From: a virus
Lineage: Duplodnaviria > Heunggongvirae > Uroviricota > Caudoviricetes
DNA: 24,146 nucleotides
IMG/VR virus record: IMGVR_UViG_2698536506_000006
Reading direction: 5' to 3' (one strand)
In this document: positions 1 through 24,146 of the stretch, piece after piece
How the letters are laid out: every line of letters starts with the position of its first letter
Position numbering within the stretch: position 1 is the first letter of the stretch
The notes under the pieces: generated by a model
What the model was told of the DNA's origin: nothing
Database searches by the model: none
Seen by the model: only the letters and a program-made list of their open reading frames with translations
Position numbers and translations under genes: made by a program

Positions 1-1032
1 TCAAAAACTTGCTATTGATGTTGGTAGTGTTGCCAGCGGATTAAACCGTAATGCAGTTTCCAGGTGATCCGGTGCCAGATGTGCGTAACGCATAGTCATT
101 TTTATATCGTGATGCCCTAGAATTTTTTGTAAGGCCAGGATATTTCCACCCGACATCATGAAGTGCGCCGCAAACGTATGGCGCAGAACGTGTGTCAGTT
201 GACCGCGAGGGAGCACGATAGACGTTTTTTCCATCACGGATAAAAATTGAAAATAGCAGTCTGTAAAGAAATTGAACCCATCAAGCGCCATGATCTCTTC
301 GTAAAGCTCTTTACTGATAGGGATGCTTCTGTTTTTCTTCCCCTTCGTTCTTACAAAGGTAATTCGGTATTTGGTCACCTGTGAGCGGGTAAGATTTACG
401 GCTTCTCGCCAGCGTGCGCCTGTGCTTAAGCATATTTTGACTACCAGAGCCAGAATTGGGTCCTGACGTTTGCAATCAGCCAGCAGTTCAACAATCTGCT
501 CATGGGTAAGCCATGCCATCTCTTTTTCTGCGATGGTGAATTTTCGCATGTTCTCCAGTGGGTTTGGATACGACCATTCGCCCAGGCGGGATAGTTCGCT
601 AAAAACACTACTTAGATAGCTTTGCTCCAGGTTAATGGTGACCGGGCTTGCTCCTTTCTTCCATTTCTCGCTGAAGTAGATCTCTCCTGTCAGGCGTTTA
701 TCTCGATAGTGGGCAAACATTTTAGAGGTGAGATCGGTTGCAAGGGGATTGCCCAGAGCGTCAACTATCAACAGCAATTTGTCATAGACATGCTGCCCAG
801 CTGTCAGAGATTTACCATGTAGTTTGAACCATAGCTCAACCACGTCTTTCAGTGTTCGACGATCCACTGATTCACCCAGCCAGGGCTTTGCTTCGGTTTC
901 TTCCATCGTGTGACGCTCAAAAGCCAGAGCTTCACCTTTGGTGGCGAATTGTTTACGCACACGACGCCCACTACGTCCGGCGGGGTAACATTCGCAAAGC
1001 CATTTTCCTGTGGTGAGTTTTCGTACTGCCAT
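1..1032 (-). CDS. int: Tyrosine integrase (P2/186 Int family)
   Basis: ORF ends with stop at 1-3. Start chosen at ATG 1032-1030 (MAVRKLTTGKW...), preceded by GGAGGG with about 8 nt spacing. C-terminal region carries tyrosine-recombinase-like motifs (HVLRHTFA...MMSGGNILALQKILGHHDIKMTMRYAHL). The ORF track extends the frame to 1110. Confidence 0.9.
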   Translation of the reverse strand: MAVRKLTTGKWLCECYPAGRSGRRVRKQFATKGEALAFERHTMEETEAKPWLGESVDRRTLKDVVELWFKLHGKSLTAGQHVYDKLLLIVDALGNPLATDLTSKMFAHYRDKRLTGEIYFSEKWKKGASPVTINLEQSYLSSVFSELSRLGEWSYPNPLENMRKFTIAEKEMAWLTHEQIVELLADCKRQDPILALVVKICLSTGARWREAVNLTRSQVTKYRITFVRTKGKKNRSIPISKELYEEIMALDGFNFFTDCYFQFLSVMEKTSIVLPRGQLTHVLRHTFAAHFMMSGGNILALQKILGHHDIKMTMRYAHLAPDHLETALRFNPLATLPTSIASF

Positions 1033-1218
1033 AAAAAATGCCCTCCAGTGGAGAGCATTTTTACTGTATGTATAACCAGTGTCAATGTATGAAATCCTGC
1101 GACCATACATCTCACTGAAGCCATAATGAAGTTGGCTATTTTTTGCTATGTGAGTATGTGACTTTTGCGGTTAGCCTGCGGCTCATTGTTATATTAGGCG
1201 CAGATATAAAAGCAAAAT

Positions 1219-1410
1219 TTATCGCGAGTTTTTAGTACAGATTTTTTTTGATTTACTAATAGTTCCATCATTGCAAACGAACTTTCCATCGGAGGTACAG
1301 TGAGAGACACCTCCTTTTTTCCCAGAACAAGGATAATTTTTAGCATAGGTAGTTAGTGGGTTTAATAACAAAGAGCATGATAAAACCACAAAAAATACCT
1401 TACCAAGCAT
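1219..1410 (-). CDS. Small Cys-rich secreted protein or lipoprotein (moron), 63 aa
   Basis: Strong RBS (GGGAGGA, about 5 nt spacer) before the ATG. N-terminal hydrophobic signal-like segment [16 protein letters not shown]. Five Cys in the predicted mature part. AT-rich relative to neighbours. Lies 15 bp downstream of cI on the same strand. Confidence 0.55.
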
Positions 1411-1425
1411 AGTTTCCTCCCGGTA

Positions 1426-1995
1426 TTACCTAACGTACTTAATTGTTAAACTTATAATTTTTCCAATTATTTTAACATCTTCTATCTTGCACTCGAAGGC
1501 TCTGTTTCCACCTTCAACGAAGATTCTTCCACCGGGTAAACGAGTAATGTCGCGGATTGTTATTTCGCCATCAATACTTATTACCCATTTACCATCACGT
1601 ATATCATCAAATTCTTTATCACAAATAAATTCAGAATTGTTATCTGTGATGACAAAAGGTTTTTTAAACGTAGAGGGTAGAAATCCCTTATCAAAAATAT
1701 AAAAACCGTCTTCACGCAAGGCACCATCAGATAATACATATTTAGCAACTTCCATAGTATTTGTATTACCTGAAGTTTGCTTTGAACCATGCCCGGTTGT
1801 GAGCCAATTAAGCGAGGTGCCTGTTTCAAGGGCGCACTGGATTACCCATTCTGCTGGGAATGAGTCACGCATGTAGCGTGTGGCGAGTGTACTTTTAGAG
1901 ATTCCTAAATGATCGCACAACGCCTGTCGAGTCTTGAATCCATAAGCTTCTACCATGCGCTCTATAGCGCCTCGTCCGCCTTTCTCCAAATTCAT
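1426..1995 (-). CDS. cI: CI immunity repressor (phage 186 CI type)
   Basis: About 190 aa. Shares the pattern I recall for 186 CI (EAYGF..., ...RY.R..., CALETG..NL.WL.TG.G). Sits between int and a divergent apl/cII operon. ATG at 1995 chosen; an in-frame GTG at 2001 is also possible. Confidence 0.8.
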   Translation of the reverse strand: MNLEKGGRGAIERMVEAYGFKTRQALCDHLGISKSTLATRYMRDSFPAEWVIQCALETGTSLNWLTTGHGSKQTSGNTNTMEVAKYVLSDGALREDGFYIFDKGFLPSTFKKPFVITDNNSEFICDKEFDDIRDGKWVISIDGEITIRDITRLPGGRIFVEGGNRAFECKIEDVKIIGKIISLTIKYVR

Positions 1996-2019
1996 GGTCA
2001 CTCCAAGTGAACTTTTATC

Positions 2020-2048
2020 TTGACGATTTCACTGTGCGATCGTATGTT
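2020..2048 (+). promoter_or_regulatory. Candidate sigma70 promoter (pR-like) for the apl-cII early operon
   Basis: TTGACG at 2020-2025, 17-nt spacer, TATGTT at 2043-2048. RBS ACGAGGA precedes the apl ATG at 2121. Lies in the cI/apl divergent switch region. Confidence 0.4.
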
Positions 2049-2120
2049 TATGGTGTTCACAAAATACAAACGATCCGTATTCGTCCTGATTAATCATCAT
2101 TAAACGAGGAATGTTGCATC

Positions 2121-2342
2121 ATGAGACCTAACATTTCAATCACTCTTACCACGCCTCATGTGACTATTGAACGCTATAGCGAGCTGACAGGGCTATCCAT
2201 CGATACCATCAATGACATGTTGGCTGATGGACGCCTTATCCGTCACCGTCTGCGCAAAGATAAAAAACGCGAAAAAGTGATGATCAACATAGCAGCAATG
2301 ACCGTTGATGCGCTTTCAGAATGCAATCTAAACCTTAATTAG
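2121..2342 (+). CDS. apl: Apl/Cox-like excisionase and transcriptional regulator
   Basis: 73-aa ORF, first gene transcribed away from cI. Position and size match the Apl/Cox slot of 186/P2. Confidence 0.65.
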
Positions 2343-2374
2343 TTCGATTCTGAGATACATCAGAGGCATTGACC

Positions 2375-2884
2375 ATGTTTGATTACCAAGTTTCCAAACA
2401 TCCACATTTTGATGAAGCCTGTCGTGCATTCGCATTGCGCCACAACCTGGTGCAACTGGCAGAACGTGCTGGCATGAATGTGCAGATTCTGCGGAACAAG
2501 CTGAACCCAGCTCAACCTCATTTATTAACCGCACCAGAAATCTGGCTGCTTACCGATCTGACTGAAGATTCAACGCTGGTAGATGGTTTTCTGGCTCAGA
2601 TTCACTGCCTGCCATGCGTACCGATTAATGAGGTGGCAAAAGAGAAACTGCCACATTACGTCATGAGTGCAACCGCAGAGATCGGGCGTGTTGCTGCAGG
2701 TGCGGTATCTGGCGATGTAAAAACCAGTGCAGGTCGTCGTGATGCTATCAGCAGCATTAACTCTGTAACACGACTGATGGCGTTGGCTGCTGTTTCATTG
2801 CAGGCCCGTTTACAGGCTAACCCTGCGATGGCGAGTGCAGTTGATACCGTGACTGGCCTCGGTGCTTCATTCGGTTTGCTGTGA
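2375..2884 (+). CDS. cII: CII-like lysogeny establishment regulator (186 CII type)
   Basis: ATG at 2375 preceded by CAGAGG. 169 codons, the size I recall for 186 CII. Positioned directly after apl. Confidence 0.7.
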
Positions 2885-2891
2885 GGTGCTT

Positions 2892-3188
2892 ATGCTGACG
2901 AAAGAACCATCATTTGCATCGCTGCTGGTAAAGCAAAGTCCGGCAATGCACTACGGTCACGGCTGGATCATGGGTGAGAATGGAAAACGCTGGCATCCAT
3001 GTCATTCACAAGATGAATTGCTGTCTGAATTGACCACGAGGAAACGGAGAAAGTCAAAATGTATGCAGCGGAAAGTGAAGTGGTTTATCAGTTTCGTTAC
3101 AGAGGGGAGAGTTATTCAGTACCTGAAGATGATTTGCTCTGTTGTTATCCGTCGTTGTCGGGCGATGGCAGTTACTTTTTCACGCTAA
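2892..3188 (+). CDS. Hypothetical early protein (uncertain; overlaps the next ORF)
   Basis: ATG at 2892 preceded by GAGGTG. The frame stays open to 3188 but the C-terminal part overlaps 3059-3283 in another frame and looks less protein-like. Confidence 0.3.
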   Translation: MLTKEPSFASLLVKQSPAMHYGHGWIMGENGKRWHPCHSQDELLSELTTRKRRKSKCMQRKVKWFISFVTEGRVIQYLKMICSVVIRRCRAMAVTFSR

Positions 3189-3283
3189 AGGATGGGACGT
3201 TTTTACGGGGAGAGCAGGTTAAAGAGACGATACGAAAAAATGTATCTCCTCTTGAACGTTACCGTAAGAACAAAGAACGATAG
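3059..3283 (+). CDS. Hypothetical early protein, 74 aa
   Basis: ATG at 3059 preceded by ACGGAGAAAG. Plausible composition. Occupies the fil/dhr-like slot of 186-type phages. Confidence 0.5.
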   Translation: MYAAESEVVYQFRYRGESYSVPEDDLLCCYPSLSGDGSYFFTLKDGTFLRGEQVKETIRKNVSPLERYRKNKER

Positions 3284-3305
3284 TTGCGTTTTGGGGATAT
3301 GAATT

Positions 3306-3647
3306 ATGGCAATTAATGGCGCTGCGGCGACTGTTCCATTAAGCCCCGGTGAACGCCTGAATGGACTTAATCACATTGCGGAGTTAAGGGCGAAAGTTTT
3401 TGGTCTGAATATTGAGTCAGAGCTTGAGCGGTTTATTAAAGATATGCGTGATCCACGCGATATTAATAGCGAACAAAATAAACGGGCACTGGCTGCCATA
3501 TTCTTTATGGCAAAAATTCCAGCTGAACGTCATAGCATCAGCATTAATGAGCTGACCACTGACGAAAAGCGGGAGTTGATTAAAGCAATGAATCATTTTC
3601 GTGCAGTAGTGAGCTTATTTCCCAGACGGCTAACCATGCCGAATTAA
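3306..3647 (+). CDS. Hypothetical phage protein, 113 aa
   Basis: ORF with GGGGA upstream of the ATG, within the early operon. Confidence 0.55.
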   Translation: MAINGAAATVPLSPGERLNGLNHIAELRAKVFGLNIESELERFIKDMRDPRDINSEQNKRALAAIFFMAKIPAERHSISINELTTDEKRELIKAMNHFRAVVSLFPRRLTMPN

Positions 3648-3714
3648 CCAACTAATGAAATTAATGGCGTAAACCCGCCGGGCATCCCTTTATCTAAATT
3701 CAGGAGAATTGATT

Positions 3715-3948
3715 ATGCGTAATATTGAAACCCTCTCGACCAAAACCGGACCGGATGACGCAGGGCTTAATATTTTACTGACAGAGGCTCGTCTGGAAGA
3801 ACGCCGGGCAAGGGCTGAAGCAATGGCAGCTCGCCTTGATAGCCTGGCGTGTCATATCACATCCCGCCAGCTAACCCACGTCGAAGCGGCAGAACTGCTT
3901 CGTGTGACTGCTGAAGCAATCCAGAACGAAGCGCAGGAGATCCACTAA
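3715..3948 (+). CDS. Small phage protein (DUF2732-like), about 77 aa
   Basis: AGGAGA RBS 7 nt before ATG 3715. Stop overlaps the next start (TAATG). Resembles the small conserved ORF family common in P2-like early operons. Confidence 0.55.
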   Translation: MRNIETLSTKTGPDDAGLNILLTEARLEERRARAEAMAARLDSLACHITSRQLTHVEAAELLRVTAEAIQNEAQEIH

Positions 3949-4169
3949 TGGCTGATGCAATGGATCTCGTACAGCAGCGCGTTGAAGAAGAACGCCATAT
4001 CCGTGCTGCCCGTGCCAAAACGCCGGGCGTGTCCCGCGTGCTTTGCATTGAGTGTGAAGCGCCAATTCCGCCAGCACGCCGCCGTGCCATTCCGGGTGTG
4101 CAGCTTTGCATTACCTGTCAGGAAATCGCAGAGCTGAAAGGCAAACATTACAACGGAGGTGCTGTATGA
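3948..4169 (+). CDS. TraR/DksA-family C4 zinc-finger protein
   Basis: 73 aa with CxxC...CxxC (CIECEAPIPP...CITCQ), typical of phage TraR-like proteins. Stop overlaps the dam start (ATGA). Confidence 0.75.
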   Translation: MADAMDLVQQRVEEERHIRAARAKTPGVSRVLCIECEAPIPPARRRAIPGVQLCITCQEIAELKGKHYNGGAV

Positions 4170-5023
4170 GCACCATCCTGAAATGGGCGGGAAATAAAAC
4201 TGCCATAATGTCCGAACTGAAAAAACATCTTCCTGCTGGCCCGCGACTGGTTGAACCTTTCGCGGGTTCCTGTGCTGTGATGATGGAGACGGATTATCCC
4301 AGCTATCTGGTTGCGGATATTAATCCTGATTTAATCAACCTCTATAAAAAGGTTGCCGCTGATTGTGAATCGTTTATATCTCGCGCCAGAGTTTTATTTG
4401 AGATCGCAAACAGGGAGGTGGCTTATTACAACATAAGGCAGGAGTTTAATTACTCAACTGAAATTACTGATTTCATGAAAGCGGTATATTTCCTGTATCT
4501 CAATCGTCACGGTTACCGTGGTTTATGTCGCTATAACAAGAGCGGGCATTTCAACATTCCCTACGGTAATTATAAAAATCCGTATTTCCCTGAAAAAGAA
4601 ATTCGCGCATTTGCAGAAAAGGCCCAGCGAGCAACGTTTATCTGCGCCAGCTTTGATGAAACGCTGGCGATGTTGAAGGCGGGGGATGTGGTGTATTGCG
4701 ATCCGCCGTATGACGGTACGTTTTCCGGCTATCACACTGACGGCTTCACTGAAGATGACCAGTATCACCTGGCATCTGTTCTTGAACATCGGTCATCAGA
4801 AGGACATCCGGTCATTGTTTCTAACAGTGACACATCCCTGATCCGTTCGCTGTATCGCAATTTTACTCACCACTACATCAAGGCAAAACGCAGCATCGGT
4901 GTGGCAGCTGGCGAGGGTAAATCAGCAACAGAAATTATTGCTGTTTCCGGGCCGCGCTGCTGGGTGGGATTTGATTATTCGCGTGGCGTGGATAGTTCTG
5001 CCGTGTACGGAGTACGTGCATGA
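4166..5023 (+). CDS. dam: DNA adenine methyltransferase (Dam family, N6-adenine)
   Basis: Begins [11 protein letters not shown]. AdoMet-binding motif EPFAGSCAV and catalytic DPPY ([11 protein letters not shown]). GGAGGT RBS. Translationally coupled to the upstream and downstream genes. Confidence 0.9.
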
Positions 5024-7407
5024 GTCATGCCGATATGAACAACTGCTGCGGCTTTAACGAAGCTGCCGCATCGTTCTCATGGAACAGCCCGAAAAAGGCC
5101 ATTAACCCTTATCTGGACCCGGCGGAAGTTGCGCCGGTTTCTGCGCTTTCAAACCTGATCACTCTGTACGCTACTGATAACGAGCAGGAACAACTGCGCC
5201 GCGAGGCACTGAGTGATCAGGTCTGGGAGCGTTATTTCTTTAATGAATCCCGTGATCCTGTCCAACGCGAAATGGAGCAGGATAAGCTCATTAGCCGGGC
5301 AAAGATGGCGCATGAGCAGCAGCGTTTTAATCCAGACATGGTCATTCTGACTGACGTCAACGCCCAGCCTTCCCATATCAGCAAGCCGCTGATGCAACGT
5401 ATTGAATATTTCAGCAGCCTGGGCAGGCCAAAGGCTTATTCCCGCTATTTGCGTGAGACGATTAAGCCATGTCTGGAACGACTGGAGCATGTACGCGACA
5501 GCCAGCTATCTGCATCTTTTCGTTTTATGGCAAGCCATGAAGGGCTGGACGGTCTGCTGATCCTGCCTGAAATGAGTCAGGATCAGGTGAAACGCCTGTC
5601 TACCCTTGTCGCTGCGCATATGAGCATGTGTCTTGATGCCGCTTGTGGTGATTTGTACGCCTCCGATGATGTTAAGCCAGAAGAAATCCGCAAGACATGG
5701 GAAAAGGTGGCTGCAGAAACCCTGCGACTGGATGTCATACCGCCTGCGTTTGAGCAACTCCGCCGGAAAAGAAACCGCCGCAAACCTGTGCCTTATGAAC
5801 TCATTCCGGGTTCGCTGGCGCGTATGCTGTGCGCCGACTGGTGGTATCGGAAATTATGGAAGATGCGTTGCGAATGGCGGGAAGAGCAGTTGCGTGCTGT
5901 CTGCCTGGTCAGCAAAAAAGCATCTCCCTATGTCAGCTATGAAGCCGTGATGCATAAACGTGAGCAGCGCCGTAAGTCGCTGGAGTTTTTCCGTTCTCAT
6001 GAACTGGTGAACGAAGACGGCGACACGCTGAACATGGAGGATGTGGTAAACGCCAGCAGCAGCAACCCGGCGCATCGCCGCAACGAGATGATGGCCTGTG
6101 TTAAAGGCCTGGAGCTTATCGCGGAAATGCGTGGTGACTGCGCCGTTTTCTACACCATCACCTGTCCGTCACGTTTCCATTCCACGCTAAATAACGGCAG
6201 GCCAAACCCGACCTGGACCAACGCGACAGTAAGACAAAGCAGCGATTATCTGGTCGGCATGTTTGCTGCATTTCGTAAGGCTATGCACAAAGCCGGGTTG
6301 CGCTGGTATGGCGTGCGGGTGGCTGAGCCGCATCATGACGGCACAGTTCACTGGCACCTGTTGTGTTTCATGCGCAAAAAAGACCGCCGCGCCATTACTG
6401 CATTGTTGCGTAAGTTTGCCATCCGTGAAGACCGCGAGGAGCTGGGCAATAACACGGGGCCACGCTTTAAGTCTGAGCTGATAAACCCGCGCAAAGGAAC
6501 GCCGACAAGCTACATTGCGAAATATATCAGTAAGAATATTGACGGGCGTGGTCTGGCTGGCGAGATCAGTAAGGAAACGGGTAAATCCCTGCGTGATAAC
6601 GCTGAATACGTTAATGCCTGGGCGTCTCTGCATCGTGTTCAGCAATTCCGCTTCTTTGGCATTCCGGGGCGTCAGGCTTACCGTGAACTGCGATTGCTGG
6701 CTGGTCAGGCGGCAAGGCAACAGGGTGACAAAAAAGCAGGTGCGCCGGTACTGGATAACCCGCGCCTTGATGCCATCCTGGCTGCTGCTGATGCTGGTTG
6801 TTTTGCCTCCTACATCATGAAGCAGGGCGGCGTACTGGTTCCCCGCAAATATCACCTCATCAGAACCGCTTATGAAATCAACGAAGAGCCGACCGCCTAT
6901 GGCGATCACGGTATTCGTATTTATGGCATCTGGTCACCCATTGCAGAGGGCAAGATCTGCACTCATGCAGTGAAGTGGAAAATGGTTCGTAAGGCCGTTG
7001 ACGTTCAGGAGGCGGCAGCCGACCAGGGCGCTTGCGCCCCTTGGACTCGTGGCAATAACTGTCCCCTTGTTGAAATTTTGAACCAATCAGGGGGCGAATC
7101 ACCCGAACCCAAAGAGCCGGAGGCGCTGCCGGATCTCCATAATCTGAGCGCGAGGGAACGGCGGGAGCTGACGGCCCGGCTGAGGCTGGTAAAACCGAAG
7201 CGGCGAAAAGGGTACAAACAGGAAATTAACGAACAGCAGCGTCAGCAGCTCGACGCTGAGTTGAGGTCCAGAGGGTTTGAAGCGAGTGAAACAGAGGTGG
7301 ATCTGCTTTTGCGTGGCGGCAGCATTCCGTCCGGGGCCGGGCTGCGTATTTTCTACCGCAACCAGCGCCTGCAGGAAGATGATAAGTGGCGGCAGTGGTA
7401 TTCATGA
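5020..7407 (+). CDS. A: Replication initiation endonuclease gpA (rolling-circle, HUH family)
   Basis: 795 aa. HUH-like motif [10 protein letters not shown] and active-site tyrosine region YIAKYISK. Position after the early regulators as in P2/186. Confidence 0.9.
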
Positions 7408-7497
7408 ATAGCCACAAGGGCACGCAATTACTGCAACGAGTCAGAAGTATCTCATTGAAAGCAAAAAAGCATTTTACATCCGGAAACTTCTTCTATA

Positions 7498-7528
7498 CTG
7501 TATATATAAACAGTGGATATATATACAG
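7498..7528. promoter_or_regulatory. Inverted repeat, candidate operator or promoter element upstream of ORF 7562
   Basis: CTGTATATATA (7498-7508) and its reverse complement TATATATACAG (7518-7528) separated by 9 nt, about 35 bp upstream of an AGGAGGGA RBS. Confidence 0.35.
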
Positions 7529-7561
7529 TTTATTTATCCGGCAGTATCGATAGGAGGGAAG

Positions 7562-7750
7562 ATGCAGGACTATTTTCTGGAGTCGTTGAAGCTCCAGCGC
7601 ATTGATTTTTTTATCAAGCTTGTAGCGGCGAGTGAGTGTGATGACGAAGAAAAGCAGCTGGCGATTCAGTGGGTTTCTGAGTTAACGGATGAGCTGATGG
7701 CGAAGATTCGTGCTCATGAATACAACCGCTCAATGGATATTCCCGGTTAG
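7562..7750 (+). CDS. Hypothetical protein, 62 aa
   Basis: Strong RBS AGGAGGGA. Acidic, helical-looking small protein. Lies between gpA and cos. Confidence 0.5.
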   Translation: MQDYFLESLKLQRIDFFIKLVAASECDDEEKQLAIQWVSELTDELMAKIRAHEYNRSMDIPG

Positions 7751-7828
7751 CAGCAGGAACGTTGCTGGCGCAAGAACTGGCTTCTTACGTCAGCAAGGTT
7801 GAACAACGAGTCCAGCGAGGCGTTAGCC

Positions 7829-8095
7829 ATGGCTAAATCCAACAGCAAATTCCAGACCGTCTATGAGGGGCAGGTGCTTGAGCGTTTCGAGCCCGGTGGA
7901 TGGGTCTTGTTTCAACGCCGTTCTGAATATGGCGGTAAGTTCTGGATGGGACGAACCATGGACGATGTATTTTTGTTTGGTCCCGATCATCCGGTATCTG
8001 GAGGTGAGGCTATGAGCTTCATCATTGATTACGAGGGTGAGCAATTCAGACGGTCTTTACCCGTCGAATATACCCCACAGATACCGCTTTTCTGA
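7829..8095 (+). CDS. Hypothetical protein, about 88 aa
   Basis: ATG at 7829 with GAGG upstream; the frame is open from 7799. Followed by a terminator-like hairpin. Confidence 0.5.
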   Translation: MAKSNSKFQTVYEGQVLERFEPGGWVLFQRRSEYGGKFWMGRTMDDVFLFGPDHPVSGGEAMSFIIDYEGEQFRRSLPVEYTPQIPLF

Positions 8096-8160
8096 GAACC
8101 GGCTGAGTGCATGTCTATGCTGCATGAGATCGCATGATCGTTTGAGGATCGTTTTCGCTG

Positions 8161-8190
8161 AAGCCCGCCAGAACTGGCGGGCTTTTGGTT
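8161..8190 (+). terminator. Rho-independent terminator-like hairpin
   Basis: AAGCCCGCC / GGCGGGCTT 9-bp stem with 6-nt loop, followed by TTTTGGTT. Confidence 0.55.
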
Positions 8191-8231
8191 ATGTCATGCA
8201 GGTGCATGAAAACCGCTACATAAAGCGGGCA

Positions 8232-8250
8232 GGCGTGGCGGGGATACGAG
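8232..8250. other. Candidate cos site (cohesive-end sequence of P2/186 type)
   Basis: GGCGTGGCGGGGATACGAG followed by CGCGCGC. Closely resembles the P2/186 cohesive ends as I recall them (GGCG[A/T]GGCGGGGAAAGCA...). Lies between the A-side and Q-side of the genome as expected. Confidence 0.5.
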
Positions 8251-8297
8251 CGCGCGCCCGGCTTGCTATTTGTTCGTTGCAACATTAGTATTCCTAT

Positions 8298-8450
8298 GCT
8301 CTTTAGCGTTAGGGAACCATTGCGTTCTAGCCGGGCGATAAGCCAGGCTCTAATTTATTGCTCAGTTTAGGGTTGCGAAAGCGACGAATTCGTCGCTTTC
8401 GCTGTCTTTAGTGAAGAGCTCGGCCCGCGCAAGCGGGCCTCACAAGCGGA
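8298..8450 (+). ncRNA. Candidate retron msr/msd non-coding RNA (boundaries approximate)
   Basis: Non-coding stretch immediately upstream of a retron-type RT. Contains a perfect 28-nt palindrome (8375-8402) and a GC hairpin with GCAA loop (8422-8439). Possible promoter TTGCTA (8263-8268), 17-nt spacer, TAGTAT (8286-8291). a1/a2 repeats were not resolved by eye. Confidence 0.35.
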
Positions 8451-9392
8451 ATGTTTATGGAAATTTTATCGGCTGTTAGCAAAGAACTTGGAGTAAACGT
8501 TAACGAGCTGAGGCGGTTATCGAGTGTTGCGCCTAAAAAATATAAAGTCTACACAATTCCTAAACGACAAAGTGGATTCAGGCTTATTGCTCAACCAACG
8601 AGTGAGATAAAGCGAATTCAGCGTGAGGTTGTGAAAATTTTGGCTTCCAAGCTCATCGTGCACGATGCAGCGAAAGCTTATAAAGTTTCTATAGGAATTA
8701 AGGACAATGCCAAAATCCATATGGCAAACTCCTATCTTTTAAAAATGGATTTTCAGAATTTCTTCAATAAAATTAAACCGGCTCTTTTATTTGATAAACT
8801 TCGCTCTCAAGGGGTTGTTTTGTCAGGTGAGGATAAGGAGTTTTTAGAAGGGATTCTTTTCTGGAAACCAGGAAAAAAAAGAAGTATCACTCTCGTGTTG
8901 AGCGTTGGGGCGCCATCCTCACCTTTTGTTAGTAATTTTGTAATGTATGATTTTGATAATTATATAAACAATTGGTGCTCTGTTAGGAATATTTCATATT
9001 CAAGGTATGCTGATGATATTACATTTTCTACAGATGAGAAGAATATACTTTTTGAGGTCCCGAAAGTAGTAAGGTTTGCATTATCATTATGTGCTAAAGG
9101 TATATCTTTAAATGAATCTAAAACTGTATTCACGTCTAAAGCTCATAATAGACATGTGACAGGTGTGACATTAACAGTTGATGGGGAGCTTTCGCTCGGT
9201 AGGCAAAAGAAGAGAATGATTTCTTCTCTGCTGCATAAATATACACTAGGCTTACTGGCTAAAGAGGATGTTATAAGCCTTAAGGGCTTTGTTGGACATG
9301 CTTTATATATCGAGCCTAAATTTATTGCTAGAATGAAAATTAAATATGGGAAAGAAGTAATACATGCGCTTTTTTCTGAGGAGGGGATGTGA
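8451..9392 (+). CDS. Retron-type reverse transcriptase
   Basis: RT motifs: GAPSSPFVSN (motif B-like), RYADDITFS (YADD catalytic motif) and the retron-characteristic VTG motif (NRHVTGVTLTVDG). AT-rich. Alternative start at ATG 8457. Confidence 0.85.
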   Translation: MFMEILSAVSKELGVNVNELRRLSSVAPKKYKVYTIPKRQSGFRLIAQPTSEIKRIQREVVKILASKLIVHDAAKAYKVSIGIKDNAKIHMANSYLLKMDFQNFFNKIKPALLFDKLRSQGVVLSGEDKEFLEGILFWKPGKKRSITLVLSVGAPSSPFVSNFVMYDFDNYINNWCSVRNISYSRYADDITFSTDEKNILFEVPKVVRFALSLCAKGISLNESKTVFTSKAHNRHVTGVTLTVDGELSLGRQKKRMISSLLHKYTLGLLAKEDVISLKGFVGHALYIEPKFIARMKIKYGKEVIHALFSEEGM

Positions 9393-11044
9393 ACTCAAAG
9401 TATACTAAATCACCAAATGACATTCGTACATTATTGCAGTCTTATGTAAATAAAACTGAAGATGGTTTAGAATTCAGTAAAGAGAACATTCCTGAAGAGG
9501 TATCTTCGTTATATAAGGAAATTGAAGATGCACCATTTCTTATAAATAAAGTCGCCATCTCAGACTATAAAAGAGTCAGGGATCTTTTTGTTTCGATCGA
9601 CAAAAAACTAACAGTGTTTGTTGGTGATAATGGTTACGGTAAAACCACCATTCTTGAAGCATTATTTATTGCTTTAAGTTGGTTTAGAGCAAATGTTCAA
9701 AAAGAAGATAAAAGCGGTTTTCATATAAAAGATGGTGATATTAACAATCATAATGATGTCAATTATGCTGCAATAACTGCGCAGTTTAAACTTAAAAAAA
9801 TAACGTCAAATATTTTAGTTACACGTGTTAAAGATGGAGTATCACAAAAAAGAAATAATGAGTTGCTTTCTATAAAAGAGATGGCGTCATTCTTTCGTGT
9901 TGTGAATTCATATTATGAAGATGTAAGCCTTCCGGTTCTTGCATATTACTCTGTATCAAGATCTTCAAATGGTGCAGGCATAGATAATAAAAGAAATGTT
10001 AATAATTCTGTGCGTCGATGGACTAAGCTTGATGCTTATGAAGATATAGAGTTTGATCGCCGTGACTTCGGTGAGTTTTTAAATTGGTTCATATTTGTTA
10101 ATAATAAGGCATTGTCTGAGGAGTCCTTGATACCAGAAAAACAAAGAGATCAACTTGTTATTGATATCTCAAAGCTTAAGGTATCTTTGGAGGTTTTGAA
10201 ATCTTTCAGTGATGTTGATAGAAGAACATTAATAGATATAGAAACACAAATTGCTAATAAAGAGTTGATTCTTAATACGTTACCGTCTACACCAAATGGT
10301 TTAAGTCGTTCAAAAGATATTGTTGCTAATGTTAAAAGGGCAATAATTAATTTCCTTCCTGAAATTAGCTCTGTTGAACTTCAATATACTGAAAATGAAG
10401 TTCGTTTAGTTTTAGCAAAAGATGATTTACTATTAGATGCCCAGCAACTCTCTCAAGGGGAGAAAACTATACTTACATTAGTGGGGGATTTAACAAGACG
10501 CTTGGTGTTGCTGAATCCTAAGTTAAATAATCCACTTCAAGGGAAAGGTATAGTATTAATTGATGAAGTTGATCTTCATTTGCACCCAAGCTGGCAGCAA
10601 AACATTATTGAGAAATTGCAGCATACATTTCCTAACGTACAATTCATAATTACCACTCATAGCCCTCAAATTGTATCGACAGTTCCAAGTAAATGCTTGC
10701 GCATCCTTGAGGAAATAAAAAACCCTTCGACAGGCATGAAGGAATTACGTGTGCTTTTACCATCATCTCAAACAAAAGGTACTAAGAATTCGTACGCTTT
10801 GCTTTATGGGATGAAAACAGATCCTGTACCTAATGTAAAAGAAGTCGCATGGCTGAGCACTTATAAGAAATTTATTGAAAACAGGCAGCAGGATTCGGAG
10901 GAAGCCATAATGATAAGGAAAAAGTTAGACAAGCATTATGGAATTGATCACCCATTATTACTTGAGTGTGATGGTATAATTCGTGTATTAAAGCTAAAAG
11001 ACAAAGTGCGGGGTGAGTCTGGCAATAAGGAATCTAAACAATGA
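9389..11044 (+). CDS. Retron-associated ATPase (PtuA/Septu-like, ABC/OLD-type)
   Basis: Walker A GDNGYGKTT, Walker B VLIDEVDLHLH, H-loop-like ITTHSPQ. GTG start overlapping the RT stop (ATGTGA), preceded by GAGGAGGGG. Confidence 0.8.
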   Translation: MNSKYTKSPNDIRTLLQSYVNKTEDGLEFSKENIPEEVSSLYKEIEDAPFLINKVAISDYKRVRDLFVSIDKKLTVFVGDNGYGKTTILEALFIALSWFRANVQKEDKSGFHIKDGDINNHNDVNYAAITAQFKLKKITSNILVTRVKDGVSQKRNNELLSIKEMASFFRVVNSYYEDVSLPVLAYYSVSRSSNGAGIDNKRNVNNSVRRWTKLDAYEDIEFDRRDFGEFLNWFIFVNNKALSEESLIPEKQRDQLVIDISKLKVSLEVLKSFSDVDRRTLIDIETQIANKELILNTLPSTPNGLSRSKDIVANVKRAIINFLPEISSVELQYTENEVRLVLAKDDLLLDAQQLSQGEKTILTLVGDLTRRLVLLNPKLNNPLQGKGIVLIDEVDLHLHPSWQQNIIEKLQHTFPNVQFIITTHSPQIVSTVPSKCLRILEEIKNPSTGMKELRVLLPSSQTKGTKNSYALLYGMKTDPVPNVKEVAWLSTYKKFIENRQQDSEEAIMIRKKLDKHYGIDHPLLLECDGIIRVLKLKDKVRGESGNKESKQ

Positions 11045-11709
11045 AATTCCTTGCTAGAAATCCCATTGGTCCAGGTGTTTTAGCCGAGTTTGACTACAAT
11101 ATTCATGACTGGAATGCTTTTAAACGGCGACATAAACAATTAGTCTGGGTCGGTTTAGTTGAAATGCAAGGGAAGAGATGTGCGTATTGTGAGCGGAAAA
11201 TAGATATTCACAATAGTGATGATAAGCATATCGAGCATTTTTTGCGTAGAAGCCAGCATAGGCATTTAACATTTGAATGGTCAAACTTGTTCGGCTCTTG
11301 TGCTGAAAATAATCACTGCGGTTTTTACAAAGATGAACAGAGCTATCAGGAGCAAGACCTAATCAAGGCCGATAATGATGACCCCACACATTTTTTCCAT
11401 TTCGCTATTAATGGAAATATGGATATTCGTCCGGGGTTATCGCGAAACGATGAGCGAAGAGCTGAGGTTACTATAAGGGTTTTTAACCTGAATGGTGAAA
11501 AGGGCGGCGTGAAAACTGAGCGCATCAATGCAATATCAGAAACATGGTCATTGATAGAGAGATTTGTTTCTACAGCTGAAGAGTTCATCGAAGAGGGACT
11601 TTATGATGATAGTGTCCGTAACGAACTTCGAGACGAGTATTATAAAGAAATAGACCCCAGACCATTCTCTACTGCGTTGCGTGATGTTTTTGATACGATG
11701 CTTCCTTAA
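11041..11709 (+). CDS. Retron-associated HNH endonuclease (PtuB-like)
   Basis: HNH-type motif CAYCE...DDKHIEHF...N...SCAENNHC. Start overlaps the ATPase stop (ATGA). Confidence 0.8.
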   Translation: MKFLARNPIGPGVLAEFDYNIHDWNAFKRRHKQLVWVGLVEMQGKRCAYCERKIDIHNSDDKHIEHFLRRSQHRHLTFEWSNLFGSCAENNHCGFYKDEQSYQEQDLIKADNDDPTHFFHFAINGNMDIRPGLSRNDERRAEVTIRVFNLNGEKGGVKTERINAISETWSLIERFVSTAEEFIEEGLYDDSVRNELRDEYYKEIDPRPFSTALRDVFDTMLP

Positions 11710-11741
11710 ATTAAAGAGTCTCATTTGAGACTCTTTAATTT
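11708..11741. terminator. Bidirectional terminator between the convergent retron operon and portal gene
   Basis: Near-perfect inverted repeat AAATTAAAGAGTCTCA / TGAGACTCTTTAATTT with a 2-nt loop, between the HNH stop and the portal stop. Confidence 0.6.
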
Positions 11742-12766
11742 TACATCGAATATTCTTTAAAATTTATTATATCGTCATTTAACCATCGGTTGATTTCACA
11801 GATTCTTTGCTGTAAGGGGATTACTTCATTTCTTACAAAAACCTTACTAGCCTTTTCCACATCCCCAAACCCGCCAACATTACTCGGCATAATCCCCATC
11901 ATCTGAGGCGGCACACGATGCGCCGCCATCATGTCATCCCGGCTCACGTTCTTGATATTCAAAAACTCATCCTTCGCCGCGACTTCTGACAACGGGATGA
12001 TCTGAAGCCCGTCCTTTTTGCCGTTAGGCGAGTACATAAACAGGTTGCGGAAGTTACCTGGGCCTTTGGCGCTTTTCATCGCGTTGCGGAGGTTGTTCAC
12101 ATCCTCCTGGTTTTGTGCGGCGTCGGTCATGTACATGATGAAGCCTGCATGACTGCCGTTAATGTAATACTTCCGGCGGAACAGCGTGGCGGACTCGTTG
12201 AGCAGGGCTGACGGAATGGCAGAAAGATAACCGGGCAGGCCGTAGATCTCCTGGTTGATGTCCGGTTCCATCAGATGAAAAATGCTGCCTTTCGTGAACT
12301 GATACGGCTGGGTTGTCATACCGTATTGCACAAACCAGTAGGTATCCAGGTCTAACCCGCGTCGTGTGTATTTTGCCAGGGCAGGTTCAAAGGCGATAAT
12401 TTCACCGAAGCGGTTCGTGCGTTTCTCCAGGTAGGCGTTACCAAATACCAGATAGTCCTGCACAAAACGTGAAAAAGCCTGCTGGCTGAGCAGCGGGTGA
12501 GGGATGTAGGTACTGGTCAGAATGTTGCATTTCACCGCAATTGGTGAACTGTGATGCACGGCGGCGCGGAAGGTGCGCGCCAGTCCGTCAAAGCTTACTG
12601 GCGGCTCATACCAGCGATCTGTCTGTACGCATTCCACATAGTCCAGTAATTCGCGGCGGTCCAGAACAGGAACGGGATCACCGAAGCTGAATGCTTCGGC
12701 TGAAGTTTGTTTTTTATACTGGATCTGATTCGTCGCCGCAGCGCGGTTCTTCTTACTCTTTCCCAT
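11741..12766 (-). CDS. Q: Portal protein (P2 gpQ-like)
   Basis: About 341 aa, the size and position of P2 Q. ATG at 12766-12764 overlaps the terminase stop (ATGA arrangement on the minus strand). Confidence 0.9.
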   Translation of the reverse strand: MGKSKKNRAAATNQIQYKKQTSAEAFSFGDPVPVLDRRELLDYVECVQTDRWYEPPVSFDGLARTFRAAVHHSSPIAVKCNILTSTYIPHPLLSQQAFSRFVQDYLVFGNAYLEKRTNRFGEIIAFEPALAKYTRRGLDLDTYWFVQYGMTTQPYQFTKGSIFHLMEPDINQEIYGLPGYLSAIPSALLNESATLFRRKYYINGSHAGFIMYMTDAAQNQEDVNNLRNAMKSAKGPGNFRNLFMYSPNGKKDGLQIIPLSEVAAKDEFLNIKNVSRDDMMAAHRVPPQMMGIMPSNVGGFGDVEKASKVFVRNEVIPLQQRICEINRWLNDDIINFKEYSM

Positions 12767-14532
12767 CAAAAAATCTCCACAATATTGCTGGTATTGGCGG
12801 ACTCGCCCTGCAGCGGTTCGTTAAACAGTGCGTGCATTGTTGCCCAGGCCAGATCGGCATGGCTGGCTTCTTCGCTGCGGCTGGCTTCATAGGTCGGGCG
12901 GTTGCCGCTGGCGGTGGTGGCACGGCGGATTGCCATGAATGACTGCGCAATGTCGGTGTGTCCGGCGTCAAACTCCAGACGGCGGTGGCTGATAATGTCG
13001 TAGGCCTTGAGTACCAGGGCGTTTTTAACATTGGGGTTATAGACAAACTCCCGGACGGCAGGAAAAAACGCTTTCACGTTCTCATAAACCCCGTGACCGA
13101 CGCCTGTCGAGTCGATGCCGATATAGGTCACGTTGTACTGCTCGGTCAGTTTTTTGATTGCATCAGCTTGGGCGCGGAAGTCCATCCCGCGCCACTGGTG
13201 ACGCTCAAGAATGCGAAACTTACCGCCTGGCACGGCTGGCGGTGCCACCACCACGCATCCGGCGCTGTCGCCGTTCTGCGTACCTTTTGCCGGGTCATAA
13301 CCGATCCACACCTCGCGCCAGCCAAACGGGCGCAGGGCCAGTGCATGAAAGTCGGTCCAGACTTCCCAACTGTCCACCATGCATGCCTGCAGCTCGCTGA
13401 GCGGGAACACGGACGCGAGATCGTCCACAAACTCGCACATCAGCAGGTTCTGGTATTCGTCCGGGCTGTACTCCATGCGCAACTGGTCGAGGTCGAACAG
13501 GTTACAGCCGCCGCGCACCGCATCTTCCACGGTGACTATCTGGCGGTATTGCCCGTCTGCGCACAGCAGGCCGGGGGCCAAGTTGCTGTGGGACAGGTCG
13601 ATGTCCACCTTGTCGGCTTTGTTGCGTCCACGGTTGAACAGCGCACCGGACCAGAATGGATAAGCACTGTGGGTCAGACTGGATGGCGTGGAAAAATAGG
13701 TCTGCCGCCATTTTTTGTGAATAGCCATACCGGAAGCCACTTTGCGCAGCTCCTGGAATTTCGGGATCCAGAAATATTCATCCAGATACAGGTTGCCGTG
13801 GTAACTCTGGGCCGTGCGGGCATTGGTGCCGAGGAAGTAAAGCGTGGCCCCGTTAGGAAGCACCATCGGATCGCCTTTCAGCTCCACCTCCACTTCTTTG
13901 GCAAAGTCGATGATGTACTGTTTAAAGACGTGGGCCTGAGCCTTGCTGGCAGAAAGGAAAATCTGGTTACGCCCGGTCAGCAGGGCGTCAATCAGGGCTT
14001 CACGGGCAAAGTAAAAGGTCGCGCCGATCTGGCGTGACTTCAGCAGGTTGCGGATGCGGTTGGTTTTTCCGGCTTCCCACCAGTGGCGCTGGTAGTTGAA
14101 CATGGAGGAATGGAAGATTTCTTCCAGCTTCTCAATCTGTTCATCGGTGAAAACATTCTTTTCCGGCTGACGGCGCGGGCCTTTGTTGCGGTTGGCGACG
14201 TTTGGGTTTAAGTCGGCTTCGTTGCCGCCATTGTTAAACTTGCCGATCCGCGCGTGGCGTTCCGACTGGCGCGCCAGCAGGTCAATCTCTTTGAAATCTT
14301 TCCCTTCTTTGTGCTCCTTCATAATGAGCTGGCAGTAGCGTGCGGCGGTGGTGAGCTGCATCTGATCCAGCGGCCCATAGTCACCCCACTTGTCGCGTTT
14401 TTTCCAGCTGTGAACGGTTGCAACTTTCTCGCCCAGCATTTCAGCAATGCGGGCTACGCGGTATCCCTGAAAGTACAGCAGCATGGCCTGCCGACGGGGA
14501 TCGAGATCTGCGGGTGTCAGTGTGGTGTTCAT
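12766..14532 (-). CDS. P: Terminase large (ATPase) subunit (P2 gpP-like)
   Basis: 588 aa, divergent from the scaffold gene as in P2 (P/O divergent late promoters). Confidence 0.9.
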   Translation of the reverse strand: MNTTLTPADLDPRRQAMLLYFQGYRVARIAEMLGEKVATVHSWKKRDKWGDYGPLDQMQLTTAARYCQLIMKEHKEGKDFKEIDLLARQSERHARIGKFNNGGNEADLNPNVANRNKGPRRQPEKNVFTDEQIEKLEEIFHSSMFNYQRHWWEAGKTNRIRNLLKSRQIGATFYFAREALIDALLTGRNQIFLSASKAQAHVFKQYIIDFAKEVEVELKGDPMVLPNGATLYFLGTNARTAQSYHGNLYLDEYFWIPKFQELRKVASGMAIHKKWRQTYFSTPSSLTHSAYPFWSGALFNRGRNKADKVDIDLSHSNLAPGLLCADGQYRQIVTVEDAVRGGCNLFDLDQLRMEYSPDEYQNLLMCEFVDDLASVFPLSELQACMVDSWEVWTDFHALALRPFGWREVWIGYDPAKGTQNGDSAGCVVVAPPAVPGGKFRILERHQWRGMDFRAQADAIKKLTEQYNVTYIGIDSTGVGHGVYENVKAFFPAVREFVYNPNVKNALVLKAYDIISHRRLEFDAGHTDIAQSFMAIRRATTASGNRPTYEASRSEEASHADLAWATMHALFNEPLQGESANTSNIVEIF

Positions 14533-14578
14533 GGCACAAACCTACAGCCTTGAATGAAGGCTTTCCCCGCCTGCGGTT

Positions 14579-14596
14579 TGTGTGGTTGTCGGTACA
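14579..14596. promoter_or_regulatory. Candidate Ogr/B activator binding site (TGT-N12-ACA) in the P/O divergent late promoter region
   Basis: TGT at 14579-14581, 12-nt spacer, ACA at 14594-14596, in the 142-bp intergenic region between the P and O starts. Matches the late-promoter activator site consensus of P2-like phages. Confidence 0.4.
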
Positions 14597-14674
14597 AATA
14601 CCGCGCATTGTTTCACTGCCCCCATCACCGCAACCATAAGGCCCCAGTAAGTTTTTTCTAACGGAGCACGGCTC

Positions 14675-15508
14675 ATGACAGTGAAAGCAAAGCGTTTTCG
14701 CATCGGGGTGGAAGGTGCCACCACCGACGGACGCGAAATCCAGCGTGAATGGCTGGAACAGATGGCAGCCAGCTACAACCCGGCGGTGTATACCGCGCTG
14801 ATTAACCTTGAGCACATCAAGTCTTATCTGCCGGACAGCACCTTTAACCGCTACGGCAAGGTGACGGCGCTGTTTGCTGAAGAAATCACGGAAGGTCCGC
14901 TGGCAGGCAAGATGGCATTGTATGCCGACGTTGAGCCAACGGAGTCCCTGGTGGAACTGGTGAAAAAAGGCCAGAAATTATTCACCTCTATGGAAGTCAG
15001 CCCTAAGTTCGCTGATACGGGCAAAGCCTACCTGGTTGGACTGGCCGCCACTGATGATCCCGCCAGTCTGGGTACGGAAATGCTGACATTCAGCGCCAGT
15101 GCAGCCCATAACCCGCTGGCAAACCGCAAGCAGAATCCCGCCAATCTTTTTACCGCTGCAGAGGAAACAGTGATCGAACTGGAAGAAGTCCAGGACGAAA
15201 AACCATCCCTGTTTGCCCGTGTCACGGCGCTGTTCACCAAAAAAGAGCAGTCCGATGATGCCCGGTTCTCTGATGTGCATAAGGCCGTGGAGCTGGTCGC
15301 CACTGAGCAGCAAAACCTGAGTGCGCGCACCGAAAAATCCCTGTCTGAACAGGAAGAACGCCTGTCTGAGCTGGAGACAGCCCTGCAGACACAGTTGACC
15401 GCCTTTAACGAACTGGTGGACAAGCTGAGCCATGAAGACAGCCGCCAGGACTACCGCCAGCGTGCAACAGGCGGTAACGCCCCCGCTGACACTCTGACCA
15501 ATTGCTGA
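14675..15508 (+). CDS. O: Capsid scaffolding protein (P2 gpO-like)
   Basis: 277 aa, directly upstream of the major capsid gene; size and order as in P2. Confidence 0.85.
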   Translation: MTVKAKRFRIGVEGATTDGREIQREWLEQMAASYNPAVYTALINLEHIKSYLPDSTFNRYGKVTALFAEEITEGPLAGKMALYADVEPTESLVELVKKGQKLFTSMEVSPKFADTGKAYLVGLAATDDPASLGTEMLTFSASAAHNPLANRKQNPANLFTAAEETVIELEEVQDEKPSLFARVTALFTKKEQSDDARFSDVHKAVELVATEQQNLSARTEKSLSEQEERLSELETALQTQLTAFNELVDKLSHEDSRQDYRQRATGGNAPADTLTNC

Positions 15509-15524
15509 TGGAGCACAAAACCTG

Positions 15525-16583
15525 ATGAAGAAGAATACCCGCTTTGCTTTTAACGCTTACCTGCAGCAGCTGGCGCGTCTGAACGGTGTGGCAGTTGAAG
15601 AACTGTCCAGCAAGTTCACCGTGGAGCCGTCTGTACAGCAGACGCTGGAAGACCAGATCCAGCAGTCCGCCGCTTTCCTGACGCTGATTAACGTCACGCC
15701 AGTGACTGAGCAGTCCGGTCAGCTGCTGGGGTTGGGTGTTGGTAGCACCATTGCCGGAACCACTGACACCACCGCGAAAGAGCGTGAACCTGTCGATCCT
15801 ACGCTGATGGTCGATGTGGAATACAAATGCGAGCATACCAACTTTGACACGGTGCTGACCTACGCGAAGCTGGACCTGTGGGCGAAATTTCAGGATTTCC
15901 AGGTGCGTATCCGTGACGCCATCGTGAAACGTCAGGCACTGGACCGCATCATGATCGGCTTTAACGGCGTGAAGCGTGCGAAAACCTCCAACCGTAGTGA
16001 AAACCCGCTGCTGCAGGATGTGAACAAAGGCTGGCTGCAGAAAATCCGTGAGGATGCACCGGATCACGTCATGGGCAGCACCACCACAGGCGGTGAAACC
16101 ACACCGGGCGCGGTGAAAGTCGGTAAAGGTGGCGAATATGCCAACCTGGACGCCGTGGTGATGGATGCCGTCAATGAGCTTATCGACGTGGTCTACCAGG
16201 ACGATGACGATCTGGTGGTGATTTGCGGTCGTGAACTGTTGTCTGACAAGTATTTCCCACTGGTCAACAAAGAGCAGGAAAACAGTGAAAAACTCGCTGC
16301 CGATATGATCATCAGTCAGAAACGCATGGGTGGCCTGCAGGCCGTGCGTGCGCCGTTCTTCCCGCCGAATGCACTGCTGATCACCCGGCTGGATAACTTG
16401 TCCATCTACTGGCAGGAAGACACCCGCCGCCGTTCAGTTATCAACAACCCGAAACGTGACCGGATTGAAAACTTTGAATCCGTTAATGAAGCCTATGTGG
16501 TTGAGGACTACCGCTGCGCCGCACTGGTGGAAAACATCCAGATTGGTGATTTCAGCGCCGCCGCAGCCGAAACCGGAGCGTAA
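15525..16583 (+). CDS. N: Major capsid protein (P2 gpN-like)
   Basis: 352 aa. N-terminal pattern (..TRF.FNAYL...A.LNG......KFTVEPSV.QTL) matches P2 gpN as recalled. Confidence 0.9.
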   Translation: MKKNTRFAFNAYLQQLARLNGVAVEELSSKFTVEPSVQQTLEDQIQQSAAFLTLINVTPVTEQSGQLLGLGVGSTIAGTTDTTAKEREPVDPTLMVDVEYKCEHTNFDTVLTYAKLDLWAKFQDFQVRIRDAIVKRQALDRIMIGFNGVKRAKTSNRSENPLLQDVNKGWLQKIREDAPDHVMGSTTTGGETTPGAVKVGKGGEYANLDAVVMDAVNELIDVVYQDDDDLVVICGRELLSDKYFPLVNKEQENSEKLAADMIISQKRMGGLQAVRAPFFPPNALLITRLDNLSIYWQEDTRRRSVINNPKRDRIENFESVNEAYVVEDYRCAALVENIQIGDFSAAAAETGA

Positions 16584-16586
16584 TCC

Positions 16587-19403
16587 ATGAGCCTGAGTCC
16601 CGCACGGCAGCATCGCCTGCGCGTTCAGGCTGAACAGGCCGCCCGCGAGGGCGGCAGTGTTCGCCACGCATCGGGCTATGACCTGATGCTGCTGCAACTG
16701 GCGGAAGACCGCCGCCGTCTCAAGGGCGTTCAGTCCACGGTCAAAAAAGCGGAAATCAAGGTGGAGCTGCTGCCGAAGTACGCCGCCTGGGCAGAGGGTG
16801 TCCTGGCTGCCGGAGGCGCTCAACAGGATGACGTGCTGATGTACGTGATGCTGTGGCGCATTGATGCCGGAGATTATGCCGGGGCGCTGGAGATCGGGCG
16901 TCACGCCCTGCGTCATGGCTGGGTGATGCCGTTGGGTAACCGCAACGTGCAGACCGTGCTGGCAGAGGAAATGGCAGACGCGGCGCAGAGCGCAATGCTT
17001 GCCGCCACCGGCTTTGATGCTGATCTGTTGCTGCAGACGCTGGAGCTGACAGACGGTCTGGATATGCCGGACCAGTCACGGGCACGTCTGCATAAAGCGA
17101 TTGGCGCTGTCTGGACCGACGGCATTGGTAATACGTCAGGCGTCATTCCCGGCAAAACCATTACGGAGCGACAGGCAGCAGAAGGGCTGATCTCCAACGT
17201 GCTGCGTGTCGAGCGGGCGCTGGAAAGGTGTGTGAAGCAACAGCCGCCGCAGAAGGTGTATGACGCTGCGGTGTCGTTTGCCTTCAACGTGGGAACGGGC
17301 AATGCCTGCAGTTCCACGCTGGTGAAATTACTCAATCAGCGGCGCTGGGCAGATGCGTGCCGACAGTTGCCGCGCTGGGTTTATGTGAAAGGTGTTTTTA
17401 ATCAGGGGCTGGATAACAGGCCAACCGCCGCGCAGGCAAAGTTATTCAGTCAGGCCAAAACACGAGTACAGGAACTTCAGCAGACTTATAACGGCTTGTT
17501 GGGGGCGGTCCAGAGACAACGTCAGGCACTTAAAGAATCAGGGATTGATACCAGACAACTCAGTAGTGCCCAGCGAGAACTTAAAAAAAATGCTGAAGAA
17601 ACAAGGCAGGCACTGGAGGGCCAGCAAAAAGCACTTAAACGTCTGGGTGAACAACAGGCACGGATGAACGCTGCCAGAGAACAATACTCAAGACGGCTTG
17701 AAGTGCGCGATCGCATCGCAGGAGCCGGAGCCACTACCACGGCTGCAGGGCTGGCAATGGGTGCGCCAGTGATGGCGGCAGTAAAAAGCTATACCAGCAT
17801 GGAAGATGCCATGAAAGGTGTGGCAAAGCAGGTCAATGGTCTGCGTGACGATAATGGCAACCGCACTGCACGTTTTTATGAAATGCAGGATGCCATCAAG
17901 GCTGCCAGCGAACAGTTGCCGATGGAAAACGGTGCGGTGGACTTCGCTGCACTGGTTGAAGGTGGTGCGCGCATGAACGTCGCAAACCCTGACGACAGCT
18001 GGAAAGACCAGAAACGTGACCTGCTGGCCTTCGCCAGTACGGCAGCAAAGGCGGCAACAGCCTTTGAGCTGCCAGCGGATGAACTGTCAGAAAGTCTGGG
18101 GAAAATCGCCCAGCTCTACAAAATACCTACGGCAGCAGTAACTCGAACCAGCAGCGCGTTGTCCTGGCTGGCTGGCGCACCACTGGCACTGCTGCGACGC
18201 GGGCTTGCTTCATCGGGCAACGCAGCGGGTTTACTTACTGCGCCGTTGTCGTCTTTGCGCCGCACGGCATCACTGACGGGGAATGTCCTGAAAACTGTAG
18301 CAGGTGTGCCGGTTGCACTGTTGCGGTCTGGATTATCCGGTTTACGTGCTGTTGCTGTGATGTTTATGAATCCACTGGCAGCACTACGCGGTGGACTGGC
18401 TGCCGCAGGCGCGGTGCTGCGAGTGCTGGCATCCGGTCCGCTGGCGATGCTGCGCGTTGCTCTGTATGCCGTATCTGGTCTGTTAGGTGCTCTGCTCAGT
18501 CCGATAGGTCTTGTGGTTACTGCACTGGCAGGCGTGGCGCTGGTTGTCTGGAAATACTGGCAACCCATCACCGCATTTCTCGGTGGCGTGGTGGAAGGAT
18601 TCAAAGCGGCGGCAGGTCCCATCAGTGCTGCATTCGAACCACTTAAGCCTGTGTTTCAGTGGATTGGCGACAAAGTGCAGGCGCTGTGGGGCTGGTTTAC
18701 TGATCTGCTGACGCCTGTTAAGTCGACCTCTGCCGAACTGCAGAGCGCAGCGGCAATGGGGCGACGATTCGGGGAGGCACTGGCGGAAGGGCTGAATATG
18801 GTCATGCATCCGCTGGACTCCCTGAAATCCGGCGTTTCCTGGTTGCTGGAGAAACTCGGCATTGTCAGTAAAGAGGCTGCAAAGGCGAAACTGCCGGAAA
18901 GCGTGACGCGTCAGCAACCTGCGACGGTGAATGCAGACGGTAAAGTGATGATGCCATCAGGTGGTTTTCCATCATGGGGATATGGTTTTGCGGGGATGTA
19001 TGACAGCGGTGGGTATATCCCGCGCGGGCAGTTTGGCATTGTCGGTGAAAACGGGCCTGAAATTGTCAACGGCCCGGCAAACGTGACCAGCCGGAGAAAT
19101 ACAGCTGCACTGGCTGCCGTTGTTGCCGGAATGATGGGTGTTGCTGCCGCGCCAGTAGAGCTTCCACCGTTGCACCCTTTGGCATTTCCCGCGAAAGGCG
19201 GTGAAGCGATGGTGAGTCGCGCAGCCACTGTGCCGCCCGTTCAACGGATTGAGGCACCGACGCAGATCATCATCCAGACGCAGCCAGGACAAAGTGCGCA
19301 GGATATTGCGCGGGAGGTGGCACGCCAGCTTGATGAACGTGAACGCAGGCTGAAGGCAAAAGCCAGGAGTAACTACAGCGATCAGGGGGGATACGACGCA
19401 TGA
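16587..19403 (+). CDS. Chimeric 938-aa ORF: gpM-like N-terminus (about aa 1-170), lysozyme-like C-terminal segment (about aa 175-280), then tail tape-measure protein gpT-like (about aa 290-938)
   Basis: N-terminus has gpM-like features (...AQQDDVLMYVMLWRIDAGDYAGALEIGRHALRHG...). Middle has GH24 phage-lysozyme C-terminal motifs (VYDAAVSFAFNVGTGNACSSTLVKLLNQRRWADACRQLPRWVY). The remainder is coiled-coil plus Ala/Leu/Gly-rich hydrophobic repeats typical of tape-measure proteins, ending just before gpU. Junctions approximately at nt 17080-17110 and 17400-17455. Confidence 0.7.
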   Translation: MSLSPARQHRLRVQAEQAAREGGSVRHASGYDLMLLQLAEDRRRLKGVQSTVKKAEIKVELLPKYAAWAEGVLAAGGAQQDDVLMYVMLWRIDAGDYAGALEIGRHALRHGWVMPLGNRNVQTVLAEEMADAAQSAMLAATGFDADLLLQTLELTDGLDMPDQSRARLHKAIGAVWTDGIGNTSGVIPGKTITERQAAEGLISNVLRVERALERCVKQQPPQKVYDAAVSFAFNVGTGNACSSTLVKLLNQRRWADACRQLPRWVYVKGVFNQGLDNRPTAAQAKLFSQAKTRVQELQQTYNGLLGAVQRQRQALKESGIDTRQLSSAQRELKKNAEETRQALEGQQKALKRLGEQQARMNAAREQYSRRLEVRDRIAGAGATTTAAGLAMGAPVMAAVKSYTSMEDAMKGVAKQVNGLRDDNGNRTARFYEMQDAIKAASEQLPMENGAVDFAALVEGGARMNVANPDDSWKDQKRDLLAFASTAAKAATAFELPADELSESLGKIAQLYKIPTAAVTRTSSALSWLAGAPLALLRRGLASSGNAAGLLTAPLSSLRRTASLTGNVLKTVAGVPVALLRSGLSGLRAVAVMFMNPLAALRGGLAAAGAVLRVLASGPLAMLRVALYAVSGLLGALLSPIGLVVTALAGVALVVWKYWQPITAFLGGVVEGFKAAAGPISAAFEPLKPVFQWIGDKVQALWGWFTDLLTPVKSTSAELQSAAAMGRRFGEALAEGLNMVMHPLDSLKSGVSWLLEKLGIVSKEAAKAKLPESVTRQQPATVNADGKVMMPSGGFPSWGYGFAGMYDSGGYIPRGQFGIVGENGPEIVNGPANVTSRRNTAALAAVVAGMMGVAAAPVELPPLHPLAFPAKGGEAMVSRAATVPPVQRIEAPTQIIIQTQPGQSAQDIAREVARQLDERERRLKAKARSNYSDQGGYDA

Positions 19404-19885
19404 TGATGGTGCTGGGATTGTACGTGTTTATGCTGCGCACCGTGCCGTATCAGGAACTGCAGTATCAACGCAGCTGGCGACATGCGGCTAACAACCGGGT
19501 AAATCGACGTCCGTCCACGCAGTTTCTGGGACCGGACAACGACATGCTGACACTTTCCGGTGTTCTTATGCCGGAGATAACAGGCGGCAGGCTGTCGTTG
19601 CTGGCACTGGAACAGATGGCAGAACAGGGGAAAGCATGGCCTCTGATTGAAGGCAGCGGCACGATTTACGGCATGTATGTGATTGAGGGACTGAATCAGA
19701 CTAAAACGGAGTTTTTCCGCGACGGTATGCCGCGCCGGATTGAGTTCACCCTGTCGCTCAAACGGGTGGATGAATCCCTGTCCGATATGTTCGGTGATCT
19801 CAGTTCGCAGCTGAATAATCTGCAGGACACGGCAACATCTGCATTAAGCGATATCAGTAAAACGGTGGGAGGGCTGCTGTCGTGA
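19400..19885 (+). CDS. U: Tail protein gpU-like
   Basis: 161 aa immediately after the tape-measure region with ATGA overlap; size and order as in P2 (T-U-D). Confidence 0.8.
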   Translation: MMMVLGLYVFMLRTVPYQELQYQRSWRHAANNRVNRRPSTQFLGPDNDMLTLSGVLMPEITGGRLSLLALEQMAEQGKAWPLIEGSGTIYGMYVIEGLNQTKTEFFRDGMPRRIEFTLSLKRVDESLSDMFGDLSSQLNNLQDTATSALSDISKTVGGLLS

Positions 19886-20982
19886 ATTTCAGCTCTGAAC
19901 TGCTTAACAAAGGCAACAAAACTCCCGCATTCAGCATCAGTATTGAGGGCAGGGATATCACCACTGTGCTGGACAACCGCCTGATGGGGCTTACGCTGAC
20001 GGACAATCGGGGCTTTGAAGCGGACCAGCTTGATCTGGAGCTGGACGACGCCGATGGAAAAATCGTGCTGCCGCGCCGTGGTGCGGTCATTACGCTGGCG
20101 CTGGGCTGGAAGGGGCAGCCGCTTTTCCCGAAAGGGGCATTCACGGTGGACGAGATTGAACACACTGGCGCACCGGACCGCCTGACTATCCGGGCGCGAA
20201 GTGCTGATTTTCGGGAAACGCTGAATACCCGCCGTGAAAAATCGTGGCACAAGACCACCGTCGGGGAAGTGGTGAAGGAAATAGCCTCGCGGCACAAGCT
20301 GAAGATGGCACTGGGTAAAGACCTGTCGGATAAGCTCGTAGAGCATATAGACCAGACTAATGAGAGTGACGGCAGTTTTCTGATGCGGCTGGCGCGACAG
20401 TACGGTGCCATCGCGTCGGTGAAAAATGGCAATCTGTTATTCATCCGGCAGGGGCAGGGCAAAAGCGCCACTGGTAAACCACTGCCGGTGATCACTATCA
20501 CACGCAAGGACGGCGACAGTCACCGCTTTACCCTGGCAGATCGCGGAGCCTACACGGGAGTAATTGCCAGCTGGTTGCATACCCGCGAACCCGCGAAGAA
20601 AGAAAGCACCACGGTGAAGCGTAAGCGCAGGACTAAGAAGCAGAAGAAAGAGCCGGAAGCGAAGCAGGGCGATTACCTGGTGGGTACGGATGAAAACGTG
20701 CTGGTACTTAATCGCACTTATGCCAACCGGAGCAACGCCGAACGAGCGGCGAAAATGCAGTGGGAACGCCTGCAACGCGGCGTTGCGTCATTCTCGTTAC
20801 AACTGGCGGAAGGGCGGGCAGATCTCTACACGGAAATGCCTGTGAAAGTCAGTGGCTTTAAACAGCCGATAGATGATGCGGAATGGACCATTACCACCCT
20901 GACGCATTCCGTTAGCCCGGATAACGGTTTTACGACCAGTCTTGAACTTGAAGTGAGGATTGATGATTTCGAAATGGAATGA
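19882..20982 (+). CDS. D: Tail protein gpD-like
   Basis: 366 aa following U with overlapping stop/start; order as in P2. Confidence 0.8.
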   Translation: MNFSSELLNKGNKTPAFSISIEGRDITTVLDNRLMGLTLTDNRGFEADQLDLELDDADGKIVLPRRGAVITLALGWKGQPLFPKGAFTVDEIEHTGAPDRLTIRARSADFRETLNTRREKSWHKTTVGEVVKEIASRHKLKMALGKDLSDKLVEHIDQTNESDGSFLMRLARQYGAIASVKNGNLLFIRQGQGKSATGKPLPVITITRKDGDSHRFTLADRGAYTGVIASWLHTREPAKKESTTVKRKRRTKKQKKEPEAKQGDYLVGTDENVLVLNRTYANRSNAERAAKMQWERLQRGVASFSLQLAEGRADLYTEMPVKVSGFKQPIDDAEWTITTLTHSVSPDNGFTTSLELEVRIDDFEME

Positions 20983-21072
20983 TTCTTCGCAATGGAGAAC
21001 TTTTAAGTTTGCAAAATGGAATAATGCGGTATCATTATTGTGAATTTAGCAAAAATGGGGAGAACTCGAAAA

Positions 21073-21291
21073 ATGATGATTTGCCCACTGTGTGGAAGTG
21101 CCGCCCATACTCGCAGCAGTTTTCAGGTATCTTCATTGACCAAAGAGCGTTACAACCAGTGCCAGAACATTAACTGCAGCCATACTTTTGTTACCCATGA
21201 AACTTTTGTTCGTTCGATTGCAACGCCAAAAGAGTCAAATCCGGTTCAGCCGCATCCAATGAAATCAGGACAGGTGGCGCTCTCTCTTTGA
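21073..21291 (+). CDS. ogr: Ogr/B/Delta-family zinc-finger late transcription activator
   Basis: CPLCGSAAH...YNQCQNINCSHTF four-Cys zinc finger closely matching the P2 Ogr pattern (CPLC...H.CQN.NC). Rightmost phage gene, as in P2. Start ambiguous (21040 GTG, 21073 or 21076 ATG). Confidence 0.8.
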   Translation: MMICPLCGSAAHTRSSFQVSSLTKERYNQCQNINCSHTFVTHETFVRSIATPKESNPVQPHPMKSGQVALSL

Positions 21292-21370
21292 CGCTGCCGC
21301 CATTTTGTCGCCATCGTTAAAAAACAGTGCTTCTAACATCATGATTTTAAACAGCTTAAATTTCAGGCAA

Positions 21371-21414
21371 CAAAAAACCCATCAACCTTGAACCGAAATG
21401 GCGGGGTTGATGGG
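21371..21414 (-). terminator. Rho-independent terminator, probably for ybjL
   Basis: 10-bp stem CCCATCAACC / GGTTGATGGG (21378-21387 and 21405-21414); on the minus strand it is followed by TTTTTTG. About 110 nt downstream of the ybjL stop. Confidence 0.45.
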
Positions 21415-21526
21415 CTCCACAAAATGGGGACATCAAAGAAAAGCAGTGGCACTAATTAAGACTGATGCCCTGCGGAAAAGTTCTGCGGTTGTGCAAAAAA
21501 ATTTCATTTTCAGGGCAACTTCAGTT

Positions 21527-23212
21527 TTATCCTAATCCTGGCCATACCATGACGATGATTGTCCCTGCCAGCGTCAGCAGGACGTTGGCGATTGCATAGG
21601 TGCCCGCATAGCCCAGCGCCGGGATGTTACTGCGAGCTGTATCACTGATGATCTCCATTGCCGGCGCGCAGGTACGTGCGCCCATCATTGCGCCGAACAA
21701 CAGCGCGCGGTTCATTCGCAATACATAAGCACCGAACAAGAAACAGATAACCACGGGCACCAGACTGACAATCAATCCGGCAATCAACATCTGACCGCCA
21801 ATCGCGCCCAGGCCGTTATTAATACCGCTACCGGCGCTCAGACCAACGCCTGCCATAAACACCATCAAGCCGAACTCTTTCACCATGCTTAATGCACCCT
21901 GCGGAATGTAACCGAAGGTCGGGTGGTTAGCACGCATAAAGCCCAGCATAATTCCGGCGAATAACAACCCGGCAGCGTTCCCCATGCCGAAACTGAATGT
22001 GCTGAACTGGAAGGTGATCATCCCGATCATCAGCCCAATAACAAAGAAGGCGCAGAATGCCAGCAGGTCAGTGACCTGGCTGTGAATCGAGATAAAGCCG
22101 ATGCGATCGGCGATGGTTTTTACGCGGCGGGCATCGCCGCTGACTTGTAAAACGTCACCTTTGTTAAGCACGACGTTGTCATCTATCGGCATCTCAATCT
22201 GGCTACGAATGACGCGGTTAAGGAAGCAACCGTGATCGGTCAACTTCAGTTGTGCGAGACGTTTACCTACAGCGTTATGGTTTTTAACGACCACTTCTTC
22301 AGTGACGATACGCATGTCGAGAAGGTCACGATCGAAAACTTCTTTACCGTTACGGAAGCTGGGATCGAGTCGGGCATGGGCGTCGGGATAGCCTACCAAC
22401 GCTATTTCATCGCCCATTTGTAGCACGGCATCACCGTCTGGATTTGCCAGAATCCCGTTACGTCGAATACGTTCAATGTAGCAGCCGGTTTGTCGATAAA
22501 TACCCAGTTCACGCAGATTTTTGCCGTCGGTCCAGGCCACCAGTTCCGGGCCGACGCGATAGGCGCGGATCACCGGTAAATAAACCTTACGGTTGGCATC
22601 AGTGTCCAGGCCACGTTCGCGGGCGATTTGCTGGGCGCTGGTCTGTAAGTCCTGATGCTGCAATTTCGGCAAGTAACGCGCACCAACAATCAAACTCACC
22701 AGACCGATTAAATAGGTTAAGGCATACCCGAGGCTCAGATTATCCAGTGCCAGTGAGAGCTGCCTGCTTTCCATGCCGGAATGACGCAGTGTATCGCCAG
22801 CACCGACCAGAACCGGTGTCGACGTCATAGAGCCTGCTAACATACCGGCCGTCAGGCCAATATCCCAGCCAAACAGCTTACCTAACCCTAAGGCGATCAC
22901 CAGCGCACTGCCAACCATCACCAGTGCTAACATTAGGTAATTTTTCCCATCGCGAAAAAAAATGGAAAAAAAGTTCGGTCCGGCTTCGACCCCGACGCAG
23001 AAAATAAACAGCATAAAGCCAAGATTAAGCGCATCGGTGTTAATGCTGAAATGTTGTTGGCCTAATAACAGCGATACGACTAAAACGCCAATGGAATTAC
23101 CCAGTTGGATCGAACCAAGTCGTAACTTTCCGAGACATAGCCCAAGCGCGAGGACCACAAATAATAACAGAATGTAATTCCCATTTAACAATTCGGCGAC
23201 GTTTATATTCAC
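21527..23212 (-). CDS. ybjL: Putative transport protein YbjL (AAE-family transporter)
   Basis: 561 aa, multi-pass membrane protein recognised as E. coli YbjL by sequence and by the neighbouring ybjM and grxA. Confidence 0.9.
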
Positions 23213-23481
23213 GGAGGCTAACTTCTTGTTTACTAGTAAGCTGTTGAAAGAAATGGTAATTTACGATAATGTTTTTTACCAGAATTCAGGGCGCAGATTC
23301 ATTCAGCGCACCTAAACGATAGTAAAGTAACAATATATTTTACTAGTGTAATCACATTAGGTATCAACGGCTATATGAATTGCGTTGGCCTATATTAGCA
23401 TGGAATGCGAAGCGGCTTTATCTTACTGAACGCCACACTGGCGAAAAATGTGTTCGATAGACGCAGTGTCAGGAGGAACGA

Positions 23482-23859
23482 GTGAAACATAAACAACGTT
23501 GGGCGGGGGCAATCTGCTGTTTTGTCCTCTTCATTGTGGTGTGCCTTTTTCTGGCGACGCACATGAAAGGCGCTTTTCGGGCTGCCGGGCATCCTGAAAT
23601 CGGCTTGCTATTTTTCATTCTTCCTGGAGCAGTCGCCAGCTTCTTTTCACAGCGTAGAGAAGTCCTGAAACCTCTGTTTGGCGCAATGCTGGCGGCACCC
23701 TGTTCGATGCTCATTATGCGGCTGTTTTTTTCACCGACGCGCTCATTCTGGCAAGAGCTGGCATGGTTACTAAGCGCGGTGTTCTGGTGTGCGCTGGGGG
23801 CACTGTGTTTCTTATTTATCAGTAGTTTGTTTAAACCACAGCACAGAAAAAATCAGTAA
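23482..23859 (+). CDS. ybjM: Inner membrane protein YbjM
   Basis: 125-aa hydrophobic protein between ybjL and grxA, the conserved E. coli gene order. Confidence 0.8.
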   Translation: MKHKQRWAGAICCFVLFIVVCLFLATHMKGAFRAAGHPEIGLLFFILPGAVASFFSQRREVLKPLFGAMLAAPCSMLIMRLFFSPTRSFWQELAWLLSAVFWCALGALCFLFISSLFKPQHRKNQ

Positions 23860-23879
23860 AGCCCTCAACGCGAGGGCTT
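23859..23879. terminator. Bidirectional terminator hairpin between ybjM and grxA
   Basis: GCCCTC / GAGGGC stem with AACGC loop; T-rich flank on the minus strand. Confidence 0.5.
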
Positions 23880-23888
23880 GTCAGACGA

Positions 23889-24146
23889 TCAGGCGTCCAG
23901 ATTTTCTTTCACCCATGCAGCAAAATCGGTATAGCCGCCGATATGTTGCTGATCGACAAAAATCTGCGGCACGGTTTCTACGGGTTTACCTGCCTTTTGT
24001 TGTAGATCTTCTTTAGTGATCCCTTCCGCACGAATATCTACATACTGATACTGAAAATCATCGCGTTCATTGCTCAATTTCTCAGCCAGATCTTTTGCAC
24101 GCACACAGTAAGGGCAACCCGAACGACCAAAAATAACGGTTTGCAT
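23889..24146 (-). CDS. grxA: Glutaredoxin 1
   Basis: 85 aa with CPYC active site (GRSGCPYCVRAKDLA). ATG is at the last three bases of the window (24146-24144). Confidence 0.9.
   Translation of the reverse strand: MQTVIFGRSGCPYCVRAKDLAEKLSNERDDFQYQYVDIRAEGITKEDLQQKAGKPVETVPQIFVDQQHIGGYTDFAAWVKENLDA

What the first reader, a model, noticed from the sequence alone, without database searches (positions are those of the whole stretch)
1219..1410. Cys-rich small secreted protein gene inserted in the lysogenic cI-int transcription unit
Seen in sequence: a 63-aa ORF with a strong RBS, a hydrophobic signal-like N-terminus (possible lipobox around VLSC) and five cysteines, located 15 bp downstream of cI on the same strand, AT-rich relative to its neighbours. 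Inference: it is placed to be expressed from the lysogenic promoter in lysogens, which is typical of moron or lysogenic-conversion genes such as envelope modifiers or superinfection-exclusion factors.
Basis: partly seen in the sequence, partly recalled or inferred. Interest (0 to 1): 0.5.

Follow-up and report, generated by a model that had tools for sequence, protein, structure and literature searches.

The report
Prophage-borne YdcA-family small periplasmic protein
The ORF is a real, strongly conserved gene for a tiny, basic, disulfide-stapled protein of the uncharacterised YdcA family. It sits as cargo just after the repressor gene of a defective 186/P2-like E. coli prophage, is almost certainly exported to the periplasm of lysogens, is not a lipoprotein, and has no tested function.

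Summary
A 63-codon ORF lies on the minus strand (1410..1219), 15 nt after the cI stop, with a GGGAGG ribosome-binding site, a hydrophobic N-terminus and five cysteines.

- **Identity:** it is a YdcA-family protein (NCBIfam NF007463, 116 bits against a cutoff of 93; Pfam PF27300; phrog_6000). It is present in 626 of 5,426 complete E. coli genomes, including E. coli B laboratory strains.
- **Selection:** the mature part is under very strong purifying selection (about 1 non-synonymous to 10 synonymous changes), while the signal peptide drifts.
- **Export:** the lipobox idea fails. Cys12 lies too early and is not conserved. Of 275 family members, 270 fit a signal-peptidase-I pattern and only 3 have a lipobox-like motif. 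The predicted product is a 40-residue periplasmic peptide with net charge +7 and four cysteines.
- **Cargo slot:** phage 186 has cI abutting int. Relatives carry other cargo at this position (KAP NTPase, an ATPase, others). Haemophilus phage HP2 has an unannotated homologue overlapping the cI stop codon. "Cargo in the lysogenic operon" is therefore supported.
- **Function:** untested. The leads are that the domain is the N-terminal module of secreted nucleases of three unrelated folds, and that its only solved relative is Legionella Dis2.

My best guess is binding of DNA or another polyanion in the envelope, giving exclusion or a fitness benefit. The closest positional analogue is Vibrio phage K139 Glo. 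Interest is moderate to low.

The parts
1219..1410 (-). YdcA-family gene (63 codons plus stop)
   Evidence: ORF list. NCBIfam NF007463 at 116.1 bits against a cutoff of 93. phrog_6000 at 4.6e-34. PF27300 on all homologues. Annotated 'YdcA family protein' or 'hypothetical protein' in RefSeq.
1342..1410 (-). Predicted Sec signal peptide (residues 1-23, cleavage TYA|K)
   Evidence: Lys4, a hydrophobic core at residues 5-16, Pro18, then Thr(-3) and Ala(-1). The aligned homologues all have a small residue at this point (SFA|K, SYA|R, AQA|A). 270 of 275 family members fit this pattern. AF2 models residues 3-15 as a helix. Evolves fast: dN 0.79 against 0.03 for the mature part in the same pair. Cleavage is inferred, not shown.
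1222..1341 (-). Mature domain: 40 aa, 4.27 kDa, 9 K/R against 2 D/E, four conserved Cys (C-x9-C-x7-C-x11-C)
   Evidence: Invariant K32 G33 G34 C38 F44 C46 D48 G49 S52 S54 K55. Charge and pI. Beta-hairpin core with pLDDT 86-92. Only 1 non-synonymous against 10 synonymous changes versus strain 214-4.
1416..1421 (-). Shine-Dalgarno GGGAGG, 5 nt before the ATG
   Evidence: Read directly from the sequence.
1426..2001 (-). cI repressor (186 type), the upstream gene of the operon
   Evidence: Pfam Phage_CI_repr 2.8e-33 and Phage_CI_C 2.4e-28.
2111..2139 (-). Candidate pL promoter (TTGAAA, 17 nt, CAACAT)
   Evidence: Relaxed scan, 8 of 12 matches. The -10 element ends 5 nt before the apl ATG on the opposite strand and the -35 lies at apl +13..+18, identical to the annotated pL of phage 186. 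Weak consensus; not tested.
1092..1425 (.). Exchangeable cargo segment between cI and the conserved int-proximal region
   Evidence: Klebsiella phage 4LV2017 is 98.9% identical to window 1000-1091 and then diverges, carrying a 349-aa gene instead. E. coli Ec1117 matches from window 1385 rightwards and keeps only the first 9 codons of the ORF. Phage 186 has no such segment.
1034..1062 (-). Terminator-like hairpin (13-bp stem, 3-nt loop, U-run) ending 2 nt before the int ATG; its 3' arm contains the int Shine-Dalgarno GGAGG
   Evidence: RNA fold of 1033-1218 on the minus strand gives -51.4 kcal/mol, z = -4.2. Relatives have different stem sequences that are each self-complementary and followed by a T-run. 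The consensus scanner did not call it. Function is inferred.
1..1032 (-). Integrase (start MAVRKLTTGKW)
   Evidence: Pfam Int_N and Phage_integrase. RefSeq places the start at the equivalent of window 1032.

Best explanation
Window 1410..1219 (minus strand) encodes a YdcA-family protein (PF27300 / NF007463). It is carried as an exchangeable cargo gene directly behind the cI repressor of a defective 186-like prophage of E. coli.

**Shown**
- The gene is real and under strong purifying selection.
- It is an insertion relative to phage 186.
- The same family recurs in accessory-gene slots of many temperate phages.

**Inferred with good support**
- It is transcribed with cI from the lysogenic promoter, so it is made continuously in lysogens. 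A hairpin before int probably attenuates read-through into int.
- The precursor is exported by Sec and cut by signal peptidase I after Ala23. This would release a soluble 40-residue, net +7 periplasmic mini-protein, expected to be held together by two disulfides.

**Inferred with weak support (about 0.3)**
- The domain binds a polyanion, most likely DNA, outside the cytoplasm. The prophage copy would use this to interfere with incoming foreign DNA (superinfection exclusion or DNA uptake), or otherwise to protect the envelope of the lysogen.
For: **Family and reality of the gene**
- Family assignment.
- Selection: mature part dN/dS about 0.02 against strain 214-4. Against L007 there are 3 non-synonymous and 17 synonymous changes, while the neighbouring cI has dN 0.21.
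- Prevalence: 626 of 5,426 complete E. coli genomes and 493 IMG/VR contigs.

**Export type**
-.

**Operon position**
- 15-nt gap with a ribosome-binding site and no terminator between cI and the ORF.
- pL geometry as in 186.
- HP2 homologue whose ATG overlaps the cI stop, ATGTAATG.

**Cargo slot**
-.
- Published cI-int and int-primase hotspots in P2-type phages (PMC9122126; PMC13586616).
- Moron-type contexts next to HicAB and SocA in Acinetobacter, Citrobacter and Chitiniphilus prophages.

**DNA or polyanion lead**
- Among the 20 longest of the 150 best family representatives, the only significant extra Pfam domains were nucleases of three unrelated folds: SNase, Endonuclease_NS and PLDc_2.
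- All 120 best relatives of one such fusion carry PF27300 plus PF01223, for example in Methylobacter.
- The core domain is basic across the family: mean net charge +3.3, and 203 of 213 domains are positive.

**Positional analogue**
- K139 Glo, a periplasmic exclusion protein encoded between cI and int (PMC4870250).
Against: - No experiment addresses the prophage copy.
- PADLOC has no hit.
- The nuclease fusions would be equally explained by a module that tethers enzymes to the envelope or outer membrane. The only solved relative, Dis2, makes protein contacts (DotC, DotK, DotD) near the outer membrane rather than binding DNA.
- The chromosomal K-12 paralogue is linked to acid or organic-acid tolerance, not to phages.
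- The pL match is weak (8 of 12).
- Signal-peptide cleavage and disulfide formation are predicted from sequence rules only. No SignalP or LipoP run was possible.
- Fold searches gave nothing significant.
Confidence: 0.6

Rival explanations
1. Host-fitness (lysogenic-conversion) factor with no anti-phage role. Like chromosomal YdcA, the periplasmic peptide would help the envelope cope with acid or organic-acid stress, so lysogens are favoured in the gut.
For: Deleting ydcA in E. coli W made cells sensitive to 300 mM 3-hydroxypropionate. The same paper reports that ydcA is induced at pH 5 under YdcI (PMC7642389). The prophage here is defective, yet the gene is kept intact under purifying selection, which suggests a benefit to the host.
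Against: The phenotype concerns a paralogue only about 75% identical at DNA level over a short stretch. No mechanism is known. The family sits repeatedly beside toxin-antitoxin and defence-type cargo in prophages. The nuclease fusions are not explained.
Confidence: 0.25
2. Adaptor for envelope-spanning machinery. The domain is a protein-binding knot that docks onto outer-membrane lipoproteins or secretin-type complexes, as Dis2 does in the Legionella Dot/Icm cap. It would thereby block a phage receptor or entry route.
For: The only solved relative is Dis2 / Lpg0823 (phmmer 3e-5, profile 5e-5, top Foldseek hit). Dis2 lies near the outer membrane and contacts DotC, DotK and DotD. UniRef labels the E. 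coli protein 'Conjugal transfer protein'.
Against: There are no secretion-system genes in the window. Dis2 is a two-lobe tandem with five disulfides. Its deletion has almost no phenotype. The UniRef name is automatic. The nuclease fusions are not explained.
Confidence: 0.1
3. Membrane-anchored lipoprotein that blocks a receptor, like phi80 Cor or T5 Llp. This is the first reader's lipobox option; the Cor and Llp comparison rests on my own knowledge.
For: VLSC at residues 9-12 loosely resembles a lipobox. One homologue is called 'Lipoprotein' by UniRef.
Against: Cys12 lies before position 15, and the hydrophobic core continues after it. The residue is C, F, G, S, T, I or V in orthologues. Only 3 of 275 family members have a lipobox-like motif. 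The homologue named 'Lipoprotein' has no Cys in its leader.
Confidence: 0.04
4. Chance ORF, or mere spacer between cI and int.
For: It is short and AT-rich.
Against: Family HMM E-values of 1e-34, dN/dS of about 0.02, and hundreds of homologues with invariant residues.
Confidence: 0.01

Closest known systems
E. coli K-12 YdcA (b1419) and the YdcA family (Pfam PF27300, NCBIfam NF007462-NF007464 / PRK10040)
   Same: Same domain: signal peptide followed by about 35 residues with PCSGxKGG..C...F.C.DG..S.SK..C. The window protein passes the NF007463 cutoff. Both are predicted periplasmic.
   Different: The window copy is prophage cargo in a lysogenic operon, not the chromosomal gene next to rydC. 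It belongs to the .1-2 subfamily and scores below the cutoff of the K-12 model NF007462 (68 bits against 118). The function of the whole family is unknown.
Vibrio phage K139 Glo
   Same: A small periplasmic protein encoded between cI and int on the PL lysogenic transcript of a P2-family phage. It is annotated as involved in phage exclusion (PMC4870250).
   Different: No sequence similarity (BLASTP E = 0.17). Glo is 137 aa and not Cys-knotted. Exclusion by the window protein is untested.
Legionella pneumophila Dis2 (Lpg0823), PDB 7MUC/7MUD
   Different: Dis2 is a tandem of two lobes with five disulfides built into a type IV secretion cap. The window protein is a single free domain in a prophage.
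Cargo hotspots of P2-like prophages (old/tin locus between gpA and gpQ; cI-int hotspot of K139-like phages)
   Same: The same kind of exchangeable slot. Relatives carry a KAP NTPase, an ATPase and other genes here. The window also has a type I-A retron in the gpA-gpQ hotspot. Published in PMC9122126 and PMC13586616.
   Different: The YdcA gene is not a recognised defence system (no PADLOC hit). It often co-exists with another cargo gene rather than replacing it.
Secreted nucleases carrying an N-terminal YdcA domain (for example Methylobacter 'endonuclease G'-type DNA/RNA non-specific endonucleases)
   Same: The same domain directly after the signal peptide.
   Different: The window protein has no catalytic domain. 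It is the module alone.

Membership tests
YdcA family (PF27300 / NCBIfam NF007463) | Profile score above the curated cutoff | tested here: met
   116.1 bits against a cutoff of 93, E 4.2e-34, covering residues 5-63. Precomputed PF27300 is present on nearly all homologues (59 of 64).
YdcA family (PF27300 / NCBIfam NF007463) | Four-cysteine pattern C-x9/10-C-x6/7-C-x11-C with invariant GG, DG and S.S | tested here: met
   C28, C38, C46, C58, G33, G34, D48, G49, S52 and S54 are invariant or nearly so.
YdcA family (PF27300 / NCBIfam NF007463) | N-terminal cleavable signal peptide (periplasmic location) | tested here: inconclusive
   Sequence rules are met: hydrophobic core, Pro, Thr(-3) and Ala(-1), and 270 of 275 family members fit. 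No dedicated predictor or experiment was available.
Bacterial lipoproteins (signal peptidase II substrates) | Lipobox with the lipidated Cys 15-35 residues from the N-terminus, ending the hydrophobic core | tested here: not met
   The Cys is at position 12 and the hydrophobic stretch continues to residue 16.
Bacterial lipoproteins (signal peptidase II substrates) | Lipobox Cys conserved among orthologues | tested here: not met
   The position holds C, F, G, S, T, I or V. Only 3 of 275 members are lipobox-like.
Moron (Hendrix-type autonomous insertion in a prophage) | Present between genes that are adjacent in related phages | tested here: met
   In phage 186, cI ends at 22433 and int ends at 22433, so they abut. 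Here 393 nt lie between cI and int.
Moron (Hendrix-type autonomous insertion in a prophage) | Own promoter and terminator, and deviant base composition | tested here: inconclusive
   No promoter was found between cI and the ORF. A terminator-like hairpin lies downstream. GC is 34% but equals that of the adjoining half of cI.
K139 Glo-type periplasmic exclusion proteins | Encoded between cI and int on the lysogenic transcript, with a signal peptide | tested here: met
K139 Glo-type periplasmic exclusion proteins | Sequence homology to Glo | tested here: not met
   BLASTP E = 0.17. No Vibrio phage appeared in the tblastn search.
K139 Glo-type periplasmic exclusion proteins | Blocks superinfection at an early step | not testable with these tools
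   Needs plating and adsorption assays.
Dis2 (Lpg0823)-type T4SS cap subunit | Shared Cys-rich domain | tested here: met
   phmmer 3.1e-5 and profile 5.4e-5, with two repeats aligned. It is the top Foldseek hit but weak, E 0.58.
Dis2 (Lpg0823)-type T4SS cap subunit | Two-lobe tandem, and genomic or physical association with a type IV secretion system | tested here: not met
   Single domain, and no T4SS genes in the window.
Catalogued anti-phage defence systems (PADLOC-DB 2.0) | Match to any defence-protein model | tested here: not met
   0 families at E <= 0.01.

The most novel reading that the evidence does not exclude
The YdcA domain is a previously unrecognised, roughly 35-residue, disulfide-stapled DNA-binding module that works outside the cytoplasm. 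Secreted nucleases of three unrelated folds use it to hold their substrate. Temperate phages of many lineages carry it as a free periplasmic 'DNA trap', made from the repressor operon. It would exclude superinfecting phage genomes or block DNA uptake by transformation or conjugation, protecting the prophage from competitors and from curing. Legionella Dis2 would be the same module recruited into a DNA- and protein-translocating T4SS.
Probability: 0.15. Interest if true: 0.65.

Novelty: new member of a known kind. Interest (0 to 1): 0.35.

Why it matters
As found, this is an ordinary result. The ORF is a catalogued family member, annotated in RefSeq, lying in a type of prophage cargo slot that has already been described.

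Some interest remains because the family is widespread and has no known function. The searches here found 465 clusters at 50% identity, 918 at 90%, copies in about 11% of complete E. coli genomes including BL21-type laboratory strains, and homologues in Haemophilus, Moraxella, Acinetobacter and Pseudomonas phages.

Its mature sequence is more conserved than the repressor next to it. Phages repeatedly place it where it is expressed in lysogens.

Three points do not appear in the papers I could search and together make the function testable with simple experiments:
- The link to secreted nucleases.
- The homology to Dis2, which was published as Legionella-specific.
- The unannotated copy in phage HP2.

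Tried and rejected
- **Local Pfam library:** only a noise hit for the ORF, because PF27300 is newer than that copy. The family was recovered through NCBIfam, PHROGs and precomputed Pfam labels.
- **PADLOC:** no hit.
- **Plant Pin-II proteinase inhibitors:** appeared in the PDB sequence search at E 0.2-2. Rejected as not significant. They have eight Cys per domain and their reactive loop lies outside the aligned part.
- **Megablast against phage records:** found only the int-proximal 91 nt, so this exact prophage type is not among deposited phage genomes.
- **IMG/VR scan:** returned 80 near-identical loci, so it gave prevalence but no diversity.
- **Profile search of the 5.8-billion-protein set:** listed only single-domain members, so fusion statistics come.
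- **Literature searches** for 'YdcA family', PF27300, PRK10040 and b1419: no functional study. 'ydcA' in Neisseria, Bacillus and plasmid papers refers to unrelated genes.
- **Consensus terminator scan:** missed the hairpin before int. It was seen only by folding. The automatic alignment of that hairpin is out of register between stem types, so its pair counts are weak evidence.
- **UniRef names** 'Conjugal transfer protein' and 'Lipoprotein': treated as automatic labels, not evidence.

Full report
**1. What is in the sequence**

The window opens with the lysogeny module of a 186/P2-like prophage, read on the minus strand.
- The integrase runs from 1032 down to 1.
- The cI repressor runs from 2001 or 1995 down to 1426 (Pfam Phage_CI_repr and Phage_CI_C).
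- On the plus strand lie an apl/cox-like gene (2121-2342) and cII (2369 or 2375 to 2884).

The ORF of the finding lies between cI and int, at 1410..1219 on the minus strand.
- It has 63 codons.
- It starts 15 nt after the cI stop codon.
- It is preceded by GGGAGG, 5 nt from its ATG.
- Its product is [63 protein letters not shown], with five cysteines.

The AT-richness is real (34.4% GC against 47.3% for int), but the adjoining C-terminal half of cI shares it at 32.6%. Composition alone does not mark the ORF as foreign.

**2. It is a real gene of a catalogued family**

- The protein matches NCBIfam NF007463 (PRK10040.1-2) at 116 bits, above the curated cutoff of 93. It matches phrog_6000 (unknown function) at 5e-34.
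- Homologues carry the precomputed Pfam label PF27300, named YdcA. RefSeq annotates the same gene as 'YdcA family protein' or 'hypothetical protein'.
- The 231-nt stretch with the ORF is present at 80% coverage or more in 626 of 5,426 complete E. coli genomes. These include E. coli B derivatives (Nico21(DE3), T7 Express, NEB Express). Relatives occur on 493 IMG/VR contigs.
- The window is 100% identical over 1.1 kb to E. coli AREA_497.

Codon-level comparison shows the signature of a secreted protein.

| Comparison | Region | Result |
|---|---|---|
| Window vs strain 214-4 | mature part | 1 non-synonymous, 10 synonymous changes (dN 0.011, dS 0.54) |
| Window vs L007 | mature part | 3 non-synonymous, 17 synonymous changes |
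| Window vs L007 | signal peptide | almost fully replaced (dN 0.79) |
| Window vs L007 | neighbouring cI | dN 0.21 |

**3. Export: signal peptidase I, not a lipoprotein**

Thirty homologues were aligned.
- The N-terminal 20-25 residues keep only their hydrophobicity.
- They end in a small residue (TYA|K here; SFA|K, SYA|R and AQA|A elsewhere).
- The mature part is nearly invariant: K32, G33, G34, C38, F44, C46, D48, G49, S52, S54, K55, with C28 and C58 above 90%.

It lies earlier than a lipobox cysteine normally does, and the hydrophobic core runs on after it.

Across 275 family members with an N-terminal domain:
- 270 have a hydrophobic core plus a small residue 3-6 positions before the first domain cysteine.
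- Only 3 have a lipobox-like motif.

The predicted product is a 40-residue, 4.27-kDa peptide with 9 Lys/Arg against 2 Asp, and four cysteines. In the oxidising periplasm these are expected to form two disulfides. This is an inference; the homologous lobes of Dis2 are disulfide-bonded.

AlphaFold2 models a leader helix and a small beta-hairpin core with pLDDT 86-92. A second model of the mature part alone gave the same elements at lower confidence.

**4. Position: exchangeable cargo in the lysogenic operon**

- In phage 186, cI and int abut with no spacer. The record annotates pL as driving the 'lysogenic operon'.
- Here 393 nt separate cI from int. A candidate promoter (TTGAAA, 17 nt, CAACAT; 2139..2111 on the minus strand) sits in exactly the 186 pL geometry relative to the apl start codon. 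The match is weak, at 8 of 12.
- No terminator lies between cI and the ORF.

Relatives show that the interval is a swap site.

| Relative | What lies between cI and int |
|---|---|
| Klebsiella phage 4LV2017 | Shares the 91 nt upstream of int at 98.9%, then carries a 349-aa gene |
| E. coli phage vB_EcoM-813R9 | A 558-aa ATPase |
| E. coli Ec1117 | A second CI-like gene and a KAP NTPase; only the first nine codons of the YdcA gene remain (MLGKAFVVV*) |
| Other Escherichia and Klebsiella prophages | A diverged YdcA gene (62-70% identity) followed by a KAP NTPase |
| Hafnia prophages | cI, a 143-aa unknown, YdcA, then int |
| Haemophilus phage HP2 and S2 | An unannotated 60-aa homologue whose ATG overlaps the cI stop (ATGTAATG), followed by orf1 and int |

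Published work describes cargo hotspots of this kind:
- One between cI and int in K139-like Vibrio phages (PMC9122126).
- One between integrase and primase in P2-like prophages (PMC13586616).

Outside P2-type phages, the family sits in classical accessory slots.
- **Acinetobacter prophages:** between the tail tube and tape-measure genes, next to HicAB or SocA.
- **Citrobacter lambdoid prophages:** in the region between the replication genes and rusA.
- **Chitiniphilus P2-like element:** after HicAB.
- **Moraxella phages:** among the structural genes.

No transcript data were available.

**5. A refinement: a hairpin before int**

- The 186-nt spacer after the ORF folds unusually well (-51.4 kcal/mol, z = -4.2).
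- Its last element (1062..1034) is a 13-bp stem with a U-run, ending 2 nt before the int ATG. The 3' arm of the stem contains the int Shine-Dalgarno sequence.
- Relatives have different stem sequences at the same place: GTCCTCA/TGAGGAC and GCCCTC/GAGGGC. Each is self-complementary and followed by T-runs.
- A promoter-like TTGACA, 17 nt, AAAAAT (1085..1057) overlaps its 5' arm.

I infer that read-through from pL into int is attenuated here. The steady-state lysogenic message would then be mainly cI-ydcA. This is untested, and the consensus terminator scan did not call the hairpin.

**6. What the domain might do**

The family comprises 465 clusters at 50% identity and 918 at 90%. Most members are a signal peptide plus one domain, and some are tandems of two or three.

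I scanned the 20 longest of the 150 best representatives against Pfam. The only significant additional domains were nucleases of three unrelated folds, each following a signal peptide and an N-terminal YdcA domain:
- SNase: P0122, P0227.
- Endonuclease_NS: P0172, P0194, P0220.
- PLD-type: P0217.

Searching with one fusion showed that all 120 best relatives share PF27300 plus PF01223, in Methylobacter and other Methylococcales. The architecture is therefore real and common.

The core domain is basic across the family, with mean net charge +3.3, and 203 of 213 domains are positive.

The simplest reading is a small module that binds nucleic acid or another polyanion outside the cytoplasm. A module that tethers enzymes to the envelope fits equally well.

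The only solved relative is Legionella Dis2 (Lpg0823; 7MUC/7MUD).
- It matched at phmmer 3e-5 and profile 5e-5.
- It is a two-lobe, five-disulfide protein near the outer membrane in the Dot/Icm cap. Its authors found no structural relatives and called it Legionella-specific. Its deletion has almost no phenotype.
- Fold searches here added nothing.

For the K-12 paralogue the literature offers three things:
- A predicted periplasmic location.
- Reported induction at pH 5.
- Sensitivity of a deletion mutant to 3-hydroxypropionate.

**7. Most likely mechanism and rivals**

I commit to the following. The gene is made with cI in lysogens and exported by Sec. It is released by signal peptidase I as a soluble, basic, disulfide-stapled periplasmic peptide. 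It acts by binding a polyanionic ligand, most likely DNA, to the advantage of the lysogen, probably by hindering entry of foreign DNA.

- The first steps are well supported.
- The last step is an inference, at about 0.3.
- It is helped by the positional precedent of K139 Glo, a periplasmic exclusion protein encoded between cI and int. Glo is not homologous.
- It is also helped by the fact that MGE-borne periplasmic or secreted DNases, including a prophage-borne one, are known to inhibit transformation (PMC12378983).

Rivals:

| Rival | Probability |
|---|---|
| Pure host-fitness role under acid stress | 0.25 |
| Dis2-like protein adaptor | 0.1 |
| Lipoprotein receptor blocker | 0.04 |
| Chance ORF | 0.01 |

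**8. Novelty and verdict**

The gene is a known, annotated member of an uncharacterised family, in a known type of prophage cargo slot. It is a new member of a known kind, of moderate to low interest (0.35).

Four points may be new:
- The recurrent cI-linked placement.
- The nuclease fusions.
- The link to Dis2.
- The missed gene in HP2.

The most novel reading not excluded is that this is a new periplasmic DNA-binding mini-domain, used by prophages as a DNA trap. I give that a probability of 0.15.

Noticed in passing
window 8298-11709 (+): A complete type I-A retron: msr RNA (Rfam RF00170, 55 bits) at 8298-8366, reverse transcriptase at 8451-9392, PtuA-like ATPase at 9389-11044 and PtuB-like HNH at 11041-11709. 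It lies between replication gene A and the portal gene, the known old/tin defence hotspot of P2-like phages.
   Followed up: partly
window 16587-19403 (+), and the prophage as a whole (about 1-21000): The prophage is defective. A 938-aa chimeric ORF joins a small-terminase domain to a phage-lysozyme domain and continues for about 650 further residues with no Pfam match, followed by gpU and gpD homologues. Most of the head-completion, lysis, baseplate and tail-fibre genes between them appear to be missing (the tail genes gpU and gpD remain), and the element is only about 21 kb. The cI-ydcA-int module is nevertheless intact.
   Followed up: partly
window 21369-21447 (-), 21527-23212 (-), 23482-23859 (+): The host chromosome begins here: RybB sRNA (Rfam, 105 bits), a YbjL-type transporter (Asp-Al_Ex plus TrkA_C) and YbjM. 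In related genomes int is next to rcdA. The prophage therefore occupies the rcdA-rybB interval, and rybB may hold the attachment site.
   Followed up: partly
[not shown]
   Followed up: yes
window 1034-1062 (-); L007 5588-5611; L006 5324-5349: A terminator-like hairpin immediately before the int ATG that contains the int ribosome-binding site. Its stem sequence differs between relatives but stays self-complementary. A promoter-like TTGACA, 17 nt, AAAAAT (1085..1057) overlaps its 5' arm. This may discriminate read-through transcripts from int-specific ones.
   Followed up: partly
L005 (E. coli Ec1117) about 3000-3040: Only the first nine codons of the YdcA gene, with a degenerate remnant of its ribosome-binding site, survive behind cI (MLGKAFVVV*). 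They are followed by a second CI-like gene and a KAP NTPase. This marks a cargo replacement whose junction lies inside the signal-peptide coding region.
   Followed up: yes
PDB 7MUC chain AN (Legionella Dis2 / Lpg0823): Dis2 was published as Legionella-specific with no structural relatives. It is in fact a tandem of two YdcA-type domains (E 3e-5 and 5e-5), which ties it to a family spread across Proteobacteria and their phages.
   Followed up: partly
P0122, P0227, P0172, P0194, P0220, P0217; P0326-P0444: Secreted nucleases of three unrelated folds (SNase, Endonuclease_NS, PLD-type) carry an N-terminal YdcA domain. The Endonuclease_NS version is a large subfamily in Methylobacter and other Methylococcales.
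   Followed up: yes
L021 (Citrobacter sp. TSA-1 plasmid) 4926-5327: A 133-aa protein with an N-terminal YdcA domain lies inside a type VI secretion gene cluster, next to a membrane-anchored GIY-YIG nuclease family protein.
   Followed up: no
P0056, P0057, P0060, P0062, P0099, P0126: Some homologues of about 100-150 aa add a second Cys-rich C-terminal motif (C.C....C.GPRGG.YC....G.K.Y). It weakly resembles the PBCV basic adaptor domain (E 0.006).
   Followed up: no

Follow-up and report, generated by a model that had tools for sequence, protein, structure and literature searches.

Our results are best explained if the Dam-type gene carried by this prophage encodes a GATC-specific orphan methylase that belongs, as a standard, non-essential passenger, to the early lytic operon of a Fels-2/186-like prophage (Peduoviridae), with the retron found downstream being independent cargo; we would put the probability of this reading at roughly 85%. 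The gene itself is intact, ordinary, already known, and routinely annotated (RefSeq: DNA adenine methylase). Roughly one in four complete E. coli genomes has it, and as a discovery it carries little weight.

The early lytic operon

Within the window, i.e. the whole 24,146-nucleotide stretch of DNA that was analysed, the methyltransferase gene is found among the components of a P2/186-like early lytic operon, as a divergent CI repressor gene and a cox/apl-like gene are followed, in this order, by cII, fil, a DUF2732 gene, a DksA/TraR-like gene, and A. The principal features are as follows.

1426-2001, minus strand: CI repressor gene (PF07022, PF16452)
2020-2048, plus strand: putative pR-like early lytic promoter, TTGACG-17-TATGTT (promoter scan; promoter function predicted)
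3306-3647, plus strand: DUF5347 gene of the early operon (PF17282, E=3e-33; RefSeq annotation of the identical locus)
3715-3948, plus strand: DUF2732 gene, homologue of P2 orf80 and of the 186 DUF2732 gene (PF10809, E=1e-28)
3948-4169, plus strand: TraR/DksA-family C4 zinc-finger gene, 73 aa (PF01258, E=1.5e-11; phrog_54)
4166-5023, plus strand: Dam-family N6-adenine DNA methyltransferase gene, 285 aa (profile and PADLOC matches)
5020-7407, plus strand: replication gene A, rolling-circle initiator endonuclease, 795 aa (PF05840, E=2.5e-127)
8163-8186, plus strand: terminator, a G+C-rich hairpin with a T-run, which ends the early/A-distal backbone (conserved in four loci)

The putative promoter is placed between the divergent CI repressor gene and the cox/apl-like gene (the Cox-like gene matches phrog_575), a layout identical to that of the annotated phage 186 pR, and it was the sole promoter-like site that the promoter scan returned on the plus strand from 1900 to 5500. 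The TraR-like protein scores 62.5 bits against TIGR02419 (cut-off 59.7) and has its CxxC pairs at residues 33-36 and 54-57, being shorter by a deletion of 2 aa than the usual 75-aa form. The portal and terminase genes come after the cos-proximal region, as in Peduoviridae; the annotated records of 186 and P2 served as the reference for gene order. The prophage as a whole (~21 kb) is defective, with a terminase-lysozyme-tape-measure fusion ORF in place of lysis and tail genes.

One of the key features of this operon is the chain of overlapping reading frames that leads into gene A. The sequence-only reading had described the methyltransferase start as overlapping the TraR-like stop and its stop as overlapping the gpA start, and both overlaps are present as ATGA: the Dam ATG (4166-4168) and the TraR-like TGA (4167-4169) meet at 4166-4169, and the Dam TGA (5021-5023) and the gpA ATG (5020-5022) meet at 5020-5023. 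The span that it had given, 3948-5023, begins at the start codon of the TraR-like gene, and the methyltransferase gene itself takes up 4166-5023. One gene further upstream, the DUF2732 TAA (3946-3948) and the TraR-like ATG (3948-3950) overlap by 1 nt. SD-like sequences are located 6 nt 5' of the Dam ATG (GGAGG) and 7 nt 5' of the gpA ATG (GGAG), and both ATGA junctions accordingly combine a stop/start overlap with an SD sequence inside the upstream gene. All three junctions and the SD sequences are kept in two related prophages. Judging from the overlaps, translation of the TraR-like protein, Dam, and gpA is probably coupled, for which phage 186 provides a precedent, as its record states that A appears to be translated only if translation proceeds to the end of orf84. 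The 186 record also annotates the tM1 terminator early in gene A; no plus-strand terminator-like site was found in the early part of gpA of the window, where the DNA is not alignable with that of 186.

Identity and predicted specificity of the methyltransferase

The earlier assignment of the gene to the Dam family on the basis of FxGxG-like and DPPY motifs is well founded, and the relevant sites are the following.

4259-4273, plus strand: AdoMet-binding motif I FAGSC (FxGxG-like), aa 32-36, aligned to FVGAG of E. coli Dam
4514-4576, plus strand: DNA-recognition hairpin region YRGLCRYN...NIPYGNYK (alignment to 2G1P)
4700-4711, plus strand: catalytic motif IV DPPY, aa 179-182, aligned to D181-Y184 of E. 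coli Dam

The protein falls in the D12-class, alpha-group N6-adenine DNA methyltransferases: it matches PF02086 (MethyltransfD12) over the complete profile (1-253 of 253) with E=1e-76 and 258.5 bits (cut-off 22) and scores 321.9 bits against the NCBIfam model TIGR00571 'dam' (cut-off 114.85). Structures of E. coli Dam, which is of the same fold family, match it at E=2e-73, and all of these matches are far beyond chance; the two proteins are 46% identical over residues 7-270. Motif I is embedded in EPFAGSC (aa 30-36) as compared to EPFVGAG in E. coli Dam, with the final glycine replaced by cysteine. In the 2G1P alignment, the hairpin equivalents of E. coli Dam Y119, L122, R124, N126, P134, Y138, and K139 are kept, and the residues with which E. 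coli Dam reads GATC (K9/Y119/L122/R124/P134/Y138, here K6/Y117/L120/R122/P132/Y136) are conserved without exception; the roles of these residues in E. coli Dam have been described (PMC4417163). From these residues, the prophage enzyme is predicted to be GATC-specific. Two substitutions lie near the recognition hairpin, N120 to R (R118) and R137 to N (N135), and consequently flanking-sequence preference or processivity could differ from those of E. coli Dam. The prophage protein also lacks 5 residues after DPPY through a deletion, and its C-terminal tail is different.

Since its score of 288.1 bits falls short of the 441 bits set as the cut-off of the host-Dam equivalog NF008152, the prophage protein is, by its sequence, a phage paralogue rather than the host orthologue or housekeeping enzyme. 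Its top PADLOC model is the orphan methyltransferase oMTase PDLC03729 (369 bits). No cognate restriction endonuclease gene adjoins dam, which is flanked by the TraR-like gene and gpA, and all ORFs from 1 to 8100 were assigned to the phage backbone. At least 1000 contigs encode the identical protein. Its 90% cluster has 4038 members, one of which bears the name 'retron EC67 DNA adenine methylase'. A dN/dS of ~0.25 was obtained in comparison with the Ec67-type copy; by this measure the gene is under purifying selection and its function is maintained.

Other phage Dam proteins are more distant relatives. Those of P1/P7 and T4 belong to the same D12/Dam family and also have no partner endonuclease, but they differ in genomic context and are distant in sequence, as the P7 dam product is 35.8% identical to the prophage protein and T4 Dam structures match it at E=5e-18. 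The P1 enzyme serves in pac-site methylation and the T-even enzymes in anti-restriction.

A conserved backbone with exchangeable cargo

When examining the distribution of the DUF5347-DUF2732-TraR-Dam-gpA block, we found it in 1245 of the 5426 complete E. coli genomes and, at the DNA level, in 58 phage records, which bears out the earlier statement that some P2/186-like elements carry dam. The gpA-to-portal flanks of the clade are present in 1296 genomes, and it follows from the two counts that nearly all clade members (~96%) have Dam, regardless of their cargo. Homology of the backbone ends at ~8258, and the swappable cargo of the hotspot is, in this prophage, a type I-A retron (8259-11709). 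When 8200-11720 served as the query, 1256 genomes matched only its initial 58-66 nt. The type I-A cassette itself was found in 2 of the 5426 genomes, and non-retron cargo occupies 51 of 58 sampled hotspots. The logic of a gpA-portal defence hotspot was published in 2022, and the title of Dodd and Egan (1996), as cited in PMC6868368, agrees with the backbone ending at the hotspot. Because the same Dam-bearing backbone elsewhere has many unrelated cargos, the co-occurrence of Dam and the retron is that of a backbone and its swappable cargo, not of a functional pair.

The retron is of the Ec78/Ec83/FORC_082 kind and has, in this order, an msr RNA, a clade I-A RT, the SMC-like ATPase PtuA, and the HNH nuclease PtuB. 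The msr (Rfam RF00170) lies at 8298-8366 and scores 55.1 bits versus a gathering score of 52. PADLOC returned 435 bits for RT_I-A, 602 for PtuA, and 377 for PtuB; with NCBIfam models, PtuB reaches 151.3 bits (cut-off 150), while the 460.7 bits of PtuA are under the cut-off of 500. The RT is 313 aa from the ATG at 8451 or 311 aa from the ATG at 8457, the shorter form having the length seen in most cluster members and in solved homologues. The nearest solved complex is 9N69, and the Dam protein of this prophage is 99.3% identical to the Dam that adjoins the type I-A retron of FORC_082, whose structure has been solved. An Ec67-type RT (type I-C, profile ~570-590 aa) was considered and rejected, as the RT of 311-313 aa scores 113 bits against NF038237 (cut-off 450); the sequence-only reading had likewise held that this RT is not that of Ec67.

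It had also pointed to the Ec67 element as a notable parallel, since that element was described as encoding both an RT and a Dam methylase. The association of Ec67 with Dam can be confirmed, as an Ec67-family retron locus of E. coli OkiPb01683 sits in the same Dam-bearing backbone, with the identical order DUF5347-DUF2732-TraR-Dam-gpA, the same ATGA junctions, and a Dam of 285 aa that is 93.6% identical to the one studied here. The cargo differs, being a fused RT-Toprim (type I-C) in Ec67 as opposed to separate RT, PtuA, and PtuB (type I-A) in the present prophage. The co-occurrence is genuine, but it carries less weight than had been given to it, because one backbone with different hotspot cargo reveals neither convergence nor a functional link. 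Hsu, Inouye, and Inouye (1990, PNAS 87:9454) reportedly credit the retron-Ec67 element with Dam methylase function in their title, and the Dam is said to have 285 residues, ~44% identity to E. coli Dam, and three GATC near the retron promoter. These figures are consistent with the identity and the Ec67-type GATC results obtained here. Publications of 1990 and 1996 already reported the gene in association with a retron-bearing 186-like prophage.

Close relatives of the block itself are found in intact, inducible phages, in contrast to the copy examined here. RE2010 and Klebsiella P2-like phages are 96-97% identical at the nucleotide level across the 3600-5200 block, and in both the gene is annotated as a DNA adenine methyltransferase situated between the zinc-finger and replication protein genes. 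Across the Fels-2/SopEPhi/RE2010/Klebsiella group (Felsduovirus-type Peduoviridae), Dam protein identity is up to 99.3%, and SopEPhi and Fels-2 share with this prophage the stretch of backbone that directly precedes the hotspot. In P2 and 186, both of which are without dam, the same position between the DksA/TraR-like gene and A is filled by other genes: orf82-orf84 in 186, which encode exonuclease-like, DUF5405, and PAPS-reductase-like proteins and form an identical chain of 4-nt overlaps, and the DUF5405 gene orf83 in P2.

GATC sites and alternative explanations

The distribution of GATC is central to any direct role of the methylase, and it was examined throughout the window as well as at the predicted origin.

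7025-7060, plus strand: P2/186-type ori nick-site core within gpA, GCGCCCCTTGGACTCGTGGCAATAACTGTCC (by homology only, from the gpA alignment)

To place this core, the annotated nick site of P2 and the rep_origin of 186 were carried over through an alignment of the gpA proteins. In the window as a whole, GATC shows neither avoidance nor enrichment (91 observed versus 82.7 +/- 8.9 expected), and hence no selective signature is seen.

The sequence-only reading had proposed checking whether methylation affects retron triggering. If Dam and the retron were a functional pair, Dam would methylate the msDNA or its promoter to control or trigger the retron, or the retron would guard against Dam loss. 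Such pairing is not without parallels: over-expression of Dam from E. coli, Salmonella, or P1 triggers retron-Sen2 through methylation of a hairpin GATC in its msDNA (Bobonis et al. preprint), a phage Dcm triggers Ec86 (preprint), three GATC are located in the ~250 nt upstream of the Ec67-type RT, and Dam shares a prophage with at least three retron types. However, Sen2 triggering by Dam strictly requires the hairpin GATC (Bobonis et al. preprint), and in the present prophage there is no GATC from 8151 to 9580 and therefore none in the retron promoter, msr, or msd, with the corresponding retron region of the FORC_082 relative being likewise free of GATC. Type I-A retrons are reported to be set off when nucleases damage their msDNA, and not by methylation. 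Furthermore, the conservation of Dam across its clade compared with the rarity of the retron, the terminator between the Dam operon and the retron, and the BL21 Ec86 prophage, in which Dam was deleted and the retron retained, all speak against a pair, which we regard as very unlikely; retron triggering by methylation finds no sequence support. A related scenario would place the backbone Dams in phage-phage conflict, where they would act in anti-restriction and, as a side effect, trigger GATC-hairpin retrons such as Sen2, with cargo retrons being selected to be GATC-free in their msDNA. If true, induction of the prophage would not set off its own abortive-infection retron. By eye, the msd of all four loci compared (this window, FORC_082, Ec67-type, and BL21 Ec86) contains no GATC, which is approximately the chance expectation for four sequences this short, and we consider the scenario unlikely.

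The same earlier reading had raised methylation in gpA origin use, in which case the methylase would regulate gpA-dependent replication directly via origin GATC and be co-translated with gpA for origin licensing. The overlap of the dam stop and gpA start is compatible with this, Dam-controlled origins such as oriC and that of P1 exist elsewhere, and in phage 186 a GATC lies ~35 nt away from the annotated ori. Yet the nick core contains no GATC, the nearest being at 6954 and 7132 (~70-90 nt on either side), and GATC in gpA occurs at an ordinary density (10 per 2388 nt). Homologous gpA and ori also work in P2 and 186 without a phage dam, and the 186 ORFs in the slot before A are annotated as not essential. 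Origin licensing is accordingly highly improbable, and no sequence support exists for it; taken together, the absence of GATC from both the ori core and the non-coding DNA of the retron argues against direct Dam-retron or Dam-ori coupling. It is similarly difficult to credit an adenine methylase with non-GATC specificity, or one rendered inactive in a decayed prophage. The D12 class does include non-GATC enzymes, the N120 and R137 equivalents are altered, motif I has lost its last glycine, and the prophage is defective. Against this stand the retention of every GATC-reading residue, a score far above the Dam subfamily cut-off (TIGR00571), and an intact ORF whose allele is widespread and apparently under purifying selection; in addition, the near-identical protein of the Ec67 element is described, reportedly in a 1990 title, as having Dam function.

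A proposed role in lytic growth

Assuming that the methylase is an orphan enzyme of the early lytic operon, as we favor, several suggestions can be made regarding its function. Firstly, the CI-repressed pR-type promoter would drive transcription of dam within a single operon (cox/apl - cII - fil - DUF5347 - DUF2732 - TraR - dam - A), and dam would be translated in the chain of overlapping frames that ends with the replication initiator gpA. The methylase would thus be made only upon infection or induction, along with the replication protein, a presumed restriction to lytic growth that, like its phage-borne location, sets it apart from E. coli Dam. Secondly, Dam capacity would be raised while phage DNA replicates at high copy, a situation in which host Dam is limiting. 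Progeny DNA would presumably exit fully GATC-methylated and be protected from GATC-overlapping restriction in the next host, and effects of un- or hemi-methylated GATC, namely MutH nicking and SeqA binding, would be avoided. Dam homologues are common among phages, and orphan methylases function in anti-restriction; Dam methylation also favours excision of SopEPhi (PMC7380047). Thirdly, the location of dam directly 5' of A may supply ribosome traffic of the kind that the 186 record ties to A translation. The retron, which lies beyond the terminator in the gpA-portal defence hotspot, would remain independent of all this.

Some observations sit less comfortably with a benefit to the phage. Host Dam already has the same predicted specificity, so the benefit is not obvious, and P2 and 186 manage without dam. 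For this particular copy, any role in progeny DNA is moot, as the prophage is defective.

Based upon the conserved backbone, the apparent parallel with Ec67 is given a simple account of one backbone with exchangeable cargo, and the proposed Dam-retron and Dam-ori links are found to be without the GATC sites that they would need. The slot between the zinc-finger gene and A, which holds dam in this prophage and unrelated ORFs in 186 (three) and P2 (one), represents a second, small site of variation among P2/186-like phages.

Gene organization of the prophage

ORF and family assignments identify the window as a P2/186-like prophage adjoining rybB and ybjL, with the methylase gene located directly upstream of the gene encoding the replication protein gpA.

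Features of the prophage (window coordinates)
1-1110, minus strand, integrase
1426-2001, minus strand, CI repressor
2020-2048, putative pR-like promoter (promoter scan)
2121-2342, cox/apl-like gene
2369-2884, cII, followed by fil
3306-3647, DUF5347 gene
3715-3948, DUF2732 gene
3948-4169, TraR/DksA-type zinc-finger gene (TraR)
4166-5023, methylase gene (Dam)
5020-7407, replication gene A
7498-7513, LexA box, 3' of gpA
7562-7750 and 7829-8095, two small ORFs after the LexA box
8163-8186, G+C-rich hairpin plus T-run (terminator), within a conserved segment
8298-8366, msr (Rfam)
8451/8457-9392, RT, type I-A retron
9389-11044, PtuA, type I-A retron
11041-11709, PtuB, type I-A retron
beyond the retron, opposite strand, portal gene
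21074-21292, ogr-like zinc-finger gene, right end of the prophage
21369-21447, minus strand, RybB sRNA gene (Rfam, 105 bits), just past the ogr-like gene

The prophage is inserted between rcdA and rybB/ybjL, a site also used by the BL21 Ec86 prophage and the AREA_497 prophage. The LexA box is the sole perfect consensus in the window (CTGTATATATAAACAG), and together with the 62-aa ORF downstream of it resembles the p95/tum unit that is under SOS control in phage 186. Related prophages have a DinI-like gene next, whose place is taken here by an unrelated 88-aa ORF (phrog_2100). At 16587-19403, a single 938-aa ORF combines the N-terminus of a small terminase with an endolysin domain and the C-terminal portion of a tape-measure protein; the prophage is therefore defective, lacking ~12 kb of genes for head completion, lysis, and tails. 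AREA_497 shares the early region and retron, but its deletion is another one, reaching from portal to baseplate V.

A widespread phage Dam paralogue

The sequence-only reading had recognized a Dam-family methyltransferase with FxGxG-like and DPPY motifs, and the database matches bear this out. Motif I reads FAGSC, which the FxGxG-like label describes fairly, DPPY occupies residues 179-182, and the 285-aa product matches Pfam MethyltransfD12 over the full profile (E=1e-76), the Dam subfamily model of NCBIfam (321.9 bits; cut-off 114.85), and crystal structures of E. coli Dam (E=2e-73), with weaker structural matches to DpnII methylase 1 and T4 Dam. Identity to E. coli Dam is 46% (residues 7-270). 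In the alignment, the residues by which E. coli Dam reads GATC (PMC4417163) are all matched by identical residues (numbered R122, L120, P132, Y117, K6, and Y136 in the phage protein), whereas N120 and R137 of E. coli Dam are replaced by R and N, respectively. The protein falls below the cut-off of the housekeeping Dam equivalog (288 vs 441 bits); it is a phage paralogue. No partner endonuclease was found with it and the top PADLOC model is an orphan methyltransferase. Comparison with the copy beside the Ec67-type retron yields a dN/dS of ~0.25, so the gene is under purifying selection.

Of 5426 complete E. coli genomes, 1245 carry the 1.6-kb block from the DUF5347 gene to the gpA start, mostly at 95-99% identity and under the RefSeq name ‘DNA adenine methylase’. 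The block also occurs in 58 phage records, among them Salmonella phage RE2010 and many P2-like phages of Klebsiella. The exact Dam amino-acid sequence occurs on at least 1000 contigs and belongs to a 90% cluster of 4038 members, one of which bears the name ‘retron EC67 DNA adenine methylase’. The original observation is confirmed and its interpretation was essentially right, but the feature is an ordinary one that was known before.

Gene overlaps and the slot upstream of gene A

Both overlaps described in that reading can be read directly in the sequence: ATGA at 4166-4169 joins the Dam start to the TraR stop, and ATGA at 5020-5023 joins the gpA start to the Dam stop. In the proposed span 3948-5023, the first coordinate is the TraR start; Dam proper begins at 4166. 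Another overlap, TAATG at 3946-3950, links the TraR start with the DUF2732 stop, and GGAGG or GGAG lies 6-7 nt 5' of the Dam and gpA start codons. The TraR/DksA-like protein has 73 aa instead of the 75 aa usual in related prophages, owing to a deletion of 6 nt (Gln-Arg), which is why the block aligns as 1607 rather than 1601 nt in most genomes.

The translational coupling suggested by these overlaps would follow a known architecture of the P2/186-like group. The annotated records of P2 and 186 both lack dam; each has a DksA/TraR-like zinc-finger gene followed by other small genes with 4-nt overlaps leading into A (orf82-84 in 186, orf83 in P2). The 186 slot (record positions 3391-5248) encodes exonuclease-like, DUF5405, and PAPS-reductase-like ORFs, whereas that of P2 (3270-3545) encodes DUF5405 alone. 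According to the 186 record, orf82-84 are not essential, A translation appears to need translation through the end of orf84, and tM1, a terminator near the beginning of A, should be active when A is untranslated. By this comparison, P2/186-like phages have a second variable region, a small one, in the interval between the zinc-finger gene and A, occupied by Dam in the window. The lower G+C content of Dam (46.7% vs 56.3% for TraR and 54.1% for gpA) fits a moron-like acquisition.

Retrons as cargo of a shared backbone

The sequence-only reading had also drawn a parallel with Ec67, while doubting that the RT was Ec67 itself. That doubt was justified, as the RT scores 113 bits against an Ec67-type cut-off of 450 and is accompanied by separate PtuA and PtuB. 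The nearest solved relative is the type I-A retron of E. coli FORC_082 (9N69; RT 376 bits, PtuA 532 bits), with Ec78 and Ec83 clearly more distant; PtuA falls under its NCBIfam cut-off (460.7 vs 500 bits). Co-occurrence of dam and a retron stands, but it reflects the same backbone with different cargo. The same TraR-Dam-gpA block is found in the Ec67-type locus of strain OkiPb01683 (Dam 93.6% identical) and the FORC_082 locus (99.3%). Homology with other prophages ends at ~8258, right after the terminator. The segment directly upstream of this point is common to the window, SopEPhi, and Fels-2.

The region between gpA and the portal gene is the hotspot that Rousset et al. 2022 described as gpA-gpQ. 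In a sample spread over 1301 matching records, the same flanks hold very diverse cargo: Ec86-type (including that of BL21) and Ec67-family retrons, HsdR-N/P-loop genes, PIN, AIPR, TIR, DUF262, and DprA+PRTase. Among 5426 complete E. coli genomes, the present cassette (8259-11709), a rare type I-A variant, is found in just 2. With the Dam block shared and the hotspot cargo variable, the Ec67 parallel is explained by shared backbone ancestry, and the retrons are interchangeable cargo. The BL21 Ec86 prophage, which occupies the insertion site seen here, has lost fil, DUF5347, DUF2732, TraR, and Dam through a deletion from cII to mid-gpA (locus positions 4090-5535), leaving the laboratory Ec86 host without a prophage dam.

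Near-identical copies of this retron are limited to two, in E. coli AREA_497 and M37H, and the msd hairpin (8375-8402) lacks 48 nt relative to both (compared with 24765-24866 of locus L001). The missing segment lies between two GAATTC copies of the hairpin arms, leaving a 12-bp stem vs ~34 bp, and could reflect either a real deletion or assembly collapse of a long palindrome. A shorter hairpin might change msDNA sensing by the PtuA/PtuB effector.

Possible targets and role of the methylase

Over-expressed Dam triggers retron-Sen2 only via GATC of the msDNA hairpin (Bobonis et al.), the Ec86 trigger is a phage Dcm, and the reported trigger of type I-A retrons is nuclease damage to msDNA. GATC is absent from 8151-9580, and hence from the retron promoter region, msr, and msd; it is likewise absent from the FORC_082 non-coding region, whereas the Ec67-type locus has three sites 5' of its RT. 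To position the origin, the nick site annotated for P2 and the rep_origin of 186 were transferred via the gpA alignment, which places a conserved core (…GCGCC…CAATAACTGT…) at ~7025-7060. This core contains no GATC, the nearest sites being 6954 and 7132; GATC frequency across the window is as expected by chance. Links of Dam to the retron or to the origin were therefore both rejected for lack of the needed sequence substrate.

Directly 5' of the terminator hairpin, a stretch of 23 bp (8128-8150) contains three GATC sites (8128, 8136, and 8147), two of which are kept in the FORC_082, Ec67-type, and BL21 loci. Chance could yield roughly one such triplet per window of this size; even so, it may be a SeqA site or a Dam-sensitive one where the early operon ends.

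Most likely, Dam is a GATC-specific orphan methylase, presumably made with gpA from the CI-repressed early operon. In the context of the literature, it would raise methylation capacity during phage DNA replication, such that un- or hemi-methylated GATC is avoided and progeny DNA may gain protection against restriction.

Follow-up and report, generated by a model that had tools for sequence, protein, structure and literature searches.

Gene content between gpA and cos

The stretch of DNA analysed here, hereafter the window, comprises 24,146 nucleotides of a tailed phage genome (Caudoviricetes), IMG/VR record IMGVR_UViG_2698536506_000006. Between the gpA gene (positions 5020–7407; Pfam Phage_GPA, E = 2.5e-127) and the cohesive-end site cos (8232–8250) lie two small open reading frames, as the initial annotation of this DNA had reported from the sequence alone. 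ORF62 (7562–7750, plus strand) encodes a protein of 62 amino acids, starts with ATG and is preceded by the Shine-Dalgarno sequence AGGAGG at 7552–7557. ORF88 (7829–8095, plus strand) encodes 88 amino acids. The gpA gene is on the same strand. Both small genes are annotated as “hypothetical protein” in RefSeq, and part of the region is matched in 1273 of 5426 complete Escherichia coli genomes.

The pair is followed by a terminator, again in agreement with the first reading. An 11-bp G+C-rich hairpin (8161–8184) with perfect 11-nt arms, AAGCCCGCCAG and CTGGCGGGCTT, precedes the T-rich run TTTGGTT, and the whole element (8161–8190, plus strand) is predicted to be the intrinsic terminator of the operon described below. 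Its folding energy is −21 kcal/mol (z = −3.3; none of 200 shuffled sequences folds as well), and it lies within a block (8103–8257) that is about 92% conserved among P2-like phages. The cos sequence, GGCGTGGCGGGGATACGAG, which forms the right edge of the gpA–cos interval, was located through its identity with the cos that is annotated in phage 186, GGCGTGGCGGGGAAAGCAT (positions 1–19 of that record); the flanks are homologous. A GGCGNGGCGGGG motif is found downstream of the first gene of the pair in most relatives.

A LexA box overlaps the promoter

Upstream of ORF62 lies a predicted promoter resembling p95 of phage 186, with a −35 hexamer TTTACA (7473–7478, plus strand) located 17 bp upstream of a −10 element, TACTGT (7496–7501). 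Either TTTACA or TTCACA is present at equal spacing in most of 39 related loci, and p95 itself is annotated as LexA-repressed, with TTCACA and TACTGT as its −35 and −10 elements. A generic sigma-70 promoter scan called no promoter at this position, because TACTGT agrees with TATAAT at just three of six positions.

The −10 element is overlapped by a LexA (SOS) box, box 1 (TACTGTATATATAAACAGTG; 7496–7515), which matches the consensus TACTGTATATATATACAGTA at 18 of 20 positions. When up to three mismatches to the 20-mer consensus were allowed, this was the sole match in the window (two mismatches; none in 100 shuffled sequences), and CTGT-N8-ACAG occurs only once in the 24 kb. A degenerate second box, box 2 (7511–7530; core GTGGATATATATACAG at 7513–7528), matches the consensus at 16 of 20 positions. 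The two 16-mer cores (7498–7513 and 7513–7528) overlap by one base, a shared G, and the core of box 2 opens with GTG, not CTG, as the overlap dictates.

All 39 relatives for which upstream sequence is available, including 186, Fels-2 and DuoHS, have CTG-N10-CAG at the position of box 1, and the arrangement of −35 hexamer, 17-bp spacer and TACTGT within the box is kept in all 39 while the flanks diverge. The register of box 2, NTG-N10-CAG, is found in 25 of the 39 and missing in 14, and is absent from the Pantoea/Erwinia loci, from E. coli S3 and from 186. The sequence shows the boxes, how well they are conserved and how the operon is laid out, and on this basis host LexA would bind box 1 and probably also the putative box 2. 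Two overlapping SOS 16-mer cores with one base in common and a CAGTGG junction are likewise found in colicin operators, where two LexA dimers are bound and repression is very tight (PMC2994835). Colicin operators drive toxin genes, whereas the predicted double box of the window drives the antirepressor gene described below.

The inverted repeat initially reported upstream of the pair, CTGTATATATA-N9-TATATATACAG, is contained in a larger one with 15-nt arms (7494–7508 and 7518–7532) that are 93% complementary and separated by 9 nt. Its proposed role as an operator is retained, with the host LexA site at box 1 in place of a site for a phage regulator. Phage repressors commonly bind repeats of this kind beside promoters, and CI, Apl/Cox or CII might be expected to do so here. 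The halves of the repeat, however, belong to two separate LexA boxes of the CTGT-N8-ACAG type, and relatives with a single box keep the box and lose the large inverted repeat. The box is moreover conserved over hosts and immunity types, 186 included, and induction of the related prophage DuoHS is blocked by a lexA(Ind−) allele. We consider an operator for a phage regulator, as opposed to LexA, extremely unlikely.

ORF62 is a Fels-2-type Tum antirepressor

The ORF62 protein is 90% identical to the product of ECHS_RS04495, the tum gene of prophage DuoHS in E. coli HS, and 90% identical to STM2728 of Fels-2. For DuoHS, a P2-like prophage, deletion of tum or a non-cleavable LexA (lexA(Ind−)) abolishes induction by mitomycin C (PMC12055606); by close homology to these experiments, ORF62 is tum, and induction of the prophage studied here should depend on tum and LexA. 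ORF62 matches phrog_698 (E = 5e-36) and has 462 database homologues. The AF2 model is a two-helix hairpin (pLDDT 89).

BLASTP found no similarity of ORF62 to Tum of 186 or TumA of PSP3, so the link to these proteins is remote and rests on profiles together with the DuoHS and Fels-2 orthologues. PHROGs 698, 8554 and 1993 are common to ORF62 and the N-terminus of 186 Tum. An HMM comparison of the two proteins scored 12.6 bits, a value reached by one in 5000 shuffles, and hhalign placed residues 4–43 collinearly on residues 4–43 (E = 4e-4); against PSP3 TumA, hhalign gave E = 0.097. Pfam, NCBIfam and PADLOC returned nothing meaningful for either ORF62 or ORF88.

In Tum of 186, which has 146 residues, an antirepressor half is fused to one that resembles DinI, and the similarity of the N-terminal half to ORF62 is remote. 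In Fels-2 and PSP3 tum is split in two, with the antirepressor activity in the upstream half (PMC3121763). The PSP3 record names the split genes TumA and TumB and, as in the window, the small upstream antirepressor, annotated with “UV induction of prophage”, has a LexA box before it. Judging from sequence, ORF62 is the positional equivalent of PSP3 TumA. The two differ in that TumA, unlike ORF62, has a sequence of the 186 type, and that the DinI-like TumB of PSP3 is absent from the window. The expected target of the antirepressor is encoded in the window as well: a CI repressor ORF (1426–2001, minus strand) matches Pfam Phage_CI_repr (E = 2.8e-33) and Phage_CI_C (E = 2.4e-28), and its product is 95% identical to DuoHS CI.

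P2 carries tin and old between A and cos; these are constitutively expressed exclusion/defence genes, and P2 is not SOS-inducible. The interval between A and cos is common to P2 and the window, and the initial annotation had accordingly read the pair as occupants of the tin/old cargo position, offering a regulator, a minimal defence or anti-defence module, or superinfection-exclusion factors as possible functions and assigning none. ORF62 can now be assigned: at 90% identity to the characterised tum of DuoHS it is the Tum antirepressor, so that “regulator” was the apt choice among those options. The cargo position does not describe it, since ORF62 behaves as a conserved housekeeping gene of SOS-inducible P2-family phages and follows gpA whatever cargo the relatives carry (66 phage records and 33 genome loci).

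A horizontally acquired origin of both ORFs, as defence, anti-defence or superinfection-exclusion genes with their own operator, would be in keeping with the location of the pair, and ORF88 is indeed variable, being found in 12 of 39 relatives, and its occurrence extends to P22-like and SSU5-like phages, where it lies in accessory regions. The annotation of orf97, the operon mate of tum in 186, states that its expression from a plasmid blocks infection by 186. For ORF62, however, this explanation is already refuted by its conservation after gpA and its orthology to a gene required for induction. PADLOC has no family matching either ORF, while the neighbouring RT, PtuA and PtuB match at E = 3e-131 to 3e-181; beyond cos, the prophage carries a type I-A retron as its defence cargo. 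The predicted operator is a host LexA box, and LexA repression would keep a gene silent in a resting lysogen, contrary to the expression expected of a prophage-encoded defence. Acquired cargo is a very unlikely account of the pair, and variability is confined to ORF88.

We assign positions 7473–8190, with a probability of roughly 0.88, to an SOS operon under LexA repression, composed of tum and a co-transcribed accessory gene, ORF88, in a prophage of the P2 family that resembles 186 and Fels-2. The core of this finding is textbook 186/Fels-2 biology: ORF62 is the known induction switch and not cargo. The A–cos interval of the window would then hold a regulatory operon under LexA repression, unlike the tin/old interval of P2, with the retron past cos. 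As in the window, DuoHS and Fels-2 (STM2728) have a tum gene for 62 amino acids after gpA, with the double LexA box and the −35 hexamer, and the chromosomal site of the prophage, rcdA/ybjL, is shared as well. Their operons comprise tum, dinI and a gene for 243 amino acids, whereas the window has tum and ORF88 without dinI. The SOS operon of 186 (p95, tum, orf97) also lies between A and cos, with a LexA box over the TACTGT −10 element, an antirepressor directed against a 186-type CI and, close to its 3′ end, the conserved hairpin and tail described below; it differs in having a single LexA box, and orf97 in the place of ORF88.

A conserved RNA hairpin and tail separate tum from ORF88

Directly 3′ of the tum stop codon, covariation supports a conserved 17-bp RNA hairpin (7758–7800, plus strand). 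Across 20 loci, 95.9% of alignment cells are paired, compared with 33–47% when the partner strand is slid, and eight pairs show compensatory changes (the observed score was reached by none of 500 shuffles). The G–U pairs favour RNA of the plus strand, and the 81-nt region holding the hairpin (7751–7831) has a minimum free energy of −28.7 kcal/mol. The hairpin has no U-tract, Rfam contains no family matching 7750–7830, and no terminator was found between tum and ORF88.

The hairpin runs into a near-invariant tail, GGTTGAACAACGAG-N4-GCGAGGCGTTAGCC (7797–7828, plus strand), which supplies the Shine-Dalgarno sequence of ORF88 (GAGG). With up to seven mismatches, the tail is present in the window and 21 other loci, including 186, where it lies 3′ of orf97; it occurs in 58 phage records, all of them 186/Fels-2/PSP3-like. 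The next gene, whichever it is, begins immediately 3′ of the tail. Conservation is at the nucleotide level and lacks a codon pattern, for which reason we rejected a coding reading (a TTG start at 7799, in frame with ORF88). Two further ideas were dropped. As a small RNA seed, the tail finds complementary sites in the window only as chance 8–10-mers that involve the variable 4 nt. GTTGAAC looks like the core site of an integron (GTTRRRY), but no inverse core accompanies it, and the variable genes begin 28 nt downstream.

ORF88 represents a small protein family associated with LexA boxes

ORF88 matches phrog_2100 (E = 4.5e-22) and is predicted to be an accessory gene of the SOS operon. A word-indexed homologue search yielded four proteins only; an exhaustive search of 1.8 billion representatives was needed to recover 47 clusters of relatives (50% identity). 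Remote-homology searches and structure prediction had been suggested in the initial annotation; for ORF88, the AF2 model has four strands and one helix (pLDDT 83), and no fold or family match was found in the libraries searched. On the strength of their matches, relatives and models, ORF62 and ORF88 are both genuine genes. A match to DUF6404 was obtained for one family member only and was not taken as meaningful.

Among 71 distinct contexts of ORF88 homologues, 43 have their own CTG-N10-CAG box 31–59 nt upstream of the gene, and boxes reach 8.7 per kb there, whereas the rest of these loci has 0.56 per kb. Homologues in other phage types have a LexA box of their own. The remaining contexts lie behind the tail of a tum operon. 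The family is predicted to be under LexA control in all 71 distinct viral contexts.

In relatives of the window, ORF88 follows either tum or dinI. A DinI-like gene, a typical but not essential partner of tum, is the commonest second gene of the operon (22 of 39 relatives). Searches matched no DinI-like gene or domain in the operon of the window, where ORF88 sits in the place usually taken by that gene; the window is one of five loci in which ORF88 is present without dinI. This position would suit a functional stand-in for DinI, a modulator of the SOS response that acts on RecA filaments. The other seven of the 12 ORF88-bearing loci also contain dinI, however, so the two genes are not alternatives, and ORF88 has no similarity to DinI in sequence or fold. 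Such a role is distinctly improbable.

ORF88 might instead be a second LexA-controlled antirepressor, for instance one directed against repressors of co-resident prophages, as in the cross-talk of the Gifsy and Fels-1 prophages. The protein is small, predicted to be LexA-controlled in every context and encoded here within an antirepressor operon, and small LexA-controlled antirepressors that act in trans are documented (PMC3121763). Where ORF88 co-occurs with tum, however, a second antirepressor would be redundant. The family is found across unrelated immunity systems. It also occurs in a P22-like phage whose repressor has an S24 self-cleavage domain and so needs no antirepressor. A tblastn search with ORF88 against the phage collection gave 35 hits with no Gifsy record among them, so that no resemblance to the Gifsy antirepressors could be detected. 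We regard antirepressor activity of ORF88 as unlikely. The dinI-gfoA/gftA-irsA operons of Gifsy prophages are, like that of the window, LexA-controlled and combine a small antirepressor with accessory genes, and deletion of the latter had no effect on induction (PMC3121763). Gifsy prophages are lambdoid, with another gene order and protein sequences unrelated to those of the window.

The ORF88 protein ends in QIPLF, within a tail of low model confidence (pLDDT 58). The C-terminus of the family is conserved as phi-x-L-F/T; x-phi-x-L-x is found in 66 of 94 distinct members, and the narrower [QN]-phi-x-L-[FL] in 25 of the 94. Proteins that bind the beta sliding clamp have the published consensus Q-L-x-L-F, as a rule at the C-terminus (PMC4549789), and ORF88 fits this description with a Q-phi-x-L-F pentapeptide at its extreme C-terminus, in a disordered stretch. 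In many members of the family the terminus is D-F-x-L-T, which makes a poor clamp motif. QIPLF resembles a beta-clamp-binding motif, and candidate clamp binding is a lead, not a finding.

Discussion

In the model we propose, host LexA dimers would occupy box 1, and probably box 2, in the lysogen and keep the promoter shut. On DNA damage, RecA-stimulated self-cleavage of LexA would open the promoter and allow Tum to be made. We infer that Tum, as a 62-residue helical hairpin, would then bind the 186-type CI of this phage and remove it from its operators, and that the early lytic operon, with the Apl/Cox-like, CII and replication A genes, would be derepressed once CI is off. The prophage is defective, a deletion remnant lacking about 11 kb of late genes, so its induction cannot yield phage release.

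ORF88 would share the tum promoter. The transcript would cross the conserved hairpin, which may act in processing or stability, and end at the 8161–8190 terminator before cos. We favour ORF88 as an accessory protein of the SOS phase and not a defence gene; our best guess is that its conserved, disordered QIPLF docks onto a hub of host replication or repair, with the beta sliding clamp as the foremost candidate. A broader proposal is that phrog_2100 (about 85 amino acids) represents an unrecognised LexA-regulon family spread over P2-like, P22-like, SSU5-like and other phages, that its Q/N-phi-x-L-F terminus docks onto the beta clamp, and that the hairpin and tail form a dedicated RNA element controlling the cassettes. 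Taken as a whole this is rather doubtful; if true, docking onto the clamp during the SOS response would divert replication and repair in the host, or stop them, to the benefit of the induced prophage.

The identification of ORF62 gives a name to the switch on which a response of these P2-family prophages to DNA-damaging antibiotics depends, and the corrected layout places their true cargo slot beyond cos. The small protein family wired to LexA and the structured RNA element beside it, which is conserved throughout the SOS-inducible Peduoviridae, could, either of them, reveal a further layer in the exploitation of the SOS response by prophages.

The two small ORFs lie between gpA and cos of a 186/Fels-2-type prophage

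The P2-family prophage that makes up the window is of the 186/Fels-2 type, with minus-strand genes for the integrase (1-1110), a 186-type CI repressor (1426-2001; Pfam Phage_CI_repr and Phage_CI_C) and the portal protein (11741-12769), together with a CII gene and replication gene A (gpA, 5020-7407). We placed cos (GGCGTGGCGGGGATACGAG, 8232-8250) by homology of the sequence and its flanks to the cohesive end as annotated in phage 186. The interval between gpA and cos thus holds the two small genes, ORF62 (7562-7750, 62 aa, starting at an ATG with AGGAGG upstream at 7552-7557) and ORF88 (7829-8095, 88 aa), as the initial annotation had proposed. The inverted repeat and terminator that it described around these ORFs were also recovered. 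A repeat finder returned 15 nt arms at 7494-7508 and 7518-7532 (93% complementary, 9 nt spacer), which contain the CTGTATATATA-N9-TATATATACAG repeat first noticed, and a G+C hairpin with perfect 11 nt arms, followed by a T-rich tail, lies at 8161-8190.

Escherichia coli M37H is 100% identical to the window over 7440-8300, and 1273 of the 5426 complete E. coli genomes match parts of this stretch. The non-coding block 8103-8257 is ~92% identical among Klebsiella, Escherichia and Salmonella P2-like phages, with the neighbouring genes less conserved; as it includes the terminator and the left side of cos, this conservation is probably due to packaging and termination. In E. coli S3 (NZ_CP010228; locus L008, 1946-2733), an insertion of two reverse-strand genes with no assigned function separates gpA from the tum promoter, giving the operon described below another variable slot at its gpA end.

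ORF62 is Tum

ORF62 matches phrog_698 (E = 5e-36) and is 90% identical to both STM2728 of phage Fels-2 and ECHS_RS04495 of E. coli HS. Full-length relatives occur in 66 phage records and 33 species-representative Enterobacterales genomes, in every case directly 3′ of gpA. ECHS_RS04495 is the locus tag removed as "tum" in the Phollow study, where mitomycin C induction of DuoHS, the P2-like prophage of E. coli HS, was lost in the tum deletion and likewise in a lexA(Ind-) background (PMC12055606). The CI proteins of the window and DuoHS are 95% identical, and both prophages occupy the chromosomal site rcdA/ybjL. Dependence of induction on tum and cleavable LexA is thus supported by genetics on components 90-95% identical to those in the window. 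We conclude that ORF62 is Tum.

The 186 tum gene is divided in two in Fels-2 and PSP3, as reported by Lemire et al. (PMC3121763), and the split genes are named TumA and TumB in the PSP3 record. ORF62 appears to be a remote relative of 186 Tum itself: BLASTP gave no match between the two, and both ORF62 and the 186 Tum N-terminus match PHROGs 698, 8554 and 1993. An HMM of the ORF62 family aligned collinearly with 186 Tum residues 5-43 (12.6 bits, a score reached by 1 in 5000 shuffles), and hhalign placed residues 4-43 on 4-43 (E = 4e-4). The AlphaFold2 model of ORF62 is a two-helix hairpin (pLDDT 89), which is compatible with a small protein-binding antirepressor; fold searches with this model were uninformative. 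For many Tum homologues in databases (P0002, P0006-P0010 and others), gene callers placed the start too far upstream, which gives entries of 75-109 aa whose reading frame runs through the LexA boxes. The conserved 62 aa length and the AGGAGG Shine-Dalgarno sequence place the tum start at the ATG at 7562.

The inverted repeat is a predicted LexA operator

The inverted repeat corresponds to two overlapping LexA (SOS) boxes. Box 1 (TACTGTATATATAAACAGTG, 7496-7515) carries the consensus base of the SOS box at 18 of 20 positions; no other such site occurs in the window, and none arose in 100 shuffles. A −35 element, TTTACA (7473-7478), lies 17 bp upstream of TACTGT, the first six bases of box 1. 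The p95 promoter of 186, which LexA represses, is annotated with the same architecture: −35 TTCACA, −10 TACTGT and a LexA site starting from the −10. A generic promoter scan did not call the tum promoter, since TACTGT is a weak −10. Each of the 39 related loci for which upstream sequence is available keeps a CTG-N10-CAG box in the box 1 register, amid drifting flanks. Sequence and comparison thus support the predicted operator, promoter and operon structure.

Box 2 (core GTGGATATATATACAG, 7513-7528) matches 16 of 20 consensus positions, shares one G with box 1 and accounts for the right arm of the inverted repeat. It is present in 25 of the 39 relatives, Fels-2 and DuoHS among them, and absent from 186, E. 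coli S3 (a single box) and the Pantoea/Erwinia loci. Overlapping SOS boxes are a hallmark of colicin operators, where two LexA dimers bind and untimely expression is prevented (PMC2994835). By analogy with such pairs, we infer that the double box may set a high threshold for tum expression.

A covarying hairpin and tail separate tum from the next gene

Directly 3′ of the tum stop codon is a 17 bp hairpin (7758-7800). Over 20 loci, 95.9% of cells pair, compared with 33-47% in slid controls; eight pairs show compensatory changes, and no shuffle matched the observed covariation. G-U pairs indicate an RNA of the + strand. A nearly invariant tail, GGTTGAACAACGAG-N4-GCGAGGCGTTAGCC (7797-7828), abuts the ORF88 ATG and provides GAGG as the Shine-Dalgarno sequence of that gene. 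Hairpin and tail come after the last core gene (tum or dinI, or orf97 in 186), and whichever variable gene is next begins directly 3′ of them; the element is retained even where no gene follows. Copies of it are present in 58 phage records, each from an SOS-inducible member of the Peduoviridae, and it has no Rfam match. A standard terminator can be ruled out as the U-tract is missing; a role in processing, stability or translation control seems plausible.

ORF88 belongs to a small family predicted to be LexA-controlled

The commonest second gene of the operon is DinI-like (22 of 39 loci); in the window this gene is missing and ORF88 stands in its place. Of the 39 loci, 12 have an ORF88-like gene, which accompanies dinI in 7 and occurs without it in 5; it is usually last in the operon and ~130 nt before cos. 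ORF88 matches phrog_2100, with no match in Pfam, NCBIfam or PADLOC; its family comprises 47 clusters (50% identity) among 1.8 billion representatives, all labelled "hypothetical" or "LF-82".

Homologues in a P22-like phage, SSU5 and a Serratia phage have their own canonical LexA box ~30 nt 5′ of the ATG, and those of P22-like, SSU5-like and other temperate phages (L009 2466-2487, L010 2467-2488, L011 2464-2485; also L045-L124) have their own −35, TTGAC(C/T), alongside it. Of 71 distinct contexts on viral contigs, 43 have a private box 31-59 nt upstream, ~25 place the gene directly 3′ of the tum-operon tail and 4 place it 3′ of a degenerate tail. LexA boxes occur at 8.7 per kb upstream of the homologues versus 0.56 per kb elsewhere in the same loci. 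From these sites, the family is predicted to be LexA-controlled throughout the contexts sampled. In some P2-like loci, L066, L090, L096, L098 and L110 among them, the ORF88-like gene is preceded by a private second box as well as by the tum-operon tail.

A role for ORF88 as main antirepressor is unlikely, because tum co-occurs with it and the repressor of a P22-like carrier has an S24 self-cleavage domain. Its C-terminal tail is modelled with low confidence and carries a conserved peptide: x-φ-x-L-x ends 66 of 94 distinct family members and [QN]-φ-x-L-[FL] 25 of 94, and many end in D-F-x-L-T. SOS polymerases use a β-clamp-binding motif of the same kind. The last residues of ORF88, QIPLF, fit Q-L-x-L-F, the consensus for clamp binding, generally placed at the C-terminus (PMC4549789). 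This candidate clamp-binding peptide is only a lead to what ORF88 may do.

A retron occupies the other side of cos

A complete type I-A (Ec78-like) retron lies at 8298-11709, between cos and the portal gene. It comprises msr (8298-8366; Rfam RF00170, 55.1 bits, threshold 52), a probable msd hairpin (8375-8402), the reverse transcriptase (8451-9392; PADLOC RT_I-A, E = 3e-131), the PtuA ATPase (9389-11044) and the PtuB HNH protein (11041-11709). The retron is the prophage's variable defence cargo, which accordingly lies across cos from ORF62 and ORF88. A perfect hairpin, AAAGAGTCTCA-TT-TGAGACTCTTT (11713-11739), separates the convergent ptuB and portal genes and is probably a bidirectional terminator; the 3′ end of the portal ORF beyond it is unusually AT-rich.

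An intact SOS switch in a deletion remnant

In the proposed mechanism, LexA would shut the tum promoter through box 1 on the −10, and probably also through box 2. DNA damage would lead to LexA cleavage and Tum synthesis; Tum, we infer, would then bind CI and take it off its operators, allowing expression of the early lytic operon. ORF88 would be co-transcribed with tum as far as the terminator.

Compared with intact, inducible DuoHS, the prophage lacks ~11 kb of late genes for lysis and tails (HS segments 932917-934164, 934473-943775 and 944209-945035), and a 938 aa ORF (16587-19403) fuses fragments of small-terminase, lysozyme and tape-measure genes. The prophage is thus a deletion remnant. 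Its SOS switch is intact; as the late genes are lost, the switch cannot yield virions. The deletion in M37H is larger still.

The module had been read as tin/old-type cargo. That reading does not hold: the module belongs to the 186/Fels-2/PSP3 SOS operon family and shows every defining feature that sequence can test, apart from the DinI partner, which is not essential. At its core, the finding is known biology left unnamed by standard annotation, RefSeq labelling both ORFs "hypothetical protein". What is new is an operon variant that joins tum to ORF88, a covarying hairpin with its tail, and an ORF88 family that appears to be under LexA in every sampled context and carries a clamp-motif-like C-terminus.

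Follow-up and report, generated by a model that had tools for sequence, protein, structure and literature searches.

The closest solved relative of the locus described here is the FORC82 type I-A retron of E. coli (PDB 9N69, 9N6B and 9N6C; George et al. 2025, PMC12475279). Its order is ncRNA, RT, PtuA, PtuB, and within a P2-like prophage it lies directly past the same cos 19-mer as here and ahead of the portal gene. In the FORC82 structure, the msDNA stem extends across the entire complex and acts as a scaffold for two ATPase dimers, and mutants with a dead RT are toxic (PMC12475279). Synthesis of msDNA, sequestration of the effector and phage defence have all been shown for homologues of the system described here (PMC12475279). 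Ec78 (Retron-Eco7) is also a type I-A retron with a PtuAB effector, but the Ec78-like system compared here is located near glaH, in an integrase-associated island, and not in a P2-like prophage.

The position between cos and the portal gene is itself known as a site for cargo. Ec67 and Ec86 were placed between cos and a terminator in 186-related prophages in 1996 (Dodd and Egan, Virology 219:115, as cited in PMC6868368). The cos-proximal gpA-gpQ region of P2-like phages, from replication gene A to portal gene Q, was presented as a hotspot for defence systems, retrons among them (Rousset et al. 2022, PMC9122126), and this was confirmed over 8165 prophages (NAR 2026, PMC13586616). In their accounts of this locus, where diverse defence systems are rapidly swapped, these papers treat the region as one hotspot; the nucleotide-level junctions given below come from our own analysis. 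P2 itself carries tin and old on the A side of cos, and its Q side is empty at 167 bp, whereas the window has its main cargo on the Q side.

We analyzed a 24,146-nt stretch of DNA (the window) from a 186/P2-like (Peduoviridae) prophage whose integration site is between rcdA and ybjL. An original prediction, made from the sequence, held that it carries a retron as acquired defence cargo in the A-to-Q region. We are confident that bases 8258-11740 are a self-contained type I-A retron with a Septu-type PtuA/PtuB effector, occupying the slot between cos and the portal gene.

Anatomy of the cassette

The cargo block is AT-rich and lies between cos and a bidirectional terminator hairpin. Its GC content is 0.366, compared to 0.50-0.555 in the backbone, by segment. 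In sliding windows, GC is 0.31-0.40 over 8500-11750 and 0.52-0.60 in the phage genes on either side. Codon usage follows the same pattern: GC3 is 0.32 in RT, 0.26 in PtuA and 0.37 in PtuB, compared to 0.59-0.71 in the A, portal, terminase and capsid genes. The contrast in base composition that had been predicted from the letters is therefore borne out by both measures. The cassette runs from a putative promoter, 4 nt past the left junction, through the msr/msd ncRNA to RT, the ATPase PtuA and the HNH nuclease PtuB, and all three genes read from cos towards the portal gene (Table 1).

Table 1. Coordinates of the retron cassette and its flanking features in the window
Feature	Position	Strand	Details
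gpA	5020-7407		Pfam Phage_GPA, 2.5e-127
LexA-box-like sequence	7496-7514	+	TACTGTATATATAAACAGT; read from sequence; upstream of A-side small genes
orf62, A-side accessory gene	7562-7750	+	
orf88/98, A-side accessory gene	7799 or 7829 to 8095	+	
Backbone terminator hairpin	8161-8187	+	fold -21 kcal/mol, z -3.26; present in relatives
cos, 19-nt cohesive-end sequence	8232-8250	+	GGCGTGGCGGGGATACGAG; 186 cos match, uniqueness, conservation
Left cargo junction	8258	.	7 nt past cos overhang
Putative sigma-70 promoter	8262-8290	+	-35 TTGCTA, 17-nt spacer, -10 TAGTAT, then 7-8 nt to ncRNA 5' end
msr	8298-8366	+	Rfam RF00170, 55.1 bits vs gathering score 52, E 2.8e-08
msd template	8367-8417	+	hairpin 8375-8402
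msd 3' closing repeat	8410-8417	+	TGAAGAGC
GC-rich hairpin between ncRNA and RT	8422-8439	+	
Retron reverse transcriptase	8451-9392	+	313 aa; YADD residue 186, VTG residue 236
PtuA SMC-like ATPase	9389-11044	+	551 aa; Walker A GDNGYGKT residue 79, Walker B VLIDE residue 389
PtuB HNH nuclease	11041-11709	+	222 aa; CAYC residue 47, HIEH residue 63
Bidirectional terminator hairpin, cargo-specific by comparison	11708-11741	.	perfect 15-bp stem, 4-nt loop
Portal gene	11741-12769	-	Pfam Phage_portal
Diffuse right junction zone	11741-11850	-	AT-rich portal 3' end

The three proteins were assigned by profile matches. RT is matched by PADLOC RT_I-A (3.4e-131) and NCBIfam retron_St85_RT (309.5 against a cut-off of 235), PtuA by PADLOC PtuA (2.7e-181) and ATPase_I-A (1.8e-155) as well as Pfam AAA_15 and AAA_21, and PtuB by PADLOC PtuB (6.9e-114) and HNH_I-A (2.5e-55) and NCBIfam PtuB (151.3 against a cut-off of 150). 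The NCBIfam equivalog score of PtuA (460.7) is below its cut-off of 500. For each protein the best PDB match is a FORC82 chain: 9N69_E for RT (9.7e-112), 9N69_A for PtuA (1.1e-158) and 9N69_F for PtuB (2.3e-70). The gene order is also that of FORC82, but the proteins have diverged to 56% (RT), 47% (PtuA) and 49% (PtuB) identity. Ec78 shares the architecture and the effector families, and RefSeq names the PtuB of a sibling prophage 'retron Ec78 anti-phage system effector HNH endonuclease PtuB'. The cassette is not Ec78/Eco7 itself, however, since identity to the Ec78-like system is 44% (RT), 34% (PtuA) and 37% (PtuB), and the Ec78 chains in the PDB match far more weakly than those of FORC82.

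The msr lies directly upstream of RT on the same strand and aligns with the FORC82 and Ec78-like ncRNAs. The landmarks of the FORC82 ncRNA are all found here: the CTCTTTAG priming site, the AGCCGGG...CCAGGCT stem and the GGGTTGCGAAAG...CTTTCGC base of the msd. Priming at A7/G8 has been reported for FORC82 (PMC12475279), and the priming guanosine of this retron would be at 8306, within the priming site. The putative promoter matches the consensus at 8/12 positions, which is under the scan threshold; its layout (TTGCNN, 17 nt, TAnnnT, 7 nt, priming site) recurs in two other type I-A lineages in the slot. FORC82 and Ec78-like retrons have a hairpin at the position equivalent to the GC-rich hairpin ahead of RT, which may be the ncRNA 3' end or an attenuator.

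A mechanism can be proposed by homology, drawing on the published accounts of FORC82, the closest solved homologue (PMC12475279), and of Ec78/Eco7. RT would copy the msd into msDNA, and the msDNA hairpin would scaffold four PtuA and one PtuB, with the HNH nuclease held inactive. If phage flap or exonucleases degraded the msDNA, the freed PtuAB would cleave host tRNA, stopping translation and aborting the infection.

A shortened msd in a defective prophage

The msd hairpin is 48 bp shorter than in both sibling prophages, and the deletion is bounded exactly by two GAATTC repeats. This leaves a stem of 12 bp with a 4-nt loop, where the siblings have 27+7 bp and FORC82 has 28+6 bp. A stem of 12 bp instead of about 34 bp makes the activity of this copy doubtful. 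Its msDNA is predicted at about 53 nt, compared to about 101 nt in the siblings and an expectation of about 80-100 nt for type I-A retrons. The prophage is also defective, without lysis and tail genes. Set against L097, a full-length relative that shares its attachment site, the window is without about 1.25 kb from the 3' end of M to the 5' end of K, about 11 kb from the 3' end of K to the 5' end of T, and about 0.8 kb within T. The ORF at 16587-19403 is a chimera.

These losses could mean that the cassette is a decaying, non-functional remnant in an eroding prophage, its msd hairpin having lost the distal two thirds. We consider this a possibility to be taken seriously, though an unlikely one. 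Because the msDNA of FORC82 spans its complex and joins the two ATPase dimers, a half-length msDNA may fail to assemble such a complex. On the other hand, the three ORFs are intact with their catalytic motifs and differ from those of the siblings by 0-1 residue. Three sibling prophages hold the cassette and each has lost different structural genes, which suggests that the cassette is retained. If free PtuAB were toxic, as in the FORC82 RT mutants, inactivating mutations in the effector genes would be expected, and none are present. Sequencing through a long hairpin might also have produced the msd deletion as an artefact.

Boundaries of the cassette and its probable route of arrival

The left edge of the cassette is sharp. 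The conserved cos block spans about 8194 to 8257, and among 56 species-representative prophages of different species every position as far as 8257 has 0.82-1.00 identity to the window, except 8244 (0.59). At 8258-8260 the identity falls to at most 0.18. Homology stops at 8257 or 8258 in all compared prophages, which were 8 annotated prophages, BLR(DE3) and the 56 species representatives. Ec86 in BLR(DE3) has the same boundaries as the cassette in the window: its cargo starts past an identical cos 19-mer followed by CGCGCGC, and the match to the window picks up again at 11804, in the portal gene. Ec86 is a type II-A retron, with another effector and RT clade.

The right edge is diffuse. The original prediction had placed the boundary at a strong bidirectional terminator abutting the portal stop, and the terminator is indeed there, with a free energy of -18.5 kcal/mol (z -6.65) on the plus strand and -19.0 kcal/mol (z -7.27) on the minus strand. 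It shares 2 nt with the PtuB stop and 1 nt with the portal stop, and thus fills the entire intergenic space. A simple scan by consensus missed it, since its T-run belongs to the stem. The terminator is cargo-specific and travels with the cargo: it is in none of the prophages whose sequences were compared, and each of these has its own hairpin. The junction is elsewhere: among 73 related loci, homology resumes at 11734-11850 (median 11810); 72/73 alignments start no earlier than 11750, and the remaining one starts at 11734, in the 3' arm of the terminator. The last 20 portal codons are 25% GC, compared to 52% for the remainder of the gene. By these alignments, the right junction lies inside the portal gene, within its last ~3-36 codons, and not at the terminator.

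Judging only from this boundary pattern, the cassette was most likely exchanged in from another prophage of this clade through homologous recombination, with one crossover in the conserved block next to cos and a second in the portal gene. Such a model would account for the fixed left edge at cos+7, because the selective constraint on cos ends there, and the crossover in the portal gene would explain the spread of the right edge.

Retron mobility was proposed in the early literature, and retrons do recur in this slot (Ec86, an St85-type retron in Klebsiella phage 4LV2017 and three type I-A lineages), as might be seen if the retron had inserted itself as a mobile retroelement, by retrotransposition or by its own site-specific mechanism. 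We find this very improbable. Unrelated cargo without an RT shares the exact left junction with the retron cassette. No flanking direct or inverted repeats of at least 8 nt were found around the cassette, and its Pfam and PADLOC matches and ORFs include no integrase or transposase. The portal 3' end and a terminator also move with each cargo, which fits a crossover in flanking homology.

Cargo turnover in related prophages

Among 68 related prophages with a recognisable cos, the slot is filled in 57 and empty (<300 bp) in 11; it is also empty in P2 and 186. The filled gaps have a GC content of 0.32-0.66, and of at most 0.48 in the enterobacterial cos clade. Most relatives, and every one of this clade, have filled slots of 0.32-0.48 GC, compared to about 0.51-0.59 for their portal genes. 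The cargo families found elsewhere in the slot include PDC-M11A, bSEFIR, AbiLi, AriA, Old, PD-T4-9, TIR, KAP and RES, together with PARIS-like systems and other retrons. Annotated examples are an OLD-like nuclease, DprA, the St85-type retron of 4LV2017, Hypoth_Ymh and AIPR. Two further type I-A lineages in the slot are 47-56% identical at the protein level. With few exceptions, the cargo ORFs and the portal gene are convergent.

These comparisons support the earlier proposal that cargo is exchanged at the same boundaries, since other genes stand between the point where homology ends and the portal 3' end where it resumes. They also agree with the A-to-Q hotspot as presented in PMC9122126 and PMC13586616. 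A conserved RT/ATPase/HNH core at this position, which would have spoken against acquired cargo, was not seen, and the cassette is present in only 2 of 5426 complete E. coli genomes. The three sibling prophages share an attachment site and at least 99.9% identity over the cassette, as an ancestral core of the phage lineage that others lost or replaced might, but we see hardly any chance of this given that 2 of the 1290 E. coli genomes with the flanks carry it, that its GC3 is far below that of the backbone, and that the slot holds different cargo in 57/68 relatives and none in P2 and 186.

The cos site and the position of the cargo

In phage 186, a p95 promoter and a LexA site are annotated at the place equivalent to the LexA-box-like sequence on the A side of cos. 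This sequence, which is outside the cargo and is given as context, would be the counterpart of the 186 p95 SOS operon. The hairpin at 8161-8187 is the counterpart of 186 t95b and ends A-side transcription ahead of cos. The accessory genes orf62 and orf88/98 have no family match in Pfam, PADLOC or NCBIfam; orf62 is kept among relatives, and orf88/98 stands where relatives have DinI/Tum.

The cos assignment of the original prediction stands. The 19-mer matches the annotated 186 cohesive end GGCGTGGCGGGGAAAGCAT at 15/19 positions, and the 13-mer GGCGWGGCGGGGA occurs once in the window, compared to 0.01 occurrences expected by chance. The block CATAAAG(C/T)GGGCA upstream of cos is common to the window and 186. 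The 19-mer departs from the cos of 186 at 4 positions and from that of P2 at 5, but there is next to no likelihood that it is not the functional packaging site and that the cassette lies elsewhere relative to the DNA ends, since its place relative to gpA, the terminators and the portal gene is that of the cos in 186 and P2, and it has no second copy in the window, has a conserved flanking block and is near-invariant in the 56 prophages of different species while the adjoining DNA is unconstrained.

In 186 and P2, the mature left end begins at the 19-nt overhang, with the portal gene about 170 bp on. By this homology, the cassette would take up the first ~3.5 kb of the packaged genome, at the left end as predicted. 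For the copy in the window this is hypothetical: the loss of the lysis and tail genes means that the prophage cannot package itself, and any advantage of a packaging or virion position cannot operate in it.

The cassette is thus where it was predicted to be, on the Q side of cos, but the position is not a special one. It is the known swap-in slot, in which retrons such as Ec67 and Ec86 had already been described, and the finding is correct but ordinary. From the relatives compared, filling of the Q side is the norm in this clade.

Layout and state of the prophage

The window prophage is P2/186-like and integrated at rcdA | ybjL. A near-identical prophage occupies the same site in two complete E. 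coli genomes, M37H and AREA_497 (the siblings). The features surrounding the retron are listed in the table.

Features of the window around the retron cassette
Feature	Coordinates	Strand	Basis
Replication gene A	5020-7407		Pfam Phage_GPA, 2.5e-127
Two small genes without annotation	7562-7750, 7799-8095		
Terminator hairpin	8161-8187		folding
Cos-like sequence GGCGTGGCGGGGATACGAG	8232-8250		
AT-rich block of three genes	8451-11709		
Hairpin	11708-11741		folding
Portal gene	11741-12769	-	
Terminase gene	12766-14532	-	

L097 is a full-length relative integrated at this attachment site. Against it, three stretches are missing from the window: about 1.25 kb from the 3' end of M to the 5' end of K, about 11 kb from the 3' end of K to the 5' end of T and about 0.8 kb inside T. 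The 938-aa ORF at 16587-19403 is chimeric, joining terminase-small, lysozyme(-like) and tape-measure segments in frame. The head, lysis and tail deletions differ among the window and the two sibling loci, L001 and L013, while all three keep int-A-cos-retron. Judged from this gene content, the window prophage is defective.

Two other places in the prophage drew our attention. A near-consensus LexA box, TACTGTATATATAAACAGT, lies at 7496-7514 upstream of orf62 and orf98, where phage 186 has its SOS-controlled p95-tum operon; the two are probably counterparts. Of the small genes, the second (7799-8095) stands in the place of the DinI/Tum-like gene of relatives and had no family match. A second AT-rich patch (1001-1750, GC about 0.35) is found between the integrase and the CI repressor and contains a 63-aa YdcA-family ORF on the - strand (1219-1410). 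This patch looks like another cargo slot, since L097 has a SNIPE-associated gene at the matching position (2946-4622).

Composition and boundaries of the cassette

The original prediction described an AT-rich cassette lying between a cos-like site and a bidirectional terminator, and composition, cos matching and folding all agree with it. In a sliding window, GC dropped to 0.31-0.40 within the AT-rich block, compared to 0.52-0.60 outside. The cargo as a whole is 36.6% GC, while the backbone is 50-55.5%. Codon usage followed the same pattern, with GC3 values of 0.32 (RT), 0.26 (PtuA) and 0.37 (PtuB) in the cargo and 0.59-0.71 for A, portal, terminase and capsid. The cos 13-mer GGCGWGGCGGGGA has a single copy in the window (0.01 expected), and the 19-mer equals the annotated phage 186 cohesive end at 15 of 19 positions. 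The block upstream of cos is common to the window and phage 186, and P2 has the same cos type as the window. On the other side, the hairpin adjoining the portal stop pairs perfectly over a 15-bp stem, with folding energies of -18.5 and -19.0 kcal/mol on the two strands (z -6.65 and -7.27), and takes up the entire PtuB-portal intergenic space. A simple terminator scan did not list this hairpin because its T-run lies inside the stem; folding settled the matter.

The boundaries were mapped using 80 related-portal loci from species-representative genomes. A cos motif was present within 4 kb downstream of the portal gene in 68 of these and at any distance in 69. Enterobacterial-type P2/186-like portal genes also occur on two contigs labelled as organisms outside the enterobacteria: L077, a MAG labelled Bacillota, and L078, a contig labelled Chryseobacterium sp. 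18061 that also has the exact 186-type cos GGCGTGGCGGGGAAAGCAT. Both are probably contamination or mis-binning.

Per-position identity to the window was computed over the 56 prophages with its cos type. Identity was 0.82-1.00 over 8223-8257, except at the variable position 8244 (0.59), and went down to 0.07-0.18 at 8258-8260. This fixes the left junction 7 nt past the cohesive end (cos+7). All eight annotated prophages and phages with differing content lose homology to the window exactly at 8257.

The right junction is diffuse. Homology returns at 11734-11850 (median 11810), within the last ~3-36 portal codons. The last ~20 codons (11741-11803) are 25% GC compared to 52% for the remaining gene, yet the protein pattern I-x-F-K-x-Y is maintained, and therefore the portal C-terminus is exchanged along with the cargo. 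Each prophage compared has a distinct cargo-portal hairpin. While the predicted terminator does abut the portal stop, it is part of the cargo rather than its right bound, and the probable recombination zone falls within the portal gene. Self-transposition of the cassette was rejected because no target-site duplications or inverted repeats of at least 8 nt were found at the cargo edges.

Other cargo in the cos-portal slot

The distance from cos to portal was below 300 bp in 11 of the 68 prophages; P2 and 186 have equally short gaps of 167 bp and 176 bp. The other 57 have 300-3500 bp here and were counted as filled. Most filled gaps have a GC content of 0.32-0.48, including every one in the enterobacterial cos clade. 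These gaps contain 102 ORFs of 100 aa or more, which matched many unrelated defence families, among them PDC-M11A, PDC-S49, bSEFIR, AbiLi, AriA, Old, PD-T4-9, TIR, KAP NTPase, AbiC, RES, Fic and Schlafen. Annotated cargo in the slot includes an OLD-like nuclease, DprA, Hypoth_Ymh, an AIPR Abi protein and, in Klebsiella phage 4LV2017, a St85-type retron. Cargo ORFs and the portal gene are convergent in nearly every case. Some prophages have their cargo on the A side instead, for example DUF6236 in locus L011, as P2 has tin and old. The cassette was correctly placed on the Q side, but this is nothing special, as Q-side cargo is the common state in the clade.

The cassette itself is rare. Its flanks are present in 1290 of 5426 complete E. 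coli genomes and the cassette in only 2 of these. A distant DNA search with the cassette found only 14 E. coli genomes; besides the 2 with the cassette itself, six carry two other lineages of type I-A, which share about 70% of their DNA sequence with it. Three short matches in N-6 DNA methylase genes from this search were disregarded. Given the varied slot contents in relatives, the RT/ATPase/HNH trio is not a conserved core at this position, and cargo is exchanged at shared boundaries.

The slot has been described before. Rousset et al. 2022 report a hotspot in the gpA-gpQ region close to cos, where 18,150 loci show 1650 arrangements, retrons among them (PMC9122126), and a 2026 study extends it to 8165 P2-like prophages (PMC13586616). 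Together with the unrelated defence genes in relatives, these papers bear out the view of the A-to-Q region as an anti-phage hotspot. Retrons at exactly this position, Ec67 and Ec86, have been known since 1996 (Dodd and Egan). We confirmed this for Ec86 in BLR(DE3): the cos 19-mer is identical to the window's, and homology stops at 8258 and returns at 11804. The FORC82 retron also occupies the cos-portal slot. The placement of the cassette was thus already known. The original prediction further put it at the extreme left end of packaged DNA. This holds by homology but would not apply to the window copy, the prophage being defective, unless a helper phage acts.

Identity and likely working of the retron

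The Rfam msr model matched 8298-8366 with 55.1 bits (gathering score 52). Rfam matches to CRISPR-DR28, snoRNA and rnk-leader models in 7400-11800 were below gathering scores (E 0.3-1) and were judged to be chance. With PADLOC models, the RT matched RT_I-A (3.4e-131), the ATPase matched ATPase_I-A (1.8e-155) and PtuA (2.7e-181), and the HNH protein matched HNH_I-A (2.5e-55) and PtuB (6.9e-114). With NCBIfam, the RT was above the cut-off for retron_St85_RT, PtuB was just above its own (151.3 vs 150), and PtuA scored 460.7, below the equivalog cut-off of 500. The YADD, VTG, Walker A and Walker B motifs and the HNH histidines were all found.

Among solved structures, each of the three proteins has its top homologue in PDB 9N69, which comes from the E. 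coli FORC82 retron, also of type I-A (PMC12475279). The RT, PtuA and PtuB are 56%, 47% and 49% identical to those of FORC82 and 44%, 34% and 37% identical to those of an Ec78-like system. By protein sequence, these values place the cassette in a separate, divergent type I-A lineage; Ec78 proper was ruled out at 34-44% identity. An Ec78-like retron, its PtuA annotated as Ec78 PtuA, is present at 3940-7057 of L016 (E. coli ECNB21-M121). It lies outside any P2-like prophage, on an island near glaH/ypjC whose integrase is frameshifted, and therefore type I-A retrons are not tied to a single type of mobile context.

Directly past the left junction is a promoter-like arrangement, TTGCTA, 17 nt, TAGTAT, with the ncRNA start 7-8 nt further on. 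Two other type I-A lineages have the same arrangement at an equal distance from CTCTTTAG. We regard it as a putative retron promoter on this positional evidence, which is not proof. The ncRNA shares conserved landmarks with FORC82 and Ec78, and the analogy with A7/G8 of FORC82 would put its priming guanosine at 8306. Between the ncRNA end and the RT start codon is a GC-rich hairpin, GGCCCGC GCAA GCGGGCC (8422-8439). FORC82 and the Ec78-like retron each have a different hairpin at this place, followed in the latter by a T-run. The hairpin may be an ncRNA terminator or attenuator.

By homology, the window retron should work as FORC82 and Ec78/Eco7 do. The FORC82 complex is a 364-kDa assembly of the RT, four ATPase subunits and one HNH subunit, with the ~90-nt msDNA running through its centre as a 'harpoon' (PMC12475279). 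RT-dead mutants are toxic. Degradation of the msDNA by phage flap or exonucleases (T3, T5 D15, T7) activates the HNH, which cuts tRNA-Ser (PMC12475279). Ec78/Eco7 degrades tRNA-Tyr.

A shortened msd hairpin

The msd hairpin (8375-8402) lacks 48 bp found in both siblings (L001 9976-10051, and L013), whereas the rest of the cassette is identical to theirs or one residue apart. The gap falls exactly between two GAATTC direct repeats of the stem. The DNA stem measures 12 bp in the window; the siblings have 27+7 bp and FORC82 has 28+6 bp, and all four full-length type I-A ncRNAs aligned have the long stem. In FORC82, cutting back just the 12-nt tip left defence unchanged; the loss in the window is far larger.

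The junction of the short allele had no match in metagenome contigs. In viral contigs it had one match only, an IMG/VR contig that follows the window for 14,009 bases at 100% identity, which is probably from the same source and is therefore not an independent observation. The shortening possibly arose by replication slippage across the hairpin, or it may be a sequencing artefact; the data fit both. We consider it rather unlikely that this is a real allele, with msDNA of about half the normal length, and a natural test of PtuAB restraint. The FORC82 msDNA stem threads the whole particle and holds two ATPase dimers (PMC12475279), so the short allele, if real, would test how much msDNA is needed to check PtuAB. 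Such a system could be disarmed, held at another stoichiometry or altered in its sensitivity to phage nucleases.

Significance

The locus is a textbook case of the defence hotspot that P2/186-like prophages have next to cos. The finding is real and was rightly interpreted, but ordinary: the cassette is a divergent retron of an established type and lies in an established prophage hotspot, at junctions on record since 1996, with little significance past confirmation. What is added is a nucleotide-level picture of the slot, with its left edge at cos+7, its right edge diffuse within the portal end, and cargo that brings its own putative promoter and terminator and is nearly always convergent with the portal gene. 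Also added is a divergent type I-A lineage whose proteins share 47-56% identity with those of the closest solved retron. Of the features here, only the truncated msd might justify experiments; it could help to learn how the length of the msDNA governs a PtuAB effector.

Follow-up and report, generated by a model that had tools for sequence, protein, structure and literature searches.

A probable Fels-2/SEN8-lineage cos site adjoining a retron in a deleted P2-like prophage

P2-like phages share a characteristic arrangement around the cohesive-end (cos) site, which lies downstream of gpA and upstream of the Q and P genes (Rousset et al. 2022, PMC9122126). The variable cargo that adjoins cos between gpA and gpQ, within conserved borders, is described in the same study as the defence hotspot of P2-like phages. 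A 55-bp conserved cos common to P2 and P4 is credited to Ziermann and Calendar 1990 in the citing passages of PMC9594776 and PMC9122126. Salmonella phage SEN8 provides a published counterpart of the site described here: its virions were CsCl-purified and came from a single plaque, and the genome paper gives ggcgtggcggggatacgag as cos, by annotation (PMC5427200).

Here, we describe the corresponding site in a stretch of viral DNA of 24,146 nt (hereafter the window), which Pfam and NCBIfam scans identify as a P2-like prophage. Signed positions are counted from the putative top-strand nick, with window position 8232 as +1. Positions 8203-8257, together with a flank that begins at about 8107, very probably constitute the cos of a prophage of the Fels-2/SEN8 lineage, located next to rybB in an E. 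coli-type chromosome. Judged by its sequence, the 19-base segment at 8232-8250 is a real Peduoviridae cos of an already published variant, intact in its letters and ordinary in kind. The observations behind this reading are sequence identity, position, conservation, terminase pairing and the deletions of the prophage.

The cos sequence, its core and its left flank

The site consists of a 19-nt cohesive-end sequence set in a 55-bp core, with a conserved region to its left:

8232-8250, plus strand: 19-nt cohesive-end sequence GGCGTGGCGGGGATACGAG, the same as the annotated and published SEN8 cos; the homologous 19 nt are annotated as cos in P2 and 186
8203-8257, plus strand: cos core, -29 to +26, the block common to P2 and P4, placed by ungapped alignment
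8107-8202, plus strand: conserved left flank of cos, a candidate terminase recognition region, with this role proposed from conservation among relatives

Read directly from the window, the 19-mer is followed by CGCGCGC at 8251-8257. The reference cohesive ends, taken from the P2 and 186 records, are GGCGAGGCGGGGAAAGCAC (P2 cosL) and GGCGTGGCGGGGAAAGCAT (186 cos). The window sequence is the same as that of 186 over nucleotides 1-13 and differs in four of the six final bases (positions 14, 16, 17 and 19), giving an identity of 15/19 to 186 and 14/19 to P2, while GCGCGC at +21 to +26 is common to all three. The initial annotation, made from the letters of the DNA, had described a cos-like sequence followed by CGCGCGC that agrees with 186 over 13 nt and diverges in the last six, and this description is exact. 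Its assignment of the site to the P2/186 family is borne out by the 55-bp core, the upstream TGCATG blocks and the canonical gene position.

The site is unique in the window. The P2-family start, GGCG(A/T)GGCGGGGA, has its sole exact match at 8232-8244, and the pattern GGCGWGGCGGGGA-N7-GCGCGC, with up to three mismatches allowed and both strands scanned, is matched once. A search of both strands of the window for a second or better cos found none; a loose match to the 13-mer at 4980, with two mismatches, is at chance level. A better cos match elsewhere had been named in the initial annotation as evidence that would count against the site, and the window scan yields no other candidate.

When the ends of P2 and P4 are aligned directly, 52/55 positions match over exactly -29 to +26 and the sequences diverge outside this block, in agreement with the 55-bp common cos attributed to Ziermann and Calendar 1990. 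The window core aligns without gaps to the same block in SEN8 (53/55), the Yersinia phage vB_YpM_MLG42 (hereafter MLG42; 53/55), 186 (45/55), P4 (44/55) and P2 (43/55), the figures for P2 and 186 coming from the comparison that the initial annotation had proposed as a check. All three blocks of the core, TGCAT(T/G)AAAACC, AAGCGGGC and GCGCGC, are present in the window. Comparison with relatives found no private substitution in the window's 55-bp core, and over the longer interval from -125 to +26 the only rare bases are those at -76 and -44, both outside the core.

A blastn search of phage records with window positions 7400-8460 as the query matched 88 records. Over the interval from -125 to +26, 56 phage records match, Fels-2 and RE2010 among them, and every full-length alignment listed stops at +26; identity over this interval is about 83-94% for Fels-2, RE2010 and many Klebsiella phages. 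The last base of the SEN8 record aligns with window position 8231, and its first bases are the 19-mer, annotated there as a 'putative cos site'. The 26-mer GGCGTGGCGGGGATACGAGCGCGCGC is identical in the window, SEN8 and MLG42, the last of which is a plaque-isolated phage with a complete 31.2-kb genome. The 813R9 record was rejected as proof of viability in favour of SEN8 and MLG42; this predicted prophage is incomplete, is flanked by host DNA and has a truncated tail region.

The left flank is 90-94% identical to those of MLG42, Fels-2, RE2010 and SEN8 over about 125-150 bp. Across 37 viral contigs with the same variant, most 10-nt bins between about -120 and -1 show an ungapped identity to the window of about 0.7-0.98. 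Conservation from -125 to -1 was confirmed position by position on 120 contigs among the matches listed, and among these matches most positions from about -120 to -1 show the window's base in at least 80% of the loci that carry the exact 26-mer. The flank contains GCATG motifs at 8109-8113, 8122-8126 and 8132-8136, as well as a terminator-like hairpin at 8163-8182 followed by a T run at 8183-8186. The upstream TGCATG blocks are also present in P2, P4 and 186. An inverted repeat of the form CCGC...GCGG at 8213-8228 was dropped as a structural element, since the commonest relatives have CCAC and the stem is not kept.

A palindrome, CATGCAGGTGCATG, spans the junction of flank and core at 8195-8208 (-37 to -24). 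Its central GG is replaced by CC in some relatives (CATGCACCTGCATG) with the dyad preserved, a pattern that would be expected of the binding site of a symmetric protein.

Gene context, hotspot cargo and prophage deletions

The genes around the site follow the order of P2-like phages, and the main landmarks are as follows:

5020-7407, plus strand: gpA, from Pfam and NCBIfam matches, followed by two small ORFs and then cos
11741-12769, minus strand: portal, gpQ homologue, apparently full length (Pfam Phage_portal; 93% identical over 344 aa to the Q of 813R9)
12766-14532, minus strand: apparently intact gpP homologue (large terminase) with both an ATPase and an RNaseH-like nuclease domain (Pfam Terminase_6N, Terminase_6C and Terminase_5)
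16587-19403, plus strand: 938-aa in-frame fusion ORF joining gpM, a lysozyme fragment and the C-terminal part of gpT, from Pfam and protein comparison
21369-21447, minus strand: rybB, full-length RybB sRNA gene (105 bits), abutting the prophage end

The early genes comprise an integrase, whose ORF ends at window position 1, a 186-type CI repressor, CII and a Dam methylase. The position of cos is canonical, with gpA upstream and the antiparallel Q and P genes downstream; among the 120 related loci listed, Q lies to the right of cos on the minus strand in 87/87 of those with a Q match. The window gpP is 100% identical to that of 813R9 over the 560 aa available. The scaffold gene O and the capsid gene N follow Q and P, and all four appear intact. 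Beyond the fusion ORF come U, D, a small ORF at 20979-21173 and the chromosomal genes rybB and ybjL. The small ORF occupies the place of an annotated ogr/Delta-like gene in the prophage of E. coli AREA_497 and has no family match in the window.

Similarity to all relatives stops at 8257 (+26). Beyond this point similarity is random, and the 120 listed loci contain 95 distinct right flanks, compared as 30-mers. The distance from +26 to Q ranges from 156 to 3528 nt in 87 of these 120 loci and is 3484 nt in the window. The window therefore shows the features by which the P2-like defence hotspot is recognized, namely variable cargo between gpA and gpQ beside cos, with conserved borders. The cargo is an Ec78-type retron:

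8258-11740, plus strand: hotspot cargo, Ec78-type retron, from Rfam, Pfam and NCBIfam matches
8298-8366, plus strand: msr (Rfam, 55.1 bits against a gathering score of 52)
8375-8402, plus strand: msd hairpin, within the retron
8451-9392, plus strand: retron reverse transcriptase (RT; retron_St85_RT, 309.5 bits)
9389-11044, plus strand: PtuA-like ATPase (PtuA, 460.7 bits, below the cutoff of 500)
11041-11709, plus strand: PtuB HNH nuclease (PtuB, 151.3 bits)

A homologue of the retron RT is found in 9/120 listed loci, where it starts about 270-1900 nt to the right of cos. In complete E. coli genomes, 1272/5426 match part of the window interval 7900-11760; most of the listed matches cover 7900-8257 and stop at +26, and the whole retron cassette is present in only two of the 5426, AREA_497 and M37H. 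Some E. coli genomes, including NZ_CP026641.1 (3059657-3059928), show a continuous match of about 85% to window positions 8103-8381, which runs through cos into msr. The continuity suggests that related retrons have been inserted there at this very junction, +26. A consensus scan for a sigma-70 promoter between cos and msr found none, and a candidate noted by eye at about 8273-8301 (TTGCTA, 17 nt, TAGTAT) is unsupported by that scan.

In the two nearest E. coli genomes, AREA_497 and M37H, the msd hairpin (8375-8402 in the window) is longer by 48 bp. The segment absent from the window, at about 20487-20534 of the AREA_497 locus, extends exactly from one GAATTC to the next; these are EcoRI sites, one per hairpin arm. 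This loss reduces the msd stem from about 36 bp to 12 bp. Natural slippage across the hairpin could account for the shortening, as could an assembly artefact or a laboratory deletion.

Compared with intact MLG42, three segments are missing from the window (MLG42 positions 5261-6506, 6816-16622 and 17340-18167), about 11.9 kb in total, with deletion junctions at 17109/17110, 17415-17417 and 18131/18132 of the window. The losses comprise the gpM C-terminus, L, X, the holin, most lysis genes, R, S, V, W, J, I, H, G, FI, FII, E and part of T, bearing out the tail and lysis defects that the initial annotation had ascribed to this prophage. In the fusion ORF, which records the deletions that make the prophage defective, Pfam places Phage_term_smal at residues 35-163 and Phage_lysozyme at residues 170-278; the small terminase gpM retains about the first 175 of its 216 residues, fused to the lysozyme fragment and the tape measure gpT. 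The three late-region junctions are all in frame, an outcome with a chance of about 1 in 27. A complete cognate terminase was looked for in the same element and was not found, gpP being intact and gpM truncated and fused. The truncation of gpM bears on the autonomy of the element and not on the identity of its cos site.

The 3' end of rybB holds the attachment-site core, AACAAAAAACCCAT, at 21369; the left copy of the core, judged from AREA_497, lies just outside the window. Because the core overlaps the rybB terminator, the prophage is integrated in the 3' end of rybB and regenerates the gene. Between its attachment sites the element measures about 21.8 kb, compared with 31-35 kb in intact relatives, and DNA of this length may be ill suited to a full-size head. 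E. coli AREA_497 (NZ_CP123329.1, locus 11700-34300) carries the same prophage, with the same cos and the same retron, inserted likewise at rcdA/ybjL (rybB). Its deletion differs: a truncated portal is joined to the baseplate gene V, with the head genes gone and the tail genes retained, the reverse of the pattern in the window.

A lineage form of cos and its putative packaging partners

In a variant-neutral scan of viral contigs, in which motif positions 14-20 were left free, the 120 loci among the matches listed comprise the window 19-mer (37 loci), the P2 form (31), a form with ATAGCAT (22) and the 186 form (11), among others. The window form, whose 19-mer ends in ATACGAG, is thus the commonest variant in this sample. 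A separate scan of viral contigs for the exact 26-mer gave at least 120 loci. The cos variant is closely paired with the terminase genes beside it: where cos ends in ATACGAG or ATACGAT, gpP is 84-100% and the N-terminal part of gpM 81-100% identical to those of the window, compared with 62-70% and 47-59% at loci with other cos forms. The window thus combines the exact 26-mer, the conserved left flank and the matching gpP/gpM lineage that together mark the Fels-2/SEN8-type variant.

One contig with this 26-mer, IMGVR_UViG_2700989567_000009, has an unusual setting. Its cos adjoins a Rac-like/lambdoid early region instead of gpA, with genes for RecE-like, RecT, YdaT, a DnaC/IstB-like ATPase and an integrase, and a DndB-like gene on the hotspot side. 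It may be a hybrid phage. It had been considered as a satellite with this cos, lacking as it does a gpA match, and was rejected as such, its early region being Rac-like and not P4-type.

By analogy with P2 and 186, we infer the nick positions of the site, its cleavability and its possible mobilisation as follows. In an excised circular copy, the terminase of the lineage (gpP as the large and gpM as the small subunit) would recognise the conserved left flank and the core. It would nick the two strands 19 nt apart, the top strand before 8232 (+1) and the bottom strand after 8250 (+19), which would yield 19-nt 5' cohesive ends of sequence GGCGTGGCGGGGATACGAG. Since complete gpM, gpL, the lysis genes and the tail are absent, any use of the site would require a helper, and it could be put to use only where a co-resident phage of like packaging type provided the missing functions. 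With the element's own small terminase truncated and fused, the site may never be cut in its present host.

Plasmids that bear cos are packaged in trans by P2 helpers (PMC2231350, PMC9942202), so the helper principle is sound. In P2/P4 cosmids, longer cos flanks give higher transduction efficiency (PMC9594776), and the cargo-specific right flank of the window could therefore affect efficiency.

In the initial annotation, a functional site was taken to allow packaging by a helper, with P2 or 186 proposed as the helper to test. On this reading, P2 or 186 could use the site as a functional cos, the terminases of the family tolerating variation at the 3' end of the overhang as they do between P2 and 186. 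The first 13 nt at the 5' end, GCGCGC at +21 to +26 and much of -29 to -1 are indeed shared with P2, 186 and P4 (43-45/55). Both P2 and 186 can act as helper for P4, whose cos is of the P2 form, which indicates a degree of tolerance. However, the changes in the window include +19 and +20, the bases on both sides of the putative bottom-strand nick, and the variant is strictly paired with gpP and gpM proteins that are only about 63% and 50% identical to those of P2/186-form loci. In addition, the variant occurs at none of the sampled loci adjacent to the satellite gene psu, which suggests a separate specificity class, although the samples are phylogenetically non-independent. We consider use of the site by P2 or 186 unlikely. 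A helper of the Fels-2/SEN8 type is the likelier candidate, because terminase type follows cos variant, the changed bases flank the putative bottom-strand nick and the satellites show the pattern described below; the samples behind this preference are biased and non-independent. From these sequence comparisons we also infer that the terminase specificities of the P2/186-form and window-form lineages differ.

The satellite pattern comes from two comparisons. Among 74 cos sites linked to P4-type Psu, from a sample dominated by close P4 relatives, none carries the ATACGAG variant (0/74); all end in AAAGCAC, AGAGCAT, AAAGCAT or GGAGCAT (74/74). The ATACGAG form was seen only beside phage genes. 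Likewise, psu adjoins cos in 0/120 listed loci with the exact 26-mer and in 10/80 loci with other forms (Fisher p = 7e-5, from biased and phylogenetically non-independent samples). A literature search on cos specificity classes, or on Fels-2 as a helper of P4, found nothing. The ATACGAG-type cos might represent a separate packaging-specificity class that P4-type satellites do not or cannot exploit, with deleted prophages such as this one as helper-dependent carriers of retrons, but we regard this proposal as quite improbable; the evidence for it is one correlation, seen in the Psu-linked sites and in the exact-26-mer loci. If it held, this type of cos could offer a way out of satellite piracy. 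Deleted prophages like the present one, which at about 21.8 kb retain integrase, the repressor, genes for replication and a defence cassette beside an intact cos, might then move as satellite-like elements via Fels-2-type helpers.

The initial annotation had also raised the possibility of decay, should the 3' divergence inactivate the site; on such a reading, the four substitutions would represent the mutational erosion of a 186-type cos in a dying prophage. The prophage is indeed degraded, having lost about 11.9 kb and acquired a gpM-lysozyme-gpT fusion ORF, and its 19-mer matches that of 186 at only 15/19 positions. However, SEN8 and MLG42, both viable phages, carry the identical 26-mer, as do at least 120 viral contigs, the form is the commonest in the sample and tracks a distinct terminase lineage that the window itself encodes, and the 55-bp core is free of private change. 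A decayed relic is thus very unlikely, and the suggestion is not supported. For the same reasons (occurrence in viable phages, abundance in the sample, terminase pairing and the lack of private core changes), ATACGAG followed by C is, on comparative grounds, the standard form of its lineage that matches the adjoining terminase genes, and not a product of erosion. That the site is a chance GC-rich resemblance unrelated to packaging, which the shortness of the motif alone would favour, has a negligible probability and is counted as already refuted, given that none of 100 dinucleotide-preserving shuffles of the window matched the GGCGWGGCGGGGA-N7-GCGCGC pattern, that about 150 bp of flanking sequence is homologous to phage cos regions (E = 4e-59) and that the gene context is canonical.

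Relation to described cos systems

The annotation of the locus is settled by these comparisons: the site is the sequence-intact true cos of the prophage, and the retron occupies a documented defence slot adjacent to cos. A natural misreading is also corrected, in that departure from the textbook P2/186 cos is a lineage variant linked to the terminase and not a sign of decay. The variant can serve as a quick marker of packaging lineage, and it indicates a Fels-2/SEN8-type phage, rather than P2 or 186, as the helper to try. The site, the variant and the neighbourhood are all of kinds already known, and a specialist will find nothing unexpected in them.

The closest systems are those of SEN8, Fels-2, RE2010 and MLG42 (Felsduovirus and related Peduoviridae), which share with the window both the terminase lineage and the placement of cos, with the gpA region on one side and Q/P on the other. 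In SEN8 and MLG42, both the 19-mer and the CGCGCGC that follows are identical to those of the window. These systems differ from the window to the right of +26, where the window has an Ec78-type retron and the SEN8/Fels-2-type relatives have other genes or almost nothing. Moreover, the window element is a deleted prophage, whereas SEN8 and MLG42 are viable phages.

The cos of 186 (Eganvirus) resembles that of the window in its first 13 nt, in GCGCGC at +21 to +26, in GGGCA before the cut and in the TGCATG blocks. It differs at positions 14, 16, 17, 19 and 20, and its gpP and gpM are about 63% and 56% identical to those of the window. The cos of P2 and P4 has the same architecture, with a 19-nt 5' overhang region inside a block from -29 to +26 and a defence hotspot adjoining it. 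P2 has its cargo genes, old and tin, on the left of cos, whereas in the window the cargo is on the right.

Follow-up and report, generated by a model that had tools for sequence, protein, structure and literature searches.

A probable type I-A retron ncRNA gene with an apparently truncated msd hairpin in a defective P2-like prophage

What is encoded in the structured leader upstream of the reverse transcriptase (RT) gene in viral record IMGVR_UViG_2698536506_000006? The preliminary description of this 24,146-nt stretch of DNA (hereafter the window) pointed out a perfect palindrome and a GC-rich hairpin just upstream of the gene, and suggested that they might be the msd and msr elements of a retron. 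We think it very likely that positions 8262-8441 contain the promoter, the msr-msd non-coding RNA (ncRNA) gene and the trailing hairpin of a type I-A retron, and that the palindrome is what remains of the msd hairpin (Table 1). The kind of element is already known, a bacterial anti-phage retron. The unusual part is the private, truncated allele found here.

Table 1. Features of the retron locus, in window coordinates
Feature	Position	Strand	Basis
Predicted sigma-70 promoter of the ncRNA	8262-8290	+	-35 TTGCTA (8262-8267), 17-nt spacer, -10 TAGTAT (8285-8290)
Inverted repeat a1, GCTCTTTA, 5' end of msr	8298-8305	+	pairs with 8412-8419
Predicted priming (branching) guanosine	8306	+	G directly after a1, invariant in 20/20 aligned ncRNAs
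msr stem-loop 1 (SL1), GGAAC / GTTCT, 6-nt loop	8313-8328	+	stem at the same place in relatives; window fold agrees
msr stem-loop 2 (SL2), AGCC-GGC ... GCC-GGCT	8329-8349	+	Rfam msr alignment, RNAalifold
Conserved single-stranded motif, CTAATTTATTG	8350-8360	+	near-invariant in the ncRNA alignment
msd (template); predicted msDNA is its reverse complement, about 51 nt, CTAAAGACAGCGAAAGCGACGAATTCGTCGCTTTCGCAACCCTAAACTGAG	8361-8411	+	boundary rule and DNA fold
msd hairpin remnant, deletion junction at central GAATTC (8386-8391)	8375-8402	+	alignment to sister loci
Inverted repeat a2, TGAAGAGC, 3' end of the ncRNA core	8412-8419	+	pairing and covariation
Trailing GC hairpin, 7 G-C pairs, GCAA loop	8422-8439	+	site of the terminator-like hairpin of relatives
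Retron reverse transcriptase, 311 aa	8457-9392	+	PADLOC RT_I-A, Pfam RVT_1, solved relative 9n69_E (FORC82)
PtuA-like SMC/AAA ATPase effector	9389-11044	+	PADLOC PtuA, ATPase_I-A
PtuB-like HNH nuclease effector	11041-11709	+	PADLOC PtuB, HNH_I-A

A defective P2-like prophage carries the cassette in its cargo slot, and the genes are those of a type I-A retron. The RT, PtuA and PtuB open reading frames are contiguous, with 4-nt overlaps. The RT matches PADLOC RT_I-A (3.4e-131, residues 3-310 of 313 aa) as well as Pfam RVT_1 and belongs to the retron clade, with solved relatives in FORC82, Ec83 and Ec78; the ATPase matches PtuA (2.7e-181) and ATPase_I-A (1.8e-155), and the HNH protein matches PtuB (6.9e-114) and HNH_I-A (2.5e-55). 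The preliminary description began the RT at 8451. We favor the ATG at 8457, because it is the RefSeq start in sister loci and makes the N-terminus collinear with PDB 9n69_E. Proteins of the sister loci differ from those of the window by 0-1 residues. The ATPase is intact and has the same sequence as in strain M37H, the HNH protein is the same as in both sister loci, and compared with these loci there are no private substitutions in PtuA or PtuB and no compensatory changes in any of the three proteins. A search of a phage collection returned matches to the prophage backbone only and no relatives of the cassette, and in retron-free prophages the backbone homology reaches only to about 8257-8260. 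This RT sequence is present on about 100 public contigs, where the annotation says only "retron St85 family"; the RefSeq name of PtuB, "retron Ec78...", is likewise generic.

The leader itself was identified as a retron msr-msd gene, based on a match to the Rfam msr model and comparison with 20 related loci. Both a covariance-model search and RNA folding had been proposed in the preliminary description as checks, and both support its reading of the leader. Rfam RF00170 (Retron msr RNA) matches 8298-8366 over the full model (1-69), scoring 55.1 bits where the gathering score is 52 (E = 1e-8). We searched 20 other sources with this model (L013, L014 and 18 of 24 distant loci), and in 18 of them the gathering score was passed upstream of the RT. 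The msr's of FORC82 and N10 were missed at this threshold and were therefore placed by alignment. The region 8298-8441 folds at -67.4 kcal/mol (z = -4.9), and this single-sequence fold contains an a1/a2 helix, SL1, SL2, the msd hairpin and a separate GC hairpin.

Comparison across the family supports the same architecture. All eight positions of a1 pair with a2 (one pair is G-U), and the helix is 98.1% paired across 20 lineages, with GC, GU, AU or UA at pair 1 and UA, CG or UG at pair 3. As in type I-A ncRNAs, a1 and a2 flank msr and msd and a G follows a1. This residue, G8306, is equivalent to A7/G8 of the FORC82 ncRNA, in which G8 is the priming nucleotide (PMC12475279), and to the UUAGC motif of the Rfam msr. 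A stem of the SL1 type is found at the same place in 20 of 21 folded sequences, although the sequences differ (e.g., GGACGA/TCGTCT and GGACTA/TAGTCT); the exception is L022, whose minimum-energy fold has the stem elsewhere. RNAalifold, given 20 ncRNAs, independently predicted a1/a2, SL2 (columns 51-58/64-71, 100% paired, with a compensatory change from UA to CG) and the base of the msd stem. Here, 96.6% of cells are paired, versus 40-47% when the partners are slid, and the covariation score is 0.299, versus at most 0.107 with slid partners; none of 500 shuffles reached it. The motif CTAATTTATTG is probably the clamp or termination region, a name that we infer; so too are the points at which transcription starts and the msDNA ends, and any debranching at this locus. 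The boundaries that the preliminary description could not find by eye (a1, a2 and the branching G) are placed here.

Transcription of the ncRNA is predicted to start at about 8297-8298. The candidate promoter has 8 of 12 consensus matches, and a scan of 8050-8500 at a threshold of 9 of 12 returned nothing, so the call rests on positional conservation. Although their sequences have diverged, 17 of 20 related loci have a TTGnnn-17-TAnnnT pair 6-8 nt (mostly 6 nt) upstream of a1; in the remaining three, the best score belongs to a pair that is differently spaced or weaker.

The palindrome (GCGAAAGCGACGAA/TTCGTCGCTTTCGC) has two 14-nt arms that are 100% complementary. Among 200 dinucleotide-preserving shuffles of 8050-8500, none contained a 14-nt perfect inverted repeat, and this test places the palindrome and the GC hairpin beyond chance and two smaller repeats (see below) within it. 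The preliminary description was correct that the palindrome belongs to the msd hairpin, of which it retains the stem base, but it missed that 48 nt are gone from a 76-nt hairpin. At this position the sister loci have GCGAAAGCGACGAATTC-[CGCCTTCGCATCCTATGGCTGTTGCCATAGTTTACGAAGGCGGAATTC]-GTCGCTTTCGC, and alignment to them leaves a 48-nt gap in the window that corresponds to one copy of GAATTC plus the 42 nt between two GAATTC sites. We examined 15 other assemblies with the same RT; 14 of these, all independent, have the 76-nt hairpin, and the contig of the fifteenth (L044) starts inside it. Among viral contigs, the deletion junction matched a single record, IMGVR_UViG_2671180674_000014, which comes from the window's own source and agrees with window positions 5131-19139 at 100% identity; the tip of the full-length hairpin was not found. 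Metagenome contigs gave no matches to the junction, and also none to the left arm that is common to both alleles. The flanks are 99.9% identical to strain AREA_497, and the base of the msd stem (GCGAAAG/CTTTCGC) is kept and covaries across the family. The palindrome is a derived state and not a design feature. Its most likely origin is a deletion by slippage during replication, across the hairpin from one GAATTC copy to the other.

How short is the resulting msDNA? We used a boundary rule in which the template ends just 3' of TTATTG. The rule gives 95 nt for the locus of V. cholerae ATCC 14035 and 96 nt for FORC82, whose msDNA was measured at about 90 nt (PMC12475279). The predicted msDNA of the window is about 51 nt, versus 73-105 nt in relatives, and that of the full-length sister allele is about 99 nt with a stem of about 31 bp; if 4 nt are removed as in Ec83, the two lengths would be about 47 and 95 nt. 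The ncRNA is 122 nt long for the window allele and 170 nt for the full-length one. Folded as DNA, the 52-nt reverse complement of 8360-8411 forms a 12-bp stem with an AATT loop (-15.9 kcal/mol); the msd fold has 17 pairs in the window versus 23-39 in relatives. Thus a long msd (at least 20 bp, with msDNA of 73-105 nt in relatives) is present in the sister alleles and absent from the window. Judged from its sequence, the window locus appears to be a member of type I-A by descent, with an allele that is defective in msd length.

Could the palindrome be something other than a real remnant of an msd? A perfect 28-nt palindrome with an EcoRI site might also be a cis element in its own right, for example a terminator, a phage packaging signal or an operator to which a dimeric DNA-binding protein attaches, and our scan tool does list the palindrome as terminator-like (12 pairs, then TGTCTTTAGT). 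However, it lies between msr and a2, exactly the place of the msd hairpin in every relative, its base is the one conserved and covarying family-wide, and it is the deletion product of a longer hairpin. The preliminary description held that conservation of the palindrome in retron-free relatives would speak for a packaging element; it is absent from retron-free prophages that have the same backbone up to about 8260. We consider the palindrome almost certainly not to be such an element. A match of Rfam CC3552 to the palindrome was sub-threshold, of the kind expected from a generic hairpin, and was rejected. Alternatively, the 48-nt deletion could be an artefact: the strain would have the 76-nt hairpin, and the palindrome would stem from an error in the consensus, or from a polymerase that jumped across the hairpin when the library was amplified or sequenced. 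The truncated allele comes from one source and a single assembly, with 14 other assemblies full length, and contig L044, which ends exactly at the hairpin tip, indicates that assemblers have difficulty with this hairpin. The deletion ends in a 6-nt direct repeat around a 25-bp perfect stem, a classic substrate for polymerase slippage in vitro, but slippage at the same repeat in vivo is equally easy. The lack of compensatory changes in RT, PtuA and PtuB fits an artefact; the recovery of the full hairpin in other assemblies (by methods not known to us) argues against one, as do the junction k-mers (ACGAATTCGTC and similar), which are missing from the full-length sequence. A de Bruijn assembler cannot invent such k-mers, and most reads would have to carry the deletion. 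An artefact seems unlikely to us, and a real deletion in the msd hairpin is the reading that we prefer.

The GC hairpin (GGCCCGC-GCAA-GCGGGCC) is present as described and folds independently (-17.2 kcal/mol), but it is 3' of a2, outside the ncRNA core, and thus neither msr nor msd. A stable hairpin directly follows a2 in 19 of 20 related loci. Most likely it marks or protects the ncRNA's 3' end, or reduces read-through into the RT gene. The more specific idea, that the hairpin is a transcriptional attenuator at which some ncRNA transcripts still terminate, and that it sets a high ratio of ncRNA to RT and effectors, as the T-tract hairpins presumably do in relatives, seems to us rather less likely than not. 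The position of the hairpin is conserved across relatives whereas its sequence is not, and a stem plus T tract right after a2 passes our terminator rule in 15 of 20 related loci, versus 2.2% of random windows. In FORC82, TTTGGTTTT comes after the hairpin and the ribosome-binding site of the RT comes right after that, which leaves no room for a second promoter, so that the RT needs read-through. The window hairpin has the G+C-rich stem of an intrinsic terminator but not the U tract: TCACAAGC follows the stem, with 1 T in 8 nt, and neither the scan tool nor the terminator rule calls a terminator there. N10 also has no T tract, and a hairpin of this type is more plausibly a block to 3' exonucleases or a processing signal. 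According to a review, the RT transcript is cleaved from msr-msd (PMC6868368); when we searched the literature for a terminator or attenuator that separates msd from RT, and for experiments on the role of such hairpins in relatives, nothing relevant turned up. It is very improbable that the GC hairpin belongs to the ncRNA together with the 9-bp inverted repeat (CGCCCGGCT, 8255-8263 / AGCCGGGCG, 8329-8337), as an extended a1/a2 or an extra msr stem. The arms of this repeat are complementary at 9 of 9 positions, and 8258-8266 is complementary to 8429-8437 at 8 of 9, but both complementarities are missing in FORC82 and N10, and 9-nt inverted repeats occur in 32% of the shuffles. In addition, 8255-8266 is upstream of the predicted start, where the upstream arm of the repeat overlaps the -35 box by 2 nt and the homology to retron-free backbones extends to about 8257-8260; the downstream arm is the 5' half of SL2, and 8329-8337 is paired within SL2 in 20 of 20 lineages. 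The preliminary description had also noted this repeat and a near-repeat, which by our analysis spans 8149-8160 / 8393-8404 with 11 of 12 positions identical. Both exist, but direct repeats of 12 nt with at most one mismatch occur in 16% of the shuffles, and the copy at 8150-8160 is phage backbone that is common to retron-free prophages. Chance, position and non-conservation rule out both repeats as a1/a2-like. Other Rfam candidates were rejected: a CRISPR repeat (RF01356) for the GC hairpin, at 24.7 bits versus 35 (E = 0.12), on the minus strand, in single copy and with no array, and the sub-threshold, generic hairpin matches of CRISPR-DR28 to the GC hairpin and of rnk_pseudo to a terminator in the upstream backbone.

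If the locus works like Ec78, Ec83 and FORC82, the a1/a2 duplex would present the 2'-OH of G8306 to the RT, which would copy the template from G8411 back to about C8361, and RNase H would remove the template. The msDNA hairpin would thread through PtuA dimers and, together with RT-msr, keep PtuB inactive. Destruction of the msDNA by phage nucleases would then release PtuAB, which would cut tRNA and abort the infection. The msDNA of the window is probably too short to span both PtuA dimers, and we would expect the allele to be hypomorphic or leaky, and partly auto-active, rather than a normal system. This expectation is extrapolated from over-expression experiments with Ec78, in which toxicity was mild with an msDNA stem of 16 bp, whereas CFU fell more than 10-fold once the stem was 10 bp or shorter (PMC12804668). 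Truncation of the loop in FORC82 was harmless (PMC12475279). If the allele of the window were strongly toxic, intact PtuA and PtuB without private substitutions would be unexpected.

In effect, the allele of the window reproduces in nature the engineered Ec78 stem truncations (PMC12804668, Fig. 5f-g): in both, the distal msd stem is gone, and the base, a1/a2 and the proteins are intact. The Ec78 series (22, 16, 10, 6, 5 and 0 bp) was on plasmids, whereas the 12- to 14-bp stem of the window is in single copy in a prophage. Because experimental shortening of the Ec78 msDNA causes toxicity, the private allele is mildly interesting: if real, it is the natural counterpart of those toxic truncations and might tell how much msDNA is required by a type I-A retron at its native expression level. 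We doubt that the truncated allele is both real and working, with PtuAB held in check and phage sensed by a 12-bp, ~51-nt msDNA. If it does work, the msDNA stem might be an evolvable ruler for the number of PtuA dimers or the ease of firing, and natural populations would tune it by slippage at repeats that the hairpin itself contains. More speculatively still, a slipped msDNA might have annealed at its own msd locus and written the deletion back into the chromosome.

The exact boundaries of the ncRNA (a1, priming G, stem-loops, template and a2) are new for this E. coli retron lineage. Judged from all its relatives, the ncRNA has the look of a self-contained unit, with a promoter abutting a1 and a hairpin, usually terminator-like, abutting a2. 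Such a unit bears on the balance between ncRNA and RT or effectors, and on the cloning of these retrons for defence studies or genome editing.

The closest solved match to the window RT is that of the E. coli FORC82 type I-A retron (PDB 9n69/9n6b/9n6c; PMC12475279), with 376.5 bits and about 56-62% identity. FORC82 shares the P2-like prophage slot, which is bounded by the replication gene region and the portal gene, the operon order, the hairpin after a2 and an ncRNA that is alignable throughout: a1 plus G (ATGCTCTTTAG), SL1, SL2, the TTATTG motif, the msd base GCGAAAG/CTTTCGC and a2. The differences are in the msd stem, about 33 bp with an msDNA of about 90-96 nt in FORC82 versus 12-14 bp and about 51 nt in the window, and in the T tract of the trailing hairpin, which the window lacks. 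Retron-Eco7 (Ec78) and Retron-Eco4 (Ec83), likewise of type I-A in the classification of Mestre et al. (retron-Septu), also combine RT, PtuA and PtuB, and the 8-nt inverted repeats of the Ec78/Ec83 systems (IRa1/IRa2 in Ec78; PMC12819146) have the length of a1 and a2 here. In Ec78/Ec83 the hairpin of the msDNA enters the PtuA assembly and serves, with RT-msr, as an antitoxin (PMC12819146, PMC12804668, PMC6868368, PMC11555353), the msDNA is debranched or RNA-free (PMC6868368, PMC12819146), in line with what the preliminary description says of RNA-less msDNA, and neutralisation of PtuAB needs both msr-msd and RT (PMC11555353). The window is neither Ec78 nor Ec83 itself, as both RTs match less well than that of FORC82 (279-286 versus 376.5 bits). 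Ec78 has a 144-nt ncRNA and a 78-nt msDNA, and its tRNA target is tRNA-Tyr, whereas that of FORC82 is tRNA-Ser. We take the locus of V. cholerae ATCC 14035 (L035) to be Retron-Vch1 (Vc95). Its ncRNA has the same plan as that of the window, the boundary rule reproduces its 95-nt msDNA, and a terminator-like hairpin follows a2; its RT is 45% identical to the window RT, and its genomic context is different.

The leader upstream of the reverse transcriptase (RT) gene is a retron ncRNA gene (msr-msd), and the preliminary description was right in this central idea. In the covariance-model search that it had proposed, the Rfam msr model matches 8298-8366 (+) with E = 1e-8 and 55.1 bits, above the gathering score of 52. 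We compared the leader with those of two E. coli chromosomes that carry the same cassette (L001, L002), with the FORC82 (L013) and N10 (L014) cassettes in the same phage slot, and with 24 distant loci (RT identity 42-55%) from Gammaproteobacteria and one Marinifilaceae (Bacteroidota) MAG. L013 is the FORC82 retron because its RT matches PDB 9n69_E over its full length (698 bits). In the Rfam search, an msr match lies upstream of the RT in 18 of 20 sources (L013, L014 and 18 distant loci).

All 20 parsed lineages share one ncRNA plan. An 8-nt a1 comes first, with an invariant G directly 3' of it, followed by the stem-loops SL1 and SL2 and a near-invariant motif ending AATTTATTG. Then comes a long hairpin with the base GCGAAAG/CTTTCGC, and finally TAG and an 8-nt a2 complementary to a1. 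The one exception is L022, a distant locus, in which the SL1 stem falls elsewhere in the single-sequence fold. Unguided RNAalifold recovers a1/a2, SL2 and the msd base in a structure with 96.6% of cells paired, versus 40-47% after partners are shifted by 1-3 columns. Its covariation score, 0.299 compared to at most 0.107 in the controls, was reached by none of 500 shuffles. Covariation supports a1/a2: pair 1 occurs as GC, GU, AU and UA, and pair 3 as UA, CG and UG. RNA folding, which had also been suggested, gives the same elements from the single sequence 8298-8441 (z = -4.9). This anatomy agrees with the published layouts of Ec78, in which IRa1 and IRa2 are 8 nt each (PMC12819146), and of FORC82, in which G8 is the priming base and is preceded by A7 (PMC12475279).

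Coordinates of the retron leader and of prophage genes in the window
Feature	Position	Strand	Remark
Integrase	1-1110	-	
CII-like regulator, Dam-type methylase, replication protein A	5020-7407		
12-nt near-repeat	8149-8160 / 8393-8404		
9-nt inverted repeat	8255-8263 / 8329-8337		
Predicted promoter	8262-8267, 8285-8290		TTGCTA, TAGTAT; consensus 8/12, below the scan tool's cut-off
a1	8298-8305		
Priming G (predicted)	8306		
SL1	8313-8328		
SL2	8329-8349		
Conserved motif	8350-8360		
msd	8361-8411		
Perfect palindrome	8375-8402		14+14 nt
a2	8412-8419		
GC hairpin	8422-8439		GGCCCGC-GCAA-GCGGGCC
Portal	11741-12769	-	
Large terminase	12766-14532	-	

All the sequence features of the preliminary description were found at their coordinates. 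In 200 dinucleotide-preserving shuffles of 8050-8500, a perfect 14-nt inverted repeat never occurred, whereas 32% contained a 9-nt inverted repeat and 16% a 12-nt direct repeat with no more than one mismatch. Because the two shorter repeats are this common, only the palindrome and the GC hairpin require explanation. The 9-nt inverted repeat does not hold as an ncRNA element: its arm at 8255-8263 crosses the boundary of the conserved backbone, overlaps the predicted -35 by 2 nt and is located 5' of the predicted start. The other arm is the 5' half of SL2, which pairs internally in all lineages, and the complementarity of the two arms was not found in the FORC82 or N10 cassettes. The first copy of the near-repeat belongs to backbone common to retron-free prophages, and the second forms the 3' side of the msd stem at its conserved base. 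Chance can account for both repeats.

By sequence, what defines a type I-A retron is present at this locus; the exception is the msd stem of the window allele, which lies outside the family range. Of the characterized retrons, FORC82 is the nearest to it, ahead of Ec78, Ec83 and Vc95. RefSeq already lists the RT sequence on ~100 contigs, most of them from E. coli, and its cluster also has members in Pluralibacter and Cedecea. The element is thus a member, uncharacterized so far, of a known type and ordinary for a retron; its sole unusual aspect is its private, truncated msd allele.

In alignment, the window ncRNA is identical base for base to those of L001 and L002, save for a 48-nt gap in the window. 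The sister loci read GCGAAAGCGACGAATTC-CGCCTTCGCATCCTATGGCTGTTGCCATAGTTTACGAAGGCGGAATTC-GTCGCTTTCGC and form a perfect 25-bp stem that is capped, beyond a small internal loop, by a 6-bp tip. The palindrome, put forward as a candidate msd, does occupy the position of the msd stem; it is not the whole stem, being truncated relative to the 76-nt hairpin of the sisters. The msd fold has at least 23 pairs in every relative and 17 in the window, 12 of them in the main stem. The tip motif CTCGTTCCTC or near variants occur in nine distant loci (L032, L030, L021, L036, L029, L026, L020, L015 and L016) and were not found among the parsed ncRNAs of the E. coli P2-borne group (window lineage, FORC82, N10). 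The msd tip is highly variable according to the FORC82 paper (PMC12475279).

The window lacks one GAATTC copy and the 42 nt between both copies. GAATTC is self-complementary and therefore present in both arms, as a 6-nt direct repeat across the hairpin, which by its sequence would be a classic substrate for slipped-strand deletion. The same product would result from cutting with EcoRI and religation. The 76-nt hairpin is present in 14 of 14 independent assemblies that encode the identical RT, and a 15th contig (L044; GCA_032324525.1, DAPZNQ010000012.1) begins at position 1 inside the full-length hairpin tip (GGCTGTTGCCATAG...). Evidently, assemblers break at this hairpin, which bears on a technical origin of the deletion. 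Outside the window, only IMGVR_UViG_2671180674_000014 has the junction sequence; this contig matches window 5131-19139 at 100% identity and is hence from the same source. A sequence search of metagenome contigs did not find the junction. The flanks are 99.9% identical to strain AREA_497, and RT, PtuA and PtuB are all intact; each has an identical counterpart in one or more sister loci. A private allele with near-identical flanks and intact proteins must be either very recent or an artefact. We consider a recent slippage mutation the probable origin, and a sequencing artefact rather unlikely.

The length of the msDNA can be predicted by counting as template all bases between TTATTG and a2, read from the a2 end. 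This rule gives 95 nt for the V. cholerae ATCC 14035 locus, which we take to be Vc95. For FORC82 it gives 96 nt, and the measured msDNA is ~90 nt (PMC12475279). It also fits the published numbers for Ec78: a 144-nt ncRNA, 8-nt repeats, a 78-nt msDNA and an RSLb end at nt 48 (PMC12819146, PMC12804668). The predicted msDNA is 51 nt in the window, 99 nt in the full-length sister allele and 73-105 nt in relatives. Folded as DNA, the sister msDNA reaches -43.3 kcal/mol, versus -15.9 kcal/mol for that of the window, which has 12 pairs and an AATT loop.

The mechanism that we infer for the window locus is carried over whole from the family. The RT would hold SL1 and SL2, and the a1/a2 duplex would set the 2'-OH of G8306 against template base G8411. 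cDNA synthesis would proceed to about C8361, with the template then removed by RNase H. The msDNA hairpin would thread two PtuA dimers and, with RT-msr, keep the PtuB HNH nuclease silent until phage flap or exonucleases degrade the msDNA, whereupon freed PtuAB would cleave a tRNA (PMC12475279, PMC12804668, PMC11555353). When the Ec78 stem was cut to 16, 10, 6, 5 and 0 bp, colonies fell progressively, by more than 10-fold once the stem was 10 bp or shorter, and lengthening was also harmful (PMC12804668). Compared to the full-length allele, the window lacks ~19 bp of shaft and the tip, and would, if not an artefact, be a natural experiment. By analogy, we expect that loading of the distal PtuA dimer would be impaired and the system hypomorphic or leaky. 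Strong toxicity at native single-copy expression is made less likely by the effector genes, which are intact and unmutated.

The GC hairpin, also suggested as an msr or msd element, is neither, because it starts 2 nt past a2 and folds independently. The three E. coli cassettes share no sequence 3' of a2, but in each a strong hairpin of its own precedes the RT start, and a spacer hairpin with a folding energy of -12 to -28 kcal/mol is present in 19 of 20 loci. A terminator rule requiring a stem of 5 or more pairs, a 3-8-nt loop and 5 or more T in 8 nt is satisfied after a2 in 15 of 20 type I-A loci, versus 2.2% of random windows of the same length from the same loci. These hairpins lie directly 3' of a2 and just 5' of the RT ribosome-binding site (L013-L036; window spacer 8420-8456), which points to attenuation or read-through as a control on RT and effector expression, a family-wide regulatory pattern. 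We did not find this arrangement discussed in the retron papers that we read, and do not claim it as unreported. The window hairpin fails the rule, with only one T in the next 8 nt despite 7 G-C pairs; its likelier role in this lineage is to protect the ncRNA 3' end or set its position, or to pause or attenuate weakly.

In 17 of 20 loci, the 60 nt upstream of a1 (window and L013-L036) contain a TTGnnn-17-TAnnnT pair that stops 6-8 nt short of a1 (mostly 6), in otherwise unrelated sequence; transcription is predicted to start at a1 itself. The ncRNA looks like a self-contained unit, and RT-PtuAB would need read-through. In the conserved phage backbone upstream, an 11-bp G+C-rich hairpin at 8161-8184, followed by TTTTGGTT, resembles by eye a terminator for the 88-aa ORF before it. 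It is absent from the scan tool's calls, probably because only 2 nt are left for the loop when the stem is maximal. If it is a terminator, the retron promoter would be insulated from phage transcription. The RT has two in-frame ATGs, 8451 and 8457, and public gene calls are 311 aa (~100 contigs) or 313 aa (38 contigs). Starting at 8457 keeps the protein collinear with the FORC82 RT, whose structure is solved, and GGA lies 6 nt before this ATG.

The window is a P2-like prophage in which three overlapping ORFs, located between the replication region and the portal gene, score as a type I-A retron in PADLOC: RT_I-A (3.4e-131), PtuA/ATPase_I-A (2.7e-181/1.8e-155) and PtuB/HNH_I-A (6.9e-114/2.5e-55). 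A packaging element conserved in retron-free relatives had been raised as an alternative for the palindrome. However, backbone homology with ~1,270 other E. coli prophages ends at ~8257-8260, and in E. coli S3 (L040 5312-7530) the slot holds a different three-gene cargo (hypothetical proteins of 369, 144 and 221 aa); the retron and its palindrome are therefore cargo. The slot marks a variable cargo hotspot, and what S3 carries there could be another defence system.

The prophage is defective. At 16587-19403 (+), one 938-aa ORF joins a small-terminase domain (aa 35-163) to a phage lysozyme domain (aa 170-278). Because 17696-21300 matches just the final ~4.4 kb of 33.5-kb P2-like phages, ~12 kb of lysis and tail genes are missing (14600-21300 overall). 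Beyond the remnant is a host Asp-Al_Ex permease gene (21527-23212, -). Sister loci L001, L004 and L011 have other deletions, such as truncated portal genes, and all keep the retron, which suggests that defence cargo is retained while prophages decay. At four distant loci, tRNA genes ~280-1,460 nt upstream of the retron ncRNA (L023 1640-1721, L026 1821-1893, L028 1972-2044, L029 852-924) suggest tRNA-associated islands. In L030, another distant locus, a TwoAYGGAY RNA match lies upstream of the retron (1957-2085, -).

Follow-up and report, generated by a model that had tools for sequence, protein, structure and literature searches.

The stretch of DNA analysed here (24,146 nucleotides, hereafter the window) carries on its plus strand, at 8298-11709, a cassette which an earlier note, drawn from the letters of the DNA, had read as a retron defence locus consisting of a structured non-coding leader followed by genes for a reverse transcriptase (RT), a Walker ATPase and an HNH nuclease. 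Is this a genuine type I-A retron or a Septu pair placed beside an unrelated RT, is it a copy of a characterised system, and can the ability to defend its host be assumed from its architecture? Taken as a whole, the locus is very probably a type I-A retron defence operon lodged in a P2-like hotspot, with an msd that bears a 48-nt deletion.

Every element of the initial description was recovered where it had been placed. The three genes are joined by 4-nt overlaps, GTGA at 9389-9392 (RT/PtuA) and ATGA at 11041-11044 (PtuA/PtuB), which bears out their tight coupling. The RT (8457-9392, plus strand), identical to WP_001703798.1, is recognized by the PADLOC RT_I-A, Pfam RVT_1 and NCBIfam retron_St85_RT models. 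The 313-aa frame first proposed is indeed the maximal one (8451-9392); the second ATG, at 8457, is the likelier start according to homologues and the RefSeq annotation and yields a 311-aa protein, the upstream ATG at 8451 remaining an alternative. In the 311-aa numbering, the expected retron motifs lie at 184-187 (YADD), 234-236 (VTG) and 155-160 (SPFVSN), with an NAxxH-type motif, AHNRH, at 229. The PtuA-type ABC/SMC-like ATPase (9389-11044, plus strand, 551 aa; PADLOC PtuA and ATPase_I-A, Pfam AAA_15, AAA_21 and SMC_N, PDB 9n69_A) contains a Walker A motif (GDNGYGKT, 79-86), the signature LSQGE at 354 and a Walker B motif (LIDEVD) in which D392 aligns with D387 of the FORC82 protein. The PtuB HNH nuclease (11041-11709, plus strand, 222 aa; PADLOC PtuB and HNH_I-A, NCBIfam PtuB, TIGR02646, PDB 9n69_F) exhibits CAYC at 47 and HIEH at 63-66, H66 aligning with the catalytic H71 of FORC82. 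Judged by alignment, the catalytic residues of RT, PtuA and PtuB are all intact.

Profile searches placed the three proteins in the type I-A retron class, as had been proposed from their architecture. The best PADLOC model for the RT is RT_I-A (E 3.4e-131, 435 bits, profile positions 1-307 of 308), followed by RT_II-A, with the Abi, DRT and group II intron models far behind; the NCBIfam retron_St85_RT score is 309.5 bits (cutoff 235). Both profile matches and motifs agree with the definition of retron clade 1 by Mestre et al. 2020 (PMC7736814). Downstream lie the two effectors of the type I-A description, an ABC/SMC-type ATPase with Walker A and B motifs (cluster 22_1, PtuA-like) and, 3' of it, an HNH endonuclease (cluster 39_1, TIGR02646). 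The ATPase matches PtuA (E 2.7e-181), ATPase_I-A (E 1.8e-155) and chain 9n69_A (E 1.1e-158), while the nuclease matches PADLOC PtuB (E 6.9e-114), HNH_I-A (E 2.5e-55), NCBIfam PtuB (151.3 bits, cutoff 150), TIGR02646 (116 bits, cutoff 52) and chain 9n69_F (E 2.3e-70). The scores of RT_I-A, PtuA and PtuB exclude a chance resemblance, and each of the nearest solved structures is a type I-A retron complex, from FORC82 (9n69), Ec83 (9e8z) or Ec78 (9l7p/9vhe).

It had rightly been remarked that, taken by themselves, the two effectors would pass for Septu; generic PtuA and PtuB are the top PADLOC models for both. That the pair is a stand-alone Septu system merely adjoining an unrelated RT nevertheless appears very improbable: translation of all three genes is coupled through the 4-nt overlaps, both effectors also match the retron-specific ATPase_I-A and HNH_I-A models over their full length, the FORC82 RT residues that contact PtuA are conserved in the window RT, and the RT, PtuA and PtuB genes are kept together in every carrier. 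Septu proper (PDB 8ee4/8ee7) does comprise a homologous ATPase and HNH pair, but it has neither RT nor ncRNA, its alignment with PtuA is confined to the C-terminal part (306-529) and PtuB reaches 38 bits; retron-bound PtuAB structures are nearer than Septu PtuAB (532 vs 136 bits). An assignment to Septu as a PtuA-PtuB pair devoid of RT and ncRNA was consequently rejected, RT and ncRNA lying directly upstream and translationally coupled.

Whether the cassette is identical to a characterised retron or divergent had been left to alignment, which reveals a divergent copy: its RT is 49-50 % identical to those of Ec78 and Ec83 and 56 % to that of FORC82. In a megablast over 5426 E. coli genomes, no other retron was matched. 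Among characterised systems, the E. coli type I-A retron FORC82 (PDB 9n69/9n6b/9n6c; George et al., Nat Commun 2025, PMC12475279) comes nearest; it shares the gene order and 4-nt coupling and likewise lies between cos/gpA and the portal gene of a P2-like prophage. Its ncRNA aligns over the whole length with that of the window, a1, UUAGC, SL2, the GCGAAAG stem base and a2 being identical, and conservation in the window proteins extends to the catalytic residues and to S217/N219/E220 at the RT-PtuA interface. Yet RT, PtuA and PtuB are only 56/47/49 % identical, several of the msDNA-facing basic IS1 residues of FORC82 (R195, K198, K201, K203) are N or V in the window cassette, and the middle of the msd stem differs in sequence, the window stem being moreover cut to 12 bp. 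We therefore rejected identity with FORC82; family and context are the same, the lineage is another. Retron-Eco7 (Ec78) has the same type I-A architecture, and its msDNA hairpin is a length-sensitive restraint on PtuAB (PMC12804668, PMC12819146, PMC12673091). The window PtuA and PtuB match its structures with 264 and 107 bits, its whole msDNA (78 nt) compares with a longer msd in the full-length allele of the present cassette, the hairpin of which alone measures 76 nt, and it depletes tRNA-Tyr. The window system is not an Ec78 equivalog, given the 49 % RT identity, a PtuA score of 460.7 bits under the NCBIfam Ec78-PtuA cutoff of 500 and a marginal PtuB score (151.3 vs 150). Retron-Eco4 (Ec83) also shares the architecture, with an RT 50 % identical; its PtuA (E 6e-62, 213 bits) is more distant than those of FORC82 or Ec78, and no PtuB chain of any Ec83 entry was among the matches of the PtuB structure search. 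On these comparisons of sequence, the cassette is a genuine type I-A retron of a previously uncharacterised lineage.

A defective P2-like prophage adjoining rybB/ybjL holds the cassette as cargo in its cos-proximal defence hotspot between gpA and the portal gene; with 31-40 % GC, the cassette is poorer than its flanks (52-58 %). On the left, the hotspot is bordered by a P2 gpA-type replication endonuclease gene (5020-7407, plus strand; PF05840 Phage_GPA) and on the right by a P2 gpQ-type portal gene (11741-12769, minus strand; PF04860 Phage_portal). Just upstream of the retron, at 8232-8250 on the plus strand, lies the cos-like sequence GGCGTGGCGGGGATACGAG of the P2-like prophage, which we take to resemble the P2 cohesive end. 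The block that holds it (8100-8257) is common to more than 1200 E. coli genomes at ~97 %. Other strains with the same integrase and backbone have AIPR, GmrSD, DarTG, TIR or SieB at this position. This hotspot of P2-like prophages was described as cos-proximal by Rousset et al. 2022 (PMC9122126); P2 old/tin and the other gpA-gpQ cargo reported there occupy the same variable locus as the window retron, to which they are unrelated in sequence and mechanism.

The leader proved to be a real retron ncRNA (msr-msd; 8298-8419, plus strand), delimited by the inverted repeats a1 and a2 and recognized by an Rfam match, folding, alignment and covariation. Rfam msr (RF00170) matches 8298-8366 with 55.1 bits (gathering score 52; E 1.5e-7), beginning exactly where the leader had been said to start. 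The minimum free energy fold (-50.2 kcal/mol, z -4.0) comprises an a1/a2 stem, two msr stem-loops and an msd hairpin. The ncRNA aligns end to end with those of FORC82 and other relatives, and compensatory changes occur at 21 of the 46 pairs of the consensus. Repeat a1 (GCTCTTTA, 8298-8305), invariant or covarying among 7 relatives, pairs in the folds with a2 (TGAAGAGC, 8412-8419), as it does in the consensus. The UUAGC motif that follows a1 is invariant in the alignments; its G8306, equivalent to A7/G8 of the FORC82 ncRNA, would by analogy with that system (PMC12475279) be the branching, or priming, guanosine. The msr stem-loops (8312-8348), delimited by folds, the Rfam alignment and a consensus structure in which one pair is compensatory, are two: the first spans 8312-8328, and the second, GCCGGGCGATAAGCCAGGC (8330-8348), is the conserved RT handle. 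[quoted passage not shown] The window thus contains the type I-A ncRNA features (family IA1/IIA1) msr, a1/a2, UUAGC and stem-loops. Upstream, a putative sigma-70 promoter for ncRNA and operon was read by eye at 8263-8291 on the plus strand (TTGCTA, 17-nt spacer, TAGTAT), from which transcription might start at ~8298. It agrees with 8 of 12 consensus positions, weak by consensus, and a promoter scan of the ncRNA upstream region at a threshold of 9/12 found none; E. coli relatives have kept the -10-like CATTAGNAT block, which in FORC82, for instance, reads TAAAAT. Between ncRNA and RT start, an inverted repeat forms a GC-rich hairpin, GGCCCGC GCAA GCGGGCC (8422-8439, plus strand), at the position of which relatives carry a hairpin of different sequence.

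What had been overlooked in the leader is its msd. The hairpin at 8375-8402 (plus strand) is a perfect palindrome of 28 nt, with 14-nt arms 100 % complementary, folding into 12 bp and an AATT loop, and thereby falls 48 nt short of its counterpart in every other copy examined: all 12 other records of the cassette carry the long allele (76 nt, 33 bp), and the hairpins of 18 relatives span 53-78 nt and 19-33 bp, with none under 53 nt or 19 bp. Consequently, the long msd hairpin typical of type I-A retrons is found in the full-length allele and in part only in the window copy. Alignment with E. coli AREA_497 locates the junction at GAATTC (8386-8391, plus strand), a 6-nt microhomology; the long form reads GAATTC-42 nt-GAATTC, and the window lost a clean 48 bp between the two repeats. 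The short allele is known from a single assembly, the IMG/VR copy being the same record. One of the 12 other records, the independent assembly SRR3492225, agrees with the window at every one of the 17,512 bases compared apart from retaining the 48 bp, so that the deletion is either very recent or a library artefact. We sought a compensating mutation in the RT, PtuA, PtuB and promoter region of the short-allele copy and found none; its three ORFs are undamaged and do not differ from the consensus. The predicted msDNA shrinks from ~94 nt with a stem of ~33 bp (-43.3 kcal/mol) to ~46 nt with a 12-bp stem (-15.9 kcal/mol). The length rule used gives 91 nt for FORC82, for which ~90 nt was measured (PMC12475279), close to the prediction for the full-length allele. 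Covariation maintains at least 25 msd stem pairs among relatives.

The functional weight of this loss can be gauged from published work on the mechanism: four PtuA subunits are assembled on the msDNA as a scaffold, mutants with a dead RT could not be cloned, T3 and T5 nucleases degrade the msDNA and the HNH enzyme cleaves tRNA-Ser. By analogy with FORC82 and Ec78, the ncRNA would be transcribed from ~8298; the RT would grip the msr stem-loop, prime on the 2'-OH of G8306 and probably copy the msd back, starting just upstream of a2, into a hairpin msDNA. This hairpin would thread two PtuA dimers and, together with the RT, keep PtuB inactive until a phage flap nuclease or exonucleases, the presumed trigger, destroy or shorten it; the freed PtuAB would then deplete host tRNA, its likely target, leading to translation arrest and abortive infection. 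The systems from which we infer msDNA, trigger and tRNA target share only 47-56 % identity with the window cassette, and the tRNA target already differs between Ec78 and FORC82. The Ec78 hairpin runs ~110 Å along a PtuA dimer of dimers, and shortening its stem progressively unleashes PtuAB toxicity: cutting it from 28 bp to 22, 16, 10, 6, 5 and 0 bp caused a progressive loss of CFU, more than 10-fold at 10 bp or less. Trimming the tip loop of the FORC82 msDNA, in contrast, did not affect defence, such that some shortening is tolerated. Were the deletion real in the cell, the short msDNA would fill only ~40 % of the PtuA channel, and one would expect either a leaky or partly self-activating system or a weakened defence. 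Published experiments thus suggest that a shortened DNA-templating hairpin should weaken the brake on the toxin, and owing to the truncated msd the abortive-infection defence initially ascribed to the locus is not to be assumed for the window copy.

How the 48 bp were lost bears directly on this question. Replication slippage or hairpin excision in the isolate could account for the loss, as could polymerase skipping during library preparation. To the last of these we lend slightly less than even credence: the chromosome would hold an ordinary full-length type I-A retron, and a polymerase would have skipped the stable hairpin during library amplification or sequencing. The otherwise identical SRR3492225 assembly with its full hairpin, the long allele in all 12 other records, the want of a compensating change and the great stability of the long DNA hairpin all speak for it, and a related metagenomic contig has NN exactly at the msd hairpin tip, indicating that such hairpins do trouble assembly. 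Against it, SRR3492225 possibly derives from a different isolate than the window, and the 12 other assemblies, many of them short-read, recover the hairpin without trouble. Moreover, a collapsed assembly graph would remove only the 26-nt tip between 25-nt arms, and k-mer assemblers do not bridge a junction sharing just the 6 nt of GAATTC; the deletion is hence taken as present in the sequenced DNA molecules. A persisting toxic allele should carry a compensating change; that none is seen speaks rather for an artefact, for an event of very recent date or for an allele that is tolerated when natively expressed.

If the deletion is real, it may be disabling, a reading we regard as possible though doubtful: the retron would be decaying with its defective prophage, the short msDNA would fail to assemble RT-msDNA-PtuA4-PtuB, and defence would be lost with a toxicity survivable at single-copy expression. 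The prophage is degenerate, with a 938-aa terminase-lysozyme-tape-measure chimera and missing tail and lysis genes, PtuA of another carrier is split by a 377-bp duplication, toxic FORC82 mutants become clonable once expression is limited, and the Ec78 truncation series is consistent with such a failure. However, decay fits poorly with three intact, consensus-identical ORFs, and the retention of the retron across differently deleted prophages argues for selection. That the loss is real and tolerated seems unlikely; a 12-bp, ~46-nt msDNA would then still restrain PtuAB as a functional minimal variant, possibly with an altered trigger threshold. In Ec86 engineering work, a stem of ~12 bp is reportedly about the minimum supporting RT-DNA synthesis, and the window stem is near that length. 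A 9-bp stem was used in PMC12819146, FORC82 withstands tip truncation, the 16-bp Ec78 variant is mildly affected, with the >10-fold drop reported at 10 bp or less, and here the proteins are unchanged and the strain viable. On the other hand, the hairpins of all 18 relatives reach at least 53 nt and 19 bp, covariation preserves at least 25 stem pairs, and structures show msDNA spanning both PtuA dimers. One might also speculate, with very little confidence, that the retron edited itself, its RT slipping between the GAAUUC repeats and the short msDNA being recombined into the chromosome in the manner of an oligonucleotide.

We only tentatively entertain the view that the 48-bp loss is a real, recent and natural msd truncation in a type I-A retron with wild-type RT, PtuA and PtuB. 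If so, the strain would live with a 12-bp msDNA stem, not far from the stem lengths that set PtuAB free when Ec78 is truncated in the laboratory. The Ec78 length rule may then fail in this lineage at native expression, a minimal msDNA being sufficient; alternatively, an unlinked suppressor may be at work in the cell, or the retron may be in a hair-trigger or chronically leaky state.

Profile searches of the three proteins encoded in the cassette at 8298-11709 (+) matched retron RT and PtuA/PtuB models. The reverse transcriptase (RT) ORF (8451/8457-9392, +) has RT_I-A of PADLOC as its best match, over its full length (E 3.4e-131). The next ORF (9389-11044, +) hits the PtuA model (E 2.7e-181) as well as ATPase_I-A, which is specific to retrons (E 1.8e-155), and the last one (11041-11709, +) hits the models for PtuB (E 6.9e-114) and HNH_I-A (E 2.5e-55). 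Pfam matches in the cassette are to RVT_1 and AAA_15/AAA_21/SMC_N, and 4-nt overlaps are found at both gene junctions. The three packed genes and structured ncRNA leader described in the earlier note are thus borne out by the ORFs, the profiles and an Rfam msr match. All of the motifs it quoted were found: YADD (184-187), VTG (234-236) and SPFVSN (155-160) in the RT, Walker A (79-86) and Walker B (LIDEVD) in PtuA, and the HNH histidines in PtuB. The RT length of 313 aa that it gave holds for the ORF from 8451, but homologues and RefSeq begin at the second ATG (8457), which leaves 311 aa. Among NCBIfam models, the RT scores above the cutoff of the retron_St85 family and PtuB narrowly passes its own (151.3 vs 150 bits), while PtuA stays under the cutoff of the Ec78-PtuA equivalog (460.7 vs 500 bits).

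The nearest solved structures for all three proteins are type I-A retron complexes, type I-A being defined by Mestre et al. (PMC7736814). Together with the PADLOC RT_I-A, ATPase_I-A and HNH_I-A matches, they uphold the type I-A reading, so that the initial observation and its interpretation were both correct. Structure 9n69, the retron of E. coli FORC82 (PMC12475279), gives the highest scores: 376 bits for the RT (286 for Ec83, 9e8z; 281 for Ec78, 9l7p), 532 bits for PtuA (264 for Ec78, 213 for Ec83, and only 136 for a stand-alone Septu PtuA) and 240 bits for PtuB (107 for Ec78). Direct comparison with the FORC82 chromosome yielded 56 % identity for the RT, 47 % for PtuA and 49 % for PtuB, and the RT is 50 % and 49 % identical to those of Ec83 and Ec78, respectively. 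Based on these identities and the NCBIfam scores, the cassette represents a separate type I-A lineage rather than another copy of a retron already characterised, which settles as divergent a point that had been left to alignment. The ATPase D387 and HNH H71 residues mutated in the FORC82 study are identical in the window proteins, as are the residues aligned with the suppressor sites V73, Q454 and G44 and with the RT-ATPase interface S217/N219/E220, whereas several of the basic IS1 residues facing the msDNA differ. A literature search for the RefSeq proteins of the cassette returned no paper mentioning them. The cassette is a new, so far uncharacterised member of a well-understood kind of retron.

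The Rfam msr model matches 8298-8366 (55.1 bits, gathering score 52) and begins exactly at 8298. In the predicted fold, the inverted repeats a1 (8298-8305, +) and a2 (8412-8419, +) pair in a terminal stem, two msr stem-loops (8312-8328 and 8330-8348, +) are followed by a conserved linker, and the msd forms a hairpin (8375-8402, +); from a1 to a2 the minimum free energy is -50.2 kcal/mol (z -4.0). Alignment of this leader to known msr/msd sequences, proposed earlier, gave an end-to-end match with the ncRNAs that precede the RTs of FORC82 and other relatives. Near-invariant blocks in these alignments are GCTCTTTAG(C/T)G, AGCCGGG-N-AGCCAGGCT, TTATTG, GGTTGCGAAAG and CTTTCGCTGTCTTTAGTRAAG, and in a consensus fold of 7 sequences 21 of the 46 pairs are retained through two-sided changes, nearly all in the msd stem. 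Judging from the aligned sequences, G8306 of the UUAGC motif would correspond to the priming G8 of FORC82. A promoter scan found no site at the threshold of the tool; the sigma-70-like TTGCTA-17-TAGTAT at 8263-8291, a weaker manual reading, is a tentative candidate that would place the start near 8298. A GC-rich hairpin, GGCCCGC-GCAA-GCGGGCC (8422-8439, +), is located downstream of a2 and ahead of the RT start codon, and relatives carry a hairpin of unrelated sequence in the same slot, followed in some by a T-run (FORC82 and the related record L016). This hairpin may be an attenuator setting the ratio of ncRNA to RT mRNA.

The cassette (31-40 % GC) is embedded in a prophage whose flanking sequence has 52-58 % GC. 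A P2 gpA-type replication gene and two small ORFs lie to its left (5020-8095), and portal and terminase genes to its right on the minus strand (11741-14532). Just upstream, the cos-like sequence GGCGTGGCGGGGATACGAG (8232-8250), which we take to resemble the P2 cohesive end, falls inside a conserved 158-nt block (8100-8257) with a match of ~97 % in more than 1200 complete E. coli genomes. This sequence places the retron between cos and the portal gene. In P2-like phages this cos-proximal locus is the gpA-gpQ hotspot (Rousset et al., PMC9122126), and the FORC82 retron occupies the same slot. Records L096-L105 share the integrase (window 1-1032) and backbone at the rcdA ... rybB/ybjL site, and the gpA-portal cargo of this backbone varies among strains: AIPR, GmrSD, DarT with a Macro-domain protein, a PCTIR/TIR protein, HNH with SieB, or this retron. 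The two small ORFs between gpA and cos (7562-7750 and 7832-8095, +; 62 and 87-88 aa) are without a match in Pfam and NCBIfam; a DinI-like gene takes the place of the second one in other backbones, and the cassette is found behind either version. The prophage of the window is defective, its lysis genes and most tail genes having been lost through in-frame fusions. A 938-aa chimeric ORF (16587-19403, +) joins a P2 small terminase (residues 35-163), a lysozyme (170-278) and a tape-measure C-terminus. Immediately outside the right end, before ybjL, lies the RybB sRNA (21369-21447, minus strand; Rfam 105 bits), and the attachment site may be adjacent to or inside the RybB 3' end.

The cassette occurs in many E. 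coli isolates, the protein collection listing its exact PtuB sequence in 308 blocks, and Pluralibacter and Cedecea also have RTs that fall into the same cluster at 90 % identity. Carriers of the same cassette (L001, L002/L008, L007 and L012) exhibit distinct, independent prophage deletions around an identical retron, and all keep the three retron genes and a long msd. Retention of the retron despite such varied deletions fits domesticated defence cargo. Examples of these deletions are a portal gene fused to baseplate V and a terminase truncated beside gpD. In another carrier, L009 (GCA_002152215.1, 2797-5004), a second copy of window 9270-9646 (377 bp, spanning the RT end and PtuA start) has inserted into PtuA and splits the gene, and the msd is full length; this is a natural effector inactivation with full-length msd.

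The msd itself sets the window apart. Among 5426 complete E. coli genomes, two carry the cassette, both 99.8-99.9 % identical to it and 48 bp longer, the extra sequence being placed inside the msd hairpin: GCGAC[GAATTCCGCCTTCGCATCCTATGGCTGTTGCCATAGTTTACGAAGGCG]GAATTCGTCGC. This long form, with a hairpin of 76 nt, is found in all 12 distinct other records of the same cassette (L001, L002, L005-L013 and L095), one of which has a single SNP in the internal loop. The deletion runs from GAATTC to GAATTC, symmetrically around the hairpin axis, and leaves a perfect 28-nt palindrome of 12 bp; homologous hairpins in 18 distinct relatives from viral contigs measure 53-78 nt, with 19-33 bp. Assuming that the msDNA is complementary to the template that extends from immediately 5' of a2 back to UUUAGGGUU, a rule that gives 91 nt for FORC82 against ~90 nt measured (PMC12475279), we predict for the window an msDNA of 46 nt (12-bp stem, -15.9 kcal/mol) and for the long allele one of 94 nt (~33 bp, -43.3 kcal/mol). 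GAATTC, the microhomology used by the deletion, occurs in both msd stem arms of the cassette (long form, L001) and also in the hairpin of the distantly related record L025, where it could reflect chance or shared ancestry.

The three proteins of the window are exactly the consensus: the RT is that of AREA_497, PtuA is that of M37H and PtuB is that of both. The region upstream has no private change either. The 938-aa chimera is found in GenBank as OAC16356.1, SQM32321.1 and SQM73051.1, in same-clone assemblies; the comparison covers a contig of SRR3492225, an independent assembly found via the chimera. This contig holds the same defective prophage and matches the window at every one of 17,512 bp (6635-24146), except that the 48 bp are kept. 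A scan of IMG/VR with a motif common to both alleles returned as its sole match the window's own source (UViG_2671180674_000014, 100 % identical), which therefore lends the short allele no independent support. JGI metagenome contigs contained neither the deletion junction nor the long-form sequence; the cassette being absent from that collection, these scans say nothing on the rarity of the short allele. The unchanged proteins, the identity with SRR3492225 and the lack of a second short record indicate that the deletion is either extremely recent or absent from the chromosome.

A pure collapse of the assembly graph is unlikely as the sole cause, since collapse of the 25-nt arms would remove only the 26-nt tip, and we reject it in that role because the observed junction lies within the arms, at a homology of 6 nt. 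Polymerase skipping of the -43 kcal/mol hairpin during library amplification would yield exactly such a microhomology deletion, and so would replication slippage or hairpin excision in vivo; we consider a library artefact and a deletion real in the isolate about equally probable. That such hairpins can trouble assemblers is shown by a related retron on a metagenomic contig, L023 (IMGVR_UViG_3300016649_000424), whose record has NN exactly at the msd hairpin tip (GCGAAAGTAACGCATTCGCTTCNNGAAGCG...). The gap in L023 occupies the same structural spot as the window deletion.

A structural explanation of type I-A retrons is only recent. In FORC82 and Ec78, the RT grips the msr stem-loop and makes the msDNA (PMC12475279), a 'harpoon' or 'nail' reaching ~110 Å through a PtuA dimer of dimers, which clasps PtuB. 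Toxicity results when reverse transcription or contacts with the msDNA are lost, and toxic FORC82 mutants could be cloned only with limited expression. Degradation of msDNA by T3/T5 flap nucleases activates the HNH nuclease, tRNA-Ser (FORC82) or tRNA-Tyr (Ec78) goes down and translation stops; in this model the msDNA hairpin is scaffold and ruler, silencing a tRNA-depleting ATPase-nuclease pair. When the Ec78 stem was cut from 28 bp to 22, 16, 10, 6, 5 and 0 bp, CFU fell progressively, and stems no longer than 10 bp cost over 10-fold. Longer stems did harm as well, and the authors of that study suggest that what the system senses is the length of the msDNA. In FORC82, only 12 nt at the msDNA tip protrude past the ATPases, and loop trimming is harmless.

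By analogy, the window cassette would operate in the same way, with PtuAB restrained by msDNA and freed upon its loss. Shortening from ~33 to 12 bp would then remove far more than the tip and leave duplex enough for roughly one PtuA dimer. Were the deletion real, the expected outcome would be partial self-activation, or else regulated defence would be lost, which cells expressing the cassette from a single copy could survive; it is also possible that short msDNA would be unexpectedly tolerated.

The cassette constitutes a fourth E. coli type I-A lineage, ~50 % identical to the three characterised ones, and it would be instructive to compare its trigger range and tRNA target with those of FORC82 (Ser) and Ec78 (Tyr). 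It also comes with a ready-made allele pair, a 76-nt and a 28-nt hairpin in an otherwise identical background. Should the short allele be real, nature has provided an isogenic pair that puts the msDNA-length model to the test at native expression. Should it be an artefact, it warns that genome records may silently lose part of a retron msd hairpin, a concern for anyone who mines retrons for genome editing.

Follow-up and report, generated by a model that had tools for sequence, protein, structure and literature searches.

The window, meaning the whole stretch of 24,146 nucleotides that was analysed, carries a prophage with the hallmark gene order of P2-like phages (int-C-cox/cII...A-cos-Q-P / O-N-M...T-U-D-ogr), collinear with Escherichia phage Cartapus. 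Structural Pfam families identified in the window were Phage_portal, Terminase_6, Phage_GPO_N, Phage_cap_P2, Phage_term_smal, Phage_P2_GpU and Phage_GPD, and the other families were Ogr_Delta, Phage_GPA, Phage_CI_repr and Phage_integrase. The retained head and packaging genes were portal Q (11741-12769, minus strand), large terminase P (12766-14532, minus strand), scaffold O (14675-15508, plus strand) and capsid N (15525-16583, plus strand). Homologues of gpU (19400-19885, plus strand) and gpD (19882-20982, plus strand; Phage_GPD) were both intact, gpU being the only tail gene left besides gpD. An ogr/delta-type late activator gene (21073-21291, plus strand; Pfam Ogr_Delta) was directly followed by the 22-bp att core CGCTGCCGCCATTTTGTCGCCA (21292-21313, plus strand), which lies between ogr and rybB/ybjL. 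In strain EC71 two copies of this 22-bp repeat bound the element at the corresponding locus; the left one falls outside the window.

The cos region (8107-8257, plus strand) was homologous to that of Cartapus, and beside it all components of a type I-A retron were found in one cluster on the plus strand: the msr (8298-8366; Rfam, 55.1 bits against a gathering score of 52), the reverse transcriptase (8451-9392; PADLOC RT_I-A, 3.4e-131), a PtuA-like ATPase (9389-11044; PADLOC PtuA/ATPase_I-A, 2.7e-181 and 1.8e-155) and a PtuB-like HNH protein (11041-11709; PADLOC PtuB/HNH_I-A, 6.9e-114 and 2.5e-55). Judging from these hits, the disabled prophage still bears an apparently intact retron defence system. 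Besides the retron, the regulators, Dam and gpA were also kept in the window.

Between the capsid and gpU genes, a single ORF of 938 aa with an ATG start was identified (16587-19403, plus strand), the stop of which overlaps the start codon of the gpU homologue at 19400. Pfam assigned residues 35-163 to Phage_term_smal (PF05944; 2.8e-39) over the full profile (positions 1-130 of 130) and residues 170-278 to Phage_lysozyme (1.6e-29; profile positions 12-121 of 125), and PHROGs showed terminase small subunit at residues 3-179, endolysin at 172-347 and tail length tape measure at 277-938. Nucleotide alignment to Cartapus (NC_070909), the intact relative used as reference for the junctions, divided the ORF into four pieces, all on the plus strand. 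The first comprises codons 1-175 of the 216 of gpM, the terminase small subunit (16587-17111), collinear with Cartapus 5724-6248 at 95.9% identity. It is followed by an endolysin fragment with residues ~54-156 of 171 (17112-17417), which is without the export segment, E41, C43 and C50, and by two segments of the tape measure T, namely residues ~88-326 (17418-18130) and residues ~602-1025 with the natural C-terminus and stop (18131-19403). The pieces retained between the jumps measure 310 and 717 bp. Public records label the 938-aa protein either 'tail tape measure protein' or 'terminase small subunit M'.

Cartapus matched the window in four collinear blocks with 95.5-98% identity, and three deletions relative to it were located, of 1250 bp, 10302 bp and 828 bp, with a total of 12.4 kb. 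The microhomology at the junctions was 4, 4 and 3 bp, and the reading frame stayed open across all three. Junction J1 (17108-17111, plus strand; microhomology TGTC) joins Cartapus 6248 to 7495; with genes inside the gaps taken from the Cartapus annotation, its 1250-bp deletion took the C-terminus of gpM (41 codons), L, X, the holin and endolysin codons 1-53. J2 (17414-17417, plus strand; TAAC) joins 7804 to 18103, and its 10302-bp loss comprised first the endolysin C-terminus, the spanins, R, S, V, W, J, I, H and G, and then the invertase, sheath, tube, E/E+E' and T codons 1-86. J3 (18128-18130, plus strand; TAC) joins 18819 to 19645 and is an in-frame 828-bp loss within T, so that T lost 361 codons in all (residues 1-86 and 327-601). 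Cartapus 6249-7494, 7805-18102 and 18820-19644 had no counterpart anywhere in the window, and L, X, the holin, the spanins, R, S, V, W, J, I, H, G, sheath, tube and E were absent window-wide. The initial annotation had described this ORF as a fusion of gpM, lysozyme and tape-measure fragments ending at gpU, and Pfam, PHROGs and the alignment all bear this out, as they do the loss of the lysis and tail modules, the preserved frame and the persistence of regulators, Dam and retron. Its junction zones, 17080-17110 and 17400-17455, were essentially right when set against J1 and J2 from the segment-wise alignment, but its count of two deletions has to be raised to three, since J3 inside the tape-measure part had been missed.

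No part of the chimera would be expected to do its original job. The gpM piece retains a complete Pfam domain in residues 1-175 but not the full length seen in close relatives (216 aa), and is probably disabled because its last 41 residues are gone. The lysozyme piece is probably disabled because the membrane/export segment and two of three catalytic residues are gone: the hydrophobic N-terminus (MNPSIVKRCLVGAVLAIAATLPG...) and the holin gene both lie within the J1 deletion, and E41 and C50 of the intact homologue are among the 53 deleted residues, with T56 alone kept. Going by the residue roles in P1 Lyz, the deleted part of the endolysin presumably held the Glu and Cys of the catalytic triad. 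The intact endolysin of this phage type aligned with P1 Lyz (1XJT/1XJU) over 156 residues (E = 3e-26), including the E-G-C-x6-C-x5-T region. The tape-measure piece would likewise be disabled because 361 residues are missing and, with the E, tube and sheath genes absent, there is no tail to measure. A full particle-forming lytic P2-like prophage would have the head completion, tail genes and lysis cassette that are missing here, and because the gene content lacks the lysis and tail modules, neither lysis nor particles would be expected; the earlier description of the prophage as non-lytic follows from this gene content. Overall, from what the sequence holds, the 938-aa ORF is most probably (about 0.88) a non-functional chimeric pseudogene, the scar of prophage decay in a disabled, non-lytic prophage.

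A P2-like (Peduoviridae, Elveevirus-like) prophage would have integrated beside rybB/ybjL and then lost 12.4 kb in three deletions. Each of these was probably a short-homology illegitimate recombination, either end joining of broken DNA or replication template switching, a signature suggested because the joined sequences share only 3-4 bp. The deletions would have stripped the lysis cassette, head completion and all tail genes but U, D and part of T, and the frame would have been kept by chance at all three junctions, with the result that gene finders call one 938-aa protein. Transcription of the chimera, if any, would start at an Ogr-dependent late promoter upstream of O; a TGT-N12-ACA dyad, which we take to be the mark of Ogr-activated P2 late promoters, was located at 14579-14596 in the P/O intergenic region.

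The identical 938-aa protein was found on seven independently assembled contigs, under three NCBI protein accessions and on one IMG/VR contig, which bears J1, J2 and J3. The seven contigs were near-identical and in the same chromosomal context, and the one inspected was 99.98% identical over 15.8 kb. J2 and J3 were confined to one near-clonal lineage of assemblies. J1 was also present in L004, which has a diverged sequence background, and in 291-aa M::K proteins (P0002-P0009, at least 8 sequence variants) and occurs without J2 and J3, so the three junctions are not necessarily from one event; a search of the metagenome collection for J1 gave no match. Differently deleted remnants of the same phage type occupy this chromosomal site in many other E. 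coli strains; their gene pieces are annotated as pseudogenes by the NCBI pipeline, and 34 complete genomes hold a full-size version of the prophage at the locus. The initial annotation had allowed for an assembly artefact, with the missing genes present in the real genome. In its favour, each of the three junctions was absent from all complete E. coli genomes in the collection, and no other support was found. However, the recovery of the same protein from separate assemblies, several accessions and IMG/VR refutes it; moreover, collapse of a k-mer graph cannot yield junctions with 3-4 bp of homology, and finished genomes contain analogous junctions. An artefact is thus practically dismissed.

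Domestication, which the initial annotation had also proposed, was weighed in the form that the fusion, or the first-step 291-aa M::K protein, is a selected gene, e.g. one hindering the terminase of incoming P2-like phages. For this speak the frame kept intact through three junctions, the complete gpM Pfam domain, the identical-junction M::K fusions in their several sequence variants, and the nearly all synonymous differences between the window and L004 in the M and K parts (23 synonymous, 1 non-synonymous). Purifying selection on an M::K fusion could also produce this last pattern. Against it, the divergence from other phages was almost purely synonymous in every retained segment (pN/pS 0.03-0.13; 0-0.13 over all comparisons), even for genes plainly dead in the partner, and ratios equally low throughout indicate divergence inherited from functional ancestors that predates the inactivation. 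In addition, two sites in gpM account for fusions with at least 18 unrelated partners, some in frame and others not, which speaks for a mutational rather than a selective cause; J2 and J3 are limited to a single lineage; and the chimera sits in a late operon, from which no expression would be expected during lysogeny. Selection for the open frame was also unsupported, as 0 of ~8 other junctions, from remnants found without reference to reading frame, were in frame, and the excess of in-frame gpM fusions in the protein database arises only because those out of frame fall together into clusters with short tails. The kept frame looks like chance plus ascertainment and does not count as evidence of selection. 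The prior for three in-frame junctions in one ORF, ~1/27, counts against a chance reading. Domestication is accordingly judged very unlikely, and the retained segments would give a picture of recent decay rather than long-term maintenance of the prophage.

Similarly improbable is that the element is a tail-less satellite-like derivative which still makes or fills capsids, with tails, gpM, gpL and lysis supplied by a co-resident P2-like helper. The cos, gpA, integrase, repressor, portal, large terminase, scaffold, capsid and ogr are intact in the window, many independent remnants retain the same gene set, and the matching places per E. coli genome, among genomes with at least one, number 2 in the median, so that helpers would often be present. 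However, the sampled remnants were found by similarity to the window or to gpM, which largely explains why they have head genes; a truncated small terminase and the lack of head completion, including gpL, also speak against it. The element, at ~21 kb, is roughly two thirds of the 33-kb Cartapus genome, a size that a P2-size head might not package, and no horizontal spread was seen, the seven near-identical contigs sharing one chromosomal context.

The pseudogene reading leaves one feature to be accounted for, as the breakpoints M 6246/6270, K 7496/7804 and T 18818/19645/19688 (Cartapus coordinates) are met again, joined to other partners, in further E. coli remnants. M 6246 was the left end of at least 7 junctions (K7495, 8317, X6966, T19116, T20655, U21289 and D21745), and ~6270 served at least 11 junctions in the same way, while in strain WL297, at a different chromosomal locus, it was a right end. 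Positions 7496, 17789 and 18818 each had both roles, left end in one strain and right end in a second, and 19645 and 19688 had two different partners each. Endpoints recurred to within 3 nt in independent strains, their positions being ambiguous by 1-6 nt because of the microhomology. Coincident end pairs numbered 5 in a set of 9 junctions (0.06 expected) and 13 in a set of 18 (0.19 expected), counts matched in 0 of 200000 simulations; several of the loci had been picked via gpM-fusion proteins, which biases the sample to M breaks. In complete genomes, broken prophages were 0/985 in a control 200-nt stretch of M, 5/977 around 6246/6270 and 21/1005 around 19645/19688, where the last two counts may include clonal copies. 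J1 itself was found on two backgrounds with a pS of 0.05 in the M part and 0.21 in the K part, and with SNPs on either side no more than 25 bp away from the junction.

Several sources of these sites were searched for. Hairpins at the recurrent breakpoints were nothing unusual (z-scores -0.3 to 0.7), and no common recognition sequence was present within 12 or 30 nt of the breakpoints (best k-mer p ~3e-4 before correction for 136-2080 tests). A weak position-specific G-N-T-G / C-C signal was discarded because the partners are chosen for microhomology to the M site. Chi-limited RecBCD resection found no support, Cartapus having no Chi sites. Integrase acting at pseudo-att sites was likewise unsupported, with an att-core likeness z of at most 1.6, as was terminase at pseudo-cos sites, the breakpoints showing no cos similarity. 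The M hot spots had no similarity to anything in gene A, and a putative P2 ori sequence was absent when looked for. No report on recurrent breakpoints in P2-like prophages was found in the literature.

Random illegitimate recombination is an incomplete account because the breakpoints coincide with those of independent remnants. An alternative to it, with chances a little short of even, is that the deletions were made at preferred breakage or switching sites of the phage family, where a site-preferring nuclease, topoisomerase or nickase, or else template switching after a replication pause, would form the same junctions repeatedly; the product would still be a scar. The use of the same positions with different partners and as both left and right ends, the coincidences far above chance in simulations, the lack of breaks in the control M stretch and the presence of J1 on two diverged backgrounds all argue for it. 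Against it are the lack of any shared motif, hairpin, Chi, att-core or cos likeness at the sites, as well as the gpM-biased sample, the ambiguity of the endpoints and the possible clonal copies. Somewhat more tentatively, E. coli P2-like prophages may hold a few precise fragile positions (M 6246 and 6270; K 7496 and 7804; E 17789; T 18818, 19645, 19688 and 19990; D 21745) that are broken or template-switched repeatedly, the ends of any two being joined via 1-6 bp of homology. With the same reserve, inactivation may be partly deterministic, the chimera in the window being one outcome, and the M 6248 to K 7495 junction may have had several origins. Candidates for the agent are a nuclease or nickase of the host or of a mobile element, a topoisomerase, and a replication barrier. 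If true, the decay of a very common prophage family uses a few re-used breakpoints and not random deletions, the types of remnant are predictable, and a handle is given on a DNA-breaking or template-switching process in E. coli.

The loss of lysis and tail genes via small-homology deletions is ordinary prophage decay, and the recurrence of breakpoints is the one unexpected feature. The chimera matters mainly for annotation: it is best marked in the records as a pseudogene chimera, with the prophage marked as defective. The retron would then be a defence system left behind in an element that neither moves nor lyses its host, in keeping with current ideas of how defence cargo is fixed in chromosomes.

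Among known systems, Cartapus (Peduoviridae, Elveevirus) is like the window in its collinear portal-to-gpM region, endolysin piece, T pieces, U and D (95.5-98%), its cII-to-gpA early region (96% identical) and its homologous cos, but has the 12.4 kb, another integrase and attachment site, other cos cargo and no retron. Signal-anchor-release endolysins of the P1 Lyz type (1XJT/1XJU) are matched by the undeleted endolysin of the phage type, whereas the fragment in the chimera starts past the catalytic region and has lost the hydrophobic segment, the Glu and the Cys pair, with the Thr alone staying. The element resembles capsid-forming satellites of the cf-PICI type in having capsid, scaffold, portal, large terminase, cos, replication and integration and no tail or lysis genes. 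Unlike these, it derives from a full phage by recent deletions and has a truncated small terminase, no head completion and leftover tail fragments, and there is no sign of an independent spreading lineage. Textbook illegitimate recombination predicts scattered, non-recurrent endpoints, whereas the endpoints here recur in independent strains. The junctions are otherwise like those of short-homology illegitimate recombination (alternative end joining, slippage, MMBIR; PMC2621351) in their 1-6 bp of microhomology, and the short collinear segments between jumps (310/717 bp here, 44/305 bp in other remnants) resemble the template-switch type. Prophage decay in general has been described (Bobay et al. 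2014, as cited in bioRxiv 10.1101/2021.01.21.427644), and incomplete P2-like elements of E. coli keep defence genes, while pseudogenisation of their core genes follows no obvious pattern (Nucleic Acids Res 2026 gkag898, PMC13586616). Like the defective P2-like prophages of that study, the prophage in the window has mobility and morphogenesis genes lost or pseudogenised and cos-proximal defence cargo intact; unlike them, its scars read as one long ORF and re-used breakpoints are seen.

The chimeric ORF (16587..19403, plus strand) comprised 938 codons, and its stop codon overlapped the ATG of the next gene. Pfam placed a complete Phage_term_smal domain at residues 35-163 and a Phage_lysozyme match, beginning at profile position 12, at residues 170-278. 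Tape-measure families of PHROGs spanned residue 277 to the end, so the composite of gpM, lysozyme and tape measure described in the initial annotation is real. Alignment to Escherichia phage Cartapus (NC_070909; Peduoviridae, Elveevirus), the closest intact phage in the collections searched and fully annotated, gave collinear blocks. Window 11805-17111 matched Cartapus 942-6248 (portal to gpM codon 175), 17108-17417 matched 7495-7804 (endolysin codons 53-156), 17414-18130 matched 18103-18819 (codons 87-326 of the tape-measure gene T) and 18128-20978 matched 19645-22495 (T codon 601 to the end of D). The gaps between these blocks therefore represent three deletions: J1 at 17108-17111 (1250 bp lost, shared bases TGTC), J2 at 17414-17417 (10302 bp lost, TAAC) and J3 at 18128-18130 (828 bp lost, TAC). 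J1 and J2 had been recognised in the initial annotation and J3 had been missed. According to the Cartapus annotation, the genes or parts gone were the gpM C-terminus, L, X, holin, the first 53 endolysin codons, the endolysin C-terminus, spanins, R, S, V, W, J, I, H, G, fibre invertase, sheath, tube, E/E+E' and 361 codons of T.

An assembly artefact, initially offered as an alternative, was rejected as the identical 938-aa protein was called on 7 contigs. The contig inspected, from an independent sequencing run (L003), showed 99.98% identity over 15.8 kb with matching flanking host genes; the protein had three accessions at NCBI and all three junctions were on one IMG/VR contig. Neither J1 nor J2 nor J3 occurred in any of 5426 complete E. 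coli genomes, so the full three-junction structure is confined to one narrow lineage.

J1 itself is not limited to the lineage of the window. The 90% cluster of the chimeric protein included 291/292-aa fusions of gpM and endolysin (M::K) with an identical J1, in six sequence variants ending in the natural endolysin C-terminus. In addition, 279-aa and 333-aa members carried J1 and terminated at other junctions located at J2, giving a total of 8 J1-carrying variants. In the remnant L004, J1 (10522-10525) was at the same nucleotides as in the window (17108-17111). The two J1 backgrounds were separated by 23 synonymous changes and a single non-synonymous one; pS was 0.05 for the M part and 0.21 for the K part, and SNPs were present within 25 bp of J1 on either side. 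The pattern suggests repeated formation of this 1250-bp deletion, which fits it better than a single old event would.

The integrase, at the window's left edge, and an att core of 22 bp, CGCTGCCGCCATTTTGTCGCCA (21292-21313), bounded the element. The core was immediately 3' of the ogr stop codon and adjoined ybjL and the RybB sRNA gene (21369-21447, minus strand, ~55 bp from the core). A TGT-N12-ACA dyad upstream of O (14579-14596) is presumably the kind of site that Ogr binds at P2 late promoters; if so, the chimeric ORF would belong to the late transcript and should be silent in the lysogen. The CI-type repressor, cII, Dam methylase, gpA, cos (8107-8257), portal, large terminase, scaffold and capsid were still present. 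Regions 3024-3305 (after cII) and 7094-8106 (between gpA and cos, with small ORFs lacking a Pfam match) had no Cartapus match or only one of ~77%, and are probably variable accessory genes. Beside cos was a complete type I-A retron (8298-11709) with msr (8298-8366), RT, a PtuA-like ATPase and a PtuB-like HNH. The cos-proximal position is established as a hot spot for defence genes in P2 (bioRxiv 10.1101/2021.01.21.427644; PMC13586616), and among the other remnants that share the chromosomal site it held RES/HNH, AIPR, DprA + PRTase, HipA/HIRAN, GmrSD or OLD-like cargo.

Full-size prophages were found at the same chromosomal site in 34 complete genomes. Differently deleted remnants also occupied it, namely EC71 (spanin to E/T), LH10-b-1 (M to T), 38A23CPO011 (M to spanin region, and W to T), FDN-11 (L to T), CFSAN061772 (holin to T) and 2017.04.02CC (J to H to T), with more in several draft assemblies; their gene pieces are pseudogenes in the NCBI annotation. 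For each retained segment against each comparator, pN/pS was 0.00-0.15 with almost all differences synonymous, except for one T piece of 87 codons, where 7 differences gave 0.81. The low ratio persisted even where the partner copy was plainly dead, which shows that the divergence came from functional ancestors and that the remnants are young. Among remnants found without regard to frame, in-frame junctions numbered 0/~8, and neither segment-wise pN/pS nor remnant junction frames gave any sign of selection on the chimera. Its three in-frame junctions appear to be an accident with odds of 1 in 27, noticed since a long ORF resulted. With no selection signal, the other ~8 junctions out of frame and divergence that predates the decay, the earlier description of the prophage as domesticated is unsupported; what is supported is a recently disabled, non-lytic prophage that retains its retron. 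Decay in the P2-like prophage family regularly yields long fused ORFs. Other in-frame chimeras were sheath::T (398 aa; L004 14839-16035), M::K(14 aa)::invertase (247 aa; L010 10001-10744), E::U (121 aa; L010 12965-13330), M::D (433 aa; L009 10001-11302) and M::T (261 aa; L012 10001-10786).

Junctions of other remnants and ~40 gpM-fusion proteins were placed on Cartapus coordinates, and breakpoints coincided within 3 nt across independent P2-like remnants, paired with different partners (window and loci L001, L004-L010, L012, L015 and L016). Microhomology leaves every breakpoint uncertain by as many nucleotides as the two ends share. Position 6246 in M had at least 7 partners and ~6270 in M at least 11, while 7804, 19645, 19688, ~19990 and 21745 had two or three apiece. 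Positions 7496, 17789 and 18818 each served as left end in one strain and right end in another, and at the ssrA locus of strain WL297 the right end was ~6270. J1, J2 and J3 all fell at re-used sites. Among 9 junctions (the window and five complete genomes returned by one search), 5 end pairs coincided within 3 nt compared to 0.06 expected; 18 DNA-verified junctions, from a locus sample with several members chosen via gpM fusions, gave 13 coincidences compared to 0.19 expected. For either set, 0/200000 simulations matched the observed coincidences. Counts in complete genomes provided a less biased check. With clonal copies uncollapsed in the breakpoint counts, a control 200-nt stretch of M was broken in 0/985 prophages and the stretch around 6246/6270 in 5/977, and each of the three breaks inspected fell at one of these two positions. 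For the 200-nt stretch around 19645/19688 (T gene; L002 19545-19744, whose window counterpart at ~18030-18230 spans the corresponding junction), the count was 21/1005, or ~2% of the P2-like prophages that complete E. coli genomes contain.

The hot spots showed no unusual hairpins, no k-mer or positional motif in common apart from the signal created by microhomology, and no likeness to the att core, cos or any part of gene A; Cartapus contained no Chi. None of these features accounts for the sites. Because one position serves as both left and right end, double-strand breaks at fixed sites are suggested; the short segments kept between jumps (310 and 717 bp in the window, 44 and 305 bp in other remnants) would be compatible with serial template switching as well. 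A literature search found no description of recurrent breakpoints in P2-like prophages, and one recent survey states that, in defective P2-like elements, pseudogenisation of core genes showed no obvious pattern (PMC13586616). This recurrence across independent remnants is the only part worth pursuing, the ORF alone being of low interest.

In the retained pieces, gpM lacked 41 C-terminal residues, and the T part was discontinuous with no tube, sheath or chaperones left as partners; U, D and ogr were still present as intact ORFs. The intact endolysin of the window's phage type aligns with the signal-anchor-release endolysin P1 Lyz (1XJT, E = 3e-26). Its region deleted by J1, MNPSIVKRCLVGAVLAIAATLPG...DYEGCRLQPYQCSAGV, holds the hydrophobic N-terminus together with the Glu and the two Cys residues around the active site, of which only the Thr was retained; we take the roles of these residues to be those in P1 Lyz. 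Because J1 removed them, the fragment is predicted to be capable of neither export nor catalysis, and holin and spanins were likewise absent beside it. The chimera is already in public databases (OAC16356.1, SQM32321.1, SQM73051.1), mis-named as 'putative phage tail tape measure protein' or 'phage terminase, endonuclease small subunit M', with a pseudogene flag under neither name. Overall, it is an ordinary chimeric pseudogene of a known kind, carried by a defective P2-like prophage.
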